DNA of 64,000 bases from Nemertoderma westbladi (Eukaryota > Animalia > Xenacoelomorpha). The notes beneath the pieces were generated by a model. That model did no database searches. It had not been told where the DNA came from and worked only from the letters and a program-made list of their open reading frames with translations. Each line of letters begins with the position of its first letter. The first letter of the stretch is position 1. Shown piece after piece: positions 1 through 64,000 of this stretch. The stretch covers positions 1 to 64,000 of the forward strand of contig JAUCBJ010008359.1 of NCBI GenBank assembly GCA_032718475.1, given 5' to 3'. Both the position numbers and the translations under genes were made by a program.

Positions 1-222
1 CTGACTGACTGACTGACTGACTGACTGACTGACTGACTGACTGACTGACTGACTGACTGACTGACTGACTGACTGACTGACTGACTGACTGACTGACTGA
101 CTGACTGACTGACTGACTGACTGACTGACTGACTGACTGACTGACTGACTGACTGACTGACTGACTGACTGACTGACTGACTGACTGACTGACTGACTGA
201 CTGACTGACTGACTGACTGACT

Positions 223-253
<31 letters not shown>
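1..253. repeat. (CTGA)n microsatellite
   Basis: Perfect CTGA tetramer run from base 1 to about 245, decaying to about 253. Confidence 0.98.
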
Positions 254-254
<1 letters not shown>

Positions 255-586
255 TGGTTGTTTTCTAACGGCCTTCCTAACAGCCTTAAAAATATCGTAT
301 TCAAATTACTTGCCACGGTAGGCCTAAAGTGAATTAATGATACCGTTACTAGTTTATCGATGATATTACAATAAGGATATTGTTTAAACATAAAAAGTAA
401 CTTCAGATATAGTAAACCAATAGCCAGCCACCACACACCCCACCCCCACCTCGACAAATAAATATTTGACTTTTTACCATTTTTCATCGCTCTACAGTAT
501 AGACCTAACTGAGCCCTTTGTTCCTCGCGCGAATAATTCTTATAATAATAATATATACTGTACAATAATATATCTTATTCCTTTAG

Positions 587-1080
587 GACTGGAGTTTACT
601 CTAACATTTCTCAATCACCAAAGATTCAACTTCACAAACATGGAACAGGGACAAATGTTCTTCTACGTTGGTGTTGTCATGGCAACCATTCAGGTGTCGG
701 TAACCCGTCGAATTAAACCCGGAACTGAAACAAAAGTTGTTACCATGGCGATGATATCTGTACTCATGGCATTCACTATTATAGGATTAAGTAGTTCCAG
801 AATAATTTTGTATATTGGATTATTTTTCCTGGCTATTGGTGCAGCTGTTGTAGTACCTTGTATGACAACATTGGCTTCAAACTTCGCCCCCGAGGCATAC
901 AGAGGTATTGCTTTGGGTAGCATGAGATCTATTGGTAGTCTAGCCAGAACAATAGGCCCATTAGCCACCTCTATAATCTACTGGAGTCTAAGTAGTTCGT
1001 ATTGTTACTGTTTGGGGGCGGTACTTATGTTAATACCTTTGGTGTTGCTTCAAAGAATACATTTTGCGCCCGTGGTATAA
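587..1080 (+). CDS. MFSD10: Last coding exon of an MFS transporter, MFSD10/TETRAN-like
   Basis: Acceptor ...ttcctttag at 585-586. The peptide GLEFTLTFLNHQRF..QGQMFF..G..MATIQ...AAVVVPC...G..RSIGSLAR..GP....IYW matches the C-terminal half of MFSD10 as I recall it. Stop TAA at 1078-1080. Upstream exons lie outside the window. Confidence 0.85.
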
Positions 1081-1789
1081 ATGCACTAATTAGATAAATT
1101 GGACTATAGGCCTACAGTATATTTTAATACTGCACCCCACCCCCCCCCCCCCCCCCCCCCCCCCTCCCCCCACCCATCTCTACATTAACTGTTTTTCTCT
1201 CTTAGGTAATAAATACATTAATGGCAGTATTTTAGTCAAATCAATATGAGTAATATAGAAGGAAACACAAATGCACGTCCCTCTCCATGGCAAGATCGTA
1301 ACCTGTTGAATTTATGCGTTTAATGTTTTGATTAGAAAAAAGTGCTAATTAAACCTGCTCTTTTCCCTTAATTACTTTATTAATAATTGGCTGAGATTGA
1401 ATTTGCGTAAAATTTTCACCATTTCTCATTTGAGTAGACCTAATAATGTAATAAATATATATTTATTTTAAAAAATTAATTTCATTATTTATCTGGAGAT
1501 TATAATATTATTACCGACATAAGAATATTAAATCCGAGAGAAGGAATCCGCTTAACCCCTTCTTTAGAGCCTATGACGTCCACTCCACGTCACCATGATG
1601 GACTAGACAGCACTAAGACGTGCAGTGGACGTGAAGCTGGAATACATGTTTTATTGGAAGGCTCTTGGAGTAGGTAAACTGGTGGAATGACATTTTAGTG
1701 CTCTTCATAGGAAAAATCCATTCTGTACTGTAAATAGGCTGTATTGTAGACTGTATTATTGGTGTTAGGTATATGGCGTAATGCCAACC

Positions 1790-2110
1790 ACAGTACAGTA
1801 GTACAGACTGAAAGTAAGACCGACAGACAGACAGACTAGATTTATGTAAACGTGAAAACTGACAGCAGAATTGAAACACCAACCCTTAAAACCCCATAGC
1901 GAGAATATTAGTTAGTTTGTACTCTTTCTTAAGTCTCGACAGACAGGCTGGCAGAAAGACCGACAGACAAACATACTAGATTTATGTAAACGAGAGAACT
2001 GACATCAGAAATGAAATCAGCAACCCTTAAAACCCCCAGAGCGAGAATGTTAGTTAGATTTTATTCTTCTTAAGTATTGAAGGCAAACTGACAGAAAGAC
2101 CGACAGACTT
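1790..2110. repeat. Degenerate tandem repeat, unit about 140 bp, 2+ copies
   Basis: The block aagaccgacagac...actagatttatgtaaacg...aactgaca..gaa..gaaa...aacccttaaaaccc..agcgagaat.ttagttag recurs near 1815 and 1955, with a partial third copy near 2095. Confidence 0.7.
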
Positions 2111-2949
2111 CAGATTTGTAATTTTAGTTTAGGTTTTTGGGGGAAAAATCAAATCTTGTATTAGTTGCGAATTGGTTTCCCTAGCGTCTTAGAAGTTAAC
2201 CTACGCCGTCAAATATTCCGTAGAGAATTATCAAATTTTTACTTTATTTTCGGAACGTACGAATATATAAAATATCTCCCAACAAGTAACGGCTACTGAA
2301 CGTTCAAGTAGAATTTGTTTGTCTTGCTGTAATGCAGTAGGCCTAGGGCATCTGCATACAATAGGACTTTCTACAAATTTTTCAATGACACACATGTTGC
2401 GCTGAAGTGAGTACTTAGAGTCGTAAAATAACCATATGCATTTTAGAGATCATCTGTAAAAAAAACTTAATTTAGTACTACTGTAAAAACTAAACATTAG
2501 TAGACCACCATATGTCTGTTTAGTACATTAGGCCTACATTATTACTATATTAAAATAAATAATAATGCCTTACCCATTGAAACTTATTTGTGCACTATTA
2601 CTGTATCAGTACTGTATGATTACTATATCAGTCAGTAGGCTAGCCTACGGGGAATTCGTGTTCATTTAGCCTTAGCCTATTTCTGTATTGATTAGGATTA
2701 TAAAAACAACAAAGCAATTTTATCAAGCAAAATTTTCTGTTAAAATTTCATTTTAATCCTTCATAATAGGCCTATAAATTAACATACAGTATAATAAAGC
2801 AAAGTAGAAGACAGCAGAGTGGGTCTTTTTCCCTCAGCTACCTACAGTACTACAGCAGCCTTAGTGGCCGTCCCCTTTGGACACAATTCGAAGGCCCTAC
2901 TCCGCCGGGAGTGAGCCTATTAAATAATATCAAGCAAGCAAAGCAAACA

Positions 2950-3035
2950 GTCGGCCGAAGCCGGAGGCGACCCGAAGGCTCCTCTTTCGATAGCTGCTAC
3001 CCGAGGGTAGGGGTGGGCGCTACTCCTATCCCAAG
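2950..3035 (-). mobile_element. Possible 3' fragment of a SINE or non-LTR element
   Basis: GC-rich island whose minus strand (ggagtagcgcccacccctacc...agctatcgaaagaggagccttcgggtcgcc) has hairpin potential and is followed by a short ttgc-type tail. Family assignment is from memory only. Confidence 0.3.
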
Positions 3036-4277
3036 ATTTGATAATATACTGTGTAACAAAATTGTATTGTAACAAAATGTAACATATTGTATAATATTAT
3101 CATGATTAGTGAGATAGATGTGCAGGATGTTCTAGCTTTACACAGTAGGCCTACTGAACTAGCCTACTTCACGACTTCAGTTTCACATTGTGCAGTAGCC
3201 TACACTGAAGTACAGTAGTGGCCTACAGTAGATTAGATGCAGAAAATTCATAAACTGCAGTGAAATTGAGATGCATCCAATCGAGTAGTCCTGGTTAAAT
3301 ACTGTCAATCATTCAACTTTTATTCAGTTTGAATATATTTCTCCCAAATTTCCTATAAACTTTATCCAAAGTCTGTTTATTAAACAGAAGAAAACACCAG
3401 CGCTTGTATGCCCGACTGTATATATAGGCCTACCTATTTACCATAACGTGGAGGAATCCAACAGGTGTTTGATTGGTTTTGCATGCCTCCTCATGTGGAG
3501 ATTAATTGATGGTAATTTTCATAAATAATAATTTAGTTGTGAATTTCTGCATATTTAAAATGCATTAATTTATACACCCACGTAAAATGTTTATAACTTG
3601 AGATTTTGTCGGTCGAAGGGCAGTCCATCTCTAATTTATTAACTTAATCTATATACTGTACAGTCCCTATCTCATTCTGAATATTATTTCTCAAACTGGG
3701 TATCATTTCTCAAACCTTTTACTAATGATAGTCAACGGAAAATATCAGTAGGTAAGACTGGGGTAAGAGTTGAGAAATCAGAAAGATGCAGCCAGCTCAA
3801 TCTAACTCAAACTAGAGTCTGGCGCCATGGTTTGAGTTAGGTTGACATCCAACTGTGCCATACTCAGCATTACCCTTCCTGTACGGGATGGATAATTACT
3901 CTGGTTGAGTGAGGCACCACATTGGGATGGGGAAGGGGCCTCTGTCTGTTGCTTGGGCTCTTGAGTTAATTACATAGGGTTGAATTACATAAGCTGGAAC
4001 TTGCGTGTGTCTCATAAAAGACATGTCAATCACGCAGTTCCTTTGTGGGCTCTACTAAATGTATGTTGTTAACTAAACCACACTGGCTCGGTCTGTTTGT
4101 AGAGAAAGTTTTAATTCTGGGAATATTGTTGTGGGAAATCGGTGCTCTGTTGTCTGTCTGTTTGATGTCAATTGGTGCCTTACAAGACATATCAGTTTAA
4201 AAATCTAATGGTTAAATAACAATTATTAGTGCATATGGGACCTCGGATTCCCCGTACTTAGTTCTAATTTAAGCCTC

Positions 4278-4540
4278 ATGCGAATTTAGTTCCAATGGAA
4301 ACTAATTTAGTTCCAATTTAGGCGAACTTAGTTCCAATAACTGGAGAAAAACTAAAACGAATTTAGTTCCATTGGATGCGAATTTAGTTCCAATGGATGC
4401 GAATTTAGTTCCAATGGATGCGAATTTAGTTCCAATGGATGCGAACTTAGTTCCAATGGATGCGAACTTAGTTCCAATGCATGCGAATTTATTTCCAATG
4501 GATGCGAATTTAGTTCCAATGGAAGCGAATTTAGTTCCAA
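4278..4540. repeat. 21-bp minisatellite, unit GCGAATTTAGTTCCAATGGAT
   Basis: About 9 near-perfect copies at 4357-4540 plus degenerate copies upstream. It explains the three repetitive ORFs called here. Confidence 0.95.
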
Positions 4541-6194
4541 AGGGGCGAGCCACGTAATTGGCGAAGAATCTGTGACACTATTAAGAGGCTGGTTAAACAA
4601 TAATTATAAATAACTAACCCAAAACGCCCAACCTCCTAACGAAAACAATCTTATCCCAAACAACGCCCAAGCTCATAACCCAAACTACGCCTACATTAAA
4701 GTTAAATATTAAAAACATTAGCGAAATATACGCGACAGTAAAATAAATTTATAAAATTGGTTGGTTATATTATATGGTTATATTTTAATGTAAAATAACG
4801 TTAATATGTTATGAGTCATACATACTTAATAAATGTAATAAAAAAATTAATAAATCTTCAGTTTAATAATTTAGCATATAATTTTTTTATTCTGAAATTT
4901 AAAAATAAATTGAGTCACTGAGTCTGCAACTTAATTCTCACTGTCTACTGGAGTTAATTACACACAAACAAATCAAGTTTAGGGAATGTTATAACAGCAG
5001 GAGACCATCAAACCCGTAGGCAGAGTATAACAGAAGCGAGTGGGCCATTAAACACAGACAGACAGCTTGTTGTATGAATGCTACACAGTGCACAGTGGGT
5101 GGTTATGCGAGTTTGAGTTGGGTTTGAGTAAACCAGACATGGTTTGAGTTAGTAAGAGTGAGGTAAGAGAAAAGGTACCCAGTTTGAGAAACAGTATCTA
5201 GAATGAGATAGGGACTGTAGTCGACTATATATACATTTATACAGTATTAGCGATTACATAATTTCATATCCTACTTTTATAAAAGTATACTCCACTTGTT
5301 CTGCTAGTCCGAGTTAGTGACTAATTATCTTGTAATACTGTAATTACGGTACTGTATGTGAATATGCAGTAGGCCTAGTATAATTGCAGTAGAGAACCAA
5401 ATTTTGGCCCAAAACAGTAACATTTCACCTCCTTGGAGTTCATATTCAAGGTAAATTATTATTATGTATTCATTGAATTAAATTATTGGCAGAGCATCAA
5501 ACATTGTAAGTTTCTCAATGGAGGGATTATACCCCTCCAGTTGTAGGCCTAATGACCTGTAGTTTCTATGAGAAAGACATAAACAATATGCAAGTATAGG
5601 CCCTATATGAAACGCCTATCGTTGCAGTAACTGTATATAGTATATTCATAAATAAAAGGCAATAAATAGGAGTATAAATTGTTACAATATTAAGTATTAT
5701 TTATATACATATTATATATATGTATATATAATAATATAATATTAATATATATAATTATATACATTATTTATATACAGATAATTATTATGCTACTGTATTA
5801 ACTTTTATATTTCATTACATTGAGAGCATTCTGCTGATTTCATTTAACAGATAACTACAGTAGAAAGATCCAGAGAGGAAAGGGTTGTTAATTTATTGCA
5901 TAAGAAATAAATATACTGTAGTATTACTGTATTATTTCAAGTCTTACTTTATTAACACTATGTGAGATTACAATATGCGAGGTGTTTTAAAATCCAATCA
6001 AATATTCCAATATAATAATGGTAATTTACTGTAGGTCTACTACACTACTAGGTCGAGGGAGTTCGGACAGTGTAAATGAGATCCTTCCATGCTTCCCGAT
6101 TCTCCATGCCATAGTTATCGCAATTTCATTTTTCTCAAGTTCAGTATCCCTTTAAAGCTGGTCTATATATGTTATACTGTAGTATAGTAGTATA

Positions 6195-8329
6195 GGCTCA
6201 TTCCATGCAAATGTCAACCGCAGTGCCAATTTTGAAAAAAGTGAATTATTGCTTCTCATATAAATTTTCAGAACCGATATATGATGCGGTTTACGAATTT
6301 AATGCAAAAAACCGCATCAAAATTCGTTAACTTTCTGAAATCTGGTGTTATTCGGCTTTACCTCTCAAACTGCAAAAATACAGTTAACTGAGTGCATAAT
6401 ATGACAACAGCGTTTTATGAGTATTTTTTAGCAGATGGCAACGTAATAGAGTACTTTTCGAAGCAAAACAATCATATTTTCTACTGAAATCATTTGCTGT
6501 CAATTAAAACAACGTTGTGTCTAAAAATTCAGTGCTCATAATCTGCTTACATCATAATGTCCCGCACTTTACGCTGAACACCATATTTTGTTTGTACAGG
6601 ATAGACATACTGTATTATAATAGAATGATGATATGTCGTTTGTAAAGCACAAATATATGTATCATTAATCTGGGGTACTTAGTTTGTTTGTGGTGTTTCG
6701 TGTTATGTGGTAAACAGGTGTCCCGCACTTTACGTAAAGTGCGGGACAAAAAGTATAAATATCAAAGGATGTAGAGTAAGCGAGTATTTAGATGGAAGAA
6801 CTTCAACTGGAATAATCATAACAGACATAATAACTTCATATCAATATCTGATATTAAGACACTAAGAAAAAATGCATGAAAATCACATATATTTCAGTAA
6901 ATATACTCAAAATTCAAATTCCTATTTTTATTAGCTTATTCATACTCTGAATAATATTAGTAGGGCTGCCATTAACCCCTTCCTGGCTGGAGCGTACTGC
7001 ATATGCCACGGCCTAGACCATACATGGTAAGCTACTATTTATTAATGGTTTTATGGGTGCACTACAGTTCCAGGTCTAATCTGGCTATTTAATCTGTATT
7101 ACATTTAGGCCTACAGTGCACTTAAATGGTAATTTTACATAAGCCTAAAATAATATTGAACTGCCTGGAGGTAATACTGTAATACAGTAAGTAGGAGCCA
7201 CGCTGTACCAGGGCTTAGGCTAAGGCCACCAACAAAATGATACAAACAAATTTGCTATCGCCATGCCTACACTTCTGTTTAACTTACAGTATTAGGCACT
7301 ATAATATGTTAACCTCTATTTGTTTTTCTACTCCATTGGGGGGTATTCGTACATTGTCAGTGGTGGATGGCAGAACAGAACAATAATTTTGCGCCATTCT
7401 TTTCATGCTGGGGCCGACTTTGAGAAAGGACAATGACAAACTTTGTTTGAAACTTTGTTACGTTATTTATCGCAATATTGGAATGCTAGAATGGCATATT
7501 AAAGCCCGTACAGCCTTATGTTGGAGGCCTATTAATTATATCTATAATCCCCCCCACCCCCACCCGCCTCTTCACAACTGTGCATGTGCAATGTGCTGTG
7601 CACTGTACTAAAGGCCGGACCTCCAGTGGAATTGTATGCTTTAAATACTTGAACATTTACTTGACAGGCAGTCACATGTAAACATGTACACAGTACTGTA
7701 GTAAGGAGCTTTACAGGACCAACTACTGTAAGTTTGGTAGGTTAGGTTTAGTATTTTGGTTAGGATTAGTTGCATTGTCATTCATCTTTAAGTTCAAATT
7801 ATATGTAGCAATCTCACTGAAAAGTTTATAATTATCACTTATTTAGTCGGAATAATGTAATAATTAACGATTTAATGTGTTTATAAATGATAAAATCGCA
7901 CGTGTCCCGCACTTTACAGTGAAATGTCCCACACTTTACATGACTTTGCTGCACTTAAACTACTCCCCTGTTTCATTGAAGTTACCTACCAGCTTACTAA
8001 AGGCTAATCTATTTTCCCTATATATCTAGGAACATCATGAAACAAAACATTTCCCACTAACTTTACCCAATTCGCTGAACTTTAGCAATGAATTTGACAG
8101 TTGAGAATTTCACTTTCGTACGCGTCCCGCACTTTACAATTTTTTGAAGCAATAATTCTAAGACATAAACTGCTGCAGGTTTTCCAAACTGCGTTTTTAT
8201 ACAGAACCGATAATTGGTTTTTCTAAGAAACACAAGCATTATAATATTTTAGTTCATTTTCATGATGTACAGTACTAAAGTCTGCACAAAAAGTCGTACG
8301 AATATCCCGCACTTTACATGGAATGAGCC
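6195..8329. mobile_element. Non-autonomous DNA transposon with GG...CC TIRs
   Basis: TIR GGCTCATTCCATG ... CATGGAATGAGCC with TATA on both sides. Internal repeated motif TCCCGCACTTTAC near 6560, 6721, 7905, 8125 and 8305. No ORF. Confidence 0.85.
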
Positions 8330-8399
8330 TATAGTGTATAGTATAGTAGTAGTATAGTAGTAGTAGTACAGTAATAGTATAGTATAAAGTATGTATCTC

Positions 8400-9033
8400 T
8401 ATTGTTGCTACTCTCTATCCATGACCCAAGGTATTTGAAGTCGTCAACCTTCCTTCGTTGATTATTATCAATTAATTGTTGTCAATCAAGTTTCCATTAA
8501 CATTAAAAGTGATGAATTCGGTCTTCGTAGTATTTATATGCAATCCAACCTACTCAACATCCCTCCCCACTTTATTCAGTAGGATCTGTGCATATTCTAA
8601 CGTATATTAGAGAGCAGGGCGATGTCATCCGCAAAGTCAGTGTCTGTGACTTTCGTTGCCGGATATTTACTACTTCTGCGTTCTTGTAGTGTGAATCCCA
8701 GATCTTCACACTTTATGGCCGTCCTCGTTGCGTAGTCCAGTACAATTTCAAATAGTAATGACGCCAATATACTGTATCACGTTGCAGTACGCCAGCCAGG
8801 ATTGAGAAAAACACAGTTTCACCATCTGGTGTGGTGAGAGTATCTGAGCTTCTGTTTCACAATATATCAATCCAATGCCAGCGTCGATTACTTCTGGTAT
8901 TCCATAAGCTCTTAGGATTTCAAGCATTTTACCTCTATGGATGGAGTCGAATGCCTTCTTGAAGTCCACAAATGTCAGGACTGTGGGGAGATTCTTTAAT
9001 TTAATTACCCCACTCAGTCTCCGTAGCGCAAGT
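8400..9033 (-). mobile_element. Decayed RTE-like non-LTR retrotransposon RT fragment, 3' part
   Basis: Minus-strand translation gives FVDFKKAFDSIHRGKMLEILRAYGIP, DTDFADDIAL and VDDFKYLGSWI, with frameshifts. It is cut by the LTR element at 9034. Confidence 0.85.
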
Positions 9034-10503
9034 TGTTCGCGCTTTTGAAGACCTTTAGCAGTTTAACCTGCCAAAATTTATATGTCTTTTAGTTAATTAA
9101 AACACCTTTAGCATACGACAATATTTTATGCTAATACACAAAACATTAGCCGAAGTCAGCCCATGCGCGATCATTCACCCGATGGATCTACACCCGGGAG
9201 GCTGAATTCGGATGCTTAAATTTTATTATTGCAGTGTAAGGTTGCAGTGTAAACTTACTGTATTATTCGATAGATCGTTATTAATTAATTTCTGACAGAT
9301 ATTATTGGCTTTCGGGAAATATTAACAGTTCCTTTAGGACGCGGCGCTCTATCTATTTAAACAGAACTAGGACTTATACTAAACGCAACGATACTGCTTA
9401 TGATTAAAGTATAAAGCGCATTCTTTAGGAAATGCTTTGTTACCAATCACAATCATACACACTATTCTGCCGACCGTCAGTAAATTTGATCACACTTAAA
9501 GAGAGCAGCAATTGACTCATGTAGTGTCTGCTAAATAACATTAGATTCAATACACACCACATTGATATAAATCGCAATTGTTATGTATAGCCGGTCTCTC
9601 TAACCTGTAGTGTATCAAGAAAATTGGGAAATTTGGGTGATTTATCCGTATTCTCCAAAGAGCAATATTTCCATCAACAAATAGATACAATTAATAACTG
9701 ACAGTAAAATAACAGTACAAACAATATGATTAATGCAGTTAAATTAAGTGAGTTAGTTAGATTGATTAATTAGTTAAGATTCGTTAGGTAACAGTTTATA
9801 CTTTCGATAATTTAAGCAGTTTTACTAGAGTTCTTCCCAAAAAGCCGGTGTTATGGCGAAAAATGGGAACACAACAACAGAATCATATAAAATCATATGA
9901 CTACTACCACTATACGAGTATACCAAAATACCCTTATTCCCCGAAGCTCCGTTCAACACAGAGGATGAGCATAGAGATAGGAAATTCAGTTCAGTAGCGC
10001 TGGGATAGGTCGAAATCAACGCCTACGCAAATTCTATTGGCCGACACGGACAGCAAGGCTTAGGCAACCTCCCTACGCTGGTTGGCCGATTAAACTGAGC
10101 CCAGATATCTCCACACAGCACATCAGCCAATAAGCTGGTAGCTTGCACTATTTTAGTTATAAATCCCTTTGAGAGTATTCTAGCGACCGGGGGGGAACTG
10201 GCCAGCAAAGGCAAACGTATCAGTTACAGTGTCCGAGTGGATATGGCGCCTTACACAATAGTGTTTGGTGGCGCAGGTTCGAATCCGACTAAAGGCTGTA
10301 GAAATTTCGCACTGTTGTGTCCCTAGGCAAGACACTTTAGACATTAGTGCCTACGTCAACCCAGCGGTATAATGGGAACCTGGCTTTGCTGGGGTAATGA
10401 TAATAAAAAGCGCTTTGAGTATGCCGAGCATAATAAAGCGCTATATAAATAACCAATATTATTATATTATTATTATTATAGTTATCCCACAAAAGCTTTT
10501 ACA
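9034..10503 (-). repeat. 3' LTR, carrying a SINE insertion
   Basis: Near-identical to 21086-22285 apart from scattered SNPs/indels and the insert at 10227-10479. On the element strand it is preceded by the purine-rich GGGAGCGG (PPT-like, 10504-10511). Confidence 0.93.
10227..10479 (+). mobile_element. tRNA-derived SINE inserted in the 3' LTR
   Basis: A-box-like TGTCCGAGTGG, B-box GGTTCGAATCC, CORE-like TGTGTCCCTAGGCAAGACACTT, (ATT)n tail and an AGTTA duplication (10222-10226 / 10480-10484). Absent from the other LTR. Confidence 0.85.
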
Positions 10504-10581
10504 CCGCTCCCAGAAAATGGGATTTAAGTCTATAAAATATACAAAATCACAGTTTCTAAAATATAAAAATACTCTAAACAG

Positions 10582-11577
10582 TTAGTCTTTCTTGCGCGGA
10601 CGGCGTTTACGCAGTTTTTTAAAGCTAGCAAGAGTCCTTTTCTCTTTGGGGCGAGCCACTTTACGAGGAGGGCTATAACTCCTGGGTGAAGGGTGCAATA
10701 TGATTGCATCAGAAGGTATGGGATTGCGATCGGTATATCCGCCGGTCGAAGTACCGGGTTGATTGACATCAACGTCCGGGGAGAGGGGTCTAACGGCTTT
10801 GAGAGCTCGTTTCAAGACAGCCGCTCTTACGGGTCCTTTACGAGTGGTCTGAACGAGGGCCGTGGGTGGACCATAGGCAGTTAGAAACTTCCTTGGTTTA
10901 ATGGTTCTTTCCAGCTCGCGTTCGCGGGCTCTGTACTCGTAAGGCCGTCGATATACTTCCTGTAACTCAGGGTGTGAGTTGACAAATAAGTCTCCATAGG
11001 CCGGATCTTGACGGATAAAGTTTATTAAGTTATACGAATTGATGTCACTCGGATTAATGCTCCTGAGGAATTTGCGTACATATTTGGTTGAAATACATTC
11101 TCCAACGCGCTTCAATAGTTCATAACTTGATAGGCGCGATTTCTGCTCGACGGAGGCAAACAAATAAGGATGGAACGCATAAACTCCTTCGTAAGCGCGT
11201 CCAGGATAATAGCGATGGCGTGAATCACAATGTAAATCAGCGTTCGCTTCCCAAGCTCTGATATAACGTAGTACAATCATTTCATCTACGCTCTCTAAAT
11301 CATGGTTAAAGGGACAATCAAAGCTGGCGTGTCCTTTTAATTGACAATGATGGCATTGAGTCATAAATTGGGGGCAGACAGCAAAAATGTGCAAATTATT
11401 AAGCCGACAATATGCACAATAGATTTCCATCGATGGTTGCTCGTGGAAATAGGAACAAAGATCGTTGGTGTCCATAGACGTAATATGGTCTCTCGATGCG
11501 CACAGCCGACAACGTTGTCTAGAAACATAATTGGCATGGCGATAATCATACGCAGTAAGACACTGGGAACCTTGATA
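10582..11577 (-). CDS. Accessory ORF3: triple CCHC zinc-knuckle protein with basic C-terminal tail
   Basis: The frame is open from the TGA at 11578-11580. Knuckles CRLCASRDH.. (upstream of the first ATG at 11475), CAYCRLNNLHIFAVC and CHHCQLKGHASFDC. Tail KKLRKRRPRKKD. Homologous to 55940-57028. Confidence 0.8.
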   Translation of the reverse strand, partial: YQGSQCLTAYDYRHANYVSRQRCRLCASRDHITSMDTNDLCSYFHEQPSMEIYCAYCRLNNLHIFAVCPQFMTQCHHCQLKGHASFDCPFNHDLESVDEMIVLRYIRAWEANADLHCDSRHRYYPGRAYEGVYAFHPYLFASVEQKSRLSSYELLKRVGECISTKYVRKFLRSINPSDINSYNLINFIRQDPAYGDLFVNSHPELQEVYRRPYEYRARERELERTIKPRKFLTAYGPPTALVQTTRKGPVRAAVLKRALKAVRPLSPDVDVNQPGTSTGGYTDRNPIPSDAIILHPSPRSYSPPRKVARPKEKRTLASFKKLRKRRPRKKD

Positions 11578-12093
11578 TCATTCCAATATGTAGTCGCTAT
11601 CGCTACTCCGAGACGTGGGGGGCTGAATCTCTTCAGATTCTAAACATATGGGTTCGTCTTCCCCTTGTATAGTTGAGGTAGGCGTGGCTGTCTCCTCAAG
11701 TGGACCTATCGTCTGAATTTCCACGACAGAATAACCTGTGGGGATCCGAGGTCTTTGGATAACCGAGGAGTGCAGGTTCATTATACAAATGTCTTTGAAA
11801 ATAGCAAATCCAGCGCTATCTAACTTCTCCGCAGCCGAGTCTCTTAAGCTGAGCTTGGTCAAAGCGCGGTCTTTGAATTGGCTATCCACGTTGCGAAACG
11901 GGGTTAAAAGCCGTCGGAAACATTCAAAGCGGATGAATTTATTATGTTCATCTAGCTTAGCGAGTTTGGTCCCAAGGATTAATGGATGGGCGCGTATAGT
12001 ACGACTGCACACATCGGCTAGCCAACCGGAAAGTGCGGTGTTTTCGAAGATCGTATAGATAGTCTTCCATTTGTTCAAAGCTGTCCGGGACAA
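11578..12093 (-). CDS. Accessory ORF2, unknown function; in frame with ORF3 across a TGA
   Basis: 171-codon ORF with a TTG start only. IYTIFENTALSGWLADVCSRTIRAHPLILG / LLTPF / GFAIFKDI align with the ORF at 55253-55939. Confidence 0.7.
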   Translation of the reverse strand: MSRTALNKWKTIYTIFENTALSGWLADVCSRTIRAHPLILGTKLAKLDEHNKFIRFECFRRLLTPFRNVDSQFKDRALTKLSLRDSAAEKLDSAGFAIFKDICIMNLHSSVIQRPRIPTGYSVVEIQTIGPLEETATPTSTIQGEDEPICLESEEIQPPTSRSSDSDYILE

Positions 12094-12664
12094 CAGGCAG
12101 TGGACGATCTGCGGTAAGATACATCATGGTGAAATAGAGTCGTTTGAGTTCTACCATGGGATCGTGATGTATACCTTGAGGATATCGAGTCTCTAGGTTC
12201 TGTTGACTGGCAATATTGAGATAGGTTTCTCTCAAAAATTCCAAGTAGTCGTTGAAGTTGATACGCTTATCGGGTTCTTCAACGTTTTCTCTGTCAAGTA
12301 GGTTGCGAATAGAGTTCTCGTGTTCTATTCTCGGTTTATCATTACGATTCCGCTGGGCATGATATTTAAATAAAACCATTTCCCTTTCGGTGTCTACATC
12401 ATCAGTATCATGTAAATCGATAGGATGGCCGGTAGTTAAGAAGTCCATATACGTACCATTACGATTCGTATAGCGAGCGGTGAATTTTCTATAGTCCGCT
12501 TCACGCGTAAGTTGTTCCTGGGACATCGGCGGTTCGATATAACGACCATCGTCCTCCGTAATAGTCGGATCGGCTTCACCGCGTATCAAGCTATCCACAA
12601 ACGCTTGTAAAGGTAGAGTATATCGCTCTCTAATACCAAGGTCATCTTCTATCAATTCCGTCAT
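11957..12664 (-). CDS. Accessory ORF1, 235 aa, acidic, unknown function
   Basis: ATG-initiated ORF with coding-like composition. It overlaps ORF2 by 137 nt in another frame. No recognisable motif. Confidence 0.6.
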   Translation of the reverse strand: MTELIEDDLGIRERYTLPLQAFVDSLIRGEADPTITEDDGRYIEPPMSQEQLTREADYRKFTARYTNRNGTYMDFLTTGHPIDLHDTDDVDTEREMVLFKYHAQRNRNDKPRIEHENSIRNLLDRENVEEPDKRINFNDYLEFLRETYLNIASQQNLETRYPQGIHHDPMVELKRLYFTMMYLTADRPLPVVPDSFEQMEDYLYDLRKHRTFRLASRCVQSYYTRPSINPWDQTR

Positions 12665-14292
12665 ATCTGCTATCTGAGTTTATTAATATCAATATGAGTT
12701 AATATTTTAGGCAAGCGGGCGTCGCTGCCTACTAGGCTTTTGCCCCCGGACAGTGGGTTTCTCAGCGCCGATGTACCGCTGTCGCAGTGTTTACGCCAAC
12801 ATGTAGCAACAGCACGACAACGATAACCGGCACAAGTCCCACCACTGTCCGTCCCAAAGGCTTGAATCCACTTGAGGTTATCTCGGTAGAGTTAGGGCTA
12901 TTTTACAATTGCGATTAGCTACTGTAAACACACTTTAGTAGTAACATTCACCTATAAACGCACAAATTCCATACAATCATTACTTACTGCACACATGCAT
13001 GCCATTTGTCCGTTAGTCAGTGTCTTCCAGAATGTCACGTTATTACTATGTATCCTTGGATACCAATAGTGCGTTATGTATACTCTTATGCTACGCAATG
13101 GGGCAAGCTTTTTATTGTTCCTTTTAACTTGCTTCTAATTCTAGCGTGGGTGTTGCCATGGTGACATTATGGAAAACTAGCGGTAGAATTAGGGCAATTC
13201 TCAGGCATACAGATCTGGGATGTTATTTAATAGTAATTCTTTAATTGTCAATATCCTCTTTATGCATGATTTTATAAATTTTATCGGCTATTGACTATAT
13301 GTTGGAGATTCTCGCGCTCTAGTACACTCAATATGAATCTCCGCTCCCATGATCTATTAATTACTGGAATTTTGGGAATGTTATAAATTGCACAAAATGA
13401 CAATTTATGAAATTCATTTGAATATGAATTTAAATTTATTCCCGTGAATTTTATTATTTGATGTTAAATTGATACAAATTTTATTCCAGAGCATATCTGG
13501 GGTGGGGACTTAGGATCCTTAATTCTATAAAATAGTCCTTCTAAGAATATCGGTAAATACTGCGATATCTTAATTGACTAGAAATTTTAAAGGATCGGGA
13601 TTTTACAGATTTTAATAAATATTAAATTAATATTTAGGATGGGCACCGATTTATTCCAGAACTTGTCTGGGGACTTTAACCACTGATTCTAGAATTTGTC
13701 TTTCAAGTATATCGGTGGGTGCCACGATATCTTAATCGACTAGAATTACAGATGGTCAAAAAATTTAACAGATTTATTTGCGATTTACGCTACTGTTAGA
13801 GGGACATCACGCTACTATATGTATTATTTGTTATAAGGTAGAAGAGCAATATCGCACGAAGCAATGTCAGTGTGAAGAGGCAAGTCGTTTCCAAGGTCTA
13901 CCCAGAGCTTGGTTTAGCCGAGACACGAGGATCTGAACTTTGCATTCCTAATACTCTGCCTACCAATAATACTTAAATATAGTAGTGGCTTTATTGTACT
14001 TTAAGAAGTACTGACATGTCATCTTACTATAGTCTCGCATTTATAATATAATACGGACAGTACGGAAAGAGAAAAATAATTATTTCTTGCCGTCGCACTA
14101 AATATATATTATAAGTAATTATGTAATAAACACTAATATATTGCACTAATCTACTAAATAATCTAAATAACATTCCACTAAATAAAATTAAATAAAACGA
14201 TTATAATAAAGTACATAATAATCCATACATAAATATAAAGTAATAATAAAAAAATATAAAATAATATAGTCACACACCCACTCCATATATAA

Positions 14293-17133
14293 TTACGTTA
14301 TGGAGTCCCTAGATCTTTGTCGAATTAGGGAAGTGGTCGTAGGAAGAGTATCTTGCCTTCCATGGTTTCCGGACAGTTTTCGGTCTCTTTCCAGTAAACC
14401 TAAATGACCAGCTGGGCGATTAGGCTGTCGTGTTACTTCCTCCGCTCCCTTGGCCTGTCTAATCTTCGCCGTGGTAAGATGAGGAGGCCATTCATCTTTT
14501 TCTTTACTTAGGGAGTCGGGTCCACTTAACCAGCCGGGAGTATCTATCCGTTCTTGAGGAGTTGCTCCTCTGGAAGCGATGTCGGCTAGATTAATCATCT
14601 CGGGGCGATGTCTCCATTGATCTACATTGGAGTTAATATCGTCATTATCTGAGGAGTATGGTGTTCCCTCAGTTGGATCGTCCACATCACTGCTCTCCAC
14701 TTCCCATTCCTTTACTTGGTATACCTGTTGTTGAGGTAATCTCTCTTTGAGAGTTCTACGGGAAGGGCCAGTGAAGTACCAACCTACTCTAGTTCTTACC
14801 GCATAGGTTTGCAGTGGCTGCGGTTGAGCAGGCCGTTTCTCCAATGTCTCGAGCGCCTCATGCGCGTTTTGGCCGATGAGTATTTGCACTCCAGGATAAT
14901 CTGTCTGGAATCGAGGTATCTTAAGATGTTGGATGCTCTCATCCTCGTCCCAATTATAAAGGTCTGCTTGGGTAGTAGCGAAGTTCTTTATAGCCACCAT
15001 TTTTACTGACCTTATACTTTGTGCTCCTAATTTATCCTGGGGGGTGGACAACTCACCTACATAGTAATCTGCCGTTAGGGTAGATTTCCAAACCTGCATA
15101 ATTCCTGACATATTCAATTTAGTCCGGAACTTGGGTTGTCCAGCAAAGATATCTTCGGCTAGTTCTTGATCGATGAATGTTCCTGTGCTGCCGGAGTCAA
15201 GTAGGGCGTTCACTATGTAACTCTTGTTGAGACCATGAACTCTCACTTGCACTACAGGAAATTCTCTTATTCCTATGTTGGAAGTTGGAACTTTCCAAGA
15301 TGGTTGTTTGTCAAAAGGAGTTGGAGTAAACTCGTCAGTGTCCTTTTCATACGTAAGTGCTCGATACACTGTGGTATTTATTAGATAACAGGATTCGTTG
15401 GCATCGGAGAATTCGTCTGTATAGAATCCTTCCCACTCAGAACCTTGGTCAGTGTCGTTCACATCACTGAATTGGACATGTAGTTCGGGCTCACTTACCT
15501 GACTCGGGTTGTCTCGTTCGAACTCACTGTGTAACAAGATGTGATGTTTCGCGCCACACTTTGCACACTTTACGTCGGAGTAACAGGTTCGCCGTTGGTG
15601 TCCTGATCTGAGGCAATTATAGCATAACCGCTTATTCCACAGGACTGTACGTCTGTCTACAGGGGATTTCTTTAGAAATTCAGCACACGCACTCAAACGG
15701 TGGGGCCCGTCGCACAGCGCACATTTTGGTTTGATGTTACTCACCTTAACTTGGTTAACGTTATGCACTCTCGTTCTTTCTTCGGGCTTTCTTCCGTGAA
15801 TTCTCTTAGGAGACGTTGGAGGAGTTGTTGTTACCTGTTCTCTCCTGTCACTGGTTCGAGACTTGTATTTACTTACGTCTTTATAGGTCTTGTTGTCATA
15901 GTAAGATTTTGCTGTGTCTTTCCCGCTGTCCTCTTCTTGAGAAGCTTGGCTTTCGCCGTCGTCAGTATAACACACTGGTATTATCCTTCTCCTAGAAACG
16001 GGTTTCTCACTTACCTTATTTTCCGATGTTTTCTCTCTGGACTGCCTTATGAGTTGTAATTTTACTTCACTATCTAAGAAGGACATGAGATCAGCCATGG
16101 TAGGACTTCGTCGTTGTTGTTCATTCATGTACAACACTTTCTTGTCCCAGCGTGTACATACTCCACCCTTTGGTAAAGTAGAGACTACGGCTCCAATAAC
16201 CATGGAACTCTGATATTCATGCGACTTACCTAACCAGTCCAGTTGTCTACAGATCTCTTGAATTTCATCGGAAAACTCTATAATCCCGCTACTAAGGAAG
16301 TGTCGGGGGGCTACTAATTTTGCATACAAATACTTAGCTATGTTATCCTTGTTACCATACCTGATGTTTAATGTATCCCAAACTTGTCTTAATCCTTCTG
16401 GATGTCCAATAAACTTTAACGCCATTAACTTGGGAGGTCCTTCCAAGCACTTGATGAGGAATCTAAGTTTCTCTCCGTTAGATAGTACAGAGTTCTGTAT
16501 GCTATCTTTGTAATATTCGTTGAAAGGTAACCATTTCATCTCATCTCCATTGAATTTGACGATCTCTCCCACTTTGACCGCTTGGCGGGCTTCTGTTCTA
16601 GCCATCTGACGCGTAAAGCTTTCTTGGGCCATCGTGTTATTTAATATCGAATTATCGGTATATAAATTTCTCGGATCATTATCAGGTCTATAGGGAATAT
16701 CATTAATAACAGGTCTATAATCACCCTTAATAGGGTTTGCTATAGGAGTTTCAACTTCACTAGCAGTATAGATGCGTGTAGGCTCCACACCTTGCGCATG
16801 TAATCCTTCAGACCTAACAGGTTGACACAATGTTATAGGGGGTATTGGTATGCCCTTTTGGATATTGACTAATTTGTCGCGTTCTAGTGCGATACTTTGC
16901 TGCACCTCTTGCAACTCTGCTCTACCTTCCCTCACTGTTCCCTTAAGTTGGTGGACAGTCTCCTGCATCTGTCCCAGCAGGAGATTCATCCCCCGCCGTC
17001 CCTCTTCCACCCACTCAACCGCCGAAGCGGGAGTCGCCAACATAGTAGCGGGCTGACGCGGGACGACGGGAGACAAATTATTGATTTCTCTCTCTGCTAT
17101 CTGGACAGGGGTATTCTGCATGGACTGTTCCAC
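14293..17133 (-). CDS. BEL/Pao Gag (C-terminal part) plus aspartic protease plus RNase H remnant
   Basis: KFNGDEMKWLPF..Y...I...LSNGEKLRFLIKCLEG (DUF1759-like); CALCDGPHRLSAC / CYNCLRSGHQRRTC / CAKCGAKHHILLH; ALLDSGS; YAVRTRVGW; QWRH..NLADIASRG..WLSGP..WP. No YxDD RT motif. Confidence 0.9.
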   Translation of the reverse strand: MEQSMQNTPVQIAEREINNLSPVVPRQPATMLATPASAVEWVEEGRRGMNLLLGQMQETVHQLKGTVREGRAELQEVQQSIALERDKLVNIQKGIPIPPITLCQPVRSEGLHAQGVEPTRIYTASEVETPIANPIKGDYRPVINDIPYRPDNDPRNLYTDNSILNNTMAQESFTRQMARTEARQAVKVGEIVKFNGDEMKWLPFNEYYKDSIQNSVLSNGEKLRFLIKCLEGPPKLMALKFIGHPEGLRQVWDTLNIRYGNKDNIAKYLYAKLVAPRHFLSSGIIEFSDEIQEICRQLDWLGKSHEYQSSMVIGAVVSTLPKGGVCTRWDKKVLYMNEQQRRSPTMADLMSFLDSEVKLQLIRQSREKTSENKVSEKPVSRRRIIPVCYTDDGESQASQEEDSGKDTAKSYYDNKTYKDVSKYKSRTSDRREQVTTTPPTSPKRIHGRKPEERTRVHNVNQVKVSNIKPKCALCDGPHRLSACAEFLKKSPVDRRTVLWNKRLCYNCLRSGHQRRTCYSDVKCAKCGAKHHILLHSEFERDNPSQVSEPELHVQFSDVNDTDQGSEWEGFYTDEFSDANESCYLINTTVYRALTYEKDTDEFTPTPFDKQPSWKVPTSNIGIREFPVVQVRVHGLNKSYIVNALLDSGSTGTFIDQELAEDIFAGQPKFRTKLNMSGIMQVWKSTLTADYYVGELSTPQDKLGAQSIRSVKMVAIKNFATTQADLYNWDEDESIQHLKIPRFQTDYPGVQILIGQNAHEALETLEKRPAQPQPLQTYAVRTRVGWYFTGPSRRTLKERLPQQQVYQVKEWEVESSDVDDPTEGTPYSSDNDDINSNVDQWRHRPEMINLADIASRGATPQERIDTPGWLSGPDSLSKEKDEWPPHLTTAKIRQAKGAEEVTRQPNRPAGHLGLLERDRKLSGNHGRQDTLPTTTSLIRQRSRDSIT

Positions 17134-18931
17134 CGGGTACAGGCAGTGTAGTACTATGTAAAGGGAATTTAGAGTTAAGCTCTGGAAGTGCAGGGGTCTC
17201 TAGCACAGAAGTGACTTTGGGAACAACAGGCCTAATTATTTCAGGTTCATCGACTATAGTAGGGAGTCTTTTGACCTGGATAAATTGTTCTATGGGTTCT
17301 GCACTACCTAAGTCTGTGCTAGTTAGCTGTCTTTTAACAGCTGGGGGCAAATCAGGCAATTTGCGACGGTAAGATGTTTTTCTACGCCTACTTAGATGAG
17401 ATCTATTTCCTCCGCCTTCAGGATCGGTGGTCTCGCCTTCCTCCGAGGATGTGTATCCCTGGCGCTTGGGAGTAGATTTTCTCATCATCTGCATTTGATT
17501 AGCAGTAAACTGTTTATTTATACTGTCTTGTGTCTCTTGCAGATTTTCCAACTCCAGTTGGGTAGTCTGCTCAGATGCTCTCCTTTCTGCTTCTGCCACT
17601 GCCTTTGCTGCTTTTCTTTCTGCTTCTGCATCTGCCGCCGCTGCCTTTCTTTCTGCTTCTGCATCTGCCGCCGCTGCCTTTCTTTCTACTTCTGCTTCTG
17701 CCATAGCCGCCGCCTTTGCTGCTTTTCTTTCTGCTTCTGCATCTGCCATAGCCGCCGCCTTTTGTTCCTCTATCCTTCTTTTCTTTATTTGTTCTTCTCG
17801 GACTCTAGTGAGACGGAGTTTTTCATCACATTCAGCTTGGTTTGCAGCTAACATTTCGGCATCGATTGAGTCCAATACAAGCTTGGTTCCTTCACTATTA
17901 GGGGAAAGTCCAGACAGCCGTCTCCTCAACTCTTCGTCTCCTAGGAATCGCTGATAGTCGGACAAATAAATGTCGATAGCGTCTCTAGTTCGCGGTTTCT
18001 CGGCGGCCTCTTCGCTTTCCGCTTGAGAAAGGGTGACATCAGTTGGTTCTTCATAGGTTGATCTCTCAGCCAGCTGGGATTTCCACTGGGCCGTTTCCTG
18101 TACTTTGAGATCTACCCGATGTAGCCAAGTTTTGACAGCAACCTGCAGCGACGTGTCCTGTCTTCTTTTGGAAGTTTCCTCAAAGGCTGAGAGGATTAGT
18201 CGTATGCGTAGGGTTCTTTCGCGTATTTGATATAGCAGCTCTTCCTGCTCTTGAGGTCCGTGAGGTTGTCGAAACAGTTGTTCTTCCAATCGATCCAAGG
18301 ATCCGAAGAATCCCTGCACATATCCTGCTGCCGACCTCTTCCAAACAGCTGGATCCATTGTATCTTTAGCCACTCCCATCCTGTGTATATCTTCCCAAGT
18401 AGCCTCGGACAGATCCAACGGAAGTCCGAGTCCGGGAAAGTTCCATTGTGATTCAACAATAGATATCAATTCTTCCCTGGCGTATCCCGCGTAATTATCT
18501 TGGGTCGCTCGCTTATTCTTCGCCCAGTCGGCTTGATGTTCCTCCACCGCAATGAATATAGTAGTTAGCACTGCAGCAGGAAGAGTAAGAAGGGGGTCCG
18601 AGTAGACTGTATCAGCCATCTGCACTCCATGTTCGGGAGTCAGCTCTACAGTATCCGAACTGCTGGAGCTATCGGGTCGCTGGGAAGTAGGTTCTTGACC
18701 AAGATGTTGCTGCGATAGGACAACTGCCTCTTGGTCCCGTTTTACCTGTGCCCGAGTGCCTATGATGGACCTATGGTGGACTAGCCTAGGGTCTGATACT
18801 ACTGGAGGGATGACCTTTTTTACAGTAGGAGGTGAGCCGAACTCCTTTCTTATTCGCTCCACACTCCTATCTGAATCACAGATAGTTGTATCGATCAGAC
18901 TGTCTGACAGGTTTTGCTGAGTGTCAGACAT
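17078..18931 (-). CDS. BEL/Pao Gag N-terminal part, split from the rest by a 1-nt insertion
   Basis: Highly similar to the N-terminal half of the continuous 1221-aa ORF at 48821. CATGCAGAATACC here versus CATGCAAATACC in copy 2 explains the frameshift. Confidence 0.88.
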   Translation of the reverse strand: MSDTQQNLSDSLIDTTICDSDRSVERIRKEFGSPPTVKKVIPPVVSDPRLVHHRSIIGTRAQVKRDQEAVVLSQQHLGQEPTSQRPDSSSSSDTVELTPEHGVQMADTVYSDPLLTLPAAVLTTIFIAVEEHQADWAKNKRATQDNYAGYAREELISIVESQWNFPGLGLPLDLSEATWEDIHRMGVAKDTMDPAVWKRSAAGYVQGFFGSLDRLEEQLFRQPHGPQEQEELLYQIRERTLRIRLILSAFEETSKRRQDTSLQVAVKTWLHRVDLKVQETAQWKSQLAERSTYEEPTDVTLSQAESEEAAEKPRTRDAIDIYLSDYQRFLGDEELRRRLSGLSPNSEGTKLVLDSIDAEMLAANQAECDEKLRLTRVREEQIKKRRIEEQKAAAMADAEAERKAAKAAAMAEAEVERKAAAADAEAERKAAAADAEAERKAAKAVAEAERRASEQTTQLELENLQETQDSINKQFTANQMQMMRKSTPKRQGYTSSEEGETTDPEGGGNRSHLSRRRKTSYRRKLPDLPPAVKRQLTSTDLGSAEPIEQFIQVKRLPTIVDEPEIIRPVVPKVTSVLETPALPELNSKFPLHSTTLPVPGGTVHAEYPCPDSRERNQ

Positions 18932-21085
18932 GTTTAGCTATACAGTTGAAGGCTTACTGCTATAGTTACAGTTAAAGCAAGTCTAGTAATTCAGTATGAC
19001 CACTGGCCTAGTACCGGTAATTTATTGCAGTATATTAGAATACCGGTATGCACTTATAATATATATAAGTATTGTAAACTAGGTTTGTCACAGAGTACCG
19101 GTATATAAATTTAACACAGATATATATAAATATATAATAGGCCTATCTTGAATACCGGTATACAGCTTACACTTATAGTATATATAAGTATAATTATGAA
19201 CTAGAATTAATTACAGAGTACCGGTATGATTTCAGCTCAAATTTATAGAAATAAATATAATAAGCCTATGGTAAGTACCGGTATGTCAATTATTTTTAGA
19301 ATAATTGAATTCCTGAATATTTTAGGGTTACTTAGTTACTTTAACTTACTTTATTACCGTTATTTAAGCAGTAGTCCAACTGATAGTGAGACCTAGTTGT
19401 TGTATGGCAGGCCTACTATTTATAAATCGTTTGATTTGATTTATAATATTTATATACCCGTTTAAATGGGTTTTTTGTCAATATTTGAAATAAATGTTAT
19501 TATTTCTGGGGGAGTCACTACACAGAAGCTGTGCGCTCTCAGTGAAGTGCTATTTATTTGACACTAAAACTGATAATTCTAATTTACCTAAGTTACTTAA
19601 TACTACAAATTACTTACTATACTGGTGAGATTAATTCTCTAATTAAACACAACAAAATATTACGTACGAAATTTTTAGGGTAATTTTACAGGAAGTCTAC
19701 AAACCAGCCTAACAAAGGGTTAGAATTCTGGTTATTACAACGGACAGGGTACTACGGTATTTGAAATAATAAGTAGTAGTAAATATATTGTACTGTCCAG
19801 ATAGGAAAATACCACCGCCTGACGACCTATAACCGTATCGCTATAGGTACTACGTTATGTATCACGGATTGTTCCTACCCAGAAGCTAATAGAGCTAACG
19901 AATGTGCCTATCAACCACTTTACAACACAAATATACTGCCTACACTAATTACTTCGGAAAGCACTGTACACTAAACCCTAAATTAGGTACAAGTACCGGT
20001 ATAACAAATAATCAGTAGTTAAATATACTTGAACAGTTAAAAGAACCACGGCATCTGCTGGAGTGACCGAAGCACAAAGTCACCAGTCTTGTCCTACGCC
20101 AAGCAGCCCGTGTAGTACCGGGGTTAATTTAACTATAACGGTATGTATAACAAGCACAATTACTGTAGGAATAAACTTGGGGACATGAATGTTGCGAATA
20201 ATCGCATAAACTCTGAATAATAAATATTACGCTACCCGTACAGAATACTCAAACAAAATACAAACTAAACGCTGGCAGACTACTATCAAGCCTAAACAAA
20301 CTACAGTATGTGCAGATTCTGAAACTGTTAGTTAGTATGCGTTCTAGCACGGTAGTACGACTTATTCTTTAAGAGGGGATTGACCTTACCGCATATGGCT
20401 GCCCCAACTTACTAACGGCACTTTATCAGACCAACTCTACACACGCAGCAATCCCTTCAGGCCTAAGAATAGCTAGACAACAATCTAGCCTACAAAATAT
20501 CTGAGTAATAACTATTACGGTACCTGAACAGACCACACAAACAAACACAGGCTAAAACACTGGCAGACTACAATCAAGCCTAAATAAACTACAGTATATG
20601 CAGATTCTGAAACTGTTAGTTAGTATGCGTTCTAACACGGTAGTACGACTTATTCTTTAAGAGGGGATTGACCTTACCGCATATGGCTGCCCCAACTTAC
20701 TAACGGCACTTGATCAGACAAACTCTACACACGCCGTAATCTCTCCAAACTCAACACAGTCAGACAGCAGTTCAGCCTACAATTATTTGAACAATCTGAG
20801 CAGACTTACACGTCTTCAGCTCAATATTAACTTACTAGGAAATAAAACCGACAGAAATAAGTAAGCTCCAAAAGAAACAAGGGGTGTACAGTCCCTAATC
20901 TCTTAAACAGCCTACCGGTATACAATAATCAAAATCGAATAATACTAAATGTACTTGTACAGCAGTACCGGTACCGGTGATGACAGTTAGGCCTACTGAC
21001 CTACAGAAGTACCGGTTCAGTTTTACCAGTCACTACGGTATTTTGCAACCTTATTGCCTACTGCAATAAGATTATAAACTGTTAC

Positions 21086-22285
21086 TGTTCGCGCTTTTGA
21101 AGACCTTTAGCAGTTTAACCTGCCAAAATTTATATGTCTTTTAGTTAATTAAAACACCTTTAGCATACGACAATATTTTATGCTAATACACAAAACATTA
21201 GCCGAAGTCAGCCCATGCGCGATCATTCACCCGATGGATCTACACCCGGGAGGCTGAATTCGGATGCTTAAATTTTATTATTGCAGTGTAAGGTTGCAGT
21301 GTAAACTTACTGTATTATTCGATAGATCGTTAATAATTAATTTCTGACAGATATTATTGGCTTTCGGGAAATATTAACAGTTCCTTTAGGACGTGGCGCT
21401 CTATCTATTTAAACAGAACTAGGACTTATACTAAACGCAACGATACTGCTTATGATTAAAGTATAAAGCGCATTCTTTAGGAAATGCTTTGTTACCAATC
21501 ACAATCATGCACACTATTCTGCCGACCGTCAGTATATTTGATCACACATAAAGAGAGCAGCAATTGACTCATGTAGGGTCTGCTAAATAACATTAGATTC
21601 AATACACACCACATTAATATAAATCGCAATTGTTATGTATAGCCGGTCTCTCTAACCTGTAGTGTATCAAGAAAATTGGGAAATTTGGGTGATTTATCCG
21701 TATTCTCCAAAGAGCAATATTTCCATCAACAAATAGGTACAATTAATAACTGACGGTAAATAACAGTACAAACAATATGATTAATAGTGAGTTAAGATTG
21801 ATTAGTTAAGTTAAGATTCGTGGTAGGTAACAGTTTATACTTTCGATAATTTAAGCAGTTTTACTAGAGTTCTTCCCAAAAAGCCGGTGTTATGGCGAAA
21901 AATGGGAACACAACAACAGAATCATATAAAATCATATGACTACTACCACTATACGAGTATACCAAATACCCTTATTCCCCGAAGCTCCCGTTCAACACAG
22001 AGGATGAGCATAGAGATAGGAAATTCAGTTCAGTAGCGCTGGGATAGGTCGAAATCAACGCCCACGCAAATTCTATTGGCCGACACGGACAGCAAGGCTT
22101 AGGCAACCTCCCTACAGCTGGTTGGCCGATTAAACTGAGCCCAGATATCTCCACACAGCACATCAGCCAATAAGCTGGTAGCTTGCACTATTTTAGTTAT
22201 AAATCCCTTTGAGAGTATTCTAGCGACCGGGGGGGAACTGGCCAGCAAAGGCAAACGTATCAGTTATCCCACAAAAGCTTTTACA
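21086..22285 (-). repeat. 5' LTR, 1200 bp
   Basis: Element strand TGTAAAAGCTTTTG...GCGCGAACA. Matches 9034-10503 and 45389-46646. Confidence 0.95.
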
Positions 22286-22290
22286 CAAGT

Positions 22291-22600
22291 ACATATCTGA
22301 GCTATTGTTGATCTACTTGGTCGAAATCCGTTTTGGCTCTTACGCAGAAGTTTCTCTATGTGAGGTCTAATTCTATATAGAATCATTTTCTTGTATATTT
22401 TGGCAGCTACCACAATCAGACAGATCCCACGATAGTTTGTTGGTACACCGAGGTCTCCTTTCTTAGGGAAAGGCTTTAGTTGACCTTTAGTCCGAATTGA
22501 TGGTGGCTATTCCTCTTTCAACATCCGGTTGCAAACATCCAATAATGGTCTGGTGTAGCACTGCTGTTTTCCATACCTCTGTAGTGATTTGATAGTAATT
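22291..22600 (-). mobile_element. RTE-like LINE RT fragment, 5' continuation of 8400-9033
   Basis: KKGDLGVPTNYRGICLIVVAAKIYKKMILYRIRPHIEKLLRKSQNGFRPSRSTIAQI lies directly upstream of ALRR..FVDFKKAFDS once the LTR element is removed. Confidence 0.85.
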
Positions 22601-22663
22601 TACGTAGTTTATACAACATTGATTCTGGTAATCTGAAAATTACATATTATTGTATACTGTAGG

Positions 22664-25600
22664 CTAAAAGTTCACACGAAGTCATAACATGATGTTGTAA
22701 ATACAATACAGTAGCCCCCCGCACAATAACCCCTCTGACAGTATCCCCAGGAGATGTAGCCCCAAAACAGCAGCCCCCCACACAGTCCCCCCCCCCCCCC
22801 CCGGACAATGGCCCCCGAAGAGTACCCCCCCCCCCCCCCCCCAAGGAGTATTGTTGTAATTTCTGTAGCAGTGATACGTAGTAACCAAATTAATGTTCAT
22901 TTATTTACTATTTTTTATGTAACTGAAATTCTAGAATTTTGAATATCGGTACCTAATTCCATTGACATTAGGTCAAAAATGTATGAATATATTATTGATG
23001 TAGGCTTAAGCATATTTACAGTACATGTGAGCCTATTACAAAGGATCAAAGGACATGTTTTGATTTCTATAAATAAGTTTCTGGAATTTAGTTTCTTAGA
23101 ACCTAATTTTTGCTATACTCTTTGGTATACATGTTTAGACGTAGACCTACAGTTTCATTTTTTTTCATTCATTCATTAATTTTCATTCATTGATTTTAGT
23201 TGATAAATTTATAATATTTTTTGCGTTTAATCTAGATATTAATTGTTATTATTTCGCAAAGCGTTAAAAGCTCTTCAGTTTGTATGTGGTAGGTTTGTAT
23301 GTCCCGGAAGATACTGTCCGGGGGCCTGCAGTCCAAGTACCTGAACTGGTAAAGATTCTCCGACCAAATAATTTCCCATCCAATAATGTACTGGAGGCCT
23401 ATACAATAAGGTACAGTAGAGAATAGCCAAAGACCCGTCCGAGTAATTGACACATATACTGAAGGCCCTAGCTTTAATACTGTAGTACTAGAGCTACATG
23501 CCAGCCACATGCCTCATCTACATTATGGTACTGTATATGTACTGTACAGGCTACTGTCAGTAGGCCCCATCAATTCCATCCATAGGTGCCAATCAATTCA
23601 ATGCGTGGCCACCAAAAATCAATAAGGGTGTGGTCGGACAGTCCTACTCTCTCCTATTGGATGTTCCTTTATTAAATCGGATTGATTTTAATCGGAATAA
23701 AATATTCTGTATAATGACTAATATACAGTACAAGGTCCCACATATATTACTGGGCTGTTCAATACATTTTAGAAAACAGCTACTCACTGTACATATAGTA
23801 CTACTGTAGCCTACAGTTTAAGTAACATTATAATATAAGTTCAGTAACCTACAGTATACTTAATGTGTTTGAGATACTGTACAGTATGTTTGATTCGTTG
23901 TCAAATTAAAAAGATTTAGTTTTTTTATAATTGTGTATAGCTACAGTACTATATGTATTTATTGAATTTATCTACATTATATAGTAACTAACTACTACTG
24001 TATGTACAACAGATACTAGTAAGTAATTATTTAGTTACTGTAGTTAGTTATAGTAAATAGTTTCTGTACAGAACAGTAGTAAGTAATTATTGCTCGAGTA
24101 AATTATATACAAAATGCGCCGTACTGTAGCCTTCTTACTGTAGAAATAATCCTAACTTTTAAAAATGGTGGCGATTGAAGTCTGTCCCTGAAACGAAAAG
24201 AAATACAGTACAGTACAAGGCCATAATAGGCCAACAGATATAAGAATATGTCGTAATATTTTTAAAGGAAAGCTACACCATCACCGCATACAGTAGGCCA
24301 ACCGCAAATAGATTTGCCATGATTTAATACACCTAGAGACCGGCCTCCCATCCCCGAGGCGTTAGTTTAGTTCGCTCGCGGCAACGTAAATTCACAATAA
24401 AACCTAAAAAAAAACCGGAAACCTTGATTCCGGTACACGCCGTTCAACCTTTTTCTCGATTAACCAAATATTCACAATAGGCCTACCACTAATAATGTCG
24501 TCTTTTTTGTTATTTTCGGGTTTTCTAACTACTGTATGCCCAGTCATGGTACGTACTGTAGTACGTAGTCAAGTCAACCCTTCATATGGTTGAAGGGTTC
24601 CAAAATAACAGTTAAAGTAGAAAGTAGAAAAGATCGATCTAAAAGTTCACACGAAGTCATAACATGATGTTGTAAATACAATACAGTAGCCCCCCGCACA
24701 ATAACCCCTCTGACAGTATCCCCAGGAGATGTAGCCCCAAAACAGCAGCCCCCCACACACCCCCCCCCCCCCCCCCGGACAATGGCCCCCGAAGAGTACC
24801 CCCCCCCCCCCCCCAAGGAGTATTGTTGTAATTTCTGTAGCAGTGATACGTAGTAACCAAATTAATGTTCATTTATTTACTATTTTTTATGTAACTGAAA
24901 TTCTAGAATTTTGAATATCGGTACCTAATTCCATTGACATTAGGTCAAAAATGTATGAATATATTATTGATGTAGGCTTAAGCATATTTACAGTACATGT
25001 GAGCCTATTACAAAGGATCAAAGGACATGTTTTGATTTCTATAAATAAGTTTCTGGAATTTAGTTTCTTAGAACCTAATTTTTGCTATACTCTTTGGTAT
25101 ACATGTTTAGACGTAGACCTACAGTTTCATTTTTTTTCATTCATTCATTAATTTTCATTCATTGATTTTAGTTGATAAATTTATAATATTTTTTGCGTTT
25201 AATCTAGATATTAATTGTTATTATTTCGCAAAGCGTTAAAAGCTCTTCAGTTTGTATGTGGTAGGTTTGTATGTCCCGGAAGATACTGTCCGGGGGCCTG
25301 CAGTCCAAGTACCTGAACTGGTAAAGATTCTCCGACCAAATAATTTCCCATCCAATAATGTACTGGAGGCCTATACAATAAGGTACAGTAGAGAATAGCC
25401 AAAGACCCGTCCGAGTAATTGACACATATACTGAAGGCCCTAGCTTTAATACTGTAGTACTAGAGCTACATGCCAGCCACATGCCTCATCTACATTATGG
25501 TACTGTATATGTACTGTACAGGCTACTGTCAGTAGGCCCCATCAATTCCATCCATAGGTGCCAATCAATTCAATGCGTGGCCACCAAAAATCAATAAGGG

Positions 25601-28566
25601 TGTGGTCGGACAGTCCTACTCTCTCCTATTGGATGTTCCTTTATTAAATCGGATTGATTTTAATCGGAATAAAATATTCTGTATAATGACTAATATACAG
25701 TACAAGGTCCCACATATATTACTGGGCTGTTCAATACATTTTAGAAAACAGCTACTCACTGTACATATAGTACTACTGTAGCCTACAGTTTAAGTAACAT
25801 TATAATATAAGTTCAGTAACCTACAGTATACTTAATGTGTTTGAGATACTGTACAGTATGTTTGATTCGTTGTCAAATTAAAAAGATTTAGTTTTTTTAT
25901 AATTGTGTATAGCTACAGTACTATATGTATTTATTGAATTTATCTACATTATATAGTAACTAACTACTACTGTATGTACAACAGATACTAGTAAGTAATT
26001 ATTTAGTTACTGTAGTTAGTTATAGTAAATAGTTTCTGTACAGAACAGTAGTAAGTAATTATTGCTCGAGTAAATTATATACAAAATGCGCCGTACTGTA
26101 GCCTTCTTACTGTAGAAATAATCCTAACTTTTAAAAATGGTGGCGATTGAAGTCTGTCCCTGAAACGAAAAGAAATACAGTACAGTACAAGGCCATAATA
26201 GGCCAACAGATATAAGAATATGTCGTAATATTTTTAAAGGAAAGCTACACCATCACCGCATACAGTAGGCCAACCGCAAATAGATTTGCCATGATTTAAT
26301 ACACCTAGAGACCGGCCTCCCATCCCCCGAGGCGTTAGTTTAGTTCGCTCGCGGCAACGTAAATTCACAATAAAACCTAAAAAAAAACCGGAAACCTTGA
26401 TTCCGGTACACGCCGTTCAACCTTTTTCTCGATTAACCAAATATTCACAATAGGCCTACCACTAATAATGTCGTCTTTTTTGTTATTTTCGGGTTTTCTA
26501 ACTACTGTATGCCCAGTCATGGTACGTACTGTAGTACGTAGTCAAGTCAACCCTTCATATGGTTGAAGGGTTCCAAAATAACAGTTAAAGTAGAAAGTAG
26601 AAAAGATCGATCTAAAAGTTCACACGAAGTCATAACATTATGTTGTAAATACAATACAGTAGCCCCCCGCACAATAACCCCTCTGACAGTATCCCCAGGA
26701 GAGTAGCCCAAAAACAGCAGCCCCCCACACAGTACCCCCCCCCCCCCGGACAATGGCCCCCGAAGAGTACCCCCCCCCCCCCCCCCCCCCCAAGGAGTAT
26801 TGTTGTAATTTCTGTAGCAGTGATACGTAGTAACCAAATTAATGTTCATTTATTTACTATTTTTTATGTAACTGAAATTCTAGAATTTTGAATATCGGTA
26901 CCTAATTCCATTGACATTAGGTCAAAAATGTATGAATATATTATTGATGTAGGCTTAAGCATATTTACATGTGAGCCTATTACAAAGGATCAAAGGACAT
27001 GTTTTGATTTATATAAATAAGTTTCTGGAATTTAGTTTCTTAGAACCTAATTTTTGCTATACTCTTTGGTATACATGTTTAGACGTAGACCTACAGTTTC
27101 ATTTTTTTTCATTCATTCATTAATTTTCATTCATTGATTTTAGTTGATAAATTTATAATATTTTTTGCGTTTAATCTAGATATTAATTGTTATTATTTCG
27201 CAAAGCGTTAAAAGCTCTTCAGTTTGTATGTGGTAGGTTTGTATGTCCCGGAAGATACTGTCCGGGGGCCTGCAGTCCAAGTACCTGAACTGGTAAAGAT
27301 TCTCCGACCAAATAATTTCCCATCCAATAATGTACTGGAGGCCTATACAATAAGGTACAGTAGAGAATAGCCAAAGACCCGTCCGAGTAATTGACACATA
27401 TACTGAAGGCCCTAGCTTTAATACTGTAGTACTAGAGCTACATGCCAGCCACATGCCTCATCTACATTATGGTACTGTATATGTACTGTACAGGCTACTG
27501 TCAGTAGGCCCCATCAATTCCATCCATAGGTGCCAATCAATTCAATGCGTGGCCACCAAAAATCAATAAGGGTGTGGTCGGACAGTCCTACTCTCTCCTA
27601 TTGGATGTTCCTTTATTAAATCGGATTGATTTTAATCGGAATAAAATATTCTGTATAATGACTAATATACAGTACAAGGTCCCACATATATTACTGGGCT
27701 GTTCAATACATTTTAGAAAACAGCTACTCACTGTACATATAGTACTACTGTAGCCTACAGTTTAAGTAACATTATAATATAAGTTCAGTAACCTACAGTA
27801 TACTTAATGTGTTTGAGATACTGTACAGTATGTTTGATTCGTTGTCAAATTAAAAAGATTTAGTTTTTTTATAATTGTGTATAGCTACAGTACTATATGT
27901 ATTTATTGAATTTATCTACATTATATAGTAACTAACTACTACTGTATGTACAACAGATACTAGTAAGTAATTATTTAGTTACTGTAGTTAGTTATAGTAA
28001 ATAGTTTCTGTACAGAACAGTAGTAAGTAATTATTGCTCGAGTAAATTATATACAAAATGCGCCGTACTGTAGCCTTCTTACTGTAGAAATAATCCTAAC
28101 TTTTAAAAATGGTGGCGATTGAAGTCTGTCCCTGAAACGAAAAGAAATACAGTACAGTACAAGGCCATAATAGGCCAACAGATATAAGAATATGTCGTAA
28201 TATTTTTAAAGGAAAGCTACACCATCACCGCATACAGTAGGCCAACCGCAAATAGATTTGCCATGATTTAATACACCTAGAGACCGGCCTCCCATCCCCC
28301 GAGGCGTTAGTTTAGTTCGCTCGCGGCAACGTAAATTCACAATAAAACCTAAAAAAAAACCGGAAACCTTGATTCCGGTACACGCCGTTCAACCTTTTTC
28401 TCGATTAACCAAATATTCACAATAGGCCTACCACTAATAATGTCGTCTTTTTTGTTATTTTCGGGTTTTCTAACTACTGTATGCCCAGTCATGGTACGTA
28501 CTGTAGTACGTAGTCAAGTCAACCCTTCATATGGTTGAAGGGTTCCAAAATAACAGTTAAAGTAGA
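22664..28566. repeat. Tandem array of three near-identical units of about 1972 bp
   Basis: Identical ORF calls at 1972-bp spacing (22979/24951; 23232/25204/27176). The units differ by small indels. No credible coding content. Confidence 0.95.
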
Positions 28567-28967
28567 TGTGATTTATTCCATATATATTATTCCAAGCCAT
28601 TTAATTAAAGTATTCAGGCATACAACTAACATGTTAATTTTAAATGAATAATAATAATTAATCTGTATATTTCTGAATTGTTACCACTGTGGATTACTTC
28701 AATCAAATAGGCCTAATGCATTTTAAAAGTTATATTTTAGTTCTACTATTCGGAGTAGGTAAGTTGATAAATTAATTAATTTATAATTATTTTTCTAATG
28801 AATTAATAATTGCCCTTAGTTACGGTAAGGTACAGTAGCTGACGGTAATTTAAAAGGACTCTAACTGCAATAATTACCGGTGCTAATAAATTTTAAATAA
28901 TTGATAGGCCAAACTGGATTGTGGAAAATGTGGATATACATTTCACATAATTTATCATGGTTTTATG

Positions 28968-29142
28968 TAATGGATCATGACTACTGTCTGTGTAGTGTTA
29001 CGAATAGTTTTATAATGGATCATGACTACTGTCTGTGTAGTGTTACGGATAGTTTTATAATGGATCATGACTACTGTCTGTGTAGTGTTACGGATAGTTT
29101 TATAATGGATCATGACTACTGTCTGTGTAGTGTTACGGATAG
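28968..29142. repeat. 45-bp minisatellite, 4 copies
   Basis: TAATGGATCATGACTACTGTCTGTGTAGTGTTACGGATAGTTTTA repeated. Confidence 0.95.
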
Positions 29143-29367
29143 CGGGACCACTACTTCCAACAGCACAGTTCATAAACTCATACGTACTCGAAAAACTACT
29201 TATACATGTTATACCCCGTTACCGTTTGATACCGGTAATCACAGTGATAGCGAAAACAACGACCCGTTTTTAGCCCAAAGGATCGGACGGCCAAGAGGTT
29301 CCTCCAATAAAGGAAATATACGGATTCGTACATTCTTAGACGTTTCCCAAGGCAAGCATTATCTGGA

Positions 29368-30030
29368 GAATCCCGCCTCTGTAACCTGCTCCTTTCCCTC
29401 AATTAGTTAAGTGATCGTTTATTGTTTTGGTTAGGAAATCCCGCCTCTGTAACCTGCTCCTTTCCCTGAATCGGTAAAGTGACCATTTATTGTTTTGGTT
29501 AGAAAGGCCCGCCTCTGTAACCTGCTCCTTTCCTTCATTTAGTAAAGTGACTGTTTATTGTTTTGGTTAGAAAATCCCGCCTCTGTAACTTGCTCCTTTT
29601 CCTGAATTGGTAAAGTGACCATTTATTGTTTTGGTTAGAAAGGCCCGACTCTGTAACCTGCTCCTATCCTTCATTTAGTAAAGTGACTGTTTATTGTTTT
29701 GGTTAGAAAATTCCGCCTCTGTAACCTGCTCCTTTCTCTCAATTGGTAATGTTATTGTTAATTGTTTTGGTTTGAAAAGACCATCTATGTAACCTGCTCC
29801 TTTCCTTCATTTGGTAAAGTGATTGTTTATTGTTTTGGTTAGTAAATCCCGCCTCTGTAACCTGCTCCTTTCCCTGATTTGGTAAAGTGACCGTTTATTG
29901 TTTTGGTTAGAAAGGCTAGCCTCTGTAACCTGCTCCTTTCCTTCATTTGGTAAAGTGACTGTTTATGGTTTTGGTTAGAAAATCCGGCCTTAACCTGCTC
30001 CTTTCCATCAATTGGTAATTGTTTTTGGCT
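29368..30030. repeat. About 70-bp minisatellite, 9-10 diverged copies
   Basis: Core TTTATTGTTTTGGTTAG...CCCGCCTCTGTAACCTGCTCCTTT. Related single units occur near 37690-37760 (reverse) and 63465-63525. Confidence 0.9.
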
Positions 30031-30939
30031 ATAAAATGAGTGTTTTGCTACGTCATGTGGTAATCGATTATCGACAACAACCACAAACTATTAAATTTCG
30101 AGTCTTTTACCACAGGCGCATATGGAAATCTATCTCATAGTCTATAAATCATGGAATTTTGAATGTTTTGGCACAGGCATAGTGAAACCAACTGTCCGAC
30201 AGACCAGAAATCAACAAATTTTGAATGTTTTGGCATAGGCATGTTGAAATCAACTATCTGACAGTCCAGAAATCAGCAGTCTGACAGTTTGAAGAAATAC
30301 ATACATAAAAAGTCATTAAAGGGACAACAAAAGTCATTATGCACAATTCGTAAAAAAAGGAGGACAAAAAAGTCAAATAAAAGGACATAAAAAAAATCAC
30401 TGCCCTATATAACTAGCCATAGTATAATTAGAATTGTTCGCTAAGATGGCTTGCAGCTTTTGCTGCGCGAAGGCCCCACTCGTGTTTCTGTTGCATACCA
30501 ACCTTACAGTATACACAAAGAAGAGTAGTACGAACCCATGGTCGCGATGTAATGCCAACTTAAATGGTCTACAGTATAACAGATTAGGCCTACTGTAAAA
30601 TACTATGATTTAATTAATATGAAATATTACAGTTAAAAACATTGATCATAAAATTTTGTTCATAAAGTTTTAGTAGTTTTTATTCCTTAAATTTTTATTG
30701 TTACTTACTGTAGGCCCTACTGTATATAATACTGTAGTAATAATTAATTAGTAACTACTTATTAATTAACAACCATCATAAGATTATTCATTTGAATGTA
30801 TTCATACTGTATGTATGTATGTATTATACAGTATATTCCCATATTAATAATTAATTTATTTAATACTCTATCATACTGTATTTATTTACAGTATAAGGGT
30901 AAATTTTTTTAGATAAACTTAATTTTACCCTAATTCTAG

Positions 30940-33900
30940 TTTGCGTTGGCGCGAGGGTAGAAGTTGAGACTTTTAGGAGATGGTTTTTCGACGAGGCAAC
31001 GTGTGATGTACCTGGAGAAAAACCTTATGTACCAGAAAGAGCTAAAACCAGCCAATATTGCCCTTTACTCTACTCACTAAATATTCAACTCTGTTTCGAT
31101 ACCAAGGTAAGTCGATAAAATATTATGTAAAAATATACATCAACCTACAGTACAGTAAGGTAAAATATACTAAAGTAATAAAAAATACTGTAAAGCAAAA
31201 TAAAATCAAAATACCTAGACCGATTGTCACTGATCAATGTCAATGAAATTGGCTTTCGTTTTAAGGAAGATTTATTTTAATACGTTTAATAGACATGGGG
31301 CCTACATTATAAGATAATTATTTTAAATTTATAATTTAATTTTCTGTAGGGTGGTCCAAAACATTTACATTGCAATGACAATTCATACGTGTTGGCCATT
31401 GGTAAGGCCGTGCTGCGGTCCACGAAGTCTGGGTATCTAGGTAACGGATGCCCCTGGGAGACGTCAATGAAGGTCATTCCCGATTATGACGTCACAGAAG
31501 CTGTCCGAAAACAGTTTAGTATAAAATTTAATATAAAATAAAGAGTGGAATATTAACGGAAACCACATTAATAACAACGGAAATCACAGTGATAAGTAAT
31601 ATTTCGTCTAGGCGAATTGACATTATTAAATTGAGGCACTATATTAATAAATATATTAATTCTATACTAACTATATTAATTAATATACGTATACATTCGC
31701 GCTGAAACATTTACCAGACAGACGGACAGTCGGGCGGAGGAACAGACAGACAGACAAACAGACAGACAGAAAAACAGACAGACAGACGGACATGCCCCAT
31801 TTACCCTATATAAACGGTATACCGACGCTCGCTGACTACGGGTCTCGCCTCACAGTATGCGGTACTCTTACTACTGTAATGTACTCTACAGTACCATTTT
31901 AATTATCCATTCCCCTGGATACAAATGTACCAACTTGTATCCATGTCTTCCCCATTGCACAAAATGTAGACCTGTACCTATTTGAAAATCCAAACTACCC
32001 TTAAAGCCAGACATTATTGCACTTGGATACACCCGGAGTTAATGTTTTCTTACAACTCACAGGTTCAATGACTTTGAACCTACCGCGTATAGGCTCCCTT
32101 TGGGTTGATTGACAGTAGTACAACTTAACAACAGGTGGTTTGCGGGGCCTTTTTTTTTTTACATACACTCCATTCTAAGCAGCAGTCAAACTCCGAACTA
32201 CCAACAGCAGCCAGGAATACAATGAGAGTTATACCCAGCCAATAGCCAACACTGCCCACCCTGCCCCCATAGTGTGTATACCTGTTCAGAGGCGCTTTCT
32301 TTTATTACAGTATATGGAATAGGAGGCCTTAACCCACCACATTACGTTAACTAACTTGATCACGTATTTTCATGTGGACGCAAATATCTTCAAATTTCCT
32401 AACTGTACTATGTAACTGTACTATAATACGGTAGTGGTATCGCTGACGTTAGTCGACTGGCCCTACTACTGTCTACTGTATTGTAGGGTGTATACCTACG
32501 TTGTGTGGGTCAGAATAATAATATTGCATATTCATTCATGTATTTAACATCAACAGCTGTTCCGGAAAGTACGAATGTTTGTTCCCAAAAGAAGAGATCG
32601 ATGTTCTAGAGAAAGTTTCCTTTAGTTGTAAAGATAGCGCCAGATTCCTGGATATTCACTACATGTGTTACCCTCCAGGTAATGTTTCCCTAGGTACATA
32701 CAGTAATATTAGTCAACAGGCAATAATGTTACTCACCAGGTATACCTAAACGTAACCACCGTCGTACAGTAGGCCCCCCACTACTGTAGTACGTTTAAGT
32801 GGTAATACAGTAATAAGTAATCATACTTTTAAAAGTTGTATCACGGGCTTCATATTGTAATTTGCAATTTCAAGCAGAGCCCCCACCACTAATGTACAGT
32901 ATCTTACAGAGATGCTCTATTACAGTGCACACTGTGCTGCATGCCTACACACGCTGCCACGAGAAACTACCGTATAGTACTGTACAGGCCTACATAACAG
33001 TACAGTACATACTTATGTTTAAACGGGATCAGACTTTTTGGGATTTCCGGTATCAGGATTGGAACAGGGATTATCACTCACGGGATTCCGTATTTCGGGG
33101 TCGGGATTGCAATTTTCAGTTAAAATTCCTAAAAGTGTTCAGTATATGTGTGGCAGTTGTAAGTATGATAGGCCCTACAGGTTTTTGAAAATTTTATATA
33201 TGTTTATTTCATTACTGAAATACGGTATTAGTAAGATAAAATTATATTAAAATTAATTGTTAGCTCTACTGGATGGTTTACAGACATATTAATTGGATAT
33301 AATCGATACATTTCTGTTCTGGTGCAACTATTAATTGGATATTCAAGACATTACTGTATTATACTATTCAAACTTCGGGATCCCGTTCCAAAATATGTCG
33401 GGATCGGCATCGGCATCGGGGCCGGGATTGCTTTTTTGCCGGGATCCCGATTTTTCGGGATCGGGATCGTGTTTAAACACTAGAACTGTACTACTGTACT
33501 TCAACTACAGTACTACAGTACTAGGCCAACTACTACAGTACTTTGGGCTCCCTCAAGTGATTCTGACAGTATACCAGTGCAGTACCGGTATACCAGTAAC
33601 TGTGCTGTAGCATAATGTAGTAGATCTTCCTATTTTTATACATAGGCCTAATGTATCATCTTCTTGCTTGACTTTTGATCAACAGATCTGTACTTCCAAA
33701 TCATTATTAAATTTTCCCAAATTGACAGGAGTTGATGGGGTATATGAAGACCAAATTATTTGCAACGACAATTTCCAACAATTGAAATGCGACACACCCG
33801 GAGAAATGCCTATCGTTCTAGAAGCCTCTTATGGGGTTAATCAGGAGGATATTGATAAAGGTCATTGTGGGACCGCGTCTGGTACGTTTTGTTTGGAGGA

Positions 33901-36900
33901 TGGGTCATGGGATGCCGTATTGGCACAATGTCCAGGACCGCAATTGGATTGCGTAGTCGAGGTTAGATATTCACATTCACGATTGAAAACATTCGAAAGC
34001 CAATAGGCCCTATTAATTATAATATAGGCTCATTCCATGAAAAGGTCAACCTCCCCACTAATTTCTAAAAATGAGATGTAGCTTTGAATTTATACTTATT
34101 TTAGGTCAAAATTTATCGTACTTCATGAATTCAGTGCTAAAAATTGTATCAACACAGGTGGTTTCTCAAAAATAGTCGAATTACAAATTATGCACCTGCT
34201 CTGCATAAAATGTGAATAAAAGTGTGCAAAAGTTTCGTTTCCTGTAGGCACTTCCTATGACCAATAAATTAACATTTCTGAGCATGTACCAAATCAAAAA
34301 CAAACCCATTTTCGAATTTTTTTGGTTTCATTTAATTTCACCAGTGTTTCATTCCTCTGTAATGAAATCGATGAAGTTAATCTTGTGATGTCCCATACTT
34401 TACCTAAAATAGTGAAATTTTTTAGTTTATTCACAGAGATGTAACTCAGCCTATTCACCCAGTGGAATGCAAAGCACGTTTGTGTTGCGTCATCGTATAA
34501 AACAATTAGTTTCATCTTCACTCCCTCAGAAATATCATGGCGGCCAATTGAAAATTGTCCCATACTTTACCATTAAAATGGCGATTATATTAGTGCACTA
34601 TATTAATGTAATATGTGAAGCCGGGAGTGTTATAATACTCTAAGGCCATAGTAGGCCGTAAGAATATGAGTCTATATTTGAACTGAGAATCATTCCTCAG
34701 TCAAGAAATCTTTGGGTTTATGCATGTAAAGTCCCATACTTTACCAAAAAATAGTGAAATTTTTAATTTATACACAGAGAAGTAGTCTAACTAAGCCCAA
34801 TCACCAAGTGGAATGCAAAGCACGTTTGTGTTGCGTCATCTTACGAAACAATTACCTGTAGTTTCATAATCTACTCCCTCAGAAACATCATGACGGCCAA
34901 TTGAAAATTGTACCATACTTTACCATTATAATGGCGATTACATTAGTGCACTGTAATATATGAAACCTGGAGGGCAGGAGTGTTATGATGCTTCAGGGGG
35001 GGGGGGGGGGGGGGGGGTAGGGGGAAGCATAGAAGTATGTATTTGAACTAAGAATCATTCCTCAGTTAACTAATCTTTGAGTTTATGCATGTAAAGTCCC
35101 GTACTTTACAACAAATTTCAAAAAATTTGTTTTTTAGCAGATAAGAAGATCGGTAAGTACAGTAAGTAATTGATACATTTTCAGAAAAATGGAAAGAATT
35201 TCTAAACTTTTTACAGACTACATGTGTACCAAGTTTGGTTATATTTCATCAATGATTGGCGGACTTATTTCAGTTTTTATCAAAATTTTGAAACTATCGG
35301 TACCAACAGACAGACTGTCTGATATGTGACCTTTGATTCCTTAAACTTCAGATTCTTTCCAAACTTTTGACAGACTTCATACGTACCAGATTTCGTTTAA
35401 TTTCATCTAAAAATGACCGAGATATACAGTATTAGCGATCAAAAATTAGACAGATGACATACAACTCCTCAAGGGCACCCATATGCTAAGACTTCGGGTC
35501 AATTTGTGGGCCGCCCCACATTATGTATCCATATCTTGGTTGGAAATACTTAGTTGCACTTTATTATCACTAATTATCCAGAAATTACTGTTATGTTGAG
35601 TTTTAGAGACAATTTTGACCATAAAATTCGTACAGGTCCCGTACTTTACTTAACAATGTCCCATACTTTACCACACAAACCGCACTGTAAAAAATTAGCA
35701 ATGCAGCAATTCGTCTTATATTTATATTTTTATTTAAGCTTAATAATACAGCTTTATCCTAAACATCAACTCAACACCGTACCTGCGCACAATTCGCTAA
35801 ATTTTAGAATTGAAATCATAAAATAAAAAAAACCATTTCGTACGAATCCGCACTTTACCTTAATTGGACAAGCTGGCGTTTTCTCAAAAGTGACTAAGTC
35901 CCGTCATAAGCTTCGCGAAATCAAAGCTGGTATTCGAAAGTTTAATCCAAGCACAATTTTGTGCACATATGTGCTGTGGATAACATTGTACAGGCAATCA
36001 AAGTTCAAAATTGTGTACGAATGTCCCGTAATTTACTTTGTAATGAGCCTATACTGTATAAACAGTAGTCATTGTAATGTCCCTTAGTAAACGATGCATT
36101 AAATTTGGTTACGCCACCAAAAAAAATTTGATCATCATCAAATTACTTTCCAACAGAAATAAAACTTACAAATAACTATTATCGATATAAGATAATTACT
36201 GTAATCTCCCATGTTATATTTATCAATAACAATTCATTGTAAATAACAATAACAATAACCTGCACAGAATATTAATGAAATATGGCCAATAAGTGGAGGA
36301 AAGACAGAAGACAAACATATACAGTATAGCTATAGTAAAATAGTGTTGATAACCCAGCAAACTGTACAACCTGAAAACGCAAACTATTCAATACCAGCTG
36401 CAGGAAGTGTCTAGTTCTCGAGTGTAAATTTACTGTAATCTCTGCCACTAATTTTCAATTATTTATTGATTGAATATTAGTGGTAGATTACAGTAGCATT
36501 ATCCTACTGTATAACGGTAATTAATTAATTACGAATTTTGTTAACTGTTGCGTGGTAACGAAATTCCATAAGTCATGTCCAAAATGTTTTGTGATAGTAA
36601 AAGAACGACCTAACGAAAAAAAAGTTAATATACAGTAATTAATGAAAAAAAATATTTTTTCTAGAATAAATATTCCTCATTGAATGGACAGACTAGGAAA
36701 TGCGACTTAGCACCAAAAGATGGTGTACTCCATCTATATTGGATGTGCACAGACCGTAATGCTATTTGTCAGCTACCGGACCCATGTAGCCACTCGCATT
36801 GCGGAGACCACGGTGTGTGTGTACCCAGTCTAGACTTCCAGTCCTATTCCTGTGACTGCACCGACGAATTTACTGGGGAACATTGTGAAGAGAAACCTGT

Positions 36901-39900
36901 TGAACACGAACAGGAAGAAGAACCGGAACATCCAGGTACCGCAAAGTAACTCTATTTCTAATGTAATGTAATGTAGGACTTTACTGTACATTACAGAATT
37001 TTATTAGAAACGTTTATTTGTGAAGTATATTGTAGCAGTAAATTGTTTGTTTGATAGTCAAGTACAGTAGGCCTACATTACTGTATGAGGCTCTGAAGCT
37101 AGTCATTTTGTCGTTAAATACAGTAGGCCTACACTGTAAATCATATACTTGTTATAACTTTTTGTTGGGAACAGCTTTTGCAAAGTCGGCAATGACGCCA
37201 GGTGGGATCGAACTGATGACCTCCGGGTTGGATGTCTGGCGCTTTAACTAGTAGGGCTTACACGATAATTGATACCTCTTTAATTAAACTGAAATTTTAT
37301 TTAAAAATATAGTAATAAAATTTATTTGGAATTAAACGCTACGCCGACAACCGACAACCATTATTAACGGTAGGCCTAATATGATGATTATTATGATTAT
37401 TACTAATGATTATTATCACCAATAGAGGGAATGGAACAGGTTATCTCCAGATCTATAAACGAGATTCAATAGCATAGGTAACACTGTTTTATATTTGAAT
37501 TTCATATTTGAATAAATAGTCGGCTGTTGGTTGTCGGCGTATCGATTACAACCAATTATTTTACTGAAATTCCTTTTTCGAAAAATTGTAGTCGGAGCTA
37601 TAATATTGAGACAGGGGAGGAAACTCGACGCAAAACCCGCCTTGGCGAATTAATTTCCCGCCTCAATGTTAAATTCTCAATTTAGGGAAAGGAACAGGTT
37701 ACAGTGACACATTATTTTAAACAAAACAATAAATTAAACACAATACAGTAGAACAGGTTACAGTTATATTTTTGAGAGTAATCAGCTGTTATTTGCTTCC
37801 AATTTCCCCTGGATAGGGATGCATTTTTCATGCGTCCAGTACCCCCCCCTCCCCACCCCCTATCTGATAATATTATTTGGTGAGCGAAATTATTTATTTA
37901 CTTAAAACTTTTTAGCACCTCCTTCTTCGGGATGTTCTGAGGTGTCATCTACAGAAAACTTATCGGTAACAAACTATGATGGCGAGACTTGTGTAGCCAA
38001 TGACGTTGTTGTAACCTCTTGTCAAGGATCCTGTCCCTCCAAACAATATGTAAGTAGGCCTACAGTACGTATACTGTAGCTGTAAATACAGGCAGAGAAG
38101 CTGGTTACTAACATATGTACAGTAGGCCTACTCAGTACTGTATAATAGGAAATAATTTAGTTGAGATGCATTCCGAATTGGTATTAGTTGAATTGGTTGG
38201 TTGAAACTACATTTTTTTTTTGCTAAGATTGCTGGATTAAATGTAATTAATTATTGATTCTTTATGTTTAATGGCTTTTATGGAAGCTGTTCTATACAAA
38301 ATAATATTCACTTTATTTACATATTTAGGCCGTTTCGACCGGAGATCTGGTAGACCGATTCCAGATAAACTCCGACTGCCAATGCTGCGTGGGACTACCC
38401 AAATCTCACCCGGTATCTTTTGATTGTCCAGGCGGTTCTGAAACCTTTTACGTCCCGGTACTATCTGTATGTGAATGTCACGCCTGCAATAGCGGTGGTT
38501 AGTATAATTTCTAAATTTGATAGATCTTATAATTTTCATGTTATTGCCCATTTGATTTGATAAAAGTTATACTGTACACAGGGCTAAAGACCTACTGTAT
38601 TTATTTCATAATTTTGATTAATAATTTTATAAATTATTTACTCCTTAAATCTATAAAACTAAATATATTTTTCTTTCATTTTATCCTCTATTTACATACA
38701 GTTTTGTAGGTCTATTTATTACTAAGACCCCTCAAACTAAACAGGAACTTAAATACAGTAATAGGTCTACTGTACTACTGAACAGCTAAAGTTTCAGAGT
38801 CCGATTTTGAATGAAATTTTATATATTTAGGTGAACCGGACTGTGTTCTTGATTCTGGAAGGATTCTAAAATACATGGAAAACTTTGAATCCTGTAAGGA
38901 GAACTGCATATGTGCAGAGGCTGGGGAAGCTAAGTGTACTGATATTCCACCGTGCGGCGAGAATGGAGAATGCAGCGAAAATACCGACCATAAATGTGTC
39001 TGCAAAGTAAACTTTGTGGGCGATGGTTACAAGTGCACATTGCAGGGGTCCGGTGGAGCCTCATTATCCGGGGGTAAGACGAAAGTCATAGACAAGAACA
39101 CCCACTGCGAGAGTTGGTCCCAGTCCGGCGAGTGTTCAAATAACCCGCGGTATATGTGGGAGAAATGTCCCGTGAGTTGTGAAAAGTATGGGGATCCCGA
39201 TTCCAAGCCACAAGAAGGCAAATACACTGAGTATGAATGTATTGTCTTCGCAACCAAAAATCAATGCGCTACTAAGGAGAAGTTTATGGAGAAATATTGT
39301 CCTAAACAATGTGAAGATGTTGCTAATGGGTTAATAATTCCAAAAGAAGTTGATAAAGTGAAGGCTTGCCATACTAAAGCGGAATCAGGCCTTTGTATTC
39401 TTGATAGAACGGAAATGGAGAGAGATTGCCCCGGGGTATGCGTTGGGGAATATATTATTGTAAAGAATATCGATTTGGTTCCGGGAGGGATCCCAAGAGA
39501 ACAGGTTATTTCTGTAGAAGTTGTCGGAGGTGCTGCTGCAGTTTCTTGTCCCGACGGATTTATGTTGGCCGATTGTAAATGCAGCGATTCTGACTGTCTC
39601 GGTTCTGAAGTTGTAGTCAAAGATGACAAGGTAACCTGCATGGTTAAAAGTCGGATTGATGCTAAAGAAGTTTCTGAGGCTGAGGCGGTTTGCGCCAATT
39701 TGCGTGATACTTATGAGATATTTATCCCCAATGAGTATGGCATTGATGTTGCACCAAAGACCACCAAATGTCCTGTCAACTTTCAGATGATTTCCTGCAA
39801 TTCATTGGGCGCATCTGCAGCAGTGGAAGCATCTGGTAAAGGCAACATCAATGGGAATCAATGTCAATTCAACGAAAACGTTTGCTCAGGGAGTTGTAGC

Positions 39901-40422
39901 GTTTCCGGGATATGTTATAGGGCATTTGATTCCACTCCTATTGAAAACATGAAAAAAATCGGCGATGCTACAAGCGCTGATAAGAGTCGCTTCTTTGTGA
40001 ATGCAGAACACAACGATTTGGAAGCTGTTGTCTACGAAAGTCCCGAATCTGTTGGTAAGGCGGTAGGACAATGTCCTGAAGGTTCTTTTGTTATCGGATG
40101 CGAATGTATTGGCGACTGTAAAGGTGTTAATCCAATTTTAGCTTATCGGAAGTGCGGAGCCAGGAGTCTAGATGATGGGCAGCCACTGAAGGTTAGGATT
40201 ATGTGTTCCAAAGGAGTTGTAGCCCCCCAATACGACGGACAGGGCGCAGAGCACAGCGCCCATGCTGAATGCCCAGCTGGAACCTCACTTCTCTCGTGTT
40301 CGTCGAAGTTCTCGGATGGGGCTGATGTTGTTTCCGGTTTTGAAGGTCTCGGAAAATCGAAAAACAATGGATGTGAAGTCAGCTGTTCAGGTTTCTGTTT
40401 CGCGTACGCTATCTGTGTTTGA
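30940..40422 (+). CDS. Multi-exon extracellular Cys-rich mosaic protein (SUEL lectin x2, EGF, cystine knot, vWC-like, EGF, ShK x3, Cys-rich repeats)
   Basis: Exons assembled by hand with GT-AG borders and consistent phases: 30940-31106, 31350-31513, 32557-32678, 33729-33961, 36665-36935, 37916-38049, 38329-38497, 38831-40422. Motifs CSGKYEC..C...FLDIHYMC and EASYG (SUEL), CGDHGVC..CDC..FTGEHCE (EGF), CQGSCPS..CQCC..CEC (cystine knot), CESWSQSGEC..NPRYMWEKCPVSC (ShK). First/signal exon not identified. Confidence 0.82.
33013..33483. mobile_element. Possible intronic MITE
   Basis: Imperfect inverted ends (ttatgtttaaacgggatc / gatcgtgtttaaacactag) and clustered subterminal CGGGAT motifs. Confidence 0.45.
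34027..36049. mobile_element. Intronic non-autonomous DNA transposon related to 6195-8329
   Basis: GGCTCATTCCATG at left, TAATGAGCC at right, TATA on both flanks. Repeated TCCCATACTTTAC/TCCCGTACTTTAC motif and an internal duplication of about 340 bp (34390-34730 / 34731-35100). Confidence 0.82.
37190..37255 (-). mobile_element. tRNA-related fragment (SINE head or tRNA pseudogene)
   Basis: Minus strand TAGTTAAAGCGCCAGAC...GGTCATCAGTTCGATCCC with a B-box. No complete acceptor stem. Confidence 0.45.
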
Positions 40423-42619
40423 ACATTCAAAGTATAGGAAAACAATTATCATTTTTACGCATAATGCCTCTGTGCATGTTAGCTACGGTATAACTACAGT
40501 ATCACCCCATAGGTGTGTTTTACCTTGTATATGCCTGGTATTTTTGTCTGTATATTTGGCGGGAAGTTTAAATCATGCTATTGTTTGCCGGGGATTACTG
40601 TGTTTTGGGTCAACATGAATTTTTTCAATCTTAATTTTTTCTGTTTTTTTTGTTCTATTATGCATAATACTATAATATACTGTAGTACTGTAGGCCTACT
40701 CTTTAAAATATATTATGCTAGAATATTATCTACAGTATTAGTATAATACATACTAGCTACAGTAGTTATAAACGATTCTTAGGCAAAATTACTATTGGGC
40801 ACACCTCCTCCAAATTTTGTATACTAGGCCTACAGTATGTAGTGTTTCTTACTTTGTTTTTTGAAAATATCCCAGAACATATTATCTCTTCATTTTGTTT
40901 AAAAATATTGGTCTAGAACAAATAAATGCTATTCTTGGACATGTTATGAAAAAATTTTTTGGTGTATATTTTTTAATTGATTAGTGTTTAGTTTAATTAT
41001 TTCATTAAGCCTACAACAAATAGATTATAATGGTATCTAGTAATTTTTATTTAGTTTTAAAAAATTTATTTAATGAATCATAATTCATTAAATTAAAAAT
41101 AATTTGTTAAATGTTCTAGAATAAAATATATATAGTTCTAGAACAATATTAAATTTTTAAATAATTAGCTAAATTGCCGGAGTACATTTTAAAGTCCAAA
41201 ACACAGAAATGCCCTTTGCTGTAGGCCCCTACTACTGTTTTTTTGCACTGTACTGTACACGCTCGAATTGTTAGTTGCATTAAACTTATATTGTGCCCTC
41301 AAATAAGTAAACTTGGAATAAAAACGATACAAATTATTATTTAAATGGATTTGGTGTGGGGACAGTTGAACCCTCGATAGCCATCTACTACGGACTCTTA
41401 CCTGGAATCACCCAAGATCCTTACAGTAGATCCTTCTACTGTATTACTCCCCCAAGTTCCTCATGAGACATGGAAACTTATGTGTAGGGTTTTGGTACTA
41501 CTTTAAAAGTACCATCTCCATACCAATGCTGAGACCTCTTTAAAATATCAGCGGCACTCTCCGAGCAAAACACTAAAACTCTTTTATCTTCATTCAGAGT
41601 TGGCCTACTGTTGTAGGCCCATTGTCAAAACGTAAGAAGGGATGAATCATTAGTCAAAGTGTATTTTTCAATCATCGCAAAACTTGAATCCATTTGGTAT
41701 GGTTCATTTTCTTTATTAGACTGAGATTTAAGACGAAGAATTTTTGCGTTTAATATTACTTACGGATAGAAGAGACAAAGCTGCAACATCACTGAAAGAG
41801 GAAACAGCTTTGGAAACAATTGTATGCGTTGACGAAGTATTTCAACTCGAATCGCTACACGAACACGTTACCTTCTAATACCTTTACTGCAGTTTACAGT
41901 TTATCTTTTTCTCTTTCAGGCAAAGAAGCCTATCAATACCTGCCGCCAACTTTCTGTGGAAGCGATAACAATAACCCTTTTGCAAACAAACAAAGGTTTC
42001 CCCTTCTCTGTTGTTTAATCTCCCACTGTCCATCGCCTTCGAACTTTCACTATTCCAGAGAATAAAAGACTGAATTAAATTCGCTTTGAAAAATAATACT
42101 ACTACTACTACGACCGGCACCCTGTATTGCAGCTGCATTATATATATTACATCGTGACCATAGAGCCAGAACAACACATACCACAATTAAAAAATAAATA
42201 ATTTTTTAACCAAAAATACTCAAGATGGCGTTTTACATCTTATGTTAAAATCCTAGACTTGTATGTCAGTCCGTTTAGGAGATATGGAAAACCAGAACAA
42301 CCCTCACAACATAAAAGTTGAAAACCGTTAGAGGTAAAACAACACACACAGACTAGAGTTAATGTTAAATTTCAGTATGTGTTGTATTGCCTCTTTGGAA
42401 AATAATAAAAAAAAAAAAAAAATATTTTTTTCATTAACAAAATTTATTCTGAATGCTAGCCACCCAAAATGCCCAAAATGTAACATTGTATCTTCCCAGA
42501 CCTCTGTCGAAAATATCAGGAGAATGGATCTATATAGAGGGAAATGAGAAGGTTTTTTGCATTTTTCTCGGAACCACATTTTTGGTGAGTGTTGTTCTGG
42601 CTCTTTGGTCACGACATAT

Positions 42620-44070
42620 ATATTAAGAATGCTGTGCCGGCTTGACGACAAAATTGCGCCGCCACAACTCCCTATCACCCATGTCATTTGCTAGTTCATC
42701 CGCATCTTCAAGGCCAGTGTCTTTTAAGACGCGTCTCAAGAAAGTCATGTGCTGTCCACAATGCTTATTCGCTCCATGAGGCCGCCAGACCACAAGATTA
42801 TACACTGGCTTGTCCTCACGGCGAAAAAAAATGTCCTGCAAAGCGGAGGATATTCCGTTCAAGTGTCAAGTTAGGGGAGACTAATTGAACACCTCGAAAG
42901 TTGTATTTAGTCTGATTGGAGATGTGTTCATTGTACACAATGAACCCGGCGCCGCATTCTTGTGAAAATGCCATCCAGAGATTTGGTATCCTCTGCAGTT
43001 AGAGCCCAGCATGTACTCCCATAAGAGTACTGGCACTACTACAGCCATAAATAATCGAACCTTAAGGTTCCGTTTTATTCTATGGTCTTTCCAAATCTTG
43101 GACAGACTATTTAACGCTGCCCATGTCTTTGCCTTGCGAATCCGAAGGTTTTCACCTGACTTTCTGATCCTTGATCCCAAGCAGCAGAAGTCATCCACGT
43201 GCTCAAGCAAGCCATCCTTAGAGCTTATGCCCTTACTATCAGACATTTCTTGAGGGCTGTCTAGGTTGACTGTCATGATTTTGGTCTTCTTGGAATTTAC
43301 AAAAAGACCAACACTAGAAGCAACCTGCTCCAATGAGCAGAGTAACCTTTGGGCTCCCTCTAGTGATTCAGCAAACTCTAGATCAGTAAGGTACTTTGCT
43401 GGATTTCCTTTACTTCTTGTGCCAGTAGGGGGTGTTATCATCACCTCACCTTTATTATGATGATCTAAGGACATGCTTATAACATAATCAACAACAATTA
43501 CGAATAAGAATGGCGCAAGTGTGTCTTCCTGAGGGACTCCCCATAAAATTTCGAATGGGTCTGTGTCACTAGTAAACACAAATGTGATGGAACAATAGTA
43601 CAGTGATCTGATAGCTGCAATAATTTCCTCAGAAATCCCATAATATGCAGGCAGTATGCTGCCGATATGTGGTCGGGAGACTGAGTCAAAGGCTTTAAAG
43701 AAGTCAACAAAGATAATAGCCAGTTGTCTGTCTGTCTTTATTGATAACTCTTCACTACACTTCTAAATGCCGTAACAGGATCCATGGTCCAACGACCTTT
43801 ACGAAACCCATTTTGGTTCCCACGTAACAGTCTCACAACAGGATCCCTGATGTGATTTAATATAATCCTATTGTATCCTATCTCGATTGCTTTGCAGCAA
43901 TCGAGATTAATGAGATTTCAAGAAAAGATCCACGGGTTGTTACGTTGCCCTTCTTCGGAGCTGGGACCAACTTATTTGTTTTCAGTTCTTGAGGGACTCT
44001 ATTTGTCCTATACATGTCCACAATAATGGGGTGAATGAGCACCAAGCACTCAGGTATTTTGAAGACATTA
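42620..44070 (-). mobile_element. Decayed RTE-like non-LTR retrotransposon (RT region and C-terminus)
   Basis: QNGFRKGR, VDFFKAFDS, GVPQEDTLAPFLFVIVVDYV, VGLFVNSKKTKIM, VDDFCCLGS, LKVRLF. Several frameshifts; the YADD region is deleted. Confidence 0.85.
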
Positions 44071-44339
44071 GGGGTTATAATATGTAGTGCACTATTATTT
44101 GCAATAATAGTGTACTAATTAATACCAAGTAAAAATTTAAACAAACAAAATATTCTTAGAATAAGTCTAATCATTTGGAAACATATGAAAAGTGAACAGT
44201 TCGTTCGTTCGTTCGTTTCGTTTAATCCAGGCTAACAGCCCCATAAAGTGACAGGAACACAATACTACAATACACAGATATACAAACAGACACCGGTAAA
44301 TTACATTAATAGATTAGCACAAAAAGTTGTATTTATTTA

Positions 44340-45012
44340 AATATTATTTTCACCCACTATCTCAAGGTACCCGATATACGGCAAATATTATTAACTGCAC
44401 ATAGTACTAAATTAGAGGTTTTCCCTACCCTCCTACTTAAACTGTTAATCGAATCATAGTGTAAGTGACTAAATAACGGCAAGTTATGTATTCCAAAATG
44501 GAGAGACATACTCGTTGCTTCCCCATCTGTTACCCTAGGTATATTAAACAGCATTCTAAAACATTTGTTGTAAGCTACACGTATTTATTGTACACACTAT
44601 TTGAAAAGTTTCTCCCAGACCACAGAGCATTACAATACAATAGATCGGCGTGCAAAATGCACGAAATAATAGTCGTTTTACAATAATATTGCAAGAACCG
44701 AACTTTCTTACTAATAGATTGCCCCTGGCATAAAGAGATCTAGTTTGCCTTTTTATATCAGGGTCATCGTCCGTACTGCTATGTACAGTAGCAAGTGGCC
44801 TAAATAAGTAAACTGCTCAACAACTTCAATAGGTTTATTGTATAGAAACACACTAGCATATTTAGTAACGCTACTCGACGTATAAAATATACATTTAGAT
44901 TTCTTCAAATTAAATGTGACGGAATTGTTATTTGCATACTTGTCAGCCATATCAATCAGACACTGTAAACCAAAAATAGATGTCGACAATAGACAAAGGT
45001 CATCAGCATATC
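44340..45012 (-). mobile_element. 5'-truncated non-LTR retrotransposon RT fragment, different clade
   Basis: YADDLCLLSTSIFGLQCLID...NLKKSKC...VEQFTYLGH on the minus strand. Confidence 0.78.
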
Positions 45013-45388
45013 CAGTGCCGGATTAAGCATCTGGTGGCCCTAAGGCACATTTTAGTAATTTCCAAAAAATGGCCCGAAAATTGATATTTTTCCGCAAACC
45101 CTTTCAAAAGAAAAAGCTGCTAAAAACAACTGAAATTGTGAAAATGTTGCGAAGGAAATATAAAGTATTTTCATTGGATGACTGCGTGCAAATAAGTACT
45201 ACTGTAAGTACTTTAATAATAAGTTCTGTACTTTGCAAAAATAGTTTTCATCAAGAATAGTAACATTACTAAACGGAATATTATGCCTATAAAACCTTTG
45301 CTATAAAAAGTGTAATGGTTTTGGTAGAATTTCTCAAGCTTTAATTTTTAATATACAGTATTAATGGGACAACTACCACAAATCTATT

Positions 45389-46646
45389 TGTAAAAGCTTT
45401 TGTGGGATAACTGATACGTTTGCCTATGCTGGCCAGTTCCCCCCCAGACGCTGGAATACTCTAAAAGGGTTTTCTAACTGTAGATATATTCCCCTCGCCC
45501 GCAAGGTACCTTTACAGGTGTTTTAACGGACATAAAAGTAATTCTGCTATATACGTGTTTTAGCGGACATGGTAAGACAAAAAACTTGTAATGCACCAAC
45601 CACCTTTCACAGCTTAGCCGTGATGATTCATATTACGACATCTAGCAGCTGGTTGCTGACATGGAAACAGCCATTGGCCGCGTGGTTCTTTGTTTGGCTT
45701 GGGCCAATCAGGGCGGTTTTTCCTGTCGACGTGTAGCTTTCCTGCCGATCATAAGGAGAGTGTTCAGTCTTACTGTTTTAGAGTTGATACTTTGTTGTTA
45801 TTGCTGTCTAAGCCAGAAACACCGGCATTTTTGGATAGATACTGCTGTACCGTAAACTGCTTGAATTATCGAAAGTATAAACTGTTACCGAACGAACTAA
45901 TTTAACTTGATAATCATACTCATTAACTAATCTTGATACTTTTGCATTAATCATATTGTTTGTACTGTTATTTTACCGTCAGTTATTAATTGTAAATATT
46001 TGTTGATGGAAATATTGCTATTTGGATAATACGGATAAATCACCCAATTCCCAATTTTCTTGATAACACTACAGGTTAGAGAGACCGGCTATATATAACA
46101 ATTGCGATTTATATTAATGTGGTGTGTATTGAATCCAATGTTATTTAGCAGACCCTACGTGAGTCAATTACTGCTCTCTTTATGTGTGATCAAATGTACT
46201 GACTGTCGGCAGAATAGTGTGTATGATTGTGATTGGTAACAAAGTATTTCCTAAAGAATACGCTTTATACTTTAATCATAAGCAGTATCGTTGCGTTTTA
46301 GTATAAGTCTTAGTTCTGTTTAAATAGATAAAGCGCCACGTCCTAAAGGAACTGTTAATATTTCCCGAAAGCCAATAATATCTGTCAGAGATTAATTATT
46401 AACGATCTATCGAATAATACATTAGGTATACACTGCAACCTTACACTGTAATAATACAATTCAAGCATCCGAATTCAGTCTCCCGGGTGTAGATCCATCG
46501 GGTGAATGATCGCGCATGGGCTGACTTCGGCTAATGTTTTGCGTATTAGCATAAAATATTGTCGTATGCTAAAGTGGTTTTAATTAACTAGAAGACACAT
46601 AAATTTTGGCAGGTTAAACTGCTAAAGGTCTTCAAAAGCGCGAACA
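45389..46646 (+). repeat. 5' LTR of copy 2, 1258 bp, with a different U3 segment
   Basis: TGTAAAAGCTTTTG...GCGCGAACA. It aligns with copy 1 except over about 45480-45850. Confidence 0.92.
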
Positions 46647-49600
46647 GTAACAGTTTATAATCTTATTGCAGTAGGCAATAAGGTTGCAAACTACCGTAGT
46701 GACTGGTAAAACTGAACCGGTACTTTGTAGGTCAGTAGGCCTAACTGTCATCACCGGTACCGGTACTGCTGTACAAGTACATTTAGTATTATTCGATTTG
46801 ATTATTGTACACTGGTAGGTCTTAGTACTTAATCAGGGACTGCAGCCCTGAATTTTTATTGAGATTTTACCTATTTCTGTCGGTTTTATTTCCTAGTAGG
46901 CTAATATTGAGCAGAAGGCGTGTGACCCTGCTCAGATTGTTCAGATAATTGTAGGCTGAGCTGCTGTCTGACTGTTGTTGAGTTTGGAGAGATTACGGCG
47001 TGTGTAGAGTTTGTCTGATAAAGTGCCGTTAGTAAGTTGGGGCAGTCATAACTGTAAGGTCAATCCCCTCTTAAAGAGTAAGTCGTACTACCGTGTTAGC
47101 ACGCATACTAACTAACAGTTTCAGAGTCTGCATATACTGTAGTTTATTTAGGCTTGATCGTAGTCTGCCAGTGTTTTGGCCTGTGTTTGTTTGTGTGGTC
47201 TGTTCAGGTACCGTAATAGTTATTACTCAAATATTTGTAGGCTGGATTGTTGTCTAGCTATTTTTGGGTCTGAAGGGATTGCTGCGTGTGTAGAGTTGGT
47301 CTGATCAAGTGCCGTTAGTAAGTTGGGGCAGTCAACACTGTAAGGTCAATCCCCTCTTAAAGAGTAAGTCGTACTACCGTGTTAGCACGCATACTAACTA
47401 ACAGTTTCAGAATCTGCACATACAGTAGTTTGTTTAGGCTTGATAGTAGTCTGCCAGCGTTTGGTTTGTATTTGTTTGAGTATTCTGTACGGGTAGCGTA
47501 ATATTTATTATTCAGAGTTTATGCGATTATTCGCAACATTCATGTCCCCAAGTTTATTCCTACAGTAATTGTGCTTGTTATACATACCGTTATAGTTAAA
47601 CTAACCCCGGTACTACATCAGGGCTGCTTGGCGTAGGTAAAGACTGACGACTTTGTGCTTCGGTCACTCCAGCAGATGCCGTGGTTCTTTTAACTGTTCA
47701 AGTATATTTAACTACTGATTATTTGTTATACCGGTACTTGTACCTAATTTAGGGTTTAGAGTACAGTGCCTTCCGAAGTAATTAGTGTAGGCAGTATATT
47801 TGTGTTGTAAAGTGGTTGATAGGCACATTCGTTAGCTCTATTAGCTTCTGGGTAGGAACAATCCGTGATACATAACGTAGTACCTATAGCGATACGGTTA
47901 TAGGTCGTCAGGCGGTGGTATTTTCCTATCTGGACAGTACAATATATTTACTACTACTTATTATTTAAATACCGTAGTACCCTGTCCTTTGTAATAGCCA
48001 GAAATCTAACCCTTTGTTAGACTGGTTTGTAGACTTCCTGTAAAATTACCCTAAAAAATTTCGTACGTAATATTTTGTTGTGTTTAATTAGAGAATTAAT
48101 CTCACCCGTATCGTAAGTAATTCGTAGTATTAAGTAACTTAGGTAAATTAGAATTATCAGTTTTAGTGTCAAATAAATAGCACTTCACTGAGAGGCGTTC
48201 AGCTTCTGTGTAGTGACCCCCAGAAATAATAACATTTATTTCAAATATTGTCAAAACCCTTTTTAAACGGGTATATATCTATTATAAATCAACTCAAACG
48301 ATTTATAAATAGTAGGCCTGCCATACAACAACTAGGTCTCACTATCAGTTGGACTACTGCTTAAATAACGGTAATAAAGTAAGTTAAAGTAACGAAGTAA
48401 CCCCAAAATATTCAGAAATTCAATTATTCTAAAAATAATTGACATACCGGTACTCATTATAGGCTTATTATATTTATCTCTATATATTTGAGCGGAAATC
48501 ATACCGGTACTCTGTAATTAATTCTAGTTCATAATTATACTTACATGCTGTAAGTGTAAGCTGTATACCGGTATTCATTATAGGCCTACTATATATATAT
48601 ATATTTGTGCTAAAATTATATACCGGTACTCTGTGACAAATCTAGTCTGTAATAATACTTATATATTATAAGCATACCGGTATTCTAATATATTGTATAT
48701 ATATCACGTTCCACTGAGTAACGGTACCGGTAATAAATCGCTAGGCTTGCGGTCATACTGAATTACTCGATTTGCTTTAACTGAAATTATAGTAGTAGAC
48801 ATTCAACTGTATAACTAAACATGTCTGACACTCAGCAAAACCTGTCGGACAGTCTGATCGAGACCACTATCTGTGATTCAGATAGGAGTGTGGAGCGAAT
48901 AAAAGAGAAGTTCGGCTCACCTCCTACTGTAAAAAAGGTCATCCCTCCAGTAGTATCAGACCCTAGGCTAGTCCACCATAGGTCCATCATAGGCACTCGG
49001 GCACAGGTAAAACGGGACCAAGAGGCAGCTGTCCTATCGCAGCAACATCTTGGTCAAGAACCTACTTCCCAGAGACCTGATAGCTCCAGCAGTTCGGATA
49101 CTGTAGAGTTGACTCCCGAACATGGAGTGCAGATGGCTGATACAGTCTACTCGGACCCCCTTCTTACTCTTCCTGCTGCAGTGCTGACTACTATACTCAT
49201 TGCGGTGGAAGAACATCAAACCGACTGGGCGAAGAATAAGCAAGCGACCCAAGATAATTACGCGGGATACGCCAGGGAAGAATTGAGATCTATTGTTGAA
49301 ACACAATGGAACTTTCCCGGACTCGGACTTCCGTTTGATATGTCCGAGGCTACTTGGGAAGATATACACAGGATGGGAGTGGCAAAAGATACAATGGATC
49401 CAGCTGTTTGGAAGAGGTCGGCAGCAGGATATGTGCAGGGATTCTTCGGATCCTTGGAGCGATTGGAGGAACAACTGTTTCGACAACCTCACGGACCTCA
49501 AGAGCAGGAAGAACTGCTATATCAAATACGCGAAAGAACCCTACGCATTCGACTAATCCTCTCAGCCTTTGAGGAAACTTCCAAAAGAAGACAGGACACG

Positions 49601-52471
49601 TCGCTGCAGGTTGCTGTCAAAACTTGGCTACATCGAGTAGATCTCAAAGTACAGGAAACAGCCCCGTGGAAATCCCAGCTGGCTGAGAGATCAATCTATG
49701 AGGAACCGACTGATGTCTCCGAACAAACTGATGTCACCCTTGCTCAAGAGGAAAGCGAAGAGGCCGCCGAGAAACCGCGAACTAGAGACGCTATCGACAT
49801 TTATTTGTCCGACTATCAGCGATTCCTAGGAGACGAAGAGTTGAGGAGACGGCTACATGGACTTTCCCCTAATAGTGAAGGAACCAAGCTTGTGTTAGAC
49901 TCAATCGATGCCGAAATGTTAGCTGCAAACCAAGCTGAATGTGATGAAAAACTCCGCCTCACTAGAGTCCGAGAAGAACAAATAAAGAAAAGAAGGATAG
50001 AGGAACAAAAGGCGGCGGATATGGCGGCAGTTATGGCAGAAGCAGAAGCCGAAAGAAAGGCAAGAGCAGCGGAAGCAGAAGCAGAAAGAAAAGAAGCAGA
50101 AGCCGAAAGAAAAGAAGCAGAAGCCGAAAGAAAGAAAAAGGCGGCGGAAGCAGAAGCCGAAAGAAAGGCAGCGAAGGCAGTGGCAGAAGTAGAAAGGAGA
50201 GCATCTGAGCAGACTACCCAACTGGAGTTGGAAAATCTGCAAGAGACACAAGACAGTATAAATAAACAGTTCACTGCTAATCAAATGCAGATGATGAGAA
50301 AATCTACTCCCAAGCGCCAAGGATACACATCCTCGGAGGAAGGTGATACTACCGATCCTGAAGGCGGAGGAAATAGATCTCATCTAAGTAGGCGTAGAAA
50401 AACATATTACCGTCGCAAATTGCCTGATTTGCCCCCAGCTGTTAAAAGACAGCTAACTAGCACAGATTTAGGTAGTGCAGAACCTATAGAACAATTTATC
50501 CAGGTCAAAAGACTCCCTACTATAGTCGATGAACCTGAAATAATTAGGCCTGTAATTCCCAAAGTCACTTCTATGCTAGAGACCCCTGCACTTCCAGAGC
50601 TTAACTCTAAATTCCCTTTACATAGCACTACACTGCCTGTACCCGGTGGAACAGTCCATGCAAATACCCCTGTCCAGATAGCAGAGAGAGAAATCAATAA
50701 TTTGTCTCCCGTCGTCCCGCGTCAGCCCGCTACTATGTTGGCGACTCCCGCTTCGGCGGTTGAGTGGGTGGAAGAGGGACGGCGGGGGATGAATCTTCTG
50801 CTAGGACAGATGCAGGAGACTGTCCACCAACTTAAGGGAACAGTGAGGGAAAGTAGAGCAGAGTTGCAAGAAGTGCAGCAAAGTATCGCGCTAGAACGCG
50901 ACAAATTAGTCAATATACAAAAAGGCATACCAATGCCCCCGGTAACATTGAGTCAACCCGTTAGGTCTGAAGTATCACATGCGCAAGGTGTGGAGCCTAC
51001 ACGCATCTATACTGCTAGTGAAGTTGAAACTCCTATAGCAAACCCTATTAAGGGTGATTATAGACCTGTTATTAATGATATTCCCTATAGACCTGATAAT
51101 GATCCGAGAAATTTGTATACCGATAATTCGATATTAAATAACACGATGGCCCAAGAAAGCTTTACGCGTCAGATGGCTAGAACAGAAGCCCGCCAAGCGG
51201 TCAAAGTGGGAGAGATCGTCAAATTCAATGGAGATGAGATGAAATGGTTACCTTTCAACGAATATTACAAAGATAGCATACAGAACTCTGTACTATCTAA
51301 CGGAGAGAAACTTAGATTCCTCATCAAGTGCTTGGAAGGACCTCCCAAGTTAATGGCGTTAAAGTTTATTGGACATCCAGAAGGATTAAGACAAGTTTGG
51401 GATACATTAAACATCAGGTATGGTAACAAAGATAACATAGCTAAGTATTTGTATACAAAGTTAGTACCCCCCCGACACTTCCTTAGTAGCGAGATTATAG
51501 AGTTTTCCGATGAAATTCAAGAGATCTGTAGACAACTGGACTGGTTAGGTAAGTCGCATGAATATCAGAGTTCCATGGTTATTGGAGCCGTAGTCTCTAC
51601 TTTACCAAAGGGTGGAGTATGTACACGCTGGGACAAGAAAGTGTTGTACATGAATGAACAACAACGACGAAGTCCTACCATGGCTGATCTCATGTCTTTC
51701 TTAGATAGTGAAGTAAAATTACAACTCATAAGGCAGTCCAGAGAGAAAACATCGGAAAATAAGGTAAGTGAGAAACCCGTTTCTAGGAGAAGGATAATAC
51801 CAGTGTGCTATACTGACGACGGCGAAAGCCAAGCTTCTCAAGAAGAGGACAGCGGGAAAGACACAGCAAAATCTTACTATGACAACAAGACCTATAAAGA
51901 CGTAAGTAAATACAAGTCTCGAACCAGTGACAGGAGAGAACAGGTAACAACAACTCCTCCTACGTCTCCTAAGAGAATTCACGGAAGAAAGCCCGAAGAA
52001 AGAACGAGAGTGCAGAACGTTAACCAAGTTAAGGTGAGTAACATCAAACCAAAATGTGCGCTGTGCGACGGGCCTCACCGTTTGAGTGCGTGTGCTGAAT
52101 TTCTAAAGAAATCCCCTGTAGACAGACGTACAGTCCTGTGTAATAAGCGGCTATGCTATAATTGCCTCAGATCAGGACACCAACGGCGAACCTGTTACTC
52201 CGACGTAAAGTGTGCAAAGTGTGGCGCGAAACATCACATCTTGTTACACAGTGAGTTCGAACGAGACAACCCGAGTCAGGTAAGTGAGCCCGAACTACAT
52301 GTCCAATTCAGTGATGTGAACGACACTGACCAAGGTTCTGAGTGGGAAGGATTCTATACAGACGAATTCTCCGATGCCAACGAATCCTGTTATCTAATAA
52401 ATACCACAGTGTATCGAGCACTTACGGATGAAAAGGACACTGATGAGTTTACTCCAACTCCTTTTGACAAA
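45389..52471 (+). mobile_element. Second copy of the BEL/Pao element, 3'-truncated before the protease
   Basis: LTR, 2.17-kb leader and Gag are collinear with copy 1 up to ...CCTTTTGACAAA at about 52471. After that come a short filler and the (GCTTA)n array. Confidence 0.92.
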
Positions 52472-52486
52472 AGGACAAAAGCTTAG
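48821..52486 (+). CDS. BEL/Pao Gag, 1221 aa, truncated at the repeat array
   Basis: Continuous ORF with (AEAERK)n coiled coil, DUF1759-like domain and triple knuckle. The stop comes from the (GCTTA)n array. Confidence 0.9.
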   Translation: MSDTQQNLSDSLIETTICDSDRSVERIKEKFGSPPTVKKVIPPVVSDPRLVHHRSIIGTRAQVKRDQEAAVLSQQHLGQEPTSQRPDSSSSSDTVELTPEHGVQMADTVYSDPLLTLPAAVLTTILIAVEEHQTDWAKNKQATQDNYAGYAREELRSIVETQWNFPGLGLPFDMSEATWEDIHRMGVAKDTMDPAVWKRSAAGYVQGFFGSLERLEEQLFRQPHGPQEQEELLYQIRERTLRIRLILSAFEETSKRRQDTSLQVAVKTWLHRVDLKVQETAPWKSQLAERSIYEEPTDVSEQTDVTLAQEESEEAAEKPRTRDAIDIYLSDYQRFLGDEELRRRLHGLSPNSEGTKLVLDSIDAEMLAANQAECDEKLRLTRVREEQIKKRRIEEQKAADMAAVMAEAEAERKARAAEAEAERKEAEAERKEAEAERKKKAAEAEAERKAAKAVAEVERRASEQTTQLELENLQETQDSINKQFTANQMQMMRKSTPKRQGYTSSEEGDTTDPEGGGNRSHLSRRRKTYYRRKLPDLPPAVKRQLTSTDLGSAEPIEQFIQVKRLPTIVDEPEIIRPVIPKVTSMLETPALPELNSKFPLHSTTLPVPGGTVHANTPVQIAEREINNLSPVVPRQPATMLATPASAVEWVEEGRRGMNLLLGQMQETVHQLKGTVRESRAELQEVQQSIALERDKLVNIQKGIPMPPVTLSQPVRSEVSHAQGVEPTRIYTASEVETPIANPIKGDYRPVINDIPYRPDNDPRNLYTDNSILNNTMAQESFTRQMARTEARQAVKVGEIVKFNGDEMKWLPFNEYYKDSIQNSVLSNGEKLRFLIKCLEGPPKLMALKFIGHPEGLRQVWDTLNIRYGNKDNIAKYLYTKLVPPRHFLSSEIIEFSDEIQEICRQLDWLGKSHEYQSSMVIGAVVSTLPKGGVCTRWDKKVLYMNEQQRRSPTMADLMSFLDSEVKLQLIRQSREKTSENKVSEKPVSRRRIIPVCYTDDGESQASQEEDSGKDTAKSYYDNKTYKDVSKYKSRTSDRREQVTTTPPTSPKRIHGRKPEERTRVQNVNQVKVSNIKPKCALCDGPHRLSACAEFLKKSPVDRRTVLCNKRLCYNCLRSGHQRRTCYSDVKCAKCGAKHHILLHSEFERDNPSQVSEPELHVQFSDVNDTDQGSEWEGFYTDEFSDANESCYLINTTVYRALTDEKDTDEFTPTPFDKRTKA

Positions 52487-52649
52487 CTTAGCTTAGCTTA
52501 GCTTAGCTTAGCTTAGCTTAGCTTAGCTTAGCTTAGCTTAGCTTAGCTTAGCTTAGCTTAGCTTAGCTTAGCTTAGCTTAGCTTAGCTTAGCTTAGCTTA
52601 GCTTAGCTTAGCTTAGCTTAGCTTAGCTTAGCTTAGCTTAGCTTAGCTT
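52481..52649 (+). repeat. (GCTTA)n array, about 34 units
   Basis: Perfect pentamer array. Confidence 0.98.
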
Positions 52650-53029
52650 TTGTTAGGGTTTGTTTTCTTTTTCTGGATGGCGATTGCGCACACAGACAGT
52701 TACCTATTTCTACCTTGCTGGTCCCTGTACAATAACCTTTACTGAGTACATCAATCCATTTATAGACTTGATTGAAGTGCCTTTTCGAGAGATGCGGTCC
52801 GCAAACTCTATACATAAATCCCGCAAACTGTGTGTAATCCCCCTTGAGGTCCAAGTAGCTTTTTTATGAGCTGGTTCGTCTTTGTTATTCCCTTCTTTTC
52901 CATCCGCTGGTAGAAAATCGGACCAATTCCAGGAACCTTGATGAGCTTGGTTTTGTATATCTTAGACATCCTTGTAGCCGCATAATCCAACTCCTTTTTC
53001 GTTGATTTGTTTCGCTTTGTTCTACCCAT
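52633..53029 (-). pseudogene. BAF (barrier-to-autointegration factor)-like gene, intronless, one frameshift in an A6 run
   Basis: Joining the two 73-aa ORFs by removing one A at 52860-52865 gives STKKELDYAATRM..KVPGIGPIFYQRMEKKG..QLIKSYLDLKGDYTQFAGFMYRVCG..VYKWIDVL. This is collinear with BANF1 [58 protein letters not shown]. The frameshift may be a sequencing error. Confidence 0.72.
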
Positions 53030-54807
53030 TTCAAATCTAAAGATTTGAGTTTAGTAAATGAAGTTAAACTGGTTCTACCCCGTAAGACGCTACGATTTTG
53101 AAATTACTTACAATACTATACTATAACCGCTTATAAGCGAACTATATCTAATAACTACATTTTCTTAATTCCAGAATATTACAACCAAAGTCACCACGGA
53201 TACAACTTCTAAATTTCACAAAAGCCACTTTTATTGCAACATAGAAACAAGATTCTTCAAACGACAAGACATTAATTGTTTTGTAAATTTTAAAATATCT
53301 TTTAGGAACAATTTGTATTATCATTATCATGCCACCCTTCTACAAATCTTAATGAGATTGCACGAAATTGGAAACGAAACAGTGGAACAAGTATCTTTGT
53401 AGTTTAATTCCAAAATTGTAACATTACGAAATGATTGTATATATTATATTATAAGTGATAGAAACTGCACAAATTAAATTTGTTGCTGTAAAAATGACAT
53501 AAATTATGCTATAAAAAAGTTAGCTTATATTTATGGTGGCGTTTGGAGCCATGTTAATAGTTTATAGCTACTGGTTATTAATAGCTACCGGTAGGTAATG
53601 CAGTAGGCCTATCTGGCTGTCAGGCAATTAAAAATAAAATCCAACTATTGTGTATGTGGTAACCATGACGGCGTTACTTTACAGTAACGCCGTTGGGACA
53701 TAACATAATAATAATACACCAATACAATACTAATTGTACAGGCCAATACAATAATGTATTGTGGTATAAAGTTGTAAAGTCCTAAATAACAACTCGCTGT
53801 CAATACTAACGTCATTGAGTAATGCTACAATTTTGGAATACAACACATTTGAATTTAGTTGGGAAATAGCTGAGATATGAGCATTCGAAAGTTGCATGTA
53901 TTTGCTTCGGCTGCAGGCAATAAAAAATCAAAAATCACAAAAAAATCAAAAATAAGGCCATCGTAATACAAGGCCTGATCACCTCCCTCGATCAGCTGAT
54001 CAAACAAGTCATACTTATATTTAATTTAATTTAATTCAATTCAATTCAATTATATTTTATTTATTCCGTTGTAATAAGAGTAAAGTAATAATTAATGTCA
54101 CATAAACAATACAGATTACGGAAAGGGATAAACGAAAATAGCACTGTGGAATAAAAACATAAGACATGTATGTGTACAAGTAATAAAGCTACGAGCACCC
54201 TCCCCCACGCTAAGCCGTAGCCAAGGCGTACTATATACAAGGCCATGCCATCGAGTTAACTGGGGGCGGTGACTGGGGGCAAGATTTATTTTACAACAAT
54301 TTGATATTTTGATATGGGGAGAGTTCTATAAATTTTAATTTGCTGCAATTTTATCAATGGACGTAATTGAAGCATCCTCGTTTAAGTAAGATACAAACTT
54401 TTATGGTAGCTAGTGTTTTATTAAAAACTCATGGAACCGTTCTAAAACGTGTTTAAAATCAATAAAAAAAATTGTGAAAAAAAATATTGTGAAAAAATAA
54501 AAAATTTTGAAAATTTTTTTTATTGATTTTAAACACGTTAATAGAATCCAGCTTTTTTCTAAAAAATGTTCTAGAACAAAAAATATTTGTTCTAGAATAT
54601 AATTTTTTTTAAATGAATAGCTAACATCTTCTGGAACATTTTCTATTCAAATAATAACAAGATCTAGCTACTACAAAATATTTATAGAGGGAAGTAGGAT
54701 GTCGGAACCAATGTTGAAATTACTAGCTAAACCTATCTACAACACTAGCTACCATAGTGGTATCTAGGTCAGGTCAAGTATTCTAGGTCATTGATCAAGA
54801 AAACTTG

Positions 54808-55230
54808 CCACCTCCATGCAGCATAAAGGAGGTGCCACCTGTAGCTGCATAGACCCTCTTACTAGGGCATATCTGGTCCTGTAACTAGGACCCCCTTCGT
54901 TCTGGGATAAGGACGCCCTTGGTCCTGGATTAAGGACCCAAATACTTGGCTGCAGGGGTATATGGCCTGACCAGGCAGATGGTGATCTACTAATGGCTGG
55001 TCAGGAGTAGAGTGTTCTCATGTCCACTCTGAGAGCACTTCACTGCGACCTGCACCTGGCAGCAAGGGTACAGGGCATGACCCAGCAGATGAGCTGCAAC
55101 AGCCAATGGTGGGTCATGTGCGCCAGAGTAGATATGGGTGATGGGCCTCATATCTGACTCCATTGCGACACCCACCCTGTGGAATGGCAAACCAGGGTGT
55201 GGTATTTGCCCCGAGAGCTGACTCGGCAAA
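54808..55230 (+). promoter_or_regulatory. Array of consecutive stem-loops upstream of the accessory ORF (IRES-like leader?)
   Basis: Stems CACCTCC/GGAGGTG, GGTCCT/AGGACC (x2), CCTGACCAG/CTGGTCAGG, GTGTTCTCA/TGAGAGCAC, CATGACCCA/TGGGTCATG, AGATATG/CATATCT, CACCCTG/CAGGGTG, TTTGCC..CGAG/CTCGGCAAA. Function is inferred. Confidence 0.6.
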
Positions 55231-55252
55231 AAAGCACCCCCCAACCCCCACT

Positions 55253-55939
55253 ATGGATTACATTAGCAATGCGACCACTTTCAAATCCCACTTTAAGCAG
55301 CAAGCGTTAGTGTATTGGAACATCTGCACGCCACCCTGTGCGTTGCTGCAATATTATTTGGTGCTGGAGTCGAACACGGTAACTTGTTTAGTCGCGGATA
55401 TTGTTGCGCAAGTTTTGAAGCGTCATCCATTGGTGTTCGGAGGAGATCAATACGTTCGCTCGAAAGGGGGAATCCAATCCGACGTGATGAAGCATTTCTT
55501 AACCCCGTTCTTCAACCAATCGCTAGAAAACACGTCGATGGTTAGGAGAGGATTAGCAATATTCGAAGGAATATATCGACAGAACATCGGAGATTTGGGA
55601 GACCGACCGTTGATGGAGTATCCGACGCCAGAGGCCTTGGAGAAGTGGTTCGGGAATCAAACCCGCAGGTTTGGTACTCCCGTCCACTTAGAGGCGGATA
55701 GACCCATTAGAGAGGGTTGGCCGGAGACGTTAGTGGAGGTGTTCGGAGTGGATCTCCCGGTGGAGAAGACATATCCGAAACGAACGCGGGAGGAAATATT
55801 GGAGATAGAGGACAAAGGCGAGGATGTTTACTTTGTTCTGGATCGACAACCTCTGACTGGAGAGGATGATATCGTTTTAGACATTGGGAAGGAAGGGAGT
55901 GCGAAGCCGATTGGAGACCTCATATATGAAAGGGCCTGA
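55253..55939 (+). CDS. Homolog of accessory ORF2, unknown function
   Basis: First ATG at 55253 after the hairpin array. YYLVLESNTVTCLVADIVAQVLKRHPLVFG / FLTPF / GLAIFEGI align with 11578-12093. Ends in TGA. Confidence 0.75.
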   Translation: MDYISNATTFKSHFKQQALVYWNICTPPCALLQYYLVLESNTVTCLVADIVAQVLKRHPLVFGGDQYVRSKGGIQSDVMKHFLTPFFNQSLENTSMVRRGLAIFEGIYRQNIGDLGDRPLMEYPTPEALEKWFGNQTRRFGTPVHLEADRPIREGWPETLVEVFGVDLPVEKTYPKRTREEILEIEDKGEDVYFVLDRQPLTGEDDIVLDIGKEGSAKPIGDLIYERA

Positions 55940-57028
55940 TTTCCACAAGTGCGTAGATGCAAGTTGTGCGGCAGCACAAGGCATAGTCAAAAGTCGTGCG
56001 ACGCTGTAGTAGAGGCGGAGCATAAGGTTTGTTGTTGGTGCAACGAGACAGATCACTCATTCCATACGTGCACCGTCTTCATTTCTCAATGTGGATATTG
56101 TGGGGTAAAGGGACATCGTAGTGCGAAATGTCAACTACGTGATGATTCTTTCCAAAACCATAGCACCAACCTACTCCGGGAAATGTTAGACAAGTGGGAG
56201 GGTGTGGCTGATTACCACAACCAAGCGCAAATGCGGTGGTTGCCGTTTAAAGCAGGATACGGGTTCTGGGCGGTAGATCCATCACACGTCGCATATGAAC
56301 CGTATTTGCAATCTCTACCATAATATCAGGAGCTGATACTAACCGCTCAAGACCTTCCGCAGAATACTGGAGTTGTAGTTGTCAGATCATACTTTAGACA
56401 GTTGAACATGGACAATAAGTATACTTGGAACTTTGTTGCTATTTGCGACAGTATAACCAAAGGTTTATTTTTGGAGACGAGGAAGGTGGTGCGCGCGCGA
56501 GGAGATTGGAGGATGGCGGCTATACAATACCGCAATGAATTTCTGTTGACTCACGTACCGGTGGGGTCATTGACCGCCGAACGAATAGAGGAGCAACGGA
56601 CCGCGGCGCCCACAGCGACAACAGCCGGAGCTCACAGCTCGCGGCAAGTACCAGAAGGAGGAGTCCTAGACAAGCATCAGGTCAAGGACGAGCACTATCA
56701 TTCGATAATTGAAGCTCGACGACTGCAGCGGAGGGCACAGGGGGCGTCCGAAAAGGCGCGCGTGCAACTGCAGAAAGAGGAGCTGGCGGAGGCGACCACG
56801 GGAACACGGCAAATGGGACGAGGCCGAGGGGGAGTACCAGCCGAGAGACAGCCGGGGCCCAGGGAACATCGTCGCCGGCTCCGGGAAGTGATACCTCACG
56901 GACGCCGTCATCTGAGTCCACAGGAGGAAGACTGGTGTATCTGGGGAGGGGGCGAAAGAGGGGAGCAAGCCCAAAGAACCCAGGAGCGAGCCGATAATAC
57001 GATAGTATCATGGAGCGACAGACTCTAG
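55940..57028 (+). CDS. Homolog of accessory ORF3 (triple CCHC knuckle), with one internal TAA at 56321-56323
   Basis: Same frame as the upstream ORF. Knuckles CKLCGSTRHSQKSC, CCWCNETDHSFHTC, CGYCGVKGHRSAKC. WEGVADYH matches WEANADLH. Homology continues past the TAA (YQEL..VRSYFRQLN vs SYEL..VRKFLRSIN). Confidence 0.75.
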
Positions 57029-57540
57029 ACATATACATCATCGTCGCTCTGATGTATATCGTAGGTTTTGGTAAAACGATCGACTGGACTCATATACACT
57101 AGTCATATTCATTTTAGAGTTTTATATTATGAGAGAGGCGAAGGAGGTGACTGGGGAGACAAACCTGTGGGTTTGGCTTACTCCTTTCACCAGCCCTAGC
57201 CAGGGTTTTTTATTAAGTAGACCGTCAATTTGTAAATGAAAGAGCAATATTTTTGTAAATTGTATGTAGTAATCATTATGTAGTATGAAAGGGAAAGCAA
57301 TATTTTGTAAATTTAATTTGTATTTAGTAATCATTATGCAGTGAGAGAGATAATATTTTTGTAAATTTAATTTGTATGTAAAACCATTATGCAATATCTA
57401 TGGCAATATTTGTAAATATTAGAACTATTATAGTACCAAGTTATTTAGATTATTTGAAAGTAAATTTTATTTTGTTTGTTTACATCGCCCTATATTCTTC
57501 TACAATTGGAGGGAAACATTGCTTGTTTCCCTTGGAACGG

Positions 57541-58313
57541 TGTTACGATACTGTTATCAGCCCATTATACAGTATAGATATTTAGATAAGCCATAATGAT
57601 GCGCAATCATATTTAGATAAGGAAAATAAAATATCCATATTCGTAAATCTTATCCATTTTGTATAGTATGTAGCCCTACCTATGTAATTTTGTAATAAAA
57701 TATAAATAAATAGTTTTACGGTAGCAAGTTTCCTATAAAAACCTTGATGCAAGCTTGCTGTTATTGGGAGTAATCGGATTAATCGTATATTTGCATTAAT
57801 TTCCGTTATATTTGCGCTAAATTAGATTGTATGTACCGTGCTTTGAATATCGCGAAATTAAGTAACGCAACCATTACCATATATGGTAATAATTTGTGAT
57901 TCTAGGAGCCATTAGGTTCACAATCCGGCTTCCTTATTGCCCTAGCTGCTTCCAGGTTGGTCTAATGGTAGCGCGGATTGGGGAACCAATGAGAGGATTA
58001 TTGCATCATCCTTTATGAATCACCTATAAATTGGCTGTATTTCCGGTATGTGCTATCCATAATCTATCTCTGTTAATCTCAATCTCAGTATAATCTCAGT
58101 ATTTGTTTCTTGCAATAATTCGTAATTATTTGTAATTTCTGATTTAAATTCTTTGCTGTGTTTCTCAATCGATCTTGATGGTTACTGCAAATTACAATTT
58201 CGAACTATGATTTCTACCCCTTTGATTAATAGTTCTATATGATTTAAGATGCGATAATCCCACGGGATTTTCTTTAGACTGTCAGACTGTTTGTAATTGC
58301 ATGCACCGCTACA
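57541..58313 (+). mobile_element. Putative 3' LTR of a second, diverged element
   Basis: GGAACGG|TGTTACG mirrors GGGAGCGG|TGTAAAA of element 1. CCAAT near 57987, TATAAA near 58025, candidate end ...CGCTACA. No partner LTR in the window, so the right border is tentative. Confidence 0.5.
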
Positions 58314-58445
58314 GTAGCTATTCGTTGTAATGGTGGGCTAAGGTACCGGTAGGCGCGGCGGGCGCACCGGGGGGTAGCGACGAAGGGAGTGCGGAGGATT
58401 CAAAATGGGCAATGCTGGCGGGGGGTCACCGTTGCGGCCGGGGGT

Positions 58446-58524
58446 TAAGCTAAGCTAAGCTAAGCTAAGCTAAGCTAAGCTAAGCTAAGCTAAGCTAAGC
58501 TAAGCTAAGCTAAGCTAAGCTAAG
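58446..58524 (-). repeat. (TAAGC)n array, about 16 units, opposite orientation to 52481-52649
   Basis: Perfect pentamer array. Confidence 0.98.
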
Positions 58525-59717
58525 TACACCAATATTAGATATTGAGTTCCGTTTTGGAGTTCGCCTTGCAGACACTAAAGTTGCAATAACTTTTGAGACC
58601 GTGCATGGATTTGGCTCAAATGACTTGCAAACCTTTTCTACGCCGATGCTCTTTTACCACATGTAATGTGGTGAAATGTGGTGAAAACCACATATTTATA
58701 AGAAATTCCACCAAAAATAGTTTAATTTACTTTTTTCGCAGGGAAAAAAGTAAAATCAATGCAATCTTACGGGTTACTATTTTCCTTAGGGAAAAAAGTT
58801 TAACTTTTTCTCCCGATTTTGGGGTACTTTCGAGCGAAAAAGGTAACAAATTAAGAAAATATATTTATATTTTTTTTGCGGTGGTAATTATAATAGTAAT
58901 TAATAATTATATATAATTATAATAGTAATTGACAATATGCAATCATAATATCGGCTCAAAAAATTTCAGGCAGCAACCCTATTGTTGCAACTAAATATTA
59001 ATGTTTAAAACGAAGTAGTAGGCTACTAACAGTACTTTATAAAAGTTTACAAAAAAATTCAATTCAACAAATTATCGTTTTAATCATTTGAATTGAATTC
59101 TACGTTTTTTTTTAAATCCAATTTTAATCCAGTTCTTAATTATTGTACTCAATACGATAGTTTTAACAATATCCATTTCATCATGCTATCAGTAACAATG
59201 ACTCTAAAGAAAGGCATTCATTCATACCTAACTGTCGTTCTATCGTGACATTTTTTATTCTGTTCTATCCTGTAATTATTGCTAAATATAGCTCCACACC
59301 TACTGTATCTATTTTGCCTTTTACTTTGTAGCGTTGACCGCGATGAGATATCGCACTGCTGCCCGTGGGTTTTCGTCTCTTTTTTCATTTAGTTAGGAAA
59401 TTGACAATTTTGAATACAGTTAGTAGTCAGTAGTGTAGTACCAGTATAATAAAACAATAAATAAATATTATATTGAAATTTAAACAAAGATAATTCAGAA
59501 AGGCCTTTTACCATAGTCAAAGTATTCCTACTCTCTGACTACCAGTGTTATAGTGCAATTAATTTTCCCTCTTTCACTGTATTAAACTGCTACCCTGTTA
59601 CAAGACAAAACAGTTTCGTGGTGTTACTGTATGGACCATCTTAACCCTGCGTGCCGCCCATCTGAAGAATACCAGGATTTCACTTTTCGGTCGACTTTTT
59701 ATTGGAATTTTATATAT

Positions 59718-61424
59718 GGCACGTTCCACGATAACGTCAACCAAGGGCTCATTTCTAAAAGTTAGGTATTGTTGGCTTTTGTGAACTTTTACTAGATCGA
59801 AATTTATCGCAGAATACAAATCTGAAACTATAAATCTCAAATTTATAAATTTTAGTATCGTAAATTGCTCTGGTAGCTGGTGCGTTAAAATTTCAATTTT
59901 TTTGTCAAAATTGGAGACATTTTGTTTTTTGAAAATTTGATACAATGCAATACAGTTTTGCTATTTTCAGCCTTTTCAGATGGAATATATACATTTTGGG
60001 AATGCAATGCCACGTTGTTCATGATCTAAAACGAGTTGACTGACTAATACTTTTGATTTTTGCATGAGGCAATTTGAATGTCACGTACTTTACCAAAAAT
60101 ATGTATTATTTTATTTTATAAAGTCAAATTTAGCTCCAAGGGAACTAAAAGTGGAATCTACAATATTAAAGTATATTTACATGTTTTGTGTTGAACATTT
60201 CTCGAAAATTCTGTGCTTTTGACACATTTACAATGGTAAAGTACGTGACGTAAAAATATTTTTTCGTAAAGTACGTGACATAAAAATATTTTTTCGTAAA
60301 GTAGGTGACGGTTGTATGGACTATAACTGACCACTTAAGCAGTGCCAGCGCATCACACACTGTGAATCCTGCCCATCAGGCCACCTGGAGCTCGGCGTCT
60401 ATTGGATGACAACTCTATCCACCTGCAACTGAAGCCTGCAAAACGATATAACATATGTCTCTACCAGATCAGGGTGGGGTGATATAAGTCCATTTGTTAT
60501 GAACTATTGTTTCCCCAGAGACAACCAATTAAATATTATCAATAATTGCTAACGCGTGCATGGCCCATGGTTAATGAGATGACAGCAACATTTTCCCAAG
60601 GTCTTAGTGGTTCTAATTAATTAGAAACGTGCCAGTACCATAGCGCGTAGCGGTAACCTCGACACAGATAGAGCTAGGGCCGTAGCAACGTCATCAAAAA
60701 TAAGCAATCCACCATCAGCTATACGAACTGCGACTACTGCACAATAAAAAAGACAATACATGATATCACCAGTGTGTGTAATAGCGAAACACGGACTATA
60801 ATAACCGTAGGCCTACCCCTAATATTAGTTAATCAAAATTTTATTATTATTTTCAATCACCCGGTCTTTAAAAATATGATAGAATCTGTATCTAGTTAAT
60901 TTCGTTACCAAATTGGATTGTAAAAACATATTGCCGCATGGAAGCGGGGTGAAATAGATTTGGATATTCGGATGAAATCGCATGGGTCACGTACTTTACT
61001 TGGCAATGTCACGTACTTTACTTGGCAATGTCACGTACTTTACTTTGTTTTACATCAAATTCACTGAATTGCGTTAGGTTTGAAATGTCAATAAAGGCTG
61101 TTTTGGAAACAGCAATATTACCTCTTGGCTGCTGTGGACTCATTTATTACCTCAAGGTGCTCAATTCGCTGGATTTTGGACTTACATTAAAAAAAATATA
61201 TTTTAAAATTTCTGCGCGTCACGTACTTTACCTGCGTTTGGTTGATGATTACTAAAGCCATCTACACTAAGAAGTTTAGCTTCTATACTAAACGTGTAGC
61301 AGAATACTTTGTCTCTCAGAATATCACAAGTTGATGCTCTATGAAGACTGTTGTATATATGTAATTTGCAAAAGAATGTAAAAATTGGTCTCTGACAGTC
61401 ACGTACTTTACCGTGGAACGTGCC
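59718..61424. mobile_element. Non-autonomous DNA transposon with GG...CC TIRs
   Basis: TIR GGCACGTTCCACG ... CGTGGAACGTGCC with ATAT on both sides. Internal TCACGTACTTTAC repeats. The empty site is visible at 63398-63406. Confidence 0.93.
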
Positions 61425-61533
61425 ATATGAAGATTTTTTATTTTTTTTATTTTATCTTTAAGTGTTTTATAGCGCTTATTTCTGTCTTATAACCTGTACA
61501 TATACTAATTCGTTTATTGTTTTGGTTAGATTC

Positions 61534-62210
61534 AGCTAAGCTAAGCTAAGCTAAGCTAAGCTAAGCTAAGCTAAGCTAAGCTAAGCTAAGCTAAGCTAAG
61601 CTAAGCTAAGCTAAGCTAAGCTAAGCTAAGCTAAGCTAAGCTAAGCTAAGCTAAGCTAAGCTAAGCTAAGCTAAGCTAAGCTAAGCTAAGCTAAGCTAAG
61701 CTAAGCTAAGCTAAGCTAAGCTAAGCTAAGCTAAGCTAAGCTAAGCTAAGCTAAGCTAAGCTAAGCTAAGCTAAGCTAAGCTAAGCTAAGCTAAGCTAAG
61801 CTAAGCTAAGCTAAGCTAAGCTAAGCTAAGCTAAGCTAAGCTAAGCTAAGCTAAGCTAAGCTAAGCTAAGCTAAGCTAAGCTAAGCTAAGCTAAGCTAAG
61901 CTAAGCTAAGCTAAGCTAAGCTAAGCTAAGCTAAGCTAAGCTAAGCTAAGCTAAGCTAAGCTAAGCTAAGCTAAGCTAAGCTAAGCTAAGCTAAGCTAAG
62001 CTAAGCTAAGCTAAGCTAAGCTAAGCTAAGCTAAGCTAAGCTAAGCTAAGCTAAGCTAAGCTAAGCTAAGCTAAGCTAAGCTAAGCTAAGCTAAGCTAAG
62101 CTAAGCTAAGCTAAGCTAAGCTAAGCTAAGCTAAGCTAAGCTAAGCTAAGCTAAGCTAAGCTAAGCTAAGCTAAGCTAAGCTAAGCTAAGCTAAGCTAAG
62201 CTAAGCTAAG
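61534..62210 (-). repeat. (CTAAG)n array, about 135 units
   Basis: Perfect pentamer array of about 680 bp. Confidence 0.98.
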
Positions 62211-63540
62211 TACACCAATATTAGATATTGAGTTCCGTTTTGGAGTTCGCCTTGCAGACACTAAAGTTGCAATAACTTTTGAGACCGTGCATGGATTTGG
62301 CTCAAATGACTTGCAAACCTTTTCTACGCCGATGCTCTTTTACCACATGTAATGTGGTGAAATGTGGTGAAAACCACATATTTATAAGAAATTCCACCAA
62401 AAATAGTTTAATTTACTTTTTTCGCAGGGAAAAAAAGTAAAATCAATGCAATCTTACGGGTTACTATTTTCCTTAGGGAAAAAAGTTAAACTTTTTCTCC
62501 CGATTTTGGGGTACTTTCGAGCGAAAAAGGTAACAAATTAAGAAAATATATTTATATTTTTTTTGCGGTGGTAATTATAATAGTAATTAATAATTATATA
62601 TAATTATAATAGTAATTGACAATATGCAATGATAATATCGGCTCAAAAAATTTCAGGCAGCAACCCTATTGTTGCAACTAAATATTAATGTTTAAAACGA
62701 AGTAGTAGGCTACTAACAGTACTTTATAAAAGTTTACAAAAAAATTCAATTCAACAAATTATCGTTTTAATCATTTGAATTGAATTCTACGTTTTTTTTT
62801 AAATCCAATTTTAATCCAGTTCTTAATTATTGTACTCAATACGATAGTTTTAACAATATCCATTTCATCATGCTATCAGTAACAATGACTCTAAAGAAAG
62901 GCATTCATTCATACCTAACTGTCGTTCTATCGTGACATTTTTTATTCTGTTCTATCCTGTAATTATTGCTAAATATAGCTCCACACCTACTGTATCTATT
63001 TTGCCTTTTACTTTGTAGCGTTGACCGCGATGAGATATCGCACTGCTGCCCGTGGGTTTTCGTCTCTTTTTTCATTTAGTTAGGAAATTGACAATTTTGA
63101 ATACAGTAAGTAGTCAGTAGTGTATACCAGTATAATAAAACAATAAATAAATATTATATTGAAATTTAAACAAAGATAATTCAGAAAGGCCTTTTACCAT
63201 AGTCAAAGTATTCCTACTCTCTGACTACCAGTGTTATAGTGCAATTAATTTTCCCTCTTTCACTGTATTAAACTGCTACCCTGTTACAAGACAAAACAGT
63301 TTCGTGGTGTTACTGTATGGACCATCTTAACCCTGCGTGCCGCCCATCTGAAGAATACCAGGATTTCACTTTTCGGTCGACTTTTTATTGGAATTTTATA
63401 TATGAAGATTTTTTATTTTTTTTATTTTATCTTTAAGTGTTTTATAGCGCTTATTTCTGTCTTATAACCTGTACATATACTAATTCGTTTATTGTTTTGG
63501 TTAGATTCAGCCCTTCTGTAACCTGTGGTTTTGGTGAAAA

Positions 63541-63666
63541 CCTGGTATTCTTCACATGGGGGTAACTGCAAAGTGAAATATAACGGTAGAAAGTCTGGTA
63601 TTCTTCACATGGGGGTAACTGCAAAGTGAAATATAACGGCAGAAAGTCTGGTATTCTTCACATGGG
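63541..63666. repeat. 53-bp tandem repeat, about 2.4 copies
   Basis: CTGGTATTCTTCACATGGGGGTAACTGCAAAGTGAAATATAACGG.AGAAAGT repeated. Confidence 0.9.
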
Positions 63667-64000
63667 CCCTGCGTGCACCTATTGGTGCGATTTGCACCGA
63701 CTCAAATATTGTCTGGGAGGGTGTCCCAACCCCCATGTAATCGGCCCTGGTAATAACTAGAGTTCGTTCTGATTTGGTCTTATTCCTTTAGTTAATAACT
63801 GACTGCACAATCTCCGGTAGCTATACTGTACAAGCGCAGTGGCAGCGTAGAGGTACATAACTATAGGGGGTTATAGCCGGTCGTCCACTGGTATGCTTTC
63901 CAGAAAAGTAGATCTGGTATGACCTCGTCTTTACTTCGCCAGCAGTGCCCACTGAATCTTAATCTGCGTTCACGGAGGGTGGTTGATACAGGTAGTATAG

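Follow-up and report, generated by a model that had tools for sequence, protein, structure and literature searches.

The window analyzed here, 64,000 nucleotides of Nemertoderma westbladi DNA (contig JAUCBJ010008359.1), contains an LTR retrotransposon with three open reading frames (ORFs A, B, and C) in the env position, between the remains of pol and the 3′ LTR. This raises the questions of what gene stood there, whether it has been under selection, and what it could do for its carrier. The three frames are likely the remains of one gene, broken in the window, that belongs to a real and selected accessory gene family of BEL/Pao elements.

Element 1 is a whole LTR element on the minus strand (9034–22285, GC ~0.45), with an identical 5-bp target duplication on both flanks (22286–22290 and 9029–9033). 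Its features, in the direction of transcription, are as follows.

21086–22285, minus strand: 5′ LTR (TGT...ACA), 97.2% identical to the 3′ LTR over 1198 columns.
14293–18937, minus strand: BEL/Pao gag and protease, in two frames here and in one frame in element 2.
14491–14625, minus strand: short pol remnant in the expected place, with weak tblastn matches (E 0.07–0.13) to the pol of two metagenome loci, L004 and L010.
12680–14290, minus strand: AT-rich non-coding spacer of ~1.6 kb (GC 0.33–0.36), common to many copies, with gag-like depth.
12059–12664, minus strand: ORF C up to the junction, the probable 5′ part of the accessory gene (first Met at 12664).
12059–12062, minus strand: deletion junction from frame C to frame B, with loose ends on both sides in contigs of runs X1 and X3.
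11581–12060, minus strand: ORF B, with a likely ExoIII-equivalent motif (Y-x3-E), a helical extension, and an acidic linker; homologous to cassette 2.
11578–11580, minus strand: in-frame stop at the B/A boundary, nearly private to this copy.
11314–11511, minus strand: triple zinc knuckle of ORF A, matched together with the next domain by an independent profile of 15 relatives.
10582–11313, minus strand: conserved helical domain (W-E-x2-A-D-x7-R...G-x-Y/F), with invariant columns among relatives, and a basic low-complexity tail.
9034–10503, minus strand: 3′ LTR, with a short purine-rich stretch ahead of it and a 252-bp insert within it.
10229–10480, plus strand: the 252-bp insert, SINE-like by eye (B-box-like motif, ATT tail) and missing from the 5′ LTR.

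As regards BEL/Pao membership, paired TG...CA LTRs with a target duplication, a BEL gag (Pfam DUF1759, E 4.8e-12, above the cut-off, with three Gag knuckles), and an aspartyl protease (Asp_protease_2, E 0.006) are present. The reverse transcriptase–RNase H–integrase order is not, as pol has lost reverse transcriptase, integrase, and the greater part of RNase H, and the remnant ORF has no Pfam match to Peptidase_A17, RVT, or integrase. With pol deleted except for this remnant, element 1 is a non-autonomous BEL/Pao derivative, and the window copy is a dead insertion. Contigs of other copies diverge into different sequence at 14435 and 14740, which suggests relatives with more of pol. The N-terminal extension of gag is unusually long (17078–18937, and 48815–50670 in element 2), contains Ala/Glu/Arg-rich repeats in varying number, and matches no Pfam family. 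Directly after the 5′ LTR, no TGG-type primer-binding start is found in element 1 (21040–21086) or element 2 (46647–46720); priming may be unusual in these elements, or the primer-binding site displaced. The SINE-like insert has no tRNA or Rfam match and a 57-nt relative at 5735–5791.

Three minus-strand stop-to-stop ORFs (C, 11957–12679; B, 11578–12123; A, 10582–11577) lie between the pol remnant and the 3′ LTR, where the original prediction had placed them, and the final stop of the region is ~80 bases ahead of the LTR. The frames themselves stand; their interpretation as three separate genes, or a multi-gene cassette, does not, given that B and A share one frame and neither has a usable start codon, their first Met residues lying inside conserved parts. 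Contigs of four public runs (X1, X3, X4, and X5, of which X4 is RNA only by guess and says nothing on expression) were compared with this region. The family is very large, with 47,090 X1 contigs aligning over 5.1 kb of the element 1 region. The B/A stop reads as another letter in 37,741 of 38,204 depth in X1 and in all depth in X3, X4, and X5; contig depth in these four runs does not equal copy number. Read-through or splicing of the stop was rejected, since other copies do not have it. At the C/B junction, X1 and X3 contigs diverge into extra sequence on both sides, so that a piece has been lost from element 1's copy. A skip of 11663–12302 in X5 was considered as an intron and rejected; it is a DNA deletion. 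Within ORF C, six of the nine listed differences among run contigs fall at third codon positions. We infer from the sequence a single gene running from Met 12664 to 10582, with C probably joined to B in intact copies.

As predicted, each cassette has three CCHC-type knuckles, and those of element 1 are the accessory gene's own, with only a weak match to its Gag knuckles (8 and 2 of 500 shuffles). The tail of ORF A is strongly basic (28 Lys + Arg versus 7 Asp + Glu across the final 110 residues). In a hydropathy scan, the maximum over 19 residues is 0.46, 1.24, and 1.41 for the window proteins, in line with the predicted lack of a signal or transmembrane segment, and 1.06 for the natural intact protein of metagenome locus L011. 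As no protein contains a hydrophobic stretch of membrane strength, the accessory gene is not an envelope gene.

A second copy of the gene lies elsewhere in the window, near a sister of element 1.

55280–57028, plus strand: cassette 2, a second, 5′-truncated family member belonging to another repeat family, in one frame with two stops.
57029–58445, plus strand: purine-rich stretch with AT-rich, multi-copy DNA, downstream of cassette 2 and at cassette-like depth; putative LTR.
45389–52479, plus strand: element 2, a sister of element 1 that is nearly identical to it in LTR and gag, at 94% over 6685 columns.

The cassettes had been described as homologous in protein and without obvious similarity in DNA, and both statements hold: tblastn aligns them at E 2e-14 (to 55142–57028), and the longest DNA match is 17 nt. 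Cassette 2 is 23–27% identical in protein to ORFs B and A, and the pre-knuckle part, the knuckles, and the post-knuckle part each score above all 500 shuffles. ORF C has no detectable counterpart in the cassette 2 region (126 of 500 shuffles reach its score). The two stops of cassette 2 are at 55937–55939 and 56321–56323, with the knuckles at 55958–56131; the first stop is not shared by the copies in X1, X3, and X4. A repeat of very high abundance, GC-richer and with internal sub-repeats (54760–55273), abuts and truncates the cassette, and because this more abundant repeat cuts it at 55280, the ATG at 55253 does not belong to the cassette. Cassette 2 is not confirmed as a second diverged BEL element, given the loss of its 5′ part at 55280 and the lack of an adjoining pol or known LTR; the DNA at 57029–58445 bears no likeness to element 1's LTR. 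The gag at 48815–52479 is that of element 2, where an (AGCTT)n array interrupts it; cassette 2 lies past the array. As far as shown, element 2 is not the carrier of cassette 2. Long (AGCTT)n arrays occur at 52480–52650 (the one cutting gag), 58446–58525, and 61534–62210; two of them precede a 1.27-kb duplicated sequence, and they may mark where a repeat element ends or may stem from the assembly.

Intact relatives provide the context that the window copies have lost. A two-sequence profile searched against 1.84 billion representatives gave 11 matches. In four of them three knuckles precede the helical domain, and columns of C, H, E, A-D, R, and G are invariant. The other seven (P0004, P0007, P0008, P0009, P0011, P0012, and P0013) were knuckle-only or repeat matches and were dropped. 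A second profile search added seven relatives; P0024, from that search, was left out (15% coverage). A metagenome scan yielded 11 loci, L001–L011, with 47–100% identity to one query and a GC near 0.6; they may derive from a single host or a small number of hosts. In nine of these the accessory gene follows, on the same strand, an ORF with Pao Peptidase_A17 above the cut-off and reverse transcriptase and integrase-side matches, its position there being behind an intact BEL pol. The gene starts 433–611 bases after pol in seven of the eight loci measured. The contig of L007 begins within the gene, followed by a DUF1759 BEL gag, and L008 is a fragment without Pfam matches. BEL/Pao carriers exist in at least two very different hosts (GC ~0.45 in the window versus 0.6 in the loci; protein identity <30%).

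A knuckle-domain profile built from 15 relatives, with no window sequences, scores 60.0 bits against element 1 and 47.4 bits against cassette 2; no other part of the window passes. Word-based protein searches gave no match for the read-through B + A protein among proteins of 282–898 residues, nor across the C/B junction among proteins of 73–235 residues. No relatives were found in viral contigs or prokaryote genomes, none of P0015 in metagenome contigs, and a phage tblastn returned chance-level rows only.

Selection was estimated by the Nei–Gojobori method for 10 pairs among nine loci, with dS mostly 0.7–1.4. In all 10 pairs dN/dS is far below 1, at 0.07–0.15 for the N-terminal domain and 0.05–0.21 for the knuckle domain; the tail gives 0.14–0.21, except for the L005/L006 pair (0.87). 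In relatives, then, the predicted selected, non-envelope module with its own knuckles is found in the env position. A GT-AG intron of 113–168 nt, of divergent and AT-richer content, occupies one position in eight of nine loci (L001–L006, L009, and L010). In L011 the intron is precisely missing, and the gene there encodes 763 residues without interruption. A spliceosomal intron is seen within an LTR retrotransposon gene, at a conserved position and with exact loss in one lineage, the pattern that would be expected from reverse transcription of spliced RNA.

The N-terminal domain of the relatives likely adopts an EXD2/WRN/Nibbler-type DEDDy exonuclease fold, judging from sequence motifs and models. 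D-x-E (ExoI), G-A-D-V-x-G-D (ExoII), and Y-x3-D (ExoIII) occur in this order in nine of nine loci. The four acidic residues of these motifs persist in the nine loci across synonymous saturation and are present in P0015 too. The family profile aligns with human EXD2 over ~120 columns (E 1.2, and again E 1.6), with D-x-E and the second Asp in register with what we take to be the catalytic residues of EXD2. Of the 30 ESM Atlas neighbors of P0015 residues 1–320, 24 belong to the WRN-like exonucleases (PF01612, score 0.91). Foldseek and VIA have EXD2, Nibbler, Egalitarian, and a polymerase exonuclease domain in their best rows, at ~15–22% identity. Exonuclease profile searches of the relatives gave no match above threshold, and each score is non-significant alone; taken together, motifs, language-model matches, and fold matches agree in pointing to one nuclease clan. 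In P0003 the knuckle-plus-helical domain occurs twice, behind a degenerate exonuclease-like region that has lost the Glu.

In the window, the exonuclease region can be recognized only at its end. Profiles of the relatives' N-terminal domain have no match there. The pre-linker segment of cassette 2 does match the ExoIII region and helical extension of the relatives (none of 2000 shuffles reaches the score, and 7 of 2000 do so in a local test; hhalign chooses the same register at P 0.13), and ORF B matches cassette 2 at the ExoIII region (0 of 500 shuffles). Compared directly with the relatives, the start of ORF B gives no match (607 of 2000 shuffles reach its score). Both window families read Y-x3-E at the ExoIII place, the last acidic ligand being Glu, not Asp. 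ORF C contains a D-G-R-Y-I motif that resembles the N-terminus of the relatives; inspection by eye also gives D-T-E at 12394 and G-I-H-H-D at 12175 as ExoI and ExoII candidates. All are of marginal significance. With only the end recognizable, the core either was in the deleted piece or is degenerate in ORF C. We consider it fairly likely that the window families have the same exonuclease-derived domain, partly deleted or degenerate, so that the segment before the knuckles, earlier called a novel domain, is probably the end of a DEDDy-type 3′–5′ exonuclease domain. Structure prediction of the window protein was unusable (pLDDT 35.7).

What such a protein would do has several possible answers. 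The account that we favor, with moderate confidence, is of a single accessory gene, broken here, whose product likely joins a DEDDy exonuclease to a triple knuckle predicted to bind RNA and would trim RNA ends in a way that blunts small-RNA silencing. The gene would likely be expressed apart from gag-pol. For its knuckles and basic tail, binding of single-stranded RNA is predicted; the exonuclease domain, if its substrate is RNA, would shorten 3′ ends. Trimming or degrading RNA ends would in turn blunt host small-RNA silencing of the element. Because host enzymes of the Nibbler/Mut-7 type shape small RNAs, counter-silencing is our first choice of purpose; by this analogy it is the likeliest single role, and a tentative one. 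More doubtful is the fuller proposition of an old, widespread BEL/Pao lineage in which a spliced gene for a Nibbler/Mut-7/EXD2-like exonuclease, fused to a triple-knuckle RNA-binding domain not described before, replaces env and acts against the piRNA or siRNA pathway of the host.

The same gene and fold could instead aid replication, by trimming the 3′ ends of element RNA, primer, or cDNA, or by removing mispaired or untemplated bases before strand transfer. Domains of the EXD2/WRN type act on DNA too, the knuckles resemble nucleocapsid chaperones, and in elements 1 and 2 no tRNA primer site is evident immediately downstream of the 5′ LTR. Processing of element RNA 3′ ends has also been proposed, in the available text of the rotifer study discussed below (PMC5408684). 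We regard this role as a close, somewhat less likely rival. Against it, typical BEL/Pao elements replicate with gag and pol only (PMC8742986), the accessory gene stands apart from pol, and the analysis identified no signal for packaging or processing. With L011 and P0015 there are intact natural proteins, which makes counter-silencing and replication aid distinguishable in vitro.

An equally likely rival is that the exonuclease-like domain is mainly non-catalytic and binds RNA, as in Egalitarian or EXD1, and that the protein is an export or transport adaptor for RNA of the element, comparable to Cer1's CERV or to Rev in retroviruses. The Glu for Asp replacement in both window families, the loss of Glu and the doubled knuckle domain in P0003, the basic tail of the window gene, and the presence of Egalitarian among the fold rows all fit an adaptor. 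Genomic RNA must moreover retain the intron, a problem that CERV solves according to the accessible text of PMC10309623. However, the retention of all four acidic residues in the nine loci and P0015 argues for catalysis in those branches.

A protein with no exonuclease ancestry, such as a second nucleocapsid or a captured fragment of an Air2/ZCCHC7-like host protein, is improbable. Every exonuclease score is below significance, and the Atlas places ORF A near Air2/ZCCHC7-like clusters (best 0.85, a lead only), yet motifs, Atlas, profile alignment, and two fold comparisons converge on one nuclease clan. The knuckles' weak likeness to Gag's and the conserved helical domain after them, which has no Pfam or PDB match, also speak against it; a second nucleocapsid is unlikely to be the whole story. 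Identity with Air2/ZCCHC7, proteins with four or five knuckles and a Trf4-binding motif, was rejected, as there are three knuckles only, no match to solved Air2 chains, and Atlas scores ≤0.85. Finally, unselected passenger DNA or an envelope remnant is hardly credible and, for the relatives, refuted: the window copies are broken and the env position usually holds glycoproteins (PMC8742986 and the available part of PMC13524379), but dN/dS is far below 1, the gene has the same position in intact elements of another host, and no hydrophobic segment is present.

The closest precedent for the favored account, an element-borne exonuclease, is found in bdelloid rotifers, where ORF3s of the LTR elements Juno and Vesta and of Terminons encode DEDDy exonucleases (Rodriguez et al. 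2017, PMC5408684). In its accessible text that study states that exonucleases of this type had not been reported earlier in retrotransposons, mentions Mut-7, and describes near-neutral variation of ORF3s within the rotifer genome; PMC6431247 repeats the case. As far as the same text goes, ORF3 resembles the accessory gene in being a non-envelope ORF after pol with an RNase D/WRN/Mut-7-like exonuclease and no membrane segment, and in having an acidic motif that is altered in some members. The rotifer carriers, by contrast, are Juno and Vesta lineages rather than BEL/Pao, and a Cys-His-Cys motif is described for two ORFs rather than a triple knuckle with a helical domain, the “knuckle” passages there concerning gag and pol only. 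The accessory gene may work like the ORF3 class, to which it is likened by description, not by sequence. Toward host EXD2, WRN-exo, Nibbler (Mut-7), and Egalitarian, it shares the motif order and spacing of DEDDy domains and gives its best, weak profile and fold matches; unlike them it belongs to an element and is joined to three knuckles and a helical domain that lacks classification, and its identity to them is ~15–22% in the fold rows.

Belpaoviridae have only gag, pol, and an env-like gene in the ICTV profile (PMC8742986). The accessory gene shares with their env-like genes (Roo F-type and Chuviridae-like glycoproteins) its strand and the interval between pol and the 3′ LTR (PMC8742986 and the available text of PMC13524379 and PMC3118150), but has nucleic-acid-binding domains and neither a signal or membrane segment nor a fusogen. 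The words “exonuclease” and “zinc” do not occur in the accessible text of PMC3118150 and PMC13524379. CERV of the Caenorhabditis elegans element Cer1 is likewise an LTR-element accessory protein tied to splicing and RNA handling; compared by description, it differs in that Cer1 is a Gypsy/Ty3 element and the available text mentions no exonuclease domain (PMC10309623). No exonuclease or zinc-knuckle third gene was found for BEL/Pao in the literature searched, in part as partial text; Repbase, GyDB, most subscription journals, and supplements lie outside that search and may hold one. The likely exonuclease would give BEL/Pao an accessory enzyme that is absent from the literature searched, the precedent for an exonuclease ORF3 being the bdelloid rotifers. 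A conserved third gene of enzymatic function in BEL/Pao would mean that exonuclease capture is not confined to rotifers, and the relatives supply evidence of purifying selection, which was beyond the reach of the rotifer study within its one genome. Considered separately, the knuckle-plus-helical domain is conserved and falls into no classified family.

Elsewhere in the window, a near-identical 1972-bp tandem triplication spans 22664–28566, a 68-bp satellite 29304–30278, and a 21-bp minisatellite 4260–4567. Fragments of LINE-type reverse transcriptase occur at 42881–43762 and 8859–8978, one of which adjoins the 3′ end of element 1. An MFS transporter exon lies at 424–1080, and a 535-codon cysteine-rich ORF with ShK domains and an internal repeat at 38815–40422.

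Follow-up and report, generated by a model that had tools for sequence, protein, structure and literature searches.

Self-priming of reverse transcription is described for the Tf1/sushi group of LTR retrotransposons, in which the primer is the 5′ terminus of the element's own RNA and sits in a 'pretzel' of three duplexes (10.1101/2022.12.06.519325; PMC4600332). As these reports present them, the elements concerned (Tf1/Tf2, Tj1, Tosmo1–3 and Tf1/sushi; Ty3/gypsy chromoviruses) have a primer-binding site (PBS) that complements their own 5′ LTR and not a tRNA. Self-priming has also been predicted for the plant TAR elements of the copia type (Houba, Osr-1) and for Tcn1 chromoviruses, from an LTR complement of at least 10 nt that starts 0–5 bp after the 5′ LTR; these are plant Ty1/copia and Ty3/gypsy lineages, and the available part of that source describes no primer split by an intron (PMC6317226). 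The BEL/Pao elements rank second in abundance among the LTR classes of the animal genomes that de la Chaux and Wagner surveyed (PMC3118150). Their ICTV description, under Belpaoviridae, has a host tRNA as the primer and a PBS of 18 nt that complements the 3′ end of tRNA-Arg or tRNA-Gly (PMC8742986); an earlier note on the present DNA likewise stated that BEL/Pao elements are described as tRNA-primed. The available parts of six papers (PMC554778, on Sinbad, PMC3118150, PMC8220671, PMC13524379, PMC6934838 and PMC3601003) mention neither self-priming nor LTR introns in BEL/Pao, and a full-text literature search, with subscription journals, Repbase notes and supplements outside its scope, found no report of BEL/Pao self-priming.

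Here, we describe a BEL/Pao-type element from Nemertoderma westbladi whose PBS, like that of the Tf1 group, complements its own 5′ LTR. The element lies in the window, the whole 64 000-nt stretch of contig JAUCBJ010008359.1 that was analysed. Unlike the Tf1 group, it has a BEL/Pao Gag and protease and thus belongs to a different superfamily.

Overall architecture and classification

Element 1 (9034–22285, minus strand) is a non-autonomous BEL/Pao-type LTR retrotransposon that is flanked on both sides by the 5-bp target-site duplication (TSD) ACTTG. The 5′ LTR (21086–22285, minus strand) is 1200 bp in length, with TG and CA at its ends, and is 97% identical to the 3′ LTR (9034–10503, minus strand). 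The 3′ LTR carries an insertion of ∼260 bp near its start (about 10227–10480), which includes a run of (TAA)n, has a short duplication at its flank and resembles a SINE or LINE tail. A polypurine tract (PPT; 10504–10511, minus strand) lies ahead of the 3′ LTR. The 5′ leader is very long (∼2.1 kb; 18937–21072) and contains 286–288-bp repeats in both copies of the element (20212–20790). It leads into an N-terminal gag frame of 619 amino acids (17081–18937, minus strand) and a second frame (14296–17199, minus strand), the two being continuous in copy 2. The second frame encodes Gag (DUF1759 and three zinc knuckles) and protease and then jumps to a short C-terminal remnant of RNase H; reverse transcriptase (RT), integrase and most of RNase H are absent. 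Three extra open frames of 240, 181 and 331 amino acids without Pfam matches (10585–12679, minus strand) follow the truncated pol and precede the 3′ LTR. The last of these contains Cys/His knuckle motifs, and its weak Atlas neighbours (0.78–0.85, to be read as leads only, all Atlas scores being below 0.9) are zf-CCHC and AIR2/ZCCHC7-like proteins.

Copy 2 (45389–52471, plus strand) is ∼94% alike to element 1 and comprises a 5′ LTR (45389–46646), a primer segment (45876–45888), a PBS (46647–46659) and a gag frame (48815–52483). It breaks off at an (AAGCT)n run, ahead of the pol deletion point of element 1. A segment of U3 has been replaced between the copies, with approximate bounds of 21880–22200 (minus strand) in copy 1 and 45480–45830 in copy 2. 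Runs of (AAGCT)n are found at 52480–52656 (where copy 2 ends), 58446–58520 and 61534–62200, the latter two adjoined by a duplication with a spacing of 3.7 kb. Elsewhere in the window, three near-identical tandem copies of a ∼1972-bp unit (22664–28600) lie just beyond the 5′ LTR of element 1, open reading frames at 38815–40422, 42881–43762 and 424–1080 have among them ShK-like, non-LTR-type RT and MFS Pfam matches, and positions 1–250 hold a telomere-like 8-bp repeat.

The classification of element 1 is based on its proteins. The Pfam match to DUF1759 has an E-value of 5e-12, and the frame scores 270 bits against a profile built from 30 BEL/Pao polyproteins. The profile alignment covers columns 209–751, jumps to columns 1289–1349 and ends there, so that the RT motif (column 1006) and the integrase (columns 1628–1675) are absent from the frame; of Pol, only the protease and the RNase H remnant are present, in the expected PR-RT-RH-IN order. 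Because RT and integrase are missing, these enzymes must be supplied in trans. The best protein matches (among 1.84 billion representatives) are ∼30% identical to element 1, and 11 of the 12 scanned carry DUF1759, Peptidase_A17 or DUF5641. A word-based protein search gave a single match, at 22%, and a search of viral and metagenome contigs with the element's own protein found no close relatives. The element shares with Belpaoviridae the DUF1759 Gag, the three zinc knuckles, the protease, the RNase H remnant, TG..CA LTRs, the PPT and the 5-bp TSD. Membership of Tf1/sushi, which is characterized by a Ty3/gypsy chromovirus RT-IN and a chromodomain, is ruled out by the BEL/Pao proteins of element 1.

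The primer-binding site and its complement in the LTR

The PBS of element 1 (21073–21085, minus strand) lies directly after the CA of the 5′ LTR. Its 13 nt, GTAACAGTTTATA (21085–21073), adjoin the LTR end with zero gap, and their exact complement, TATAAACTGTTAC, is found at 21839–21827 (minus strand; LTR position 447), with a further copy in the 3′ LTR (9800–9788). This LTR segment, the predicted self-primer, is contiguous and contains a TATAAA motif. The match extends over exactly 13 nt, with mismatches flanking it on both sides, and 741 nt separate the primer from the PBS (compared with 49–280 nt in the relatives described below). A 13-nt complement in the LTR is expected by chance at 6e-5 (from base composition) to 2e-4 (Markov order 2–3). 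In a scan of ∼10 550 internal positions, a 13-nt LTR match is reached at the PBS start alone; none of 600 random positions has one.

Mature tRNAs end in CCA. The 55 nt that follow the 5′ LTR of element 1 contain no TGG, and ARAGORN found no tRNA genes in the window or in the 40 of 98 BEL/Pao loci that were scanned. Element 1 thus combines complementarity to its own 5′ LTR with the absence of a tRNA site, as in Tf1, and has no PBS complementary to a tRNA 3′ end of the kind given by the ICTV. The length and position of its match also fall within the limits used for TAR and Tcn1 (at least 10 nt, 0–5 bp; PMC6317226). The earlier note had proposed that no tRNA site follows the 5′ LTR, that the 13 nt pair instead with the LTR (21085–21073 with 21839–21827), that the pairing is kept in copy 2 (45876–45888 with 46647–46659) and that the replaced U3 segment (∼22200–21880 versus 45480–45830) lies beside the primer; all four statements hold. 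Retention of 13 + 13 nt between two copies that are ∼94% alike is not by itself evidence of selection.

The segment might also be the TATA box of the LTR, placed in U3, or a by-product of local inverted duplication, in which case the match would have no role. It does begin with TATAAA; one further such motif comes after it in the copy 1 LTR and none is present elsewhere in that of copy 2. The window LTR also holds several inverted copies of nearby sequence. Against this stand the chance estimate (∼1e-4) and the presence of the same geometry and end motif in 27 relatives, the primers of which are not TATA-like; we consider this explanation very improbable.

Self-complementary primer-binding sites in other BEL/Pao families

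A profile search yielded 98 BEL/Pao loci: one on a viral contig, the best 80 of 570 confirmed on metagenome contigs and 17 on genome contigs. These 17 (L082–L098) are in records titled as bacterial genomes and are probably host DNA in bins. In 11 distant families the LTR end was fixed by LTR–LTR comparison; L027, L066 and L089, in which the comparison stopped before the apparent end, were left out, and the LTR end of L067 was chosen by visual inspection, 10 nt before the end given by BLAST and with the PBS candidate already known. Nine of the 11 families have a non-TGG PBS of 10–15 nt that is complementary to the own LTR, and in each of the nine, none of 300 random positions of the same element reaches an equal match. 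Three of them (L011, L056 and L085) contain the complement as a contiguous stretch of 10–11 nt. In the other six (L036, L037, L043, L059, L067 and L072) the complement is 11–15 nt in length and is split: GTAAG comes after its 5′ half, and a pyrimidine tract with AG comes ahead of its 3′ half, as at the borders of an intron. The remaining two families (L047 and L091) have TGG and no self-match; the LTRs of L091 are 95% identical. The tRNA-type PBS that the ICTV gives for Belpaoviridae (PMC8742986) is lacking in the window element and in nine of the 11 families tested.

A blind screen with strict splice motifs covered 61 testable loci (50 families), L088 and L031 having been dropped from the screens for extra or tandem elements and 35 of the other 96 loci for having less than 250 nt upstream. 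Matches of at least 11 nt across the splice motifs were found in 18 of the 61 loci, compared with 16 of 488 cross-family pairings, seven of these 16 being between families with a common PBS. One of the 18 matches (that of L056) is not at the LTR end.

A curated set was assembled from 27 loci (20 split and seven contiguous, with L029 counted as contiguous although an acceptor lies before its segment and the matching donor would fall beyond the contig), which together with the two window copies gives 29 entries containing 24 distinct PBS 10-mers. The own matches, for which the entries were selected, are 10–15 nt in length; non-own matches are at most 7 nt in 796 of 810 comparisons, and the 14 exceptions are between families that share a PBS. 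Throughout the set, the self-match begins 0–5 nt from the LTR end. All 29 PBSs begin with purine-T, and C follows 22 of the 29 primers, as in the window. In the split loci the intron-like gap measures 71–488 nt, and donor position +6 is T in 18 of 20, although this was not required. Four of the loci include both LTRs, and all four keep the gap in each; in none of the 20 does the DNA contain the joined form.

A FastTree phylogeny of 64 loci plus the window element (midpoint root) groups the contiguous L006 and L056 with the split L030 and L005. The window element is on a long branch and its placement is not reliable. The TGG loci L047 and L091 share one clade (support 1.0) with five loci scored as undetermined, loci of the split and contiguous types being scattered through the remainder of the tree. 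An intron hidden at the window primer was considered and rejected: in neither copy is there, at or before the primer, a donor of the strength seen in the relatives, the donors present scoring far below these. As judged from these comparisons, the window element is a member of the contiguous, intron-less type within a group that is likely to prime itself.

The pairing could instead be structural, serving 5′–3′ circularization, packaging or masking of the PBS, with a host RNA such as a tRNA fragment as the true primer. The presence of the segment in the 3′ LTR as well would fit such a role. CTGTTAC resembles an Asn anticodon loop, and the PBS common to L032, L036, L059 and L072 resembles a tRNA T-loop. 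Half-tRNA priming is reported for plant copia lineages (PMC6317226). A fixed set of tRNAs would not, however, give 24 different PBSs that each match their own LTR; moreover, the match begins within 0–5 nt of the LTR end, where the 3′ end of a primer must sit, and the TGG families have no self-match. We therefore regard a purely structural role as improbable. The preferred reading, that of self-priming, is supported by the distant families, since they keep the complementarity with different sequences; the proposal of the earlier note stands on this comparison. With moderate confidence, we consider that this RT-less BEL/Pao element, whose PBS exactly complements 13 nt of its own LTR, likely primes minus-strand synthesis from its own RNA and not from a tRNA.

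Transcription start and predicted RNA structure

A candidate promoter in copy 2 (45704–45770, plus strand) consists of CCAAT (45704), a GC box (45711), CATAAG (126 nt before the primer) and an Inr-like TCAGTC (45764), and would place the start ∼110 nt upstream of the primer. Ten of the 27 relatives have TATA-like motifs, six of them 103–169 nt upstream of the primer. Clues to the start site diverge: the motifs point to a start ∼110 nt upstream of the segment, whereas folding favours a start at the segment itself. In an RNA that starts at the segment, the 13 primer–PBS pairs are predicted with a probability of ∼0.95 (0.93–0.99 for most pairs). In one that starts at least 30 nt upstream, their predicted probability is 0.0, and forcing them costs 10–12 kcal/mol. 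The primer would be hidden there in a competing 25-bp interrupted helix formed by 21859–21826 and 21496–21445. The anti-primer arm of this masking helix (21445–21496, minus strand) pairs with 21859–21852, 21843–21834 and 21832–21826, and none of 40 and none of 30 shuffles reached its strength. A side hairpin of this arm shows a double change from C-G to T-A between the copies. In six contiguous relatives, a masking helix is equalled by four to 23 of 100 shuffles; in three of the six, primer–PBS pairing is not predicted either (≤0.07).

Downstream of the PBS, the earlier note had described a hairpin, CTTATTGC-AGTAG-GCAATAAG, which is indeed present (21070–21050); the stronger alternative for this leader segment (21044–21070, minus strand) is a 21-bp duplex with LTR 21298–21278. 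The LTR arm (21274–21298, minus strand) overlaps the only AATAAA of the LTR (21279–21274 in copy 1; AATACA in copy 2). This LTR–leader duplex is reached by none of 60 shuffles in each copy, and in wider windows, where it is weaker, by four and ten of 200; copy 2 keeps it by means of a G-U pair. As a general feature the duplex was not found, only two of 23 relatives showing one at five or fewer of 100 shuffles. All four differences between the copies in the arms of the masking helix and the duplex and in the side hairpin keep the pairing. Over the predicted pairs of the whole U5/R region, one compensatory and one consistent change compare with five that break pairs.

With respect to the three duplexes of the Tf1 pretzel, counterparts of the central and leader duplexes are predicted in the window, the LTR–leader duplex resembling the flanking one of the Tf1 group. 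The U5-end stem, unlike that of Tf1, is not significant (23 and 27 of 200 shuffles), and the window copy is also unlike Tf1 in having no RT or RNase H of its own.

It is unlikely, in our view, that the element primes itself exactly as Tf1 does, with transcription starting at the segment and the primer forming the 5′ end of the RNA. Folding predicts primer–PBS pairing only for such a start, the copies become almost perfectly homologous again from 22 nt upstream of the segment, and a flanking duplex like that of Tf1 is present; in the Tosmo elements of fission yeast, as reported, a variable U3 segment similarly ends 9 bp from the start (10.1101/2022.12.06.519325). However, there is no TATA, CCAAT or GC box at a fitting distance, the copy 2 motifs point to a start near 45766, the primer of the split relatives spans an intron-like gap and their TATA-like motifs are mostly more than 100 nt upstream. 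Because the relatives' primer straddles this gap and the TATA-like motifs mostly lie 100–170 nt upstream, the primer is probably ∼110 nt inside the RNA and not at its 5′ end as in Tf1. The Tf1-type self-priming suggested by the earlier note is thus retained in the complementarity of the PBS to the own LTR and probably not in the 5′-terminal geometry; its reservation, that an Inr-like motif could place the start ∼110 nt upstream, is likely to represent the normal layout. In contrast to the Tf1 group, the BEL/Pao primer is thus likely to be internal, and it is split by an intron-like gap in most relatives.

A run of contigs (X1, share 0.39) compared with 20800–22400 contains several diverged copies, with no GT-AG joint among the four listed; contigs cannot show starts, so this run is not evidence on transcription. 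In one X1 contig, 35 different letters stand across the PBS and leader (21043–21091) and resemble both in a locally inverted and diverged form; the contig could represent a sister family that has a different PBS, or it could be an artefact of the fold-back kind.

Proposed mechanism and implications

The following scheme would account for the preferred reading, in which the primer is internal to the element's own RNA. Transcription would start ∼110 nt upstream of the segment, placing the primer within R. The split families would obtain this primer when the 5′ copy is spliced; in the window element it would be ready-made, probably after loss of the intron. In Tf1, cleavage of the duplex by RNase H reportedly frees the primer. 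By analogy, the cut would fall after …AC and leave a 3′-OH, the nuclease likely being the RNase H that an intact helper element provides. From this end, RT acting in trans would copy U5 together with the part of R lying downstream and then jump to the R of the 3′ LTR. Since copying would never reach the RNA upstream of the cut, each cycle would regain the intron from the unspliced 3′ LTR, and splicing of the 3′ copy would give rise to contiguous forms. More speculatively, the masking helix and the LTR–leader helix over AATAAA might gate priming and 5′ polyadenylation in the window element.

The feature is real, and it probably represents a form of Tf1-type self-priming within a superfamily for which tRNA priming is listed, with the window holding the intron-less form of a wider pattern. 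More tentatively, and as a proposal that may well prove too broad, much of marine-animal BEL/Pao could do without tRNA: splicing of a 5′ LTR intron would build an internal primer, self-priming would allow the intron to persist through reverse transcription, and in intron-less derivatives, of which the window element is one, an RNA switch would take the place of the splice gate by masking a ready-made primer. The predictions are sharp, with one named junction and one named 3′ end per family. If the reading is correct, self-priming, known in Tf1/sushi and predicted in plant lineages, would extend to a third superfamily, and it would become clear why PBS finders miss such elements. The split form would explain the retention of an intron in an LTR and would couple the initiation of reverse transcription to the host spliceosome, priming then being dependent on splicing.
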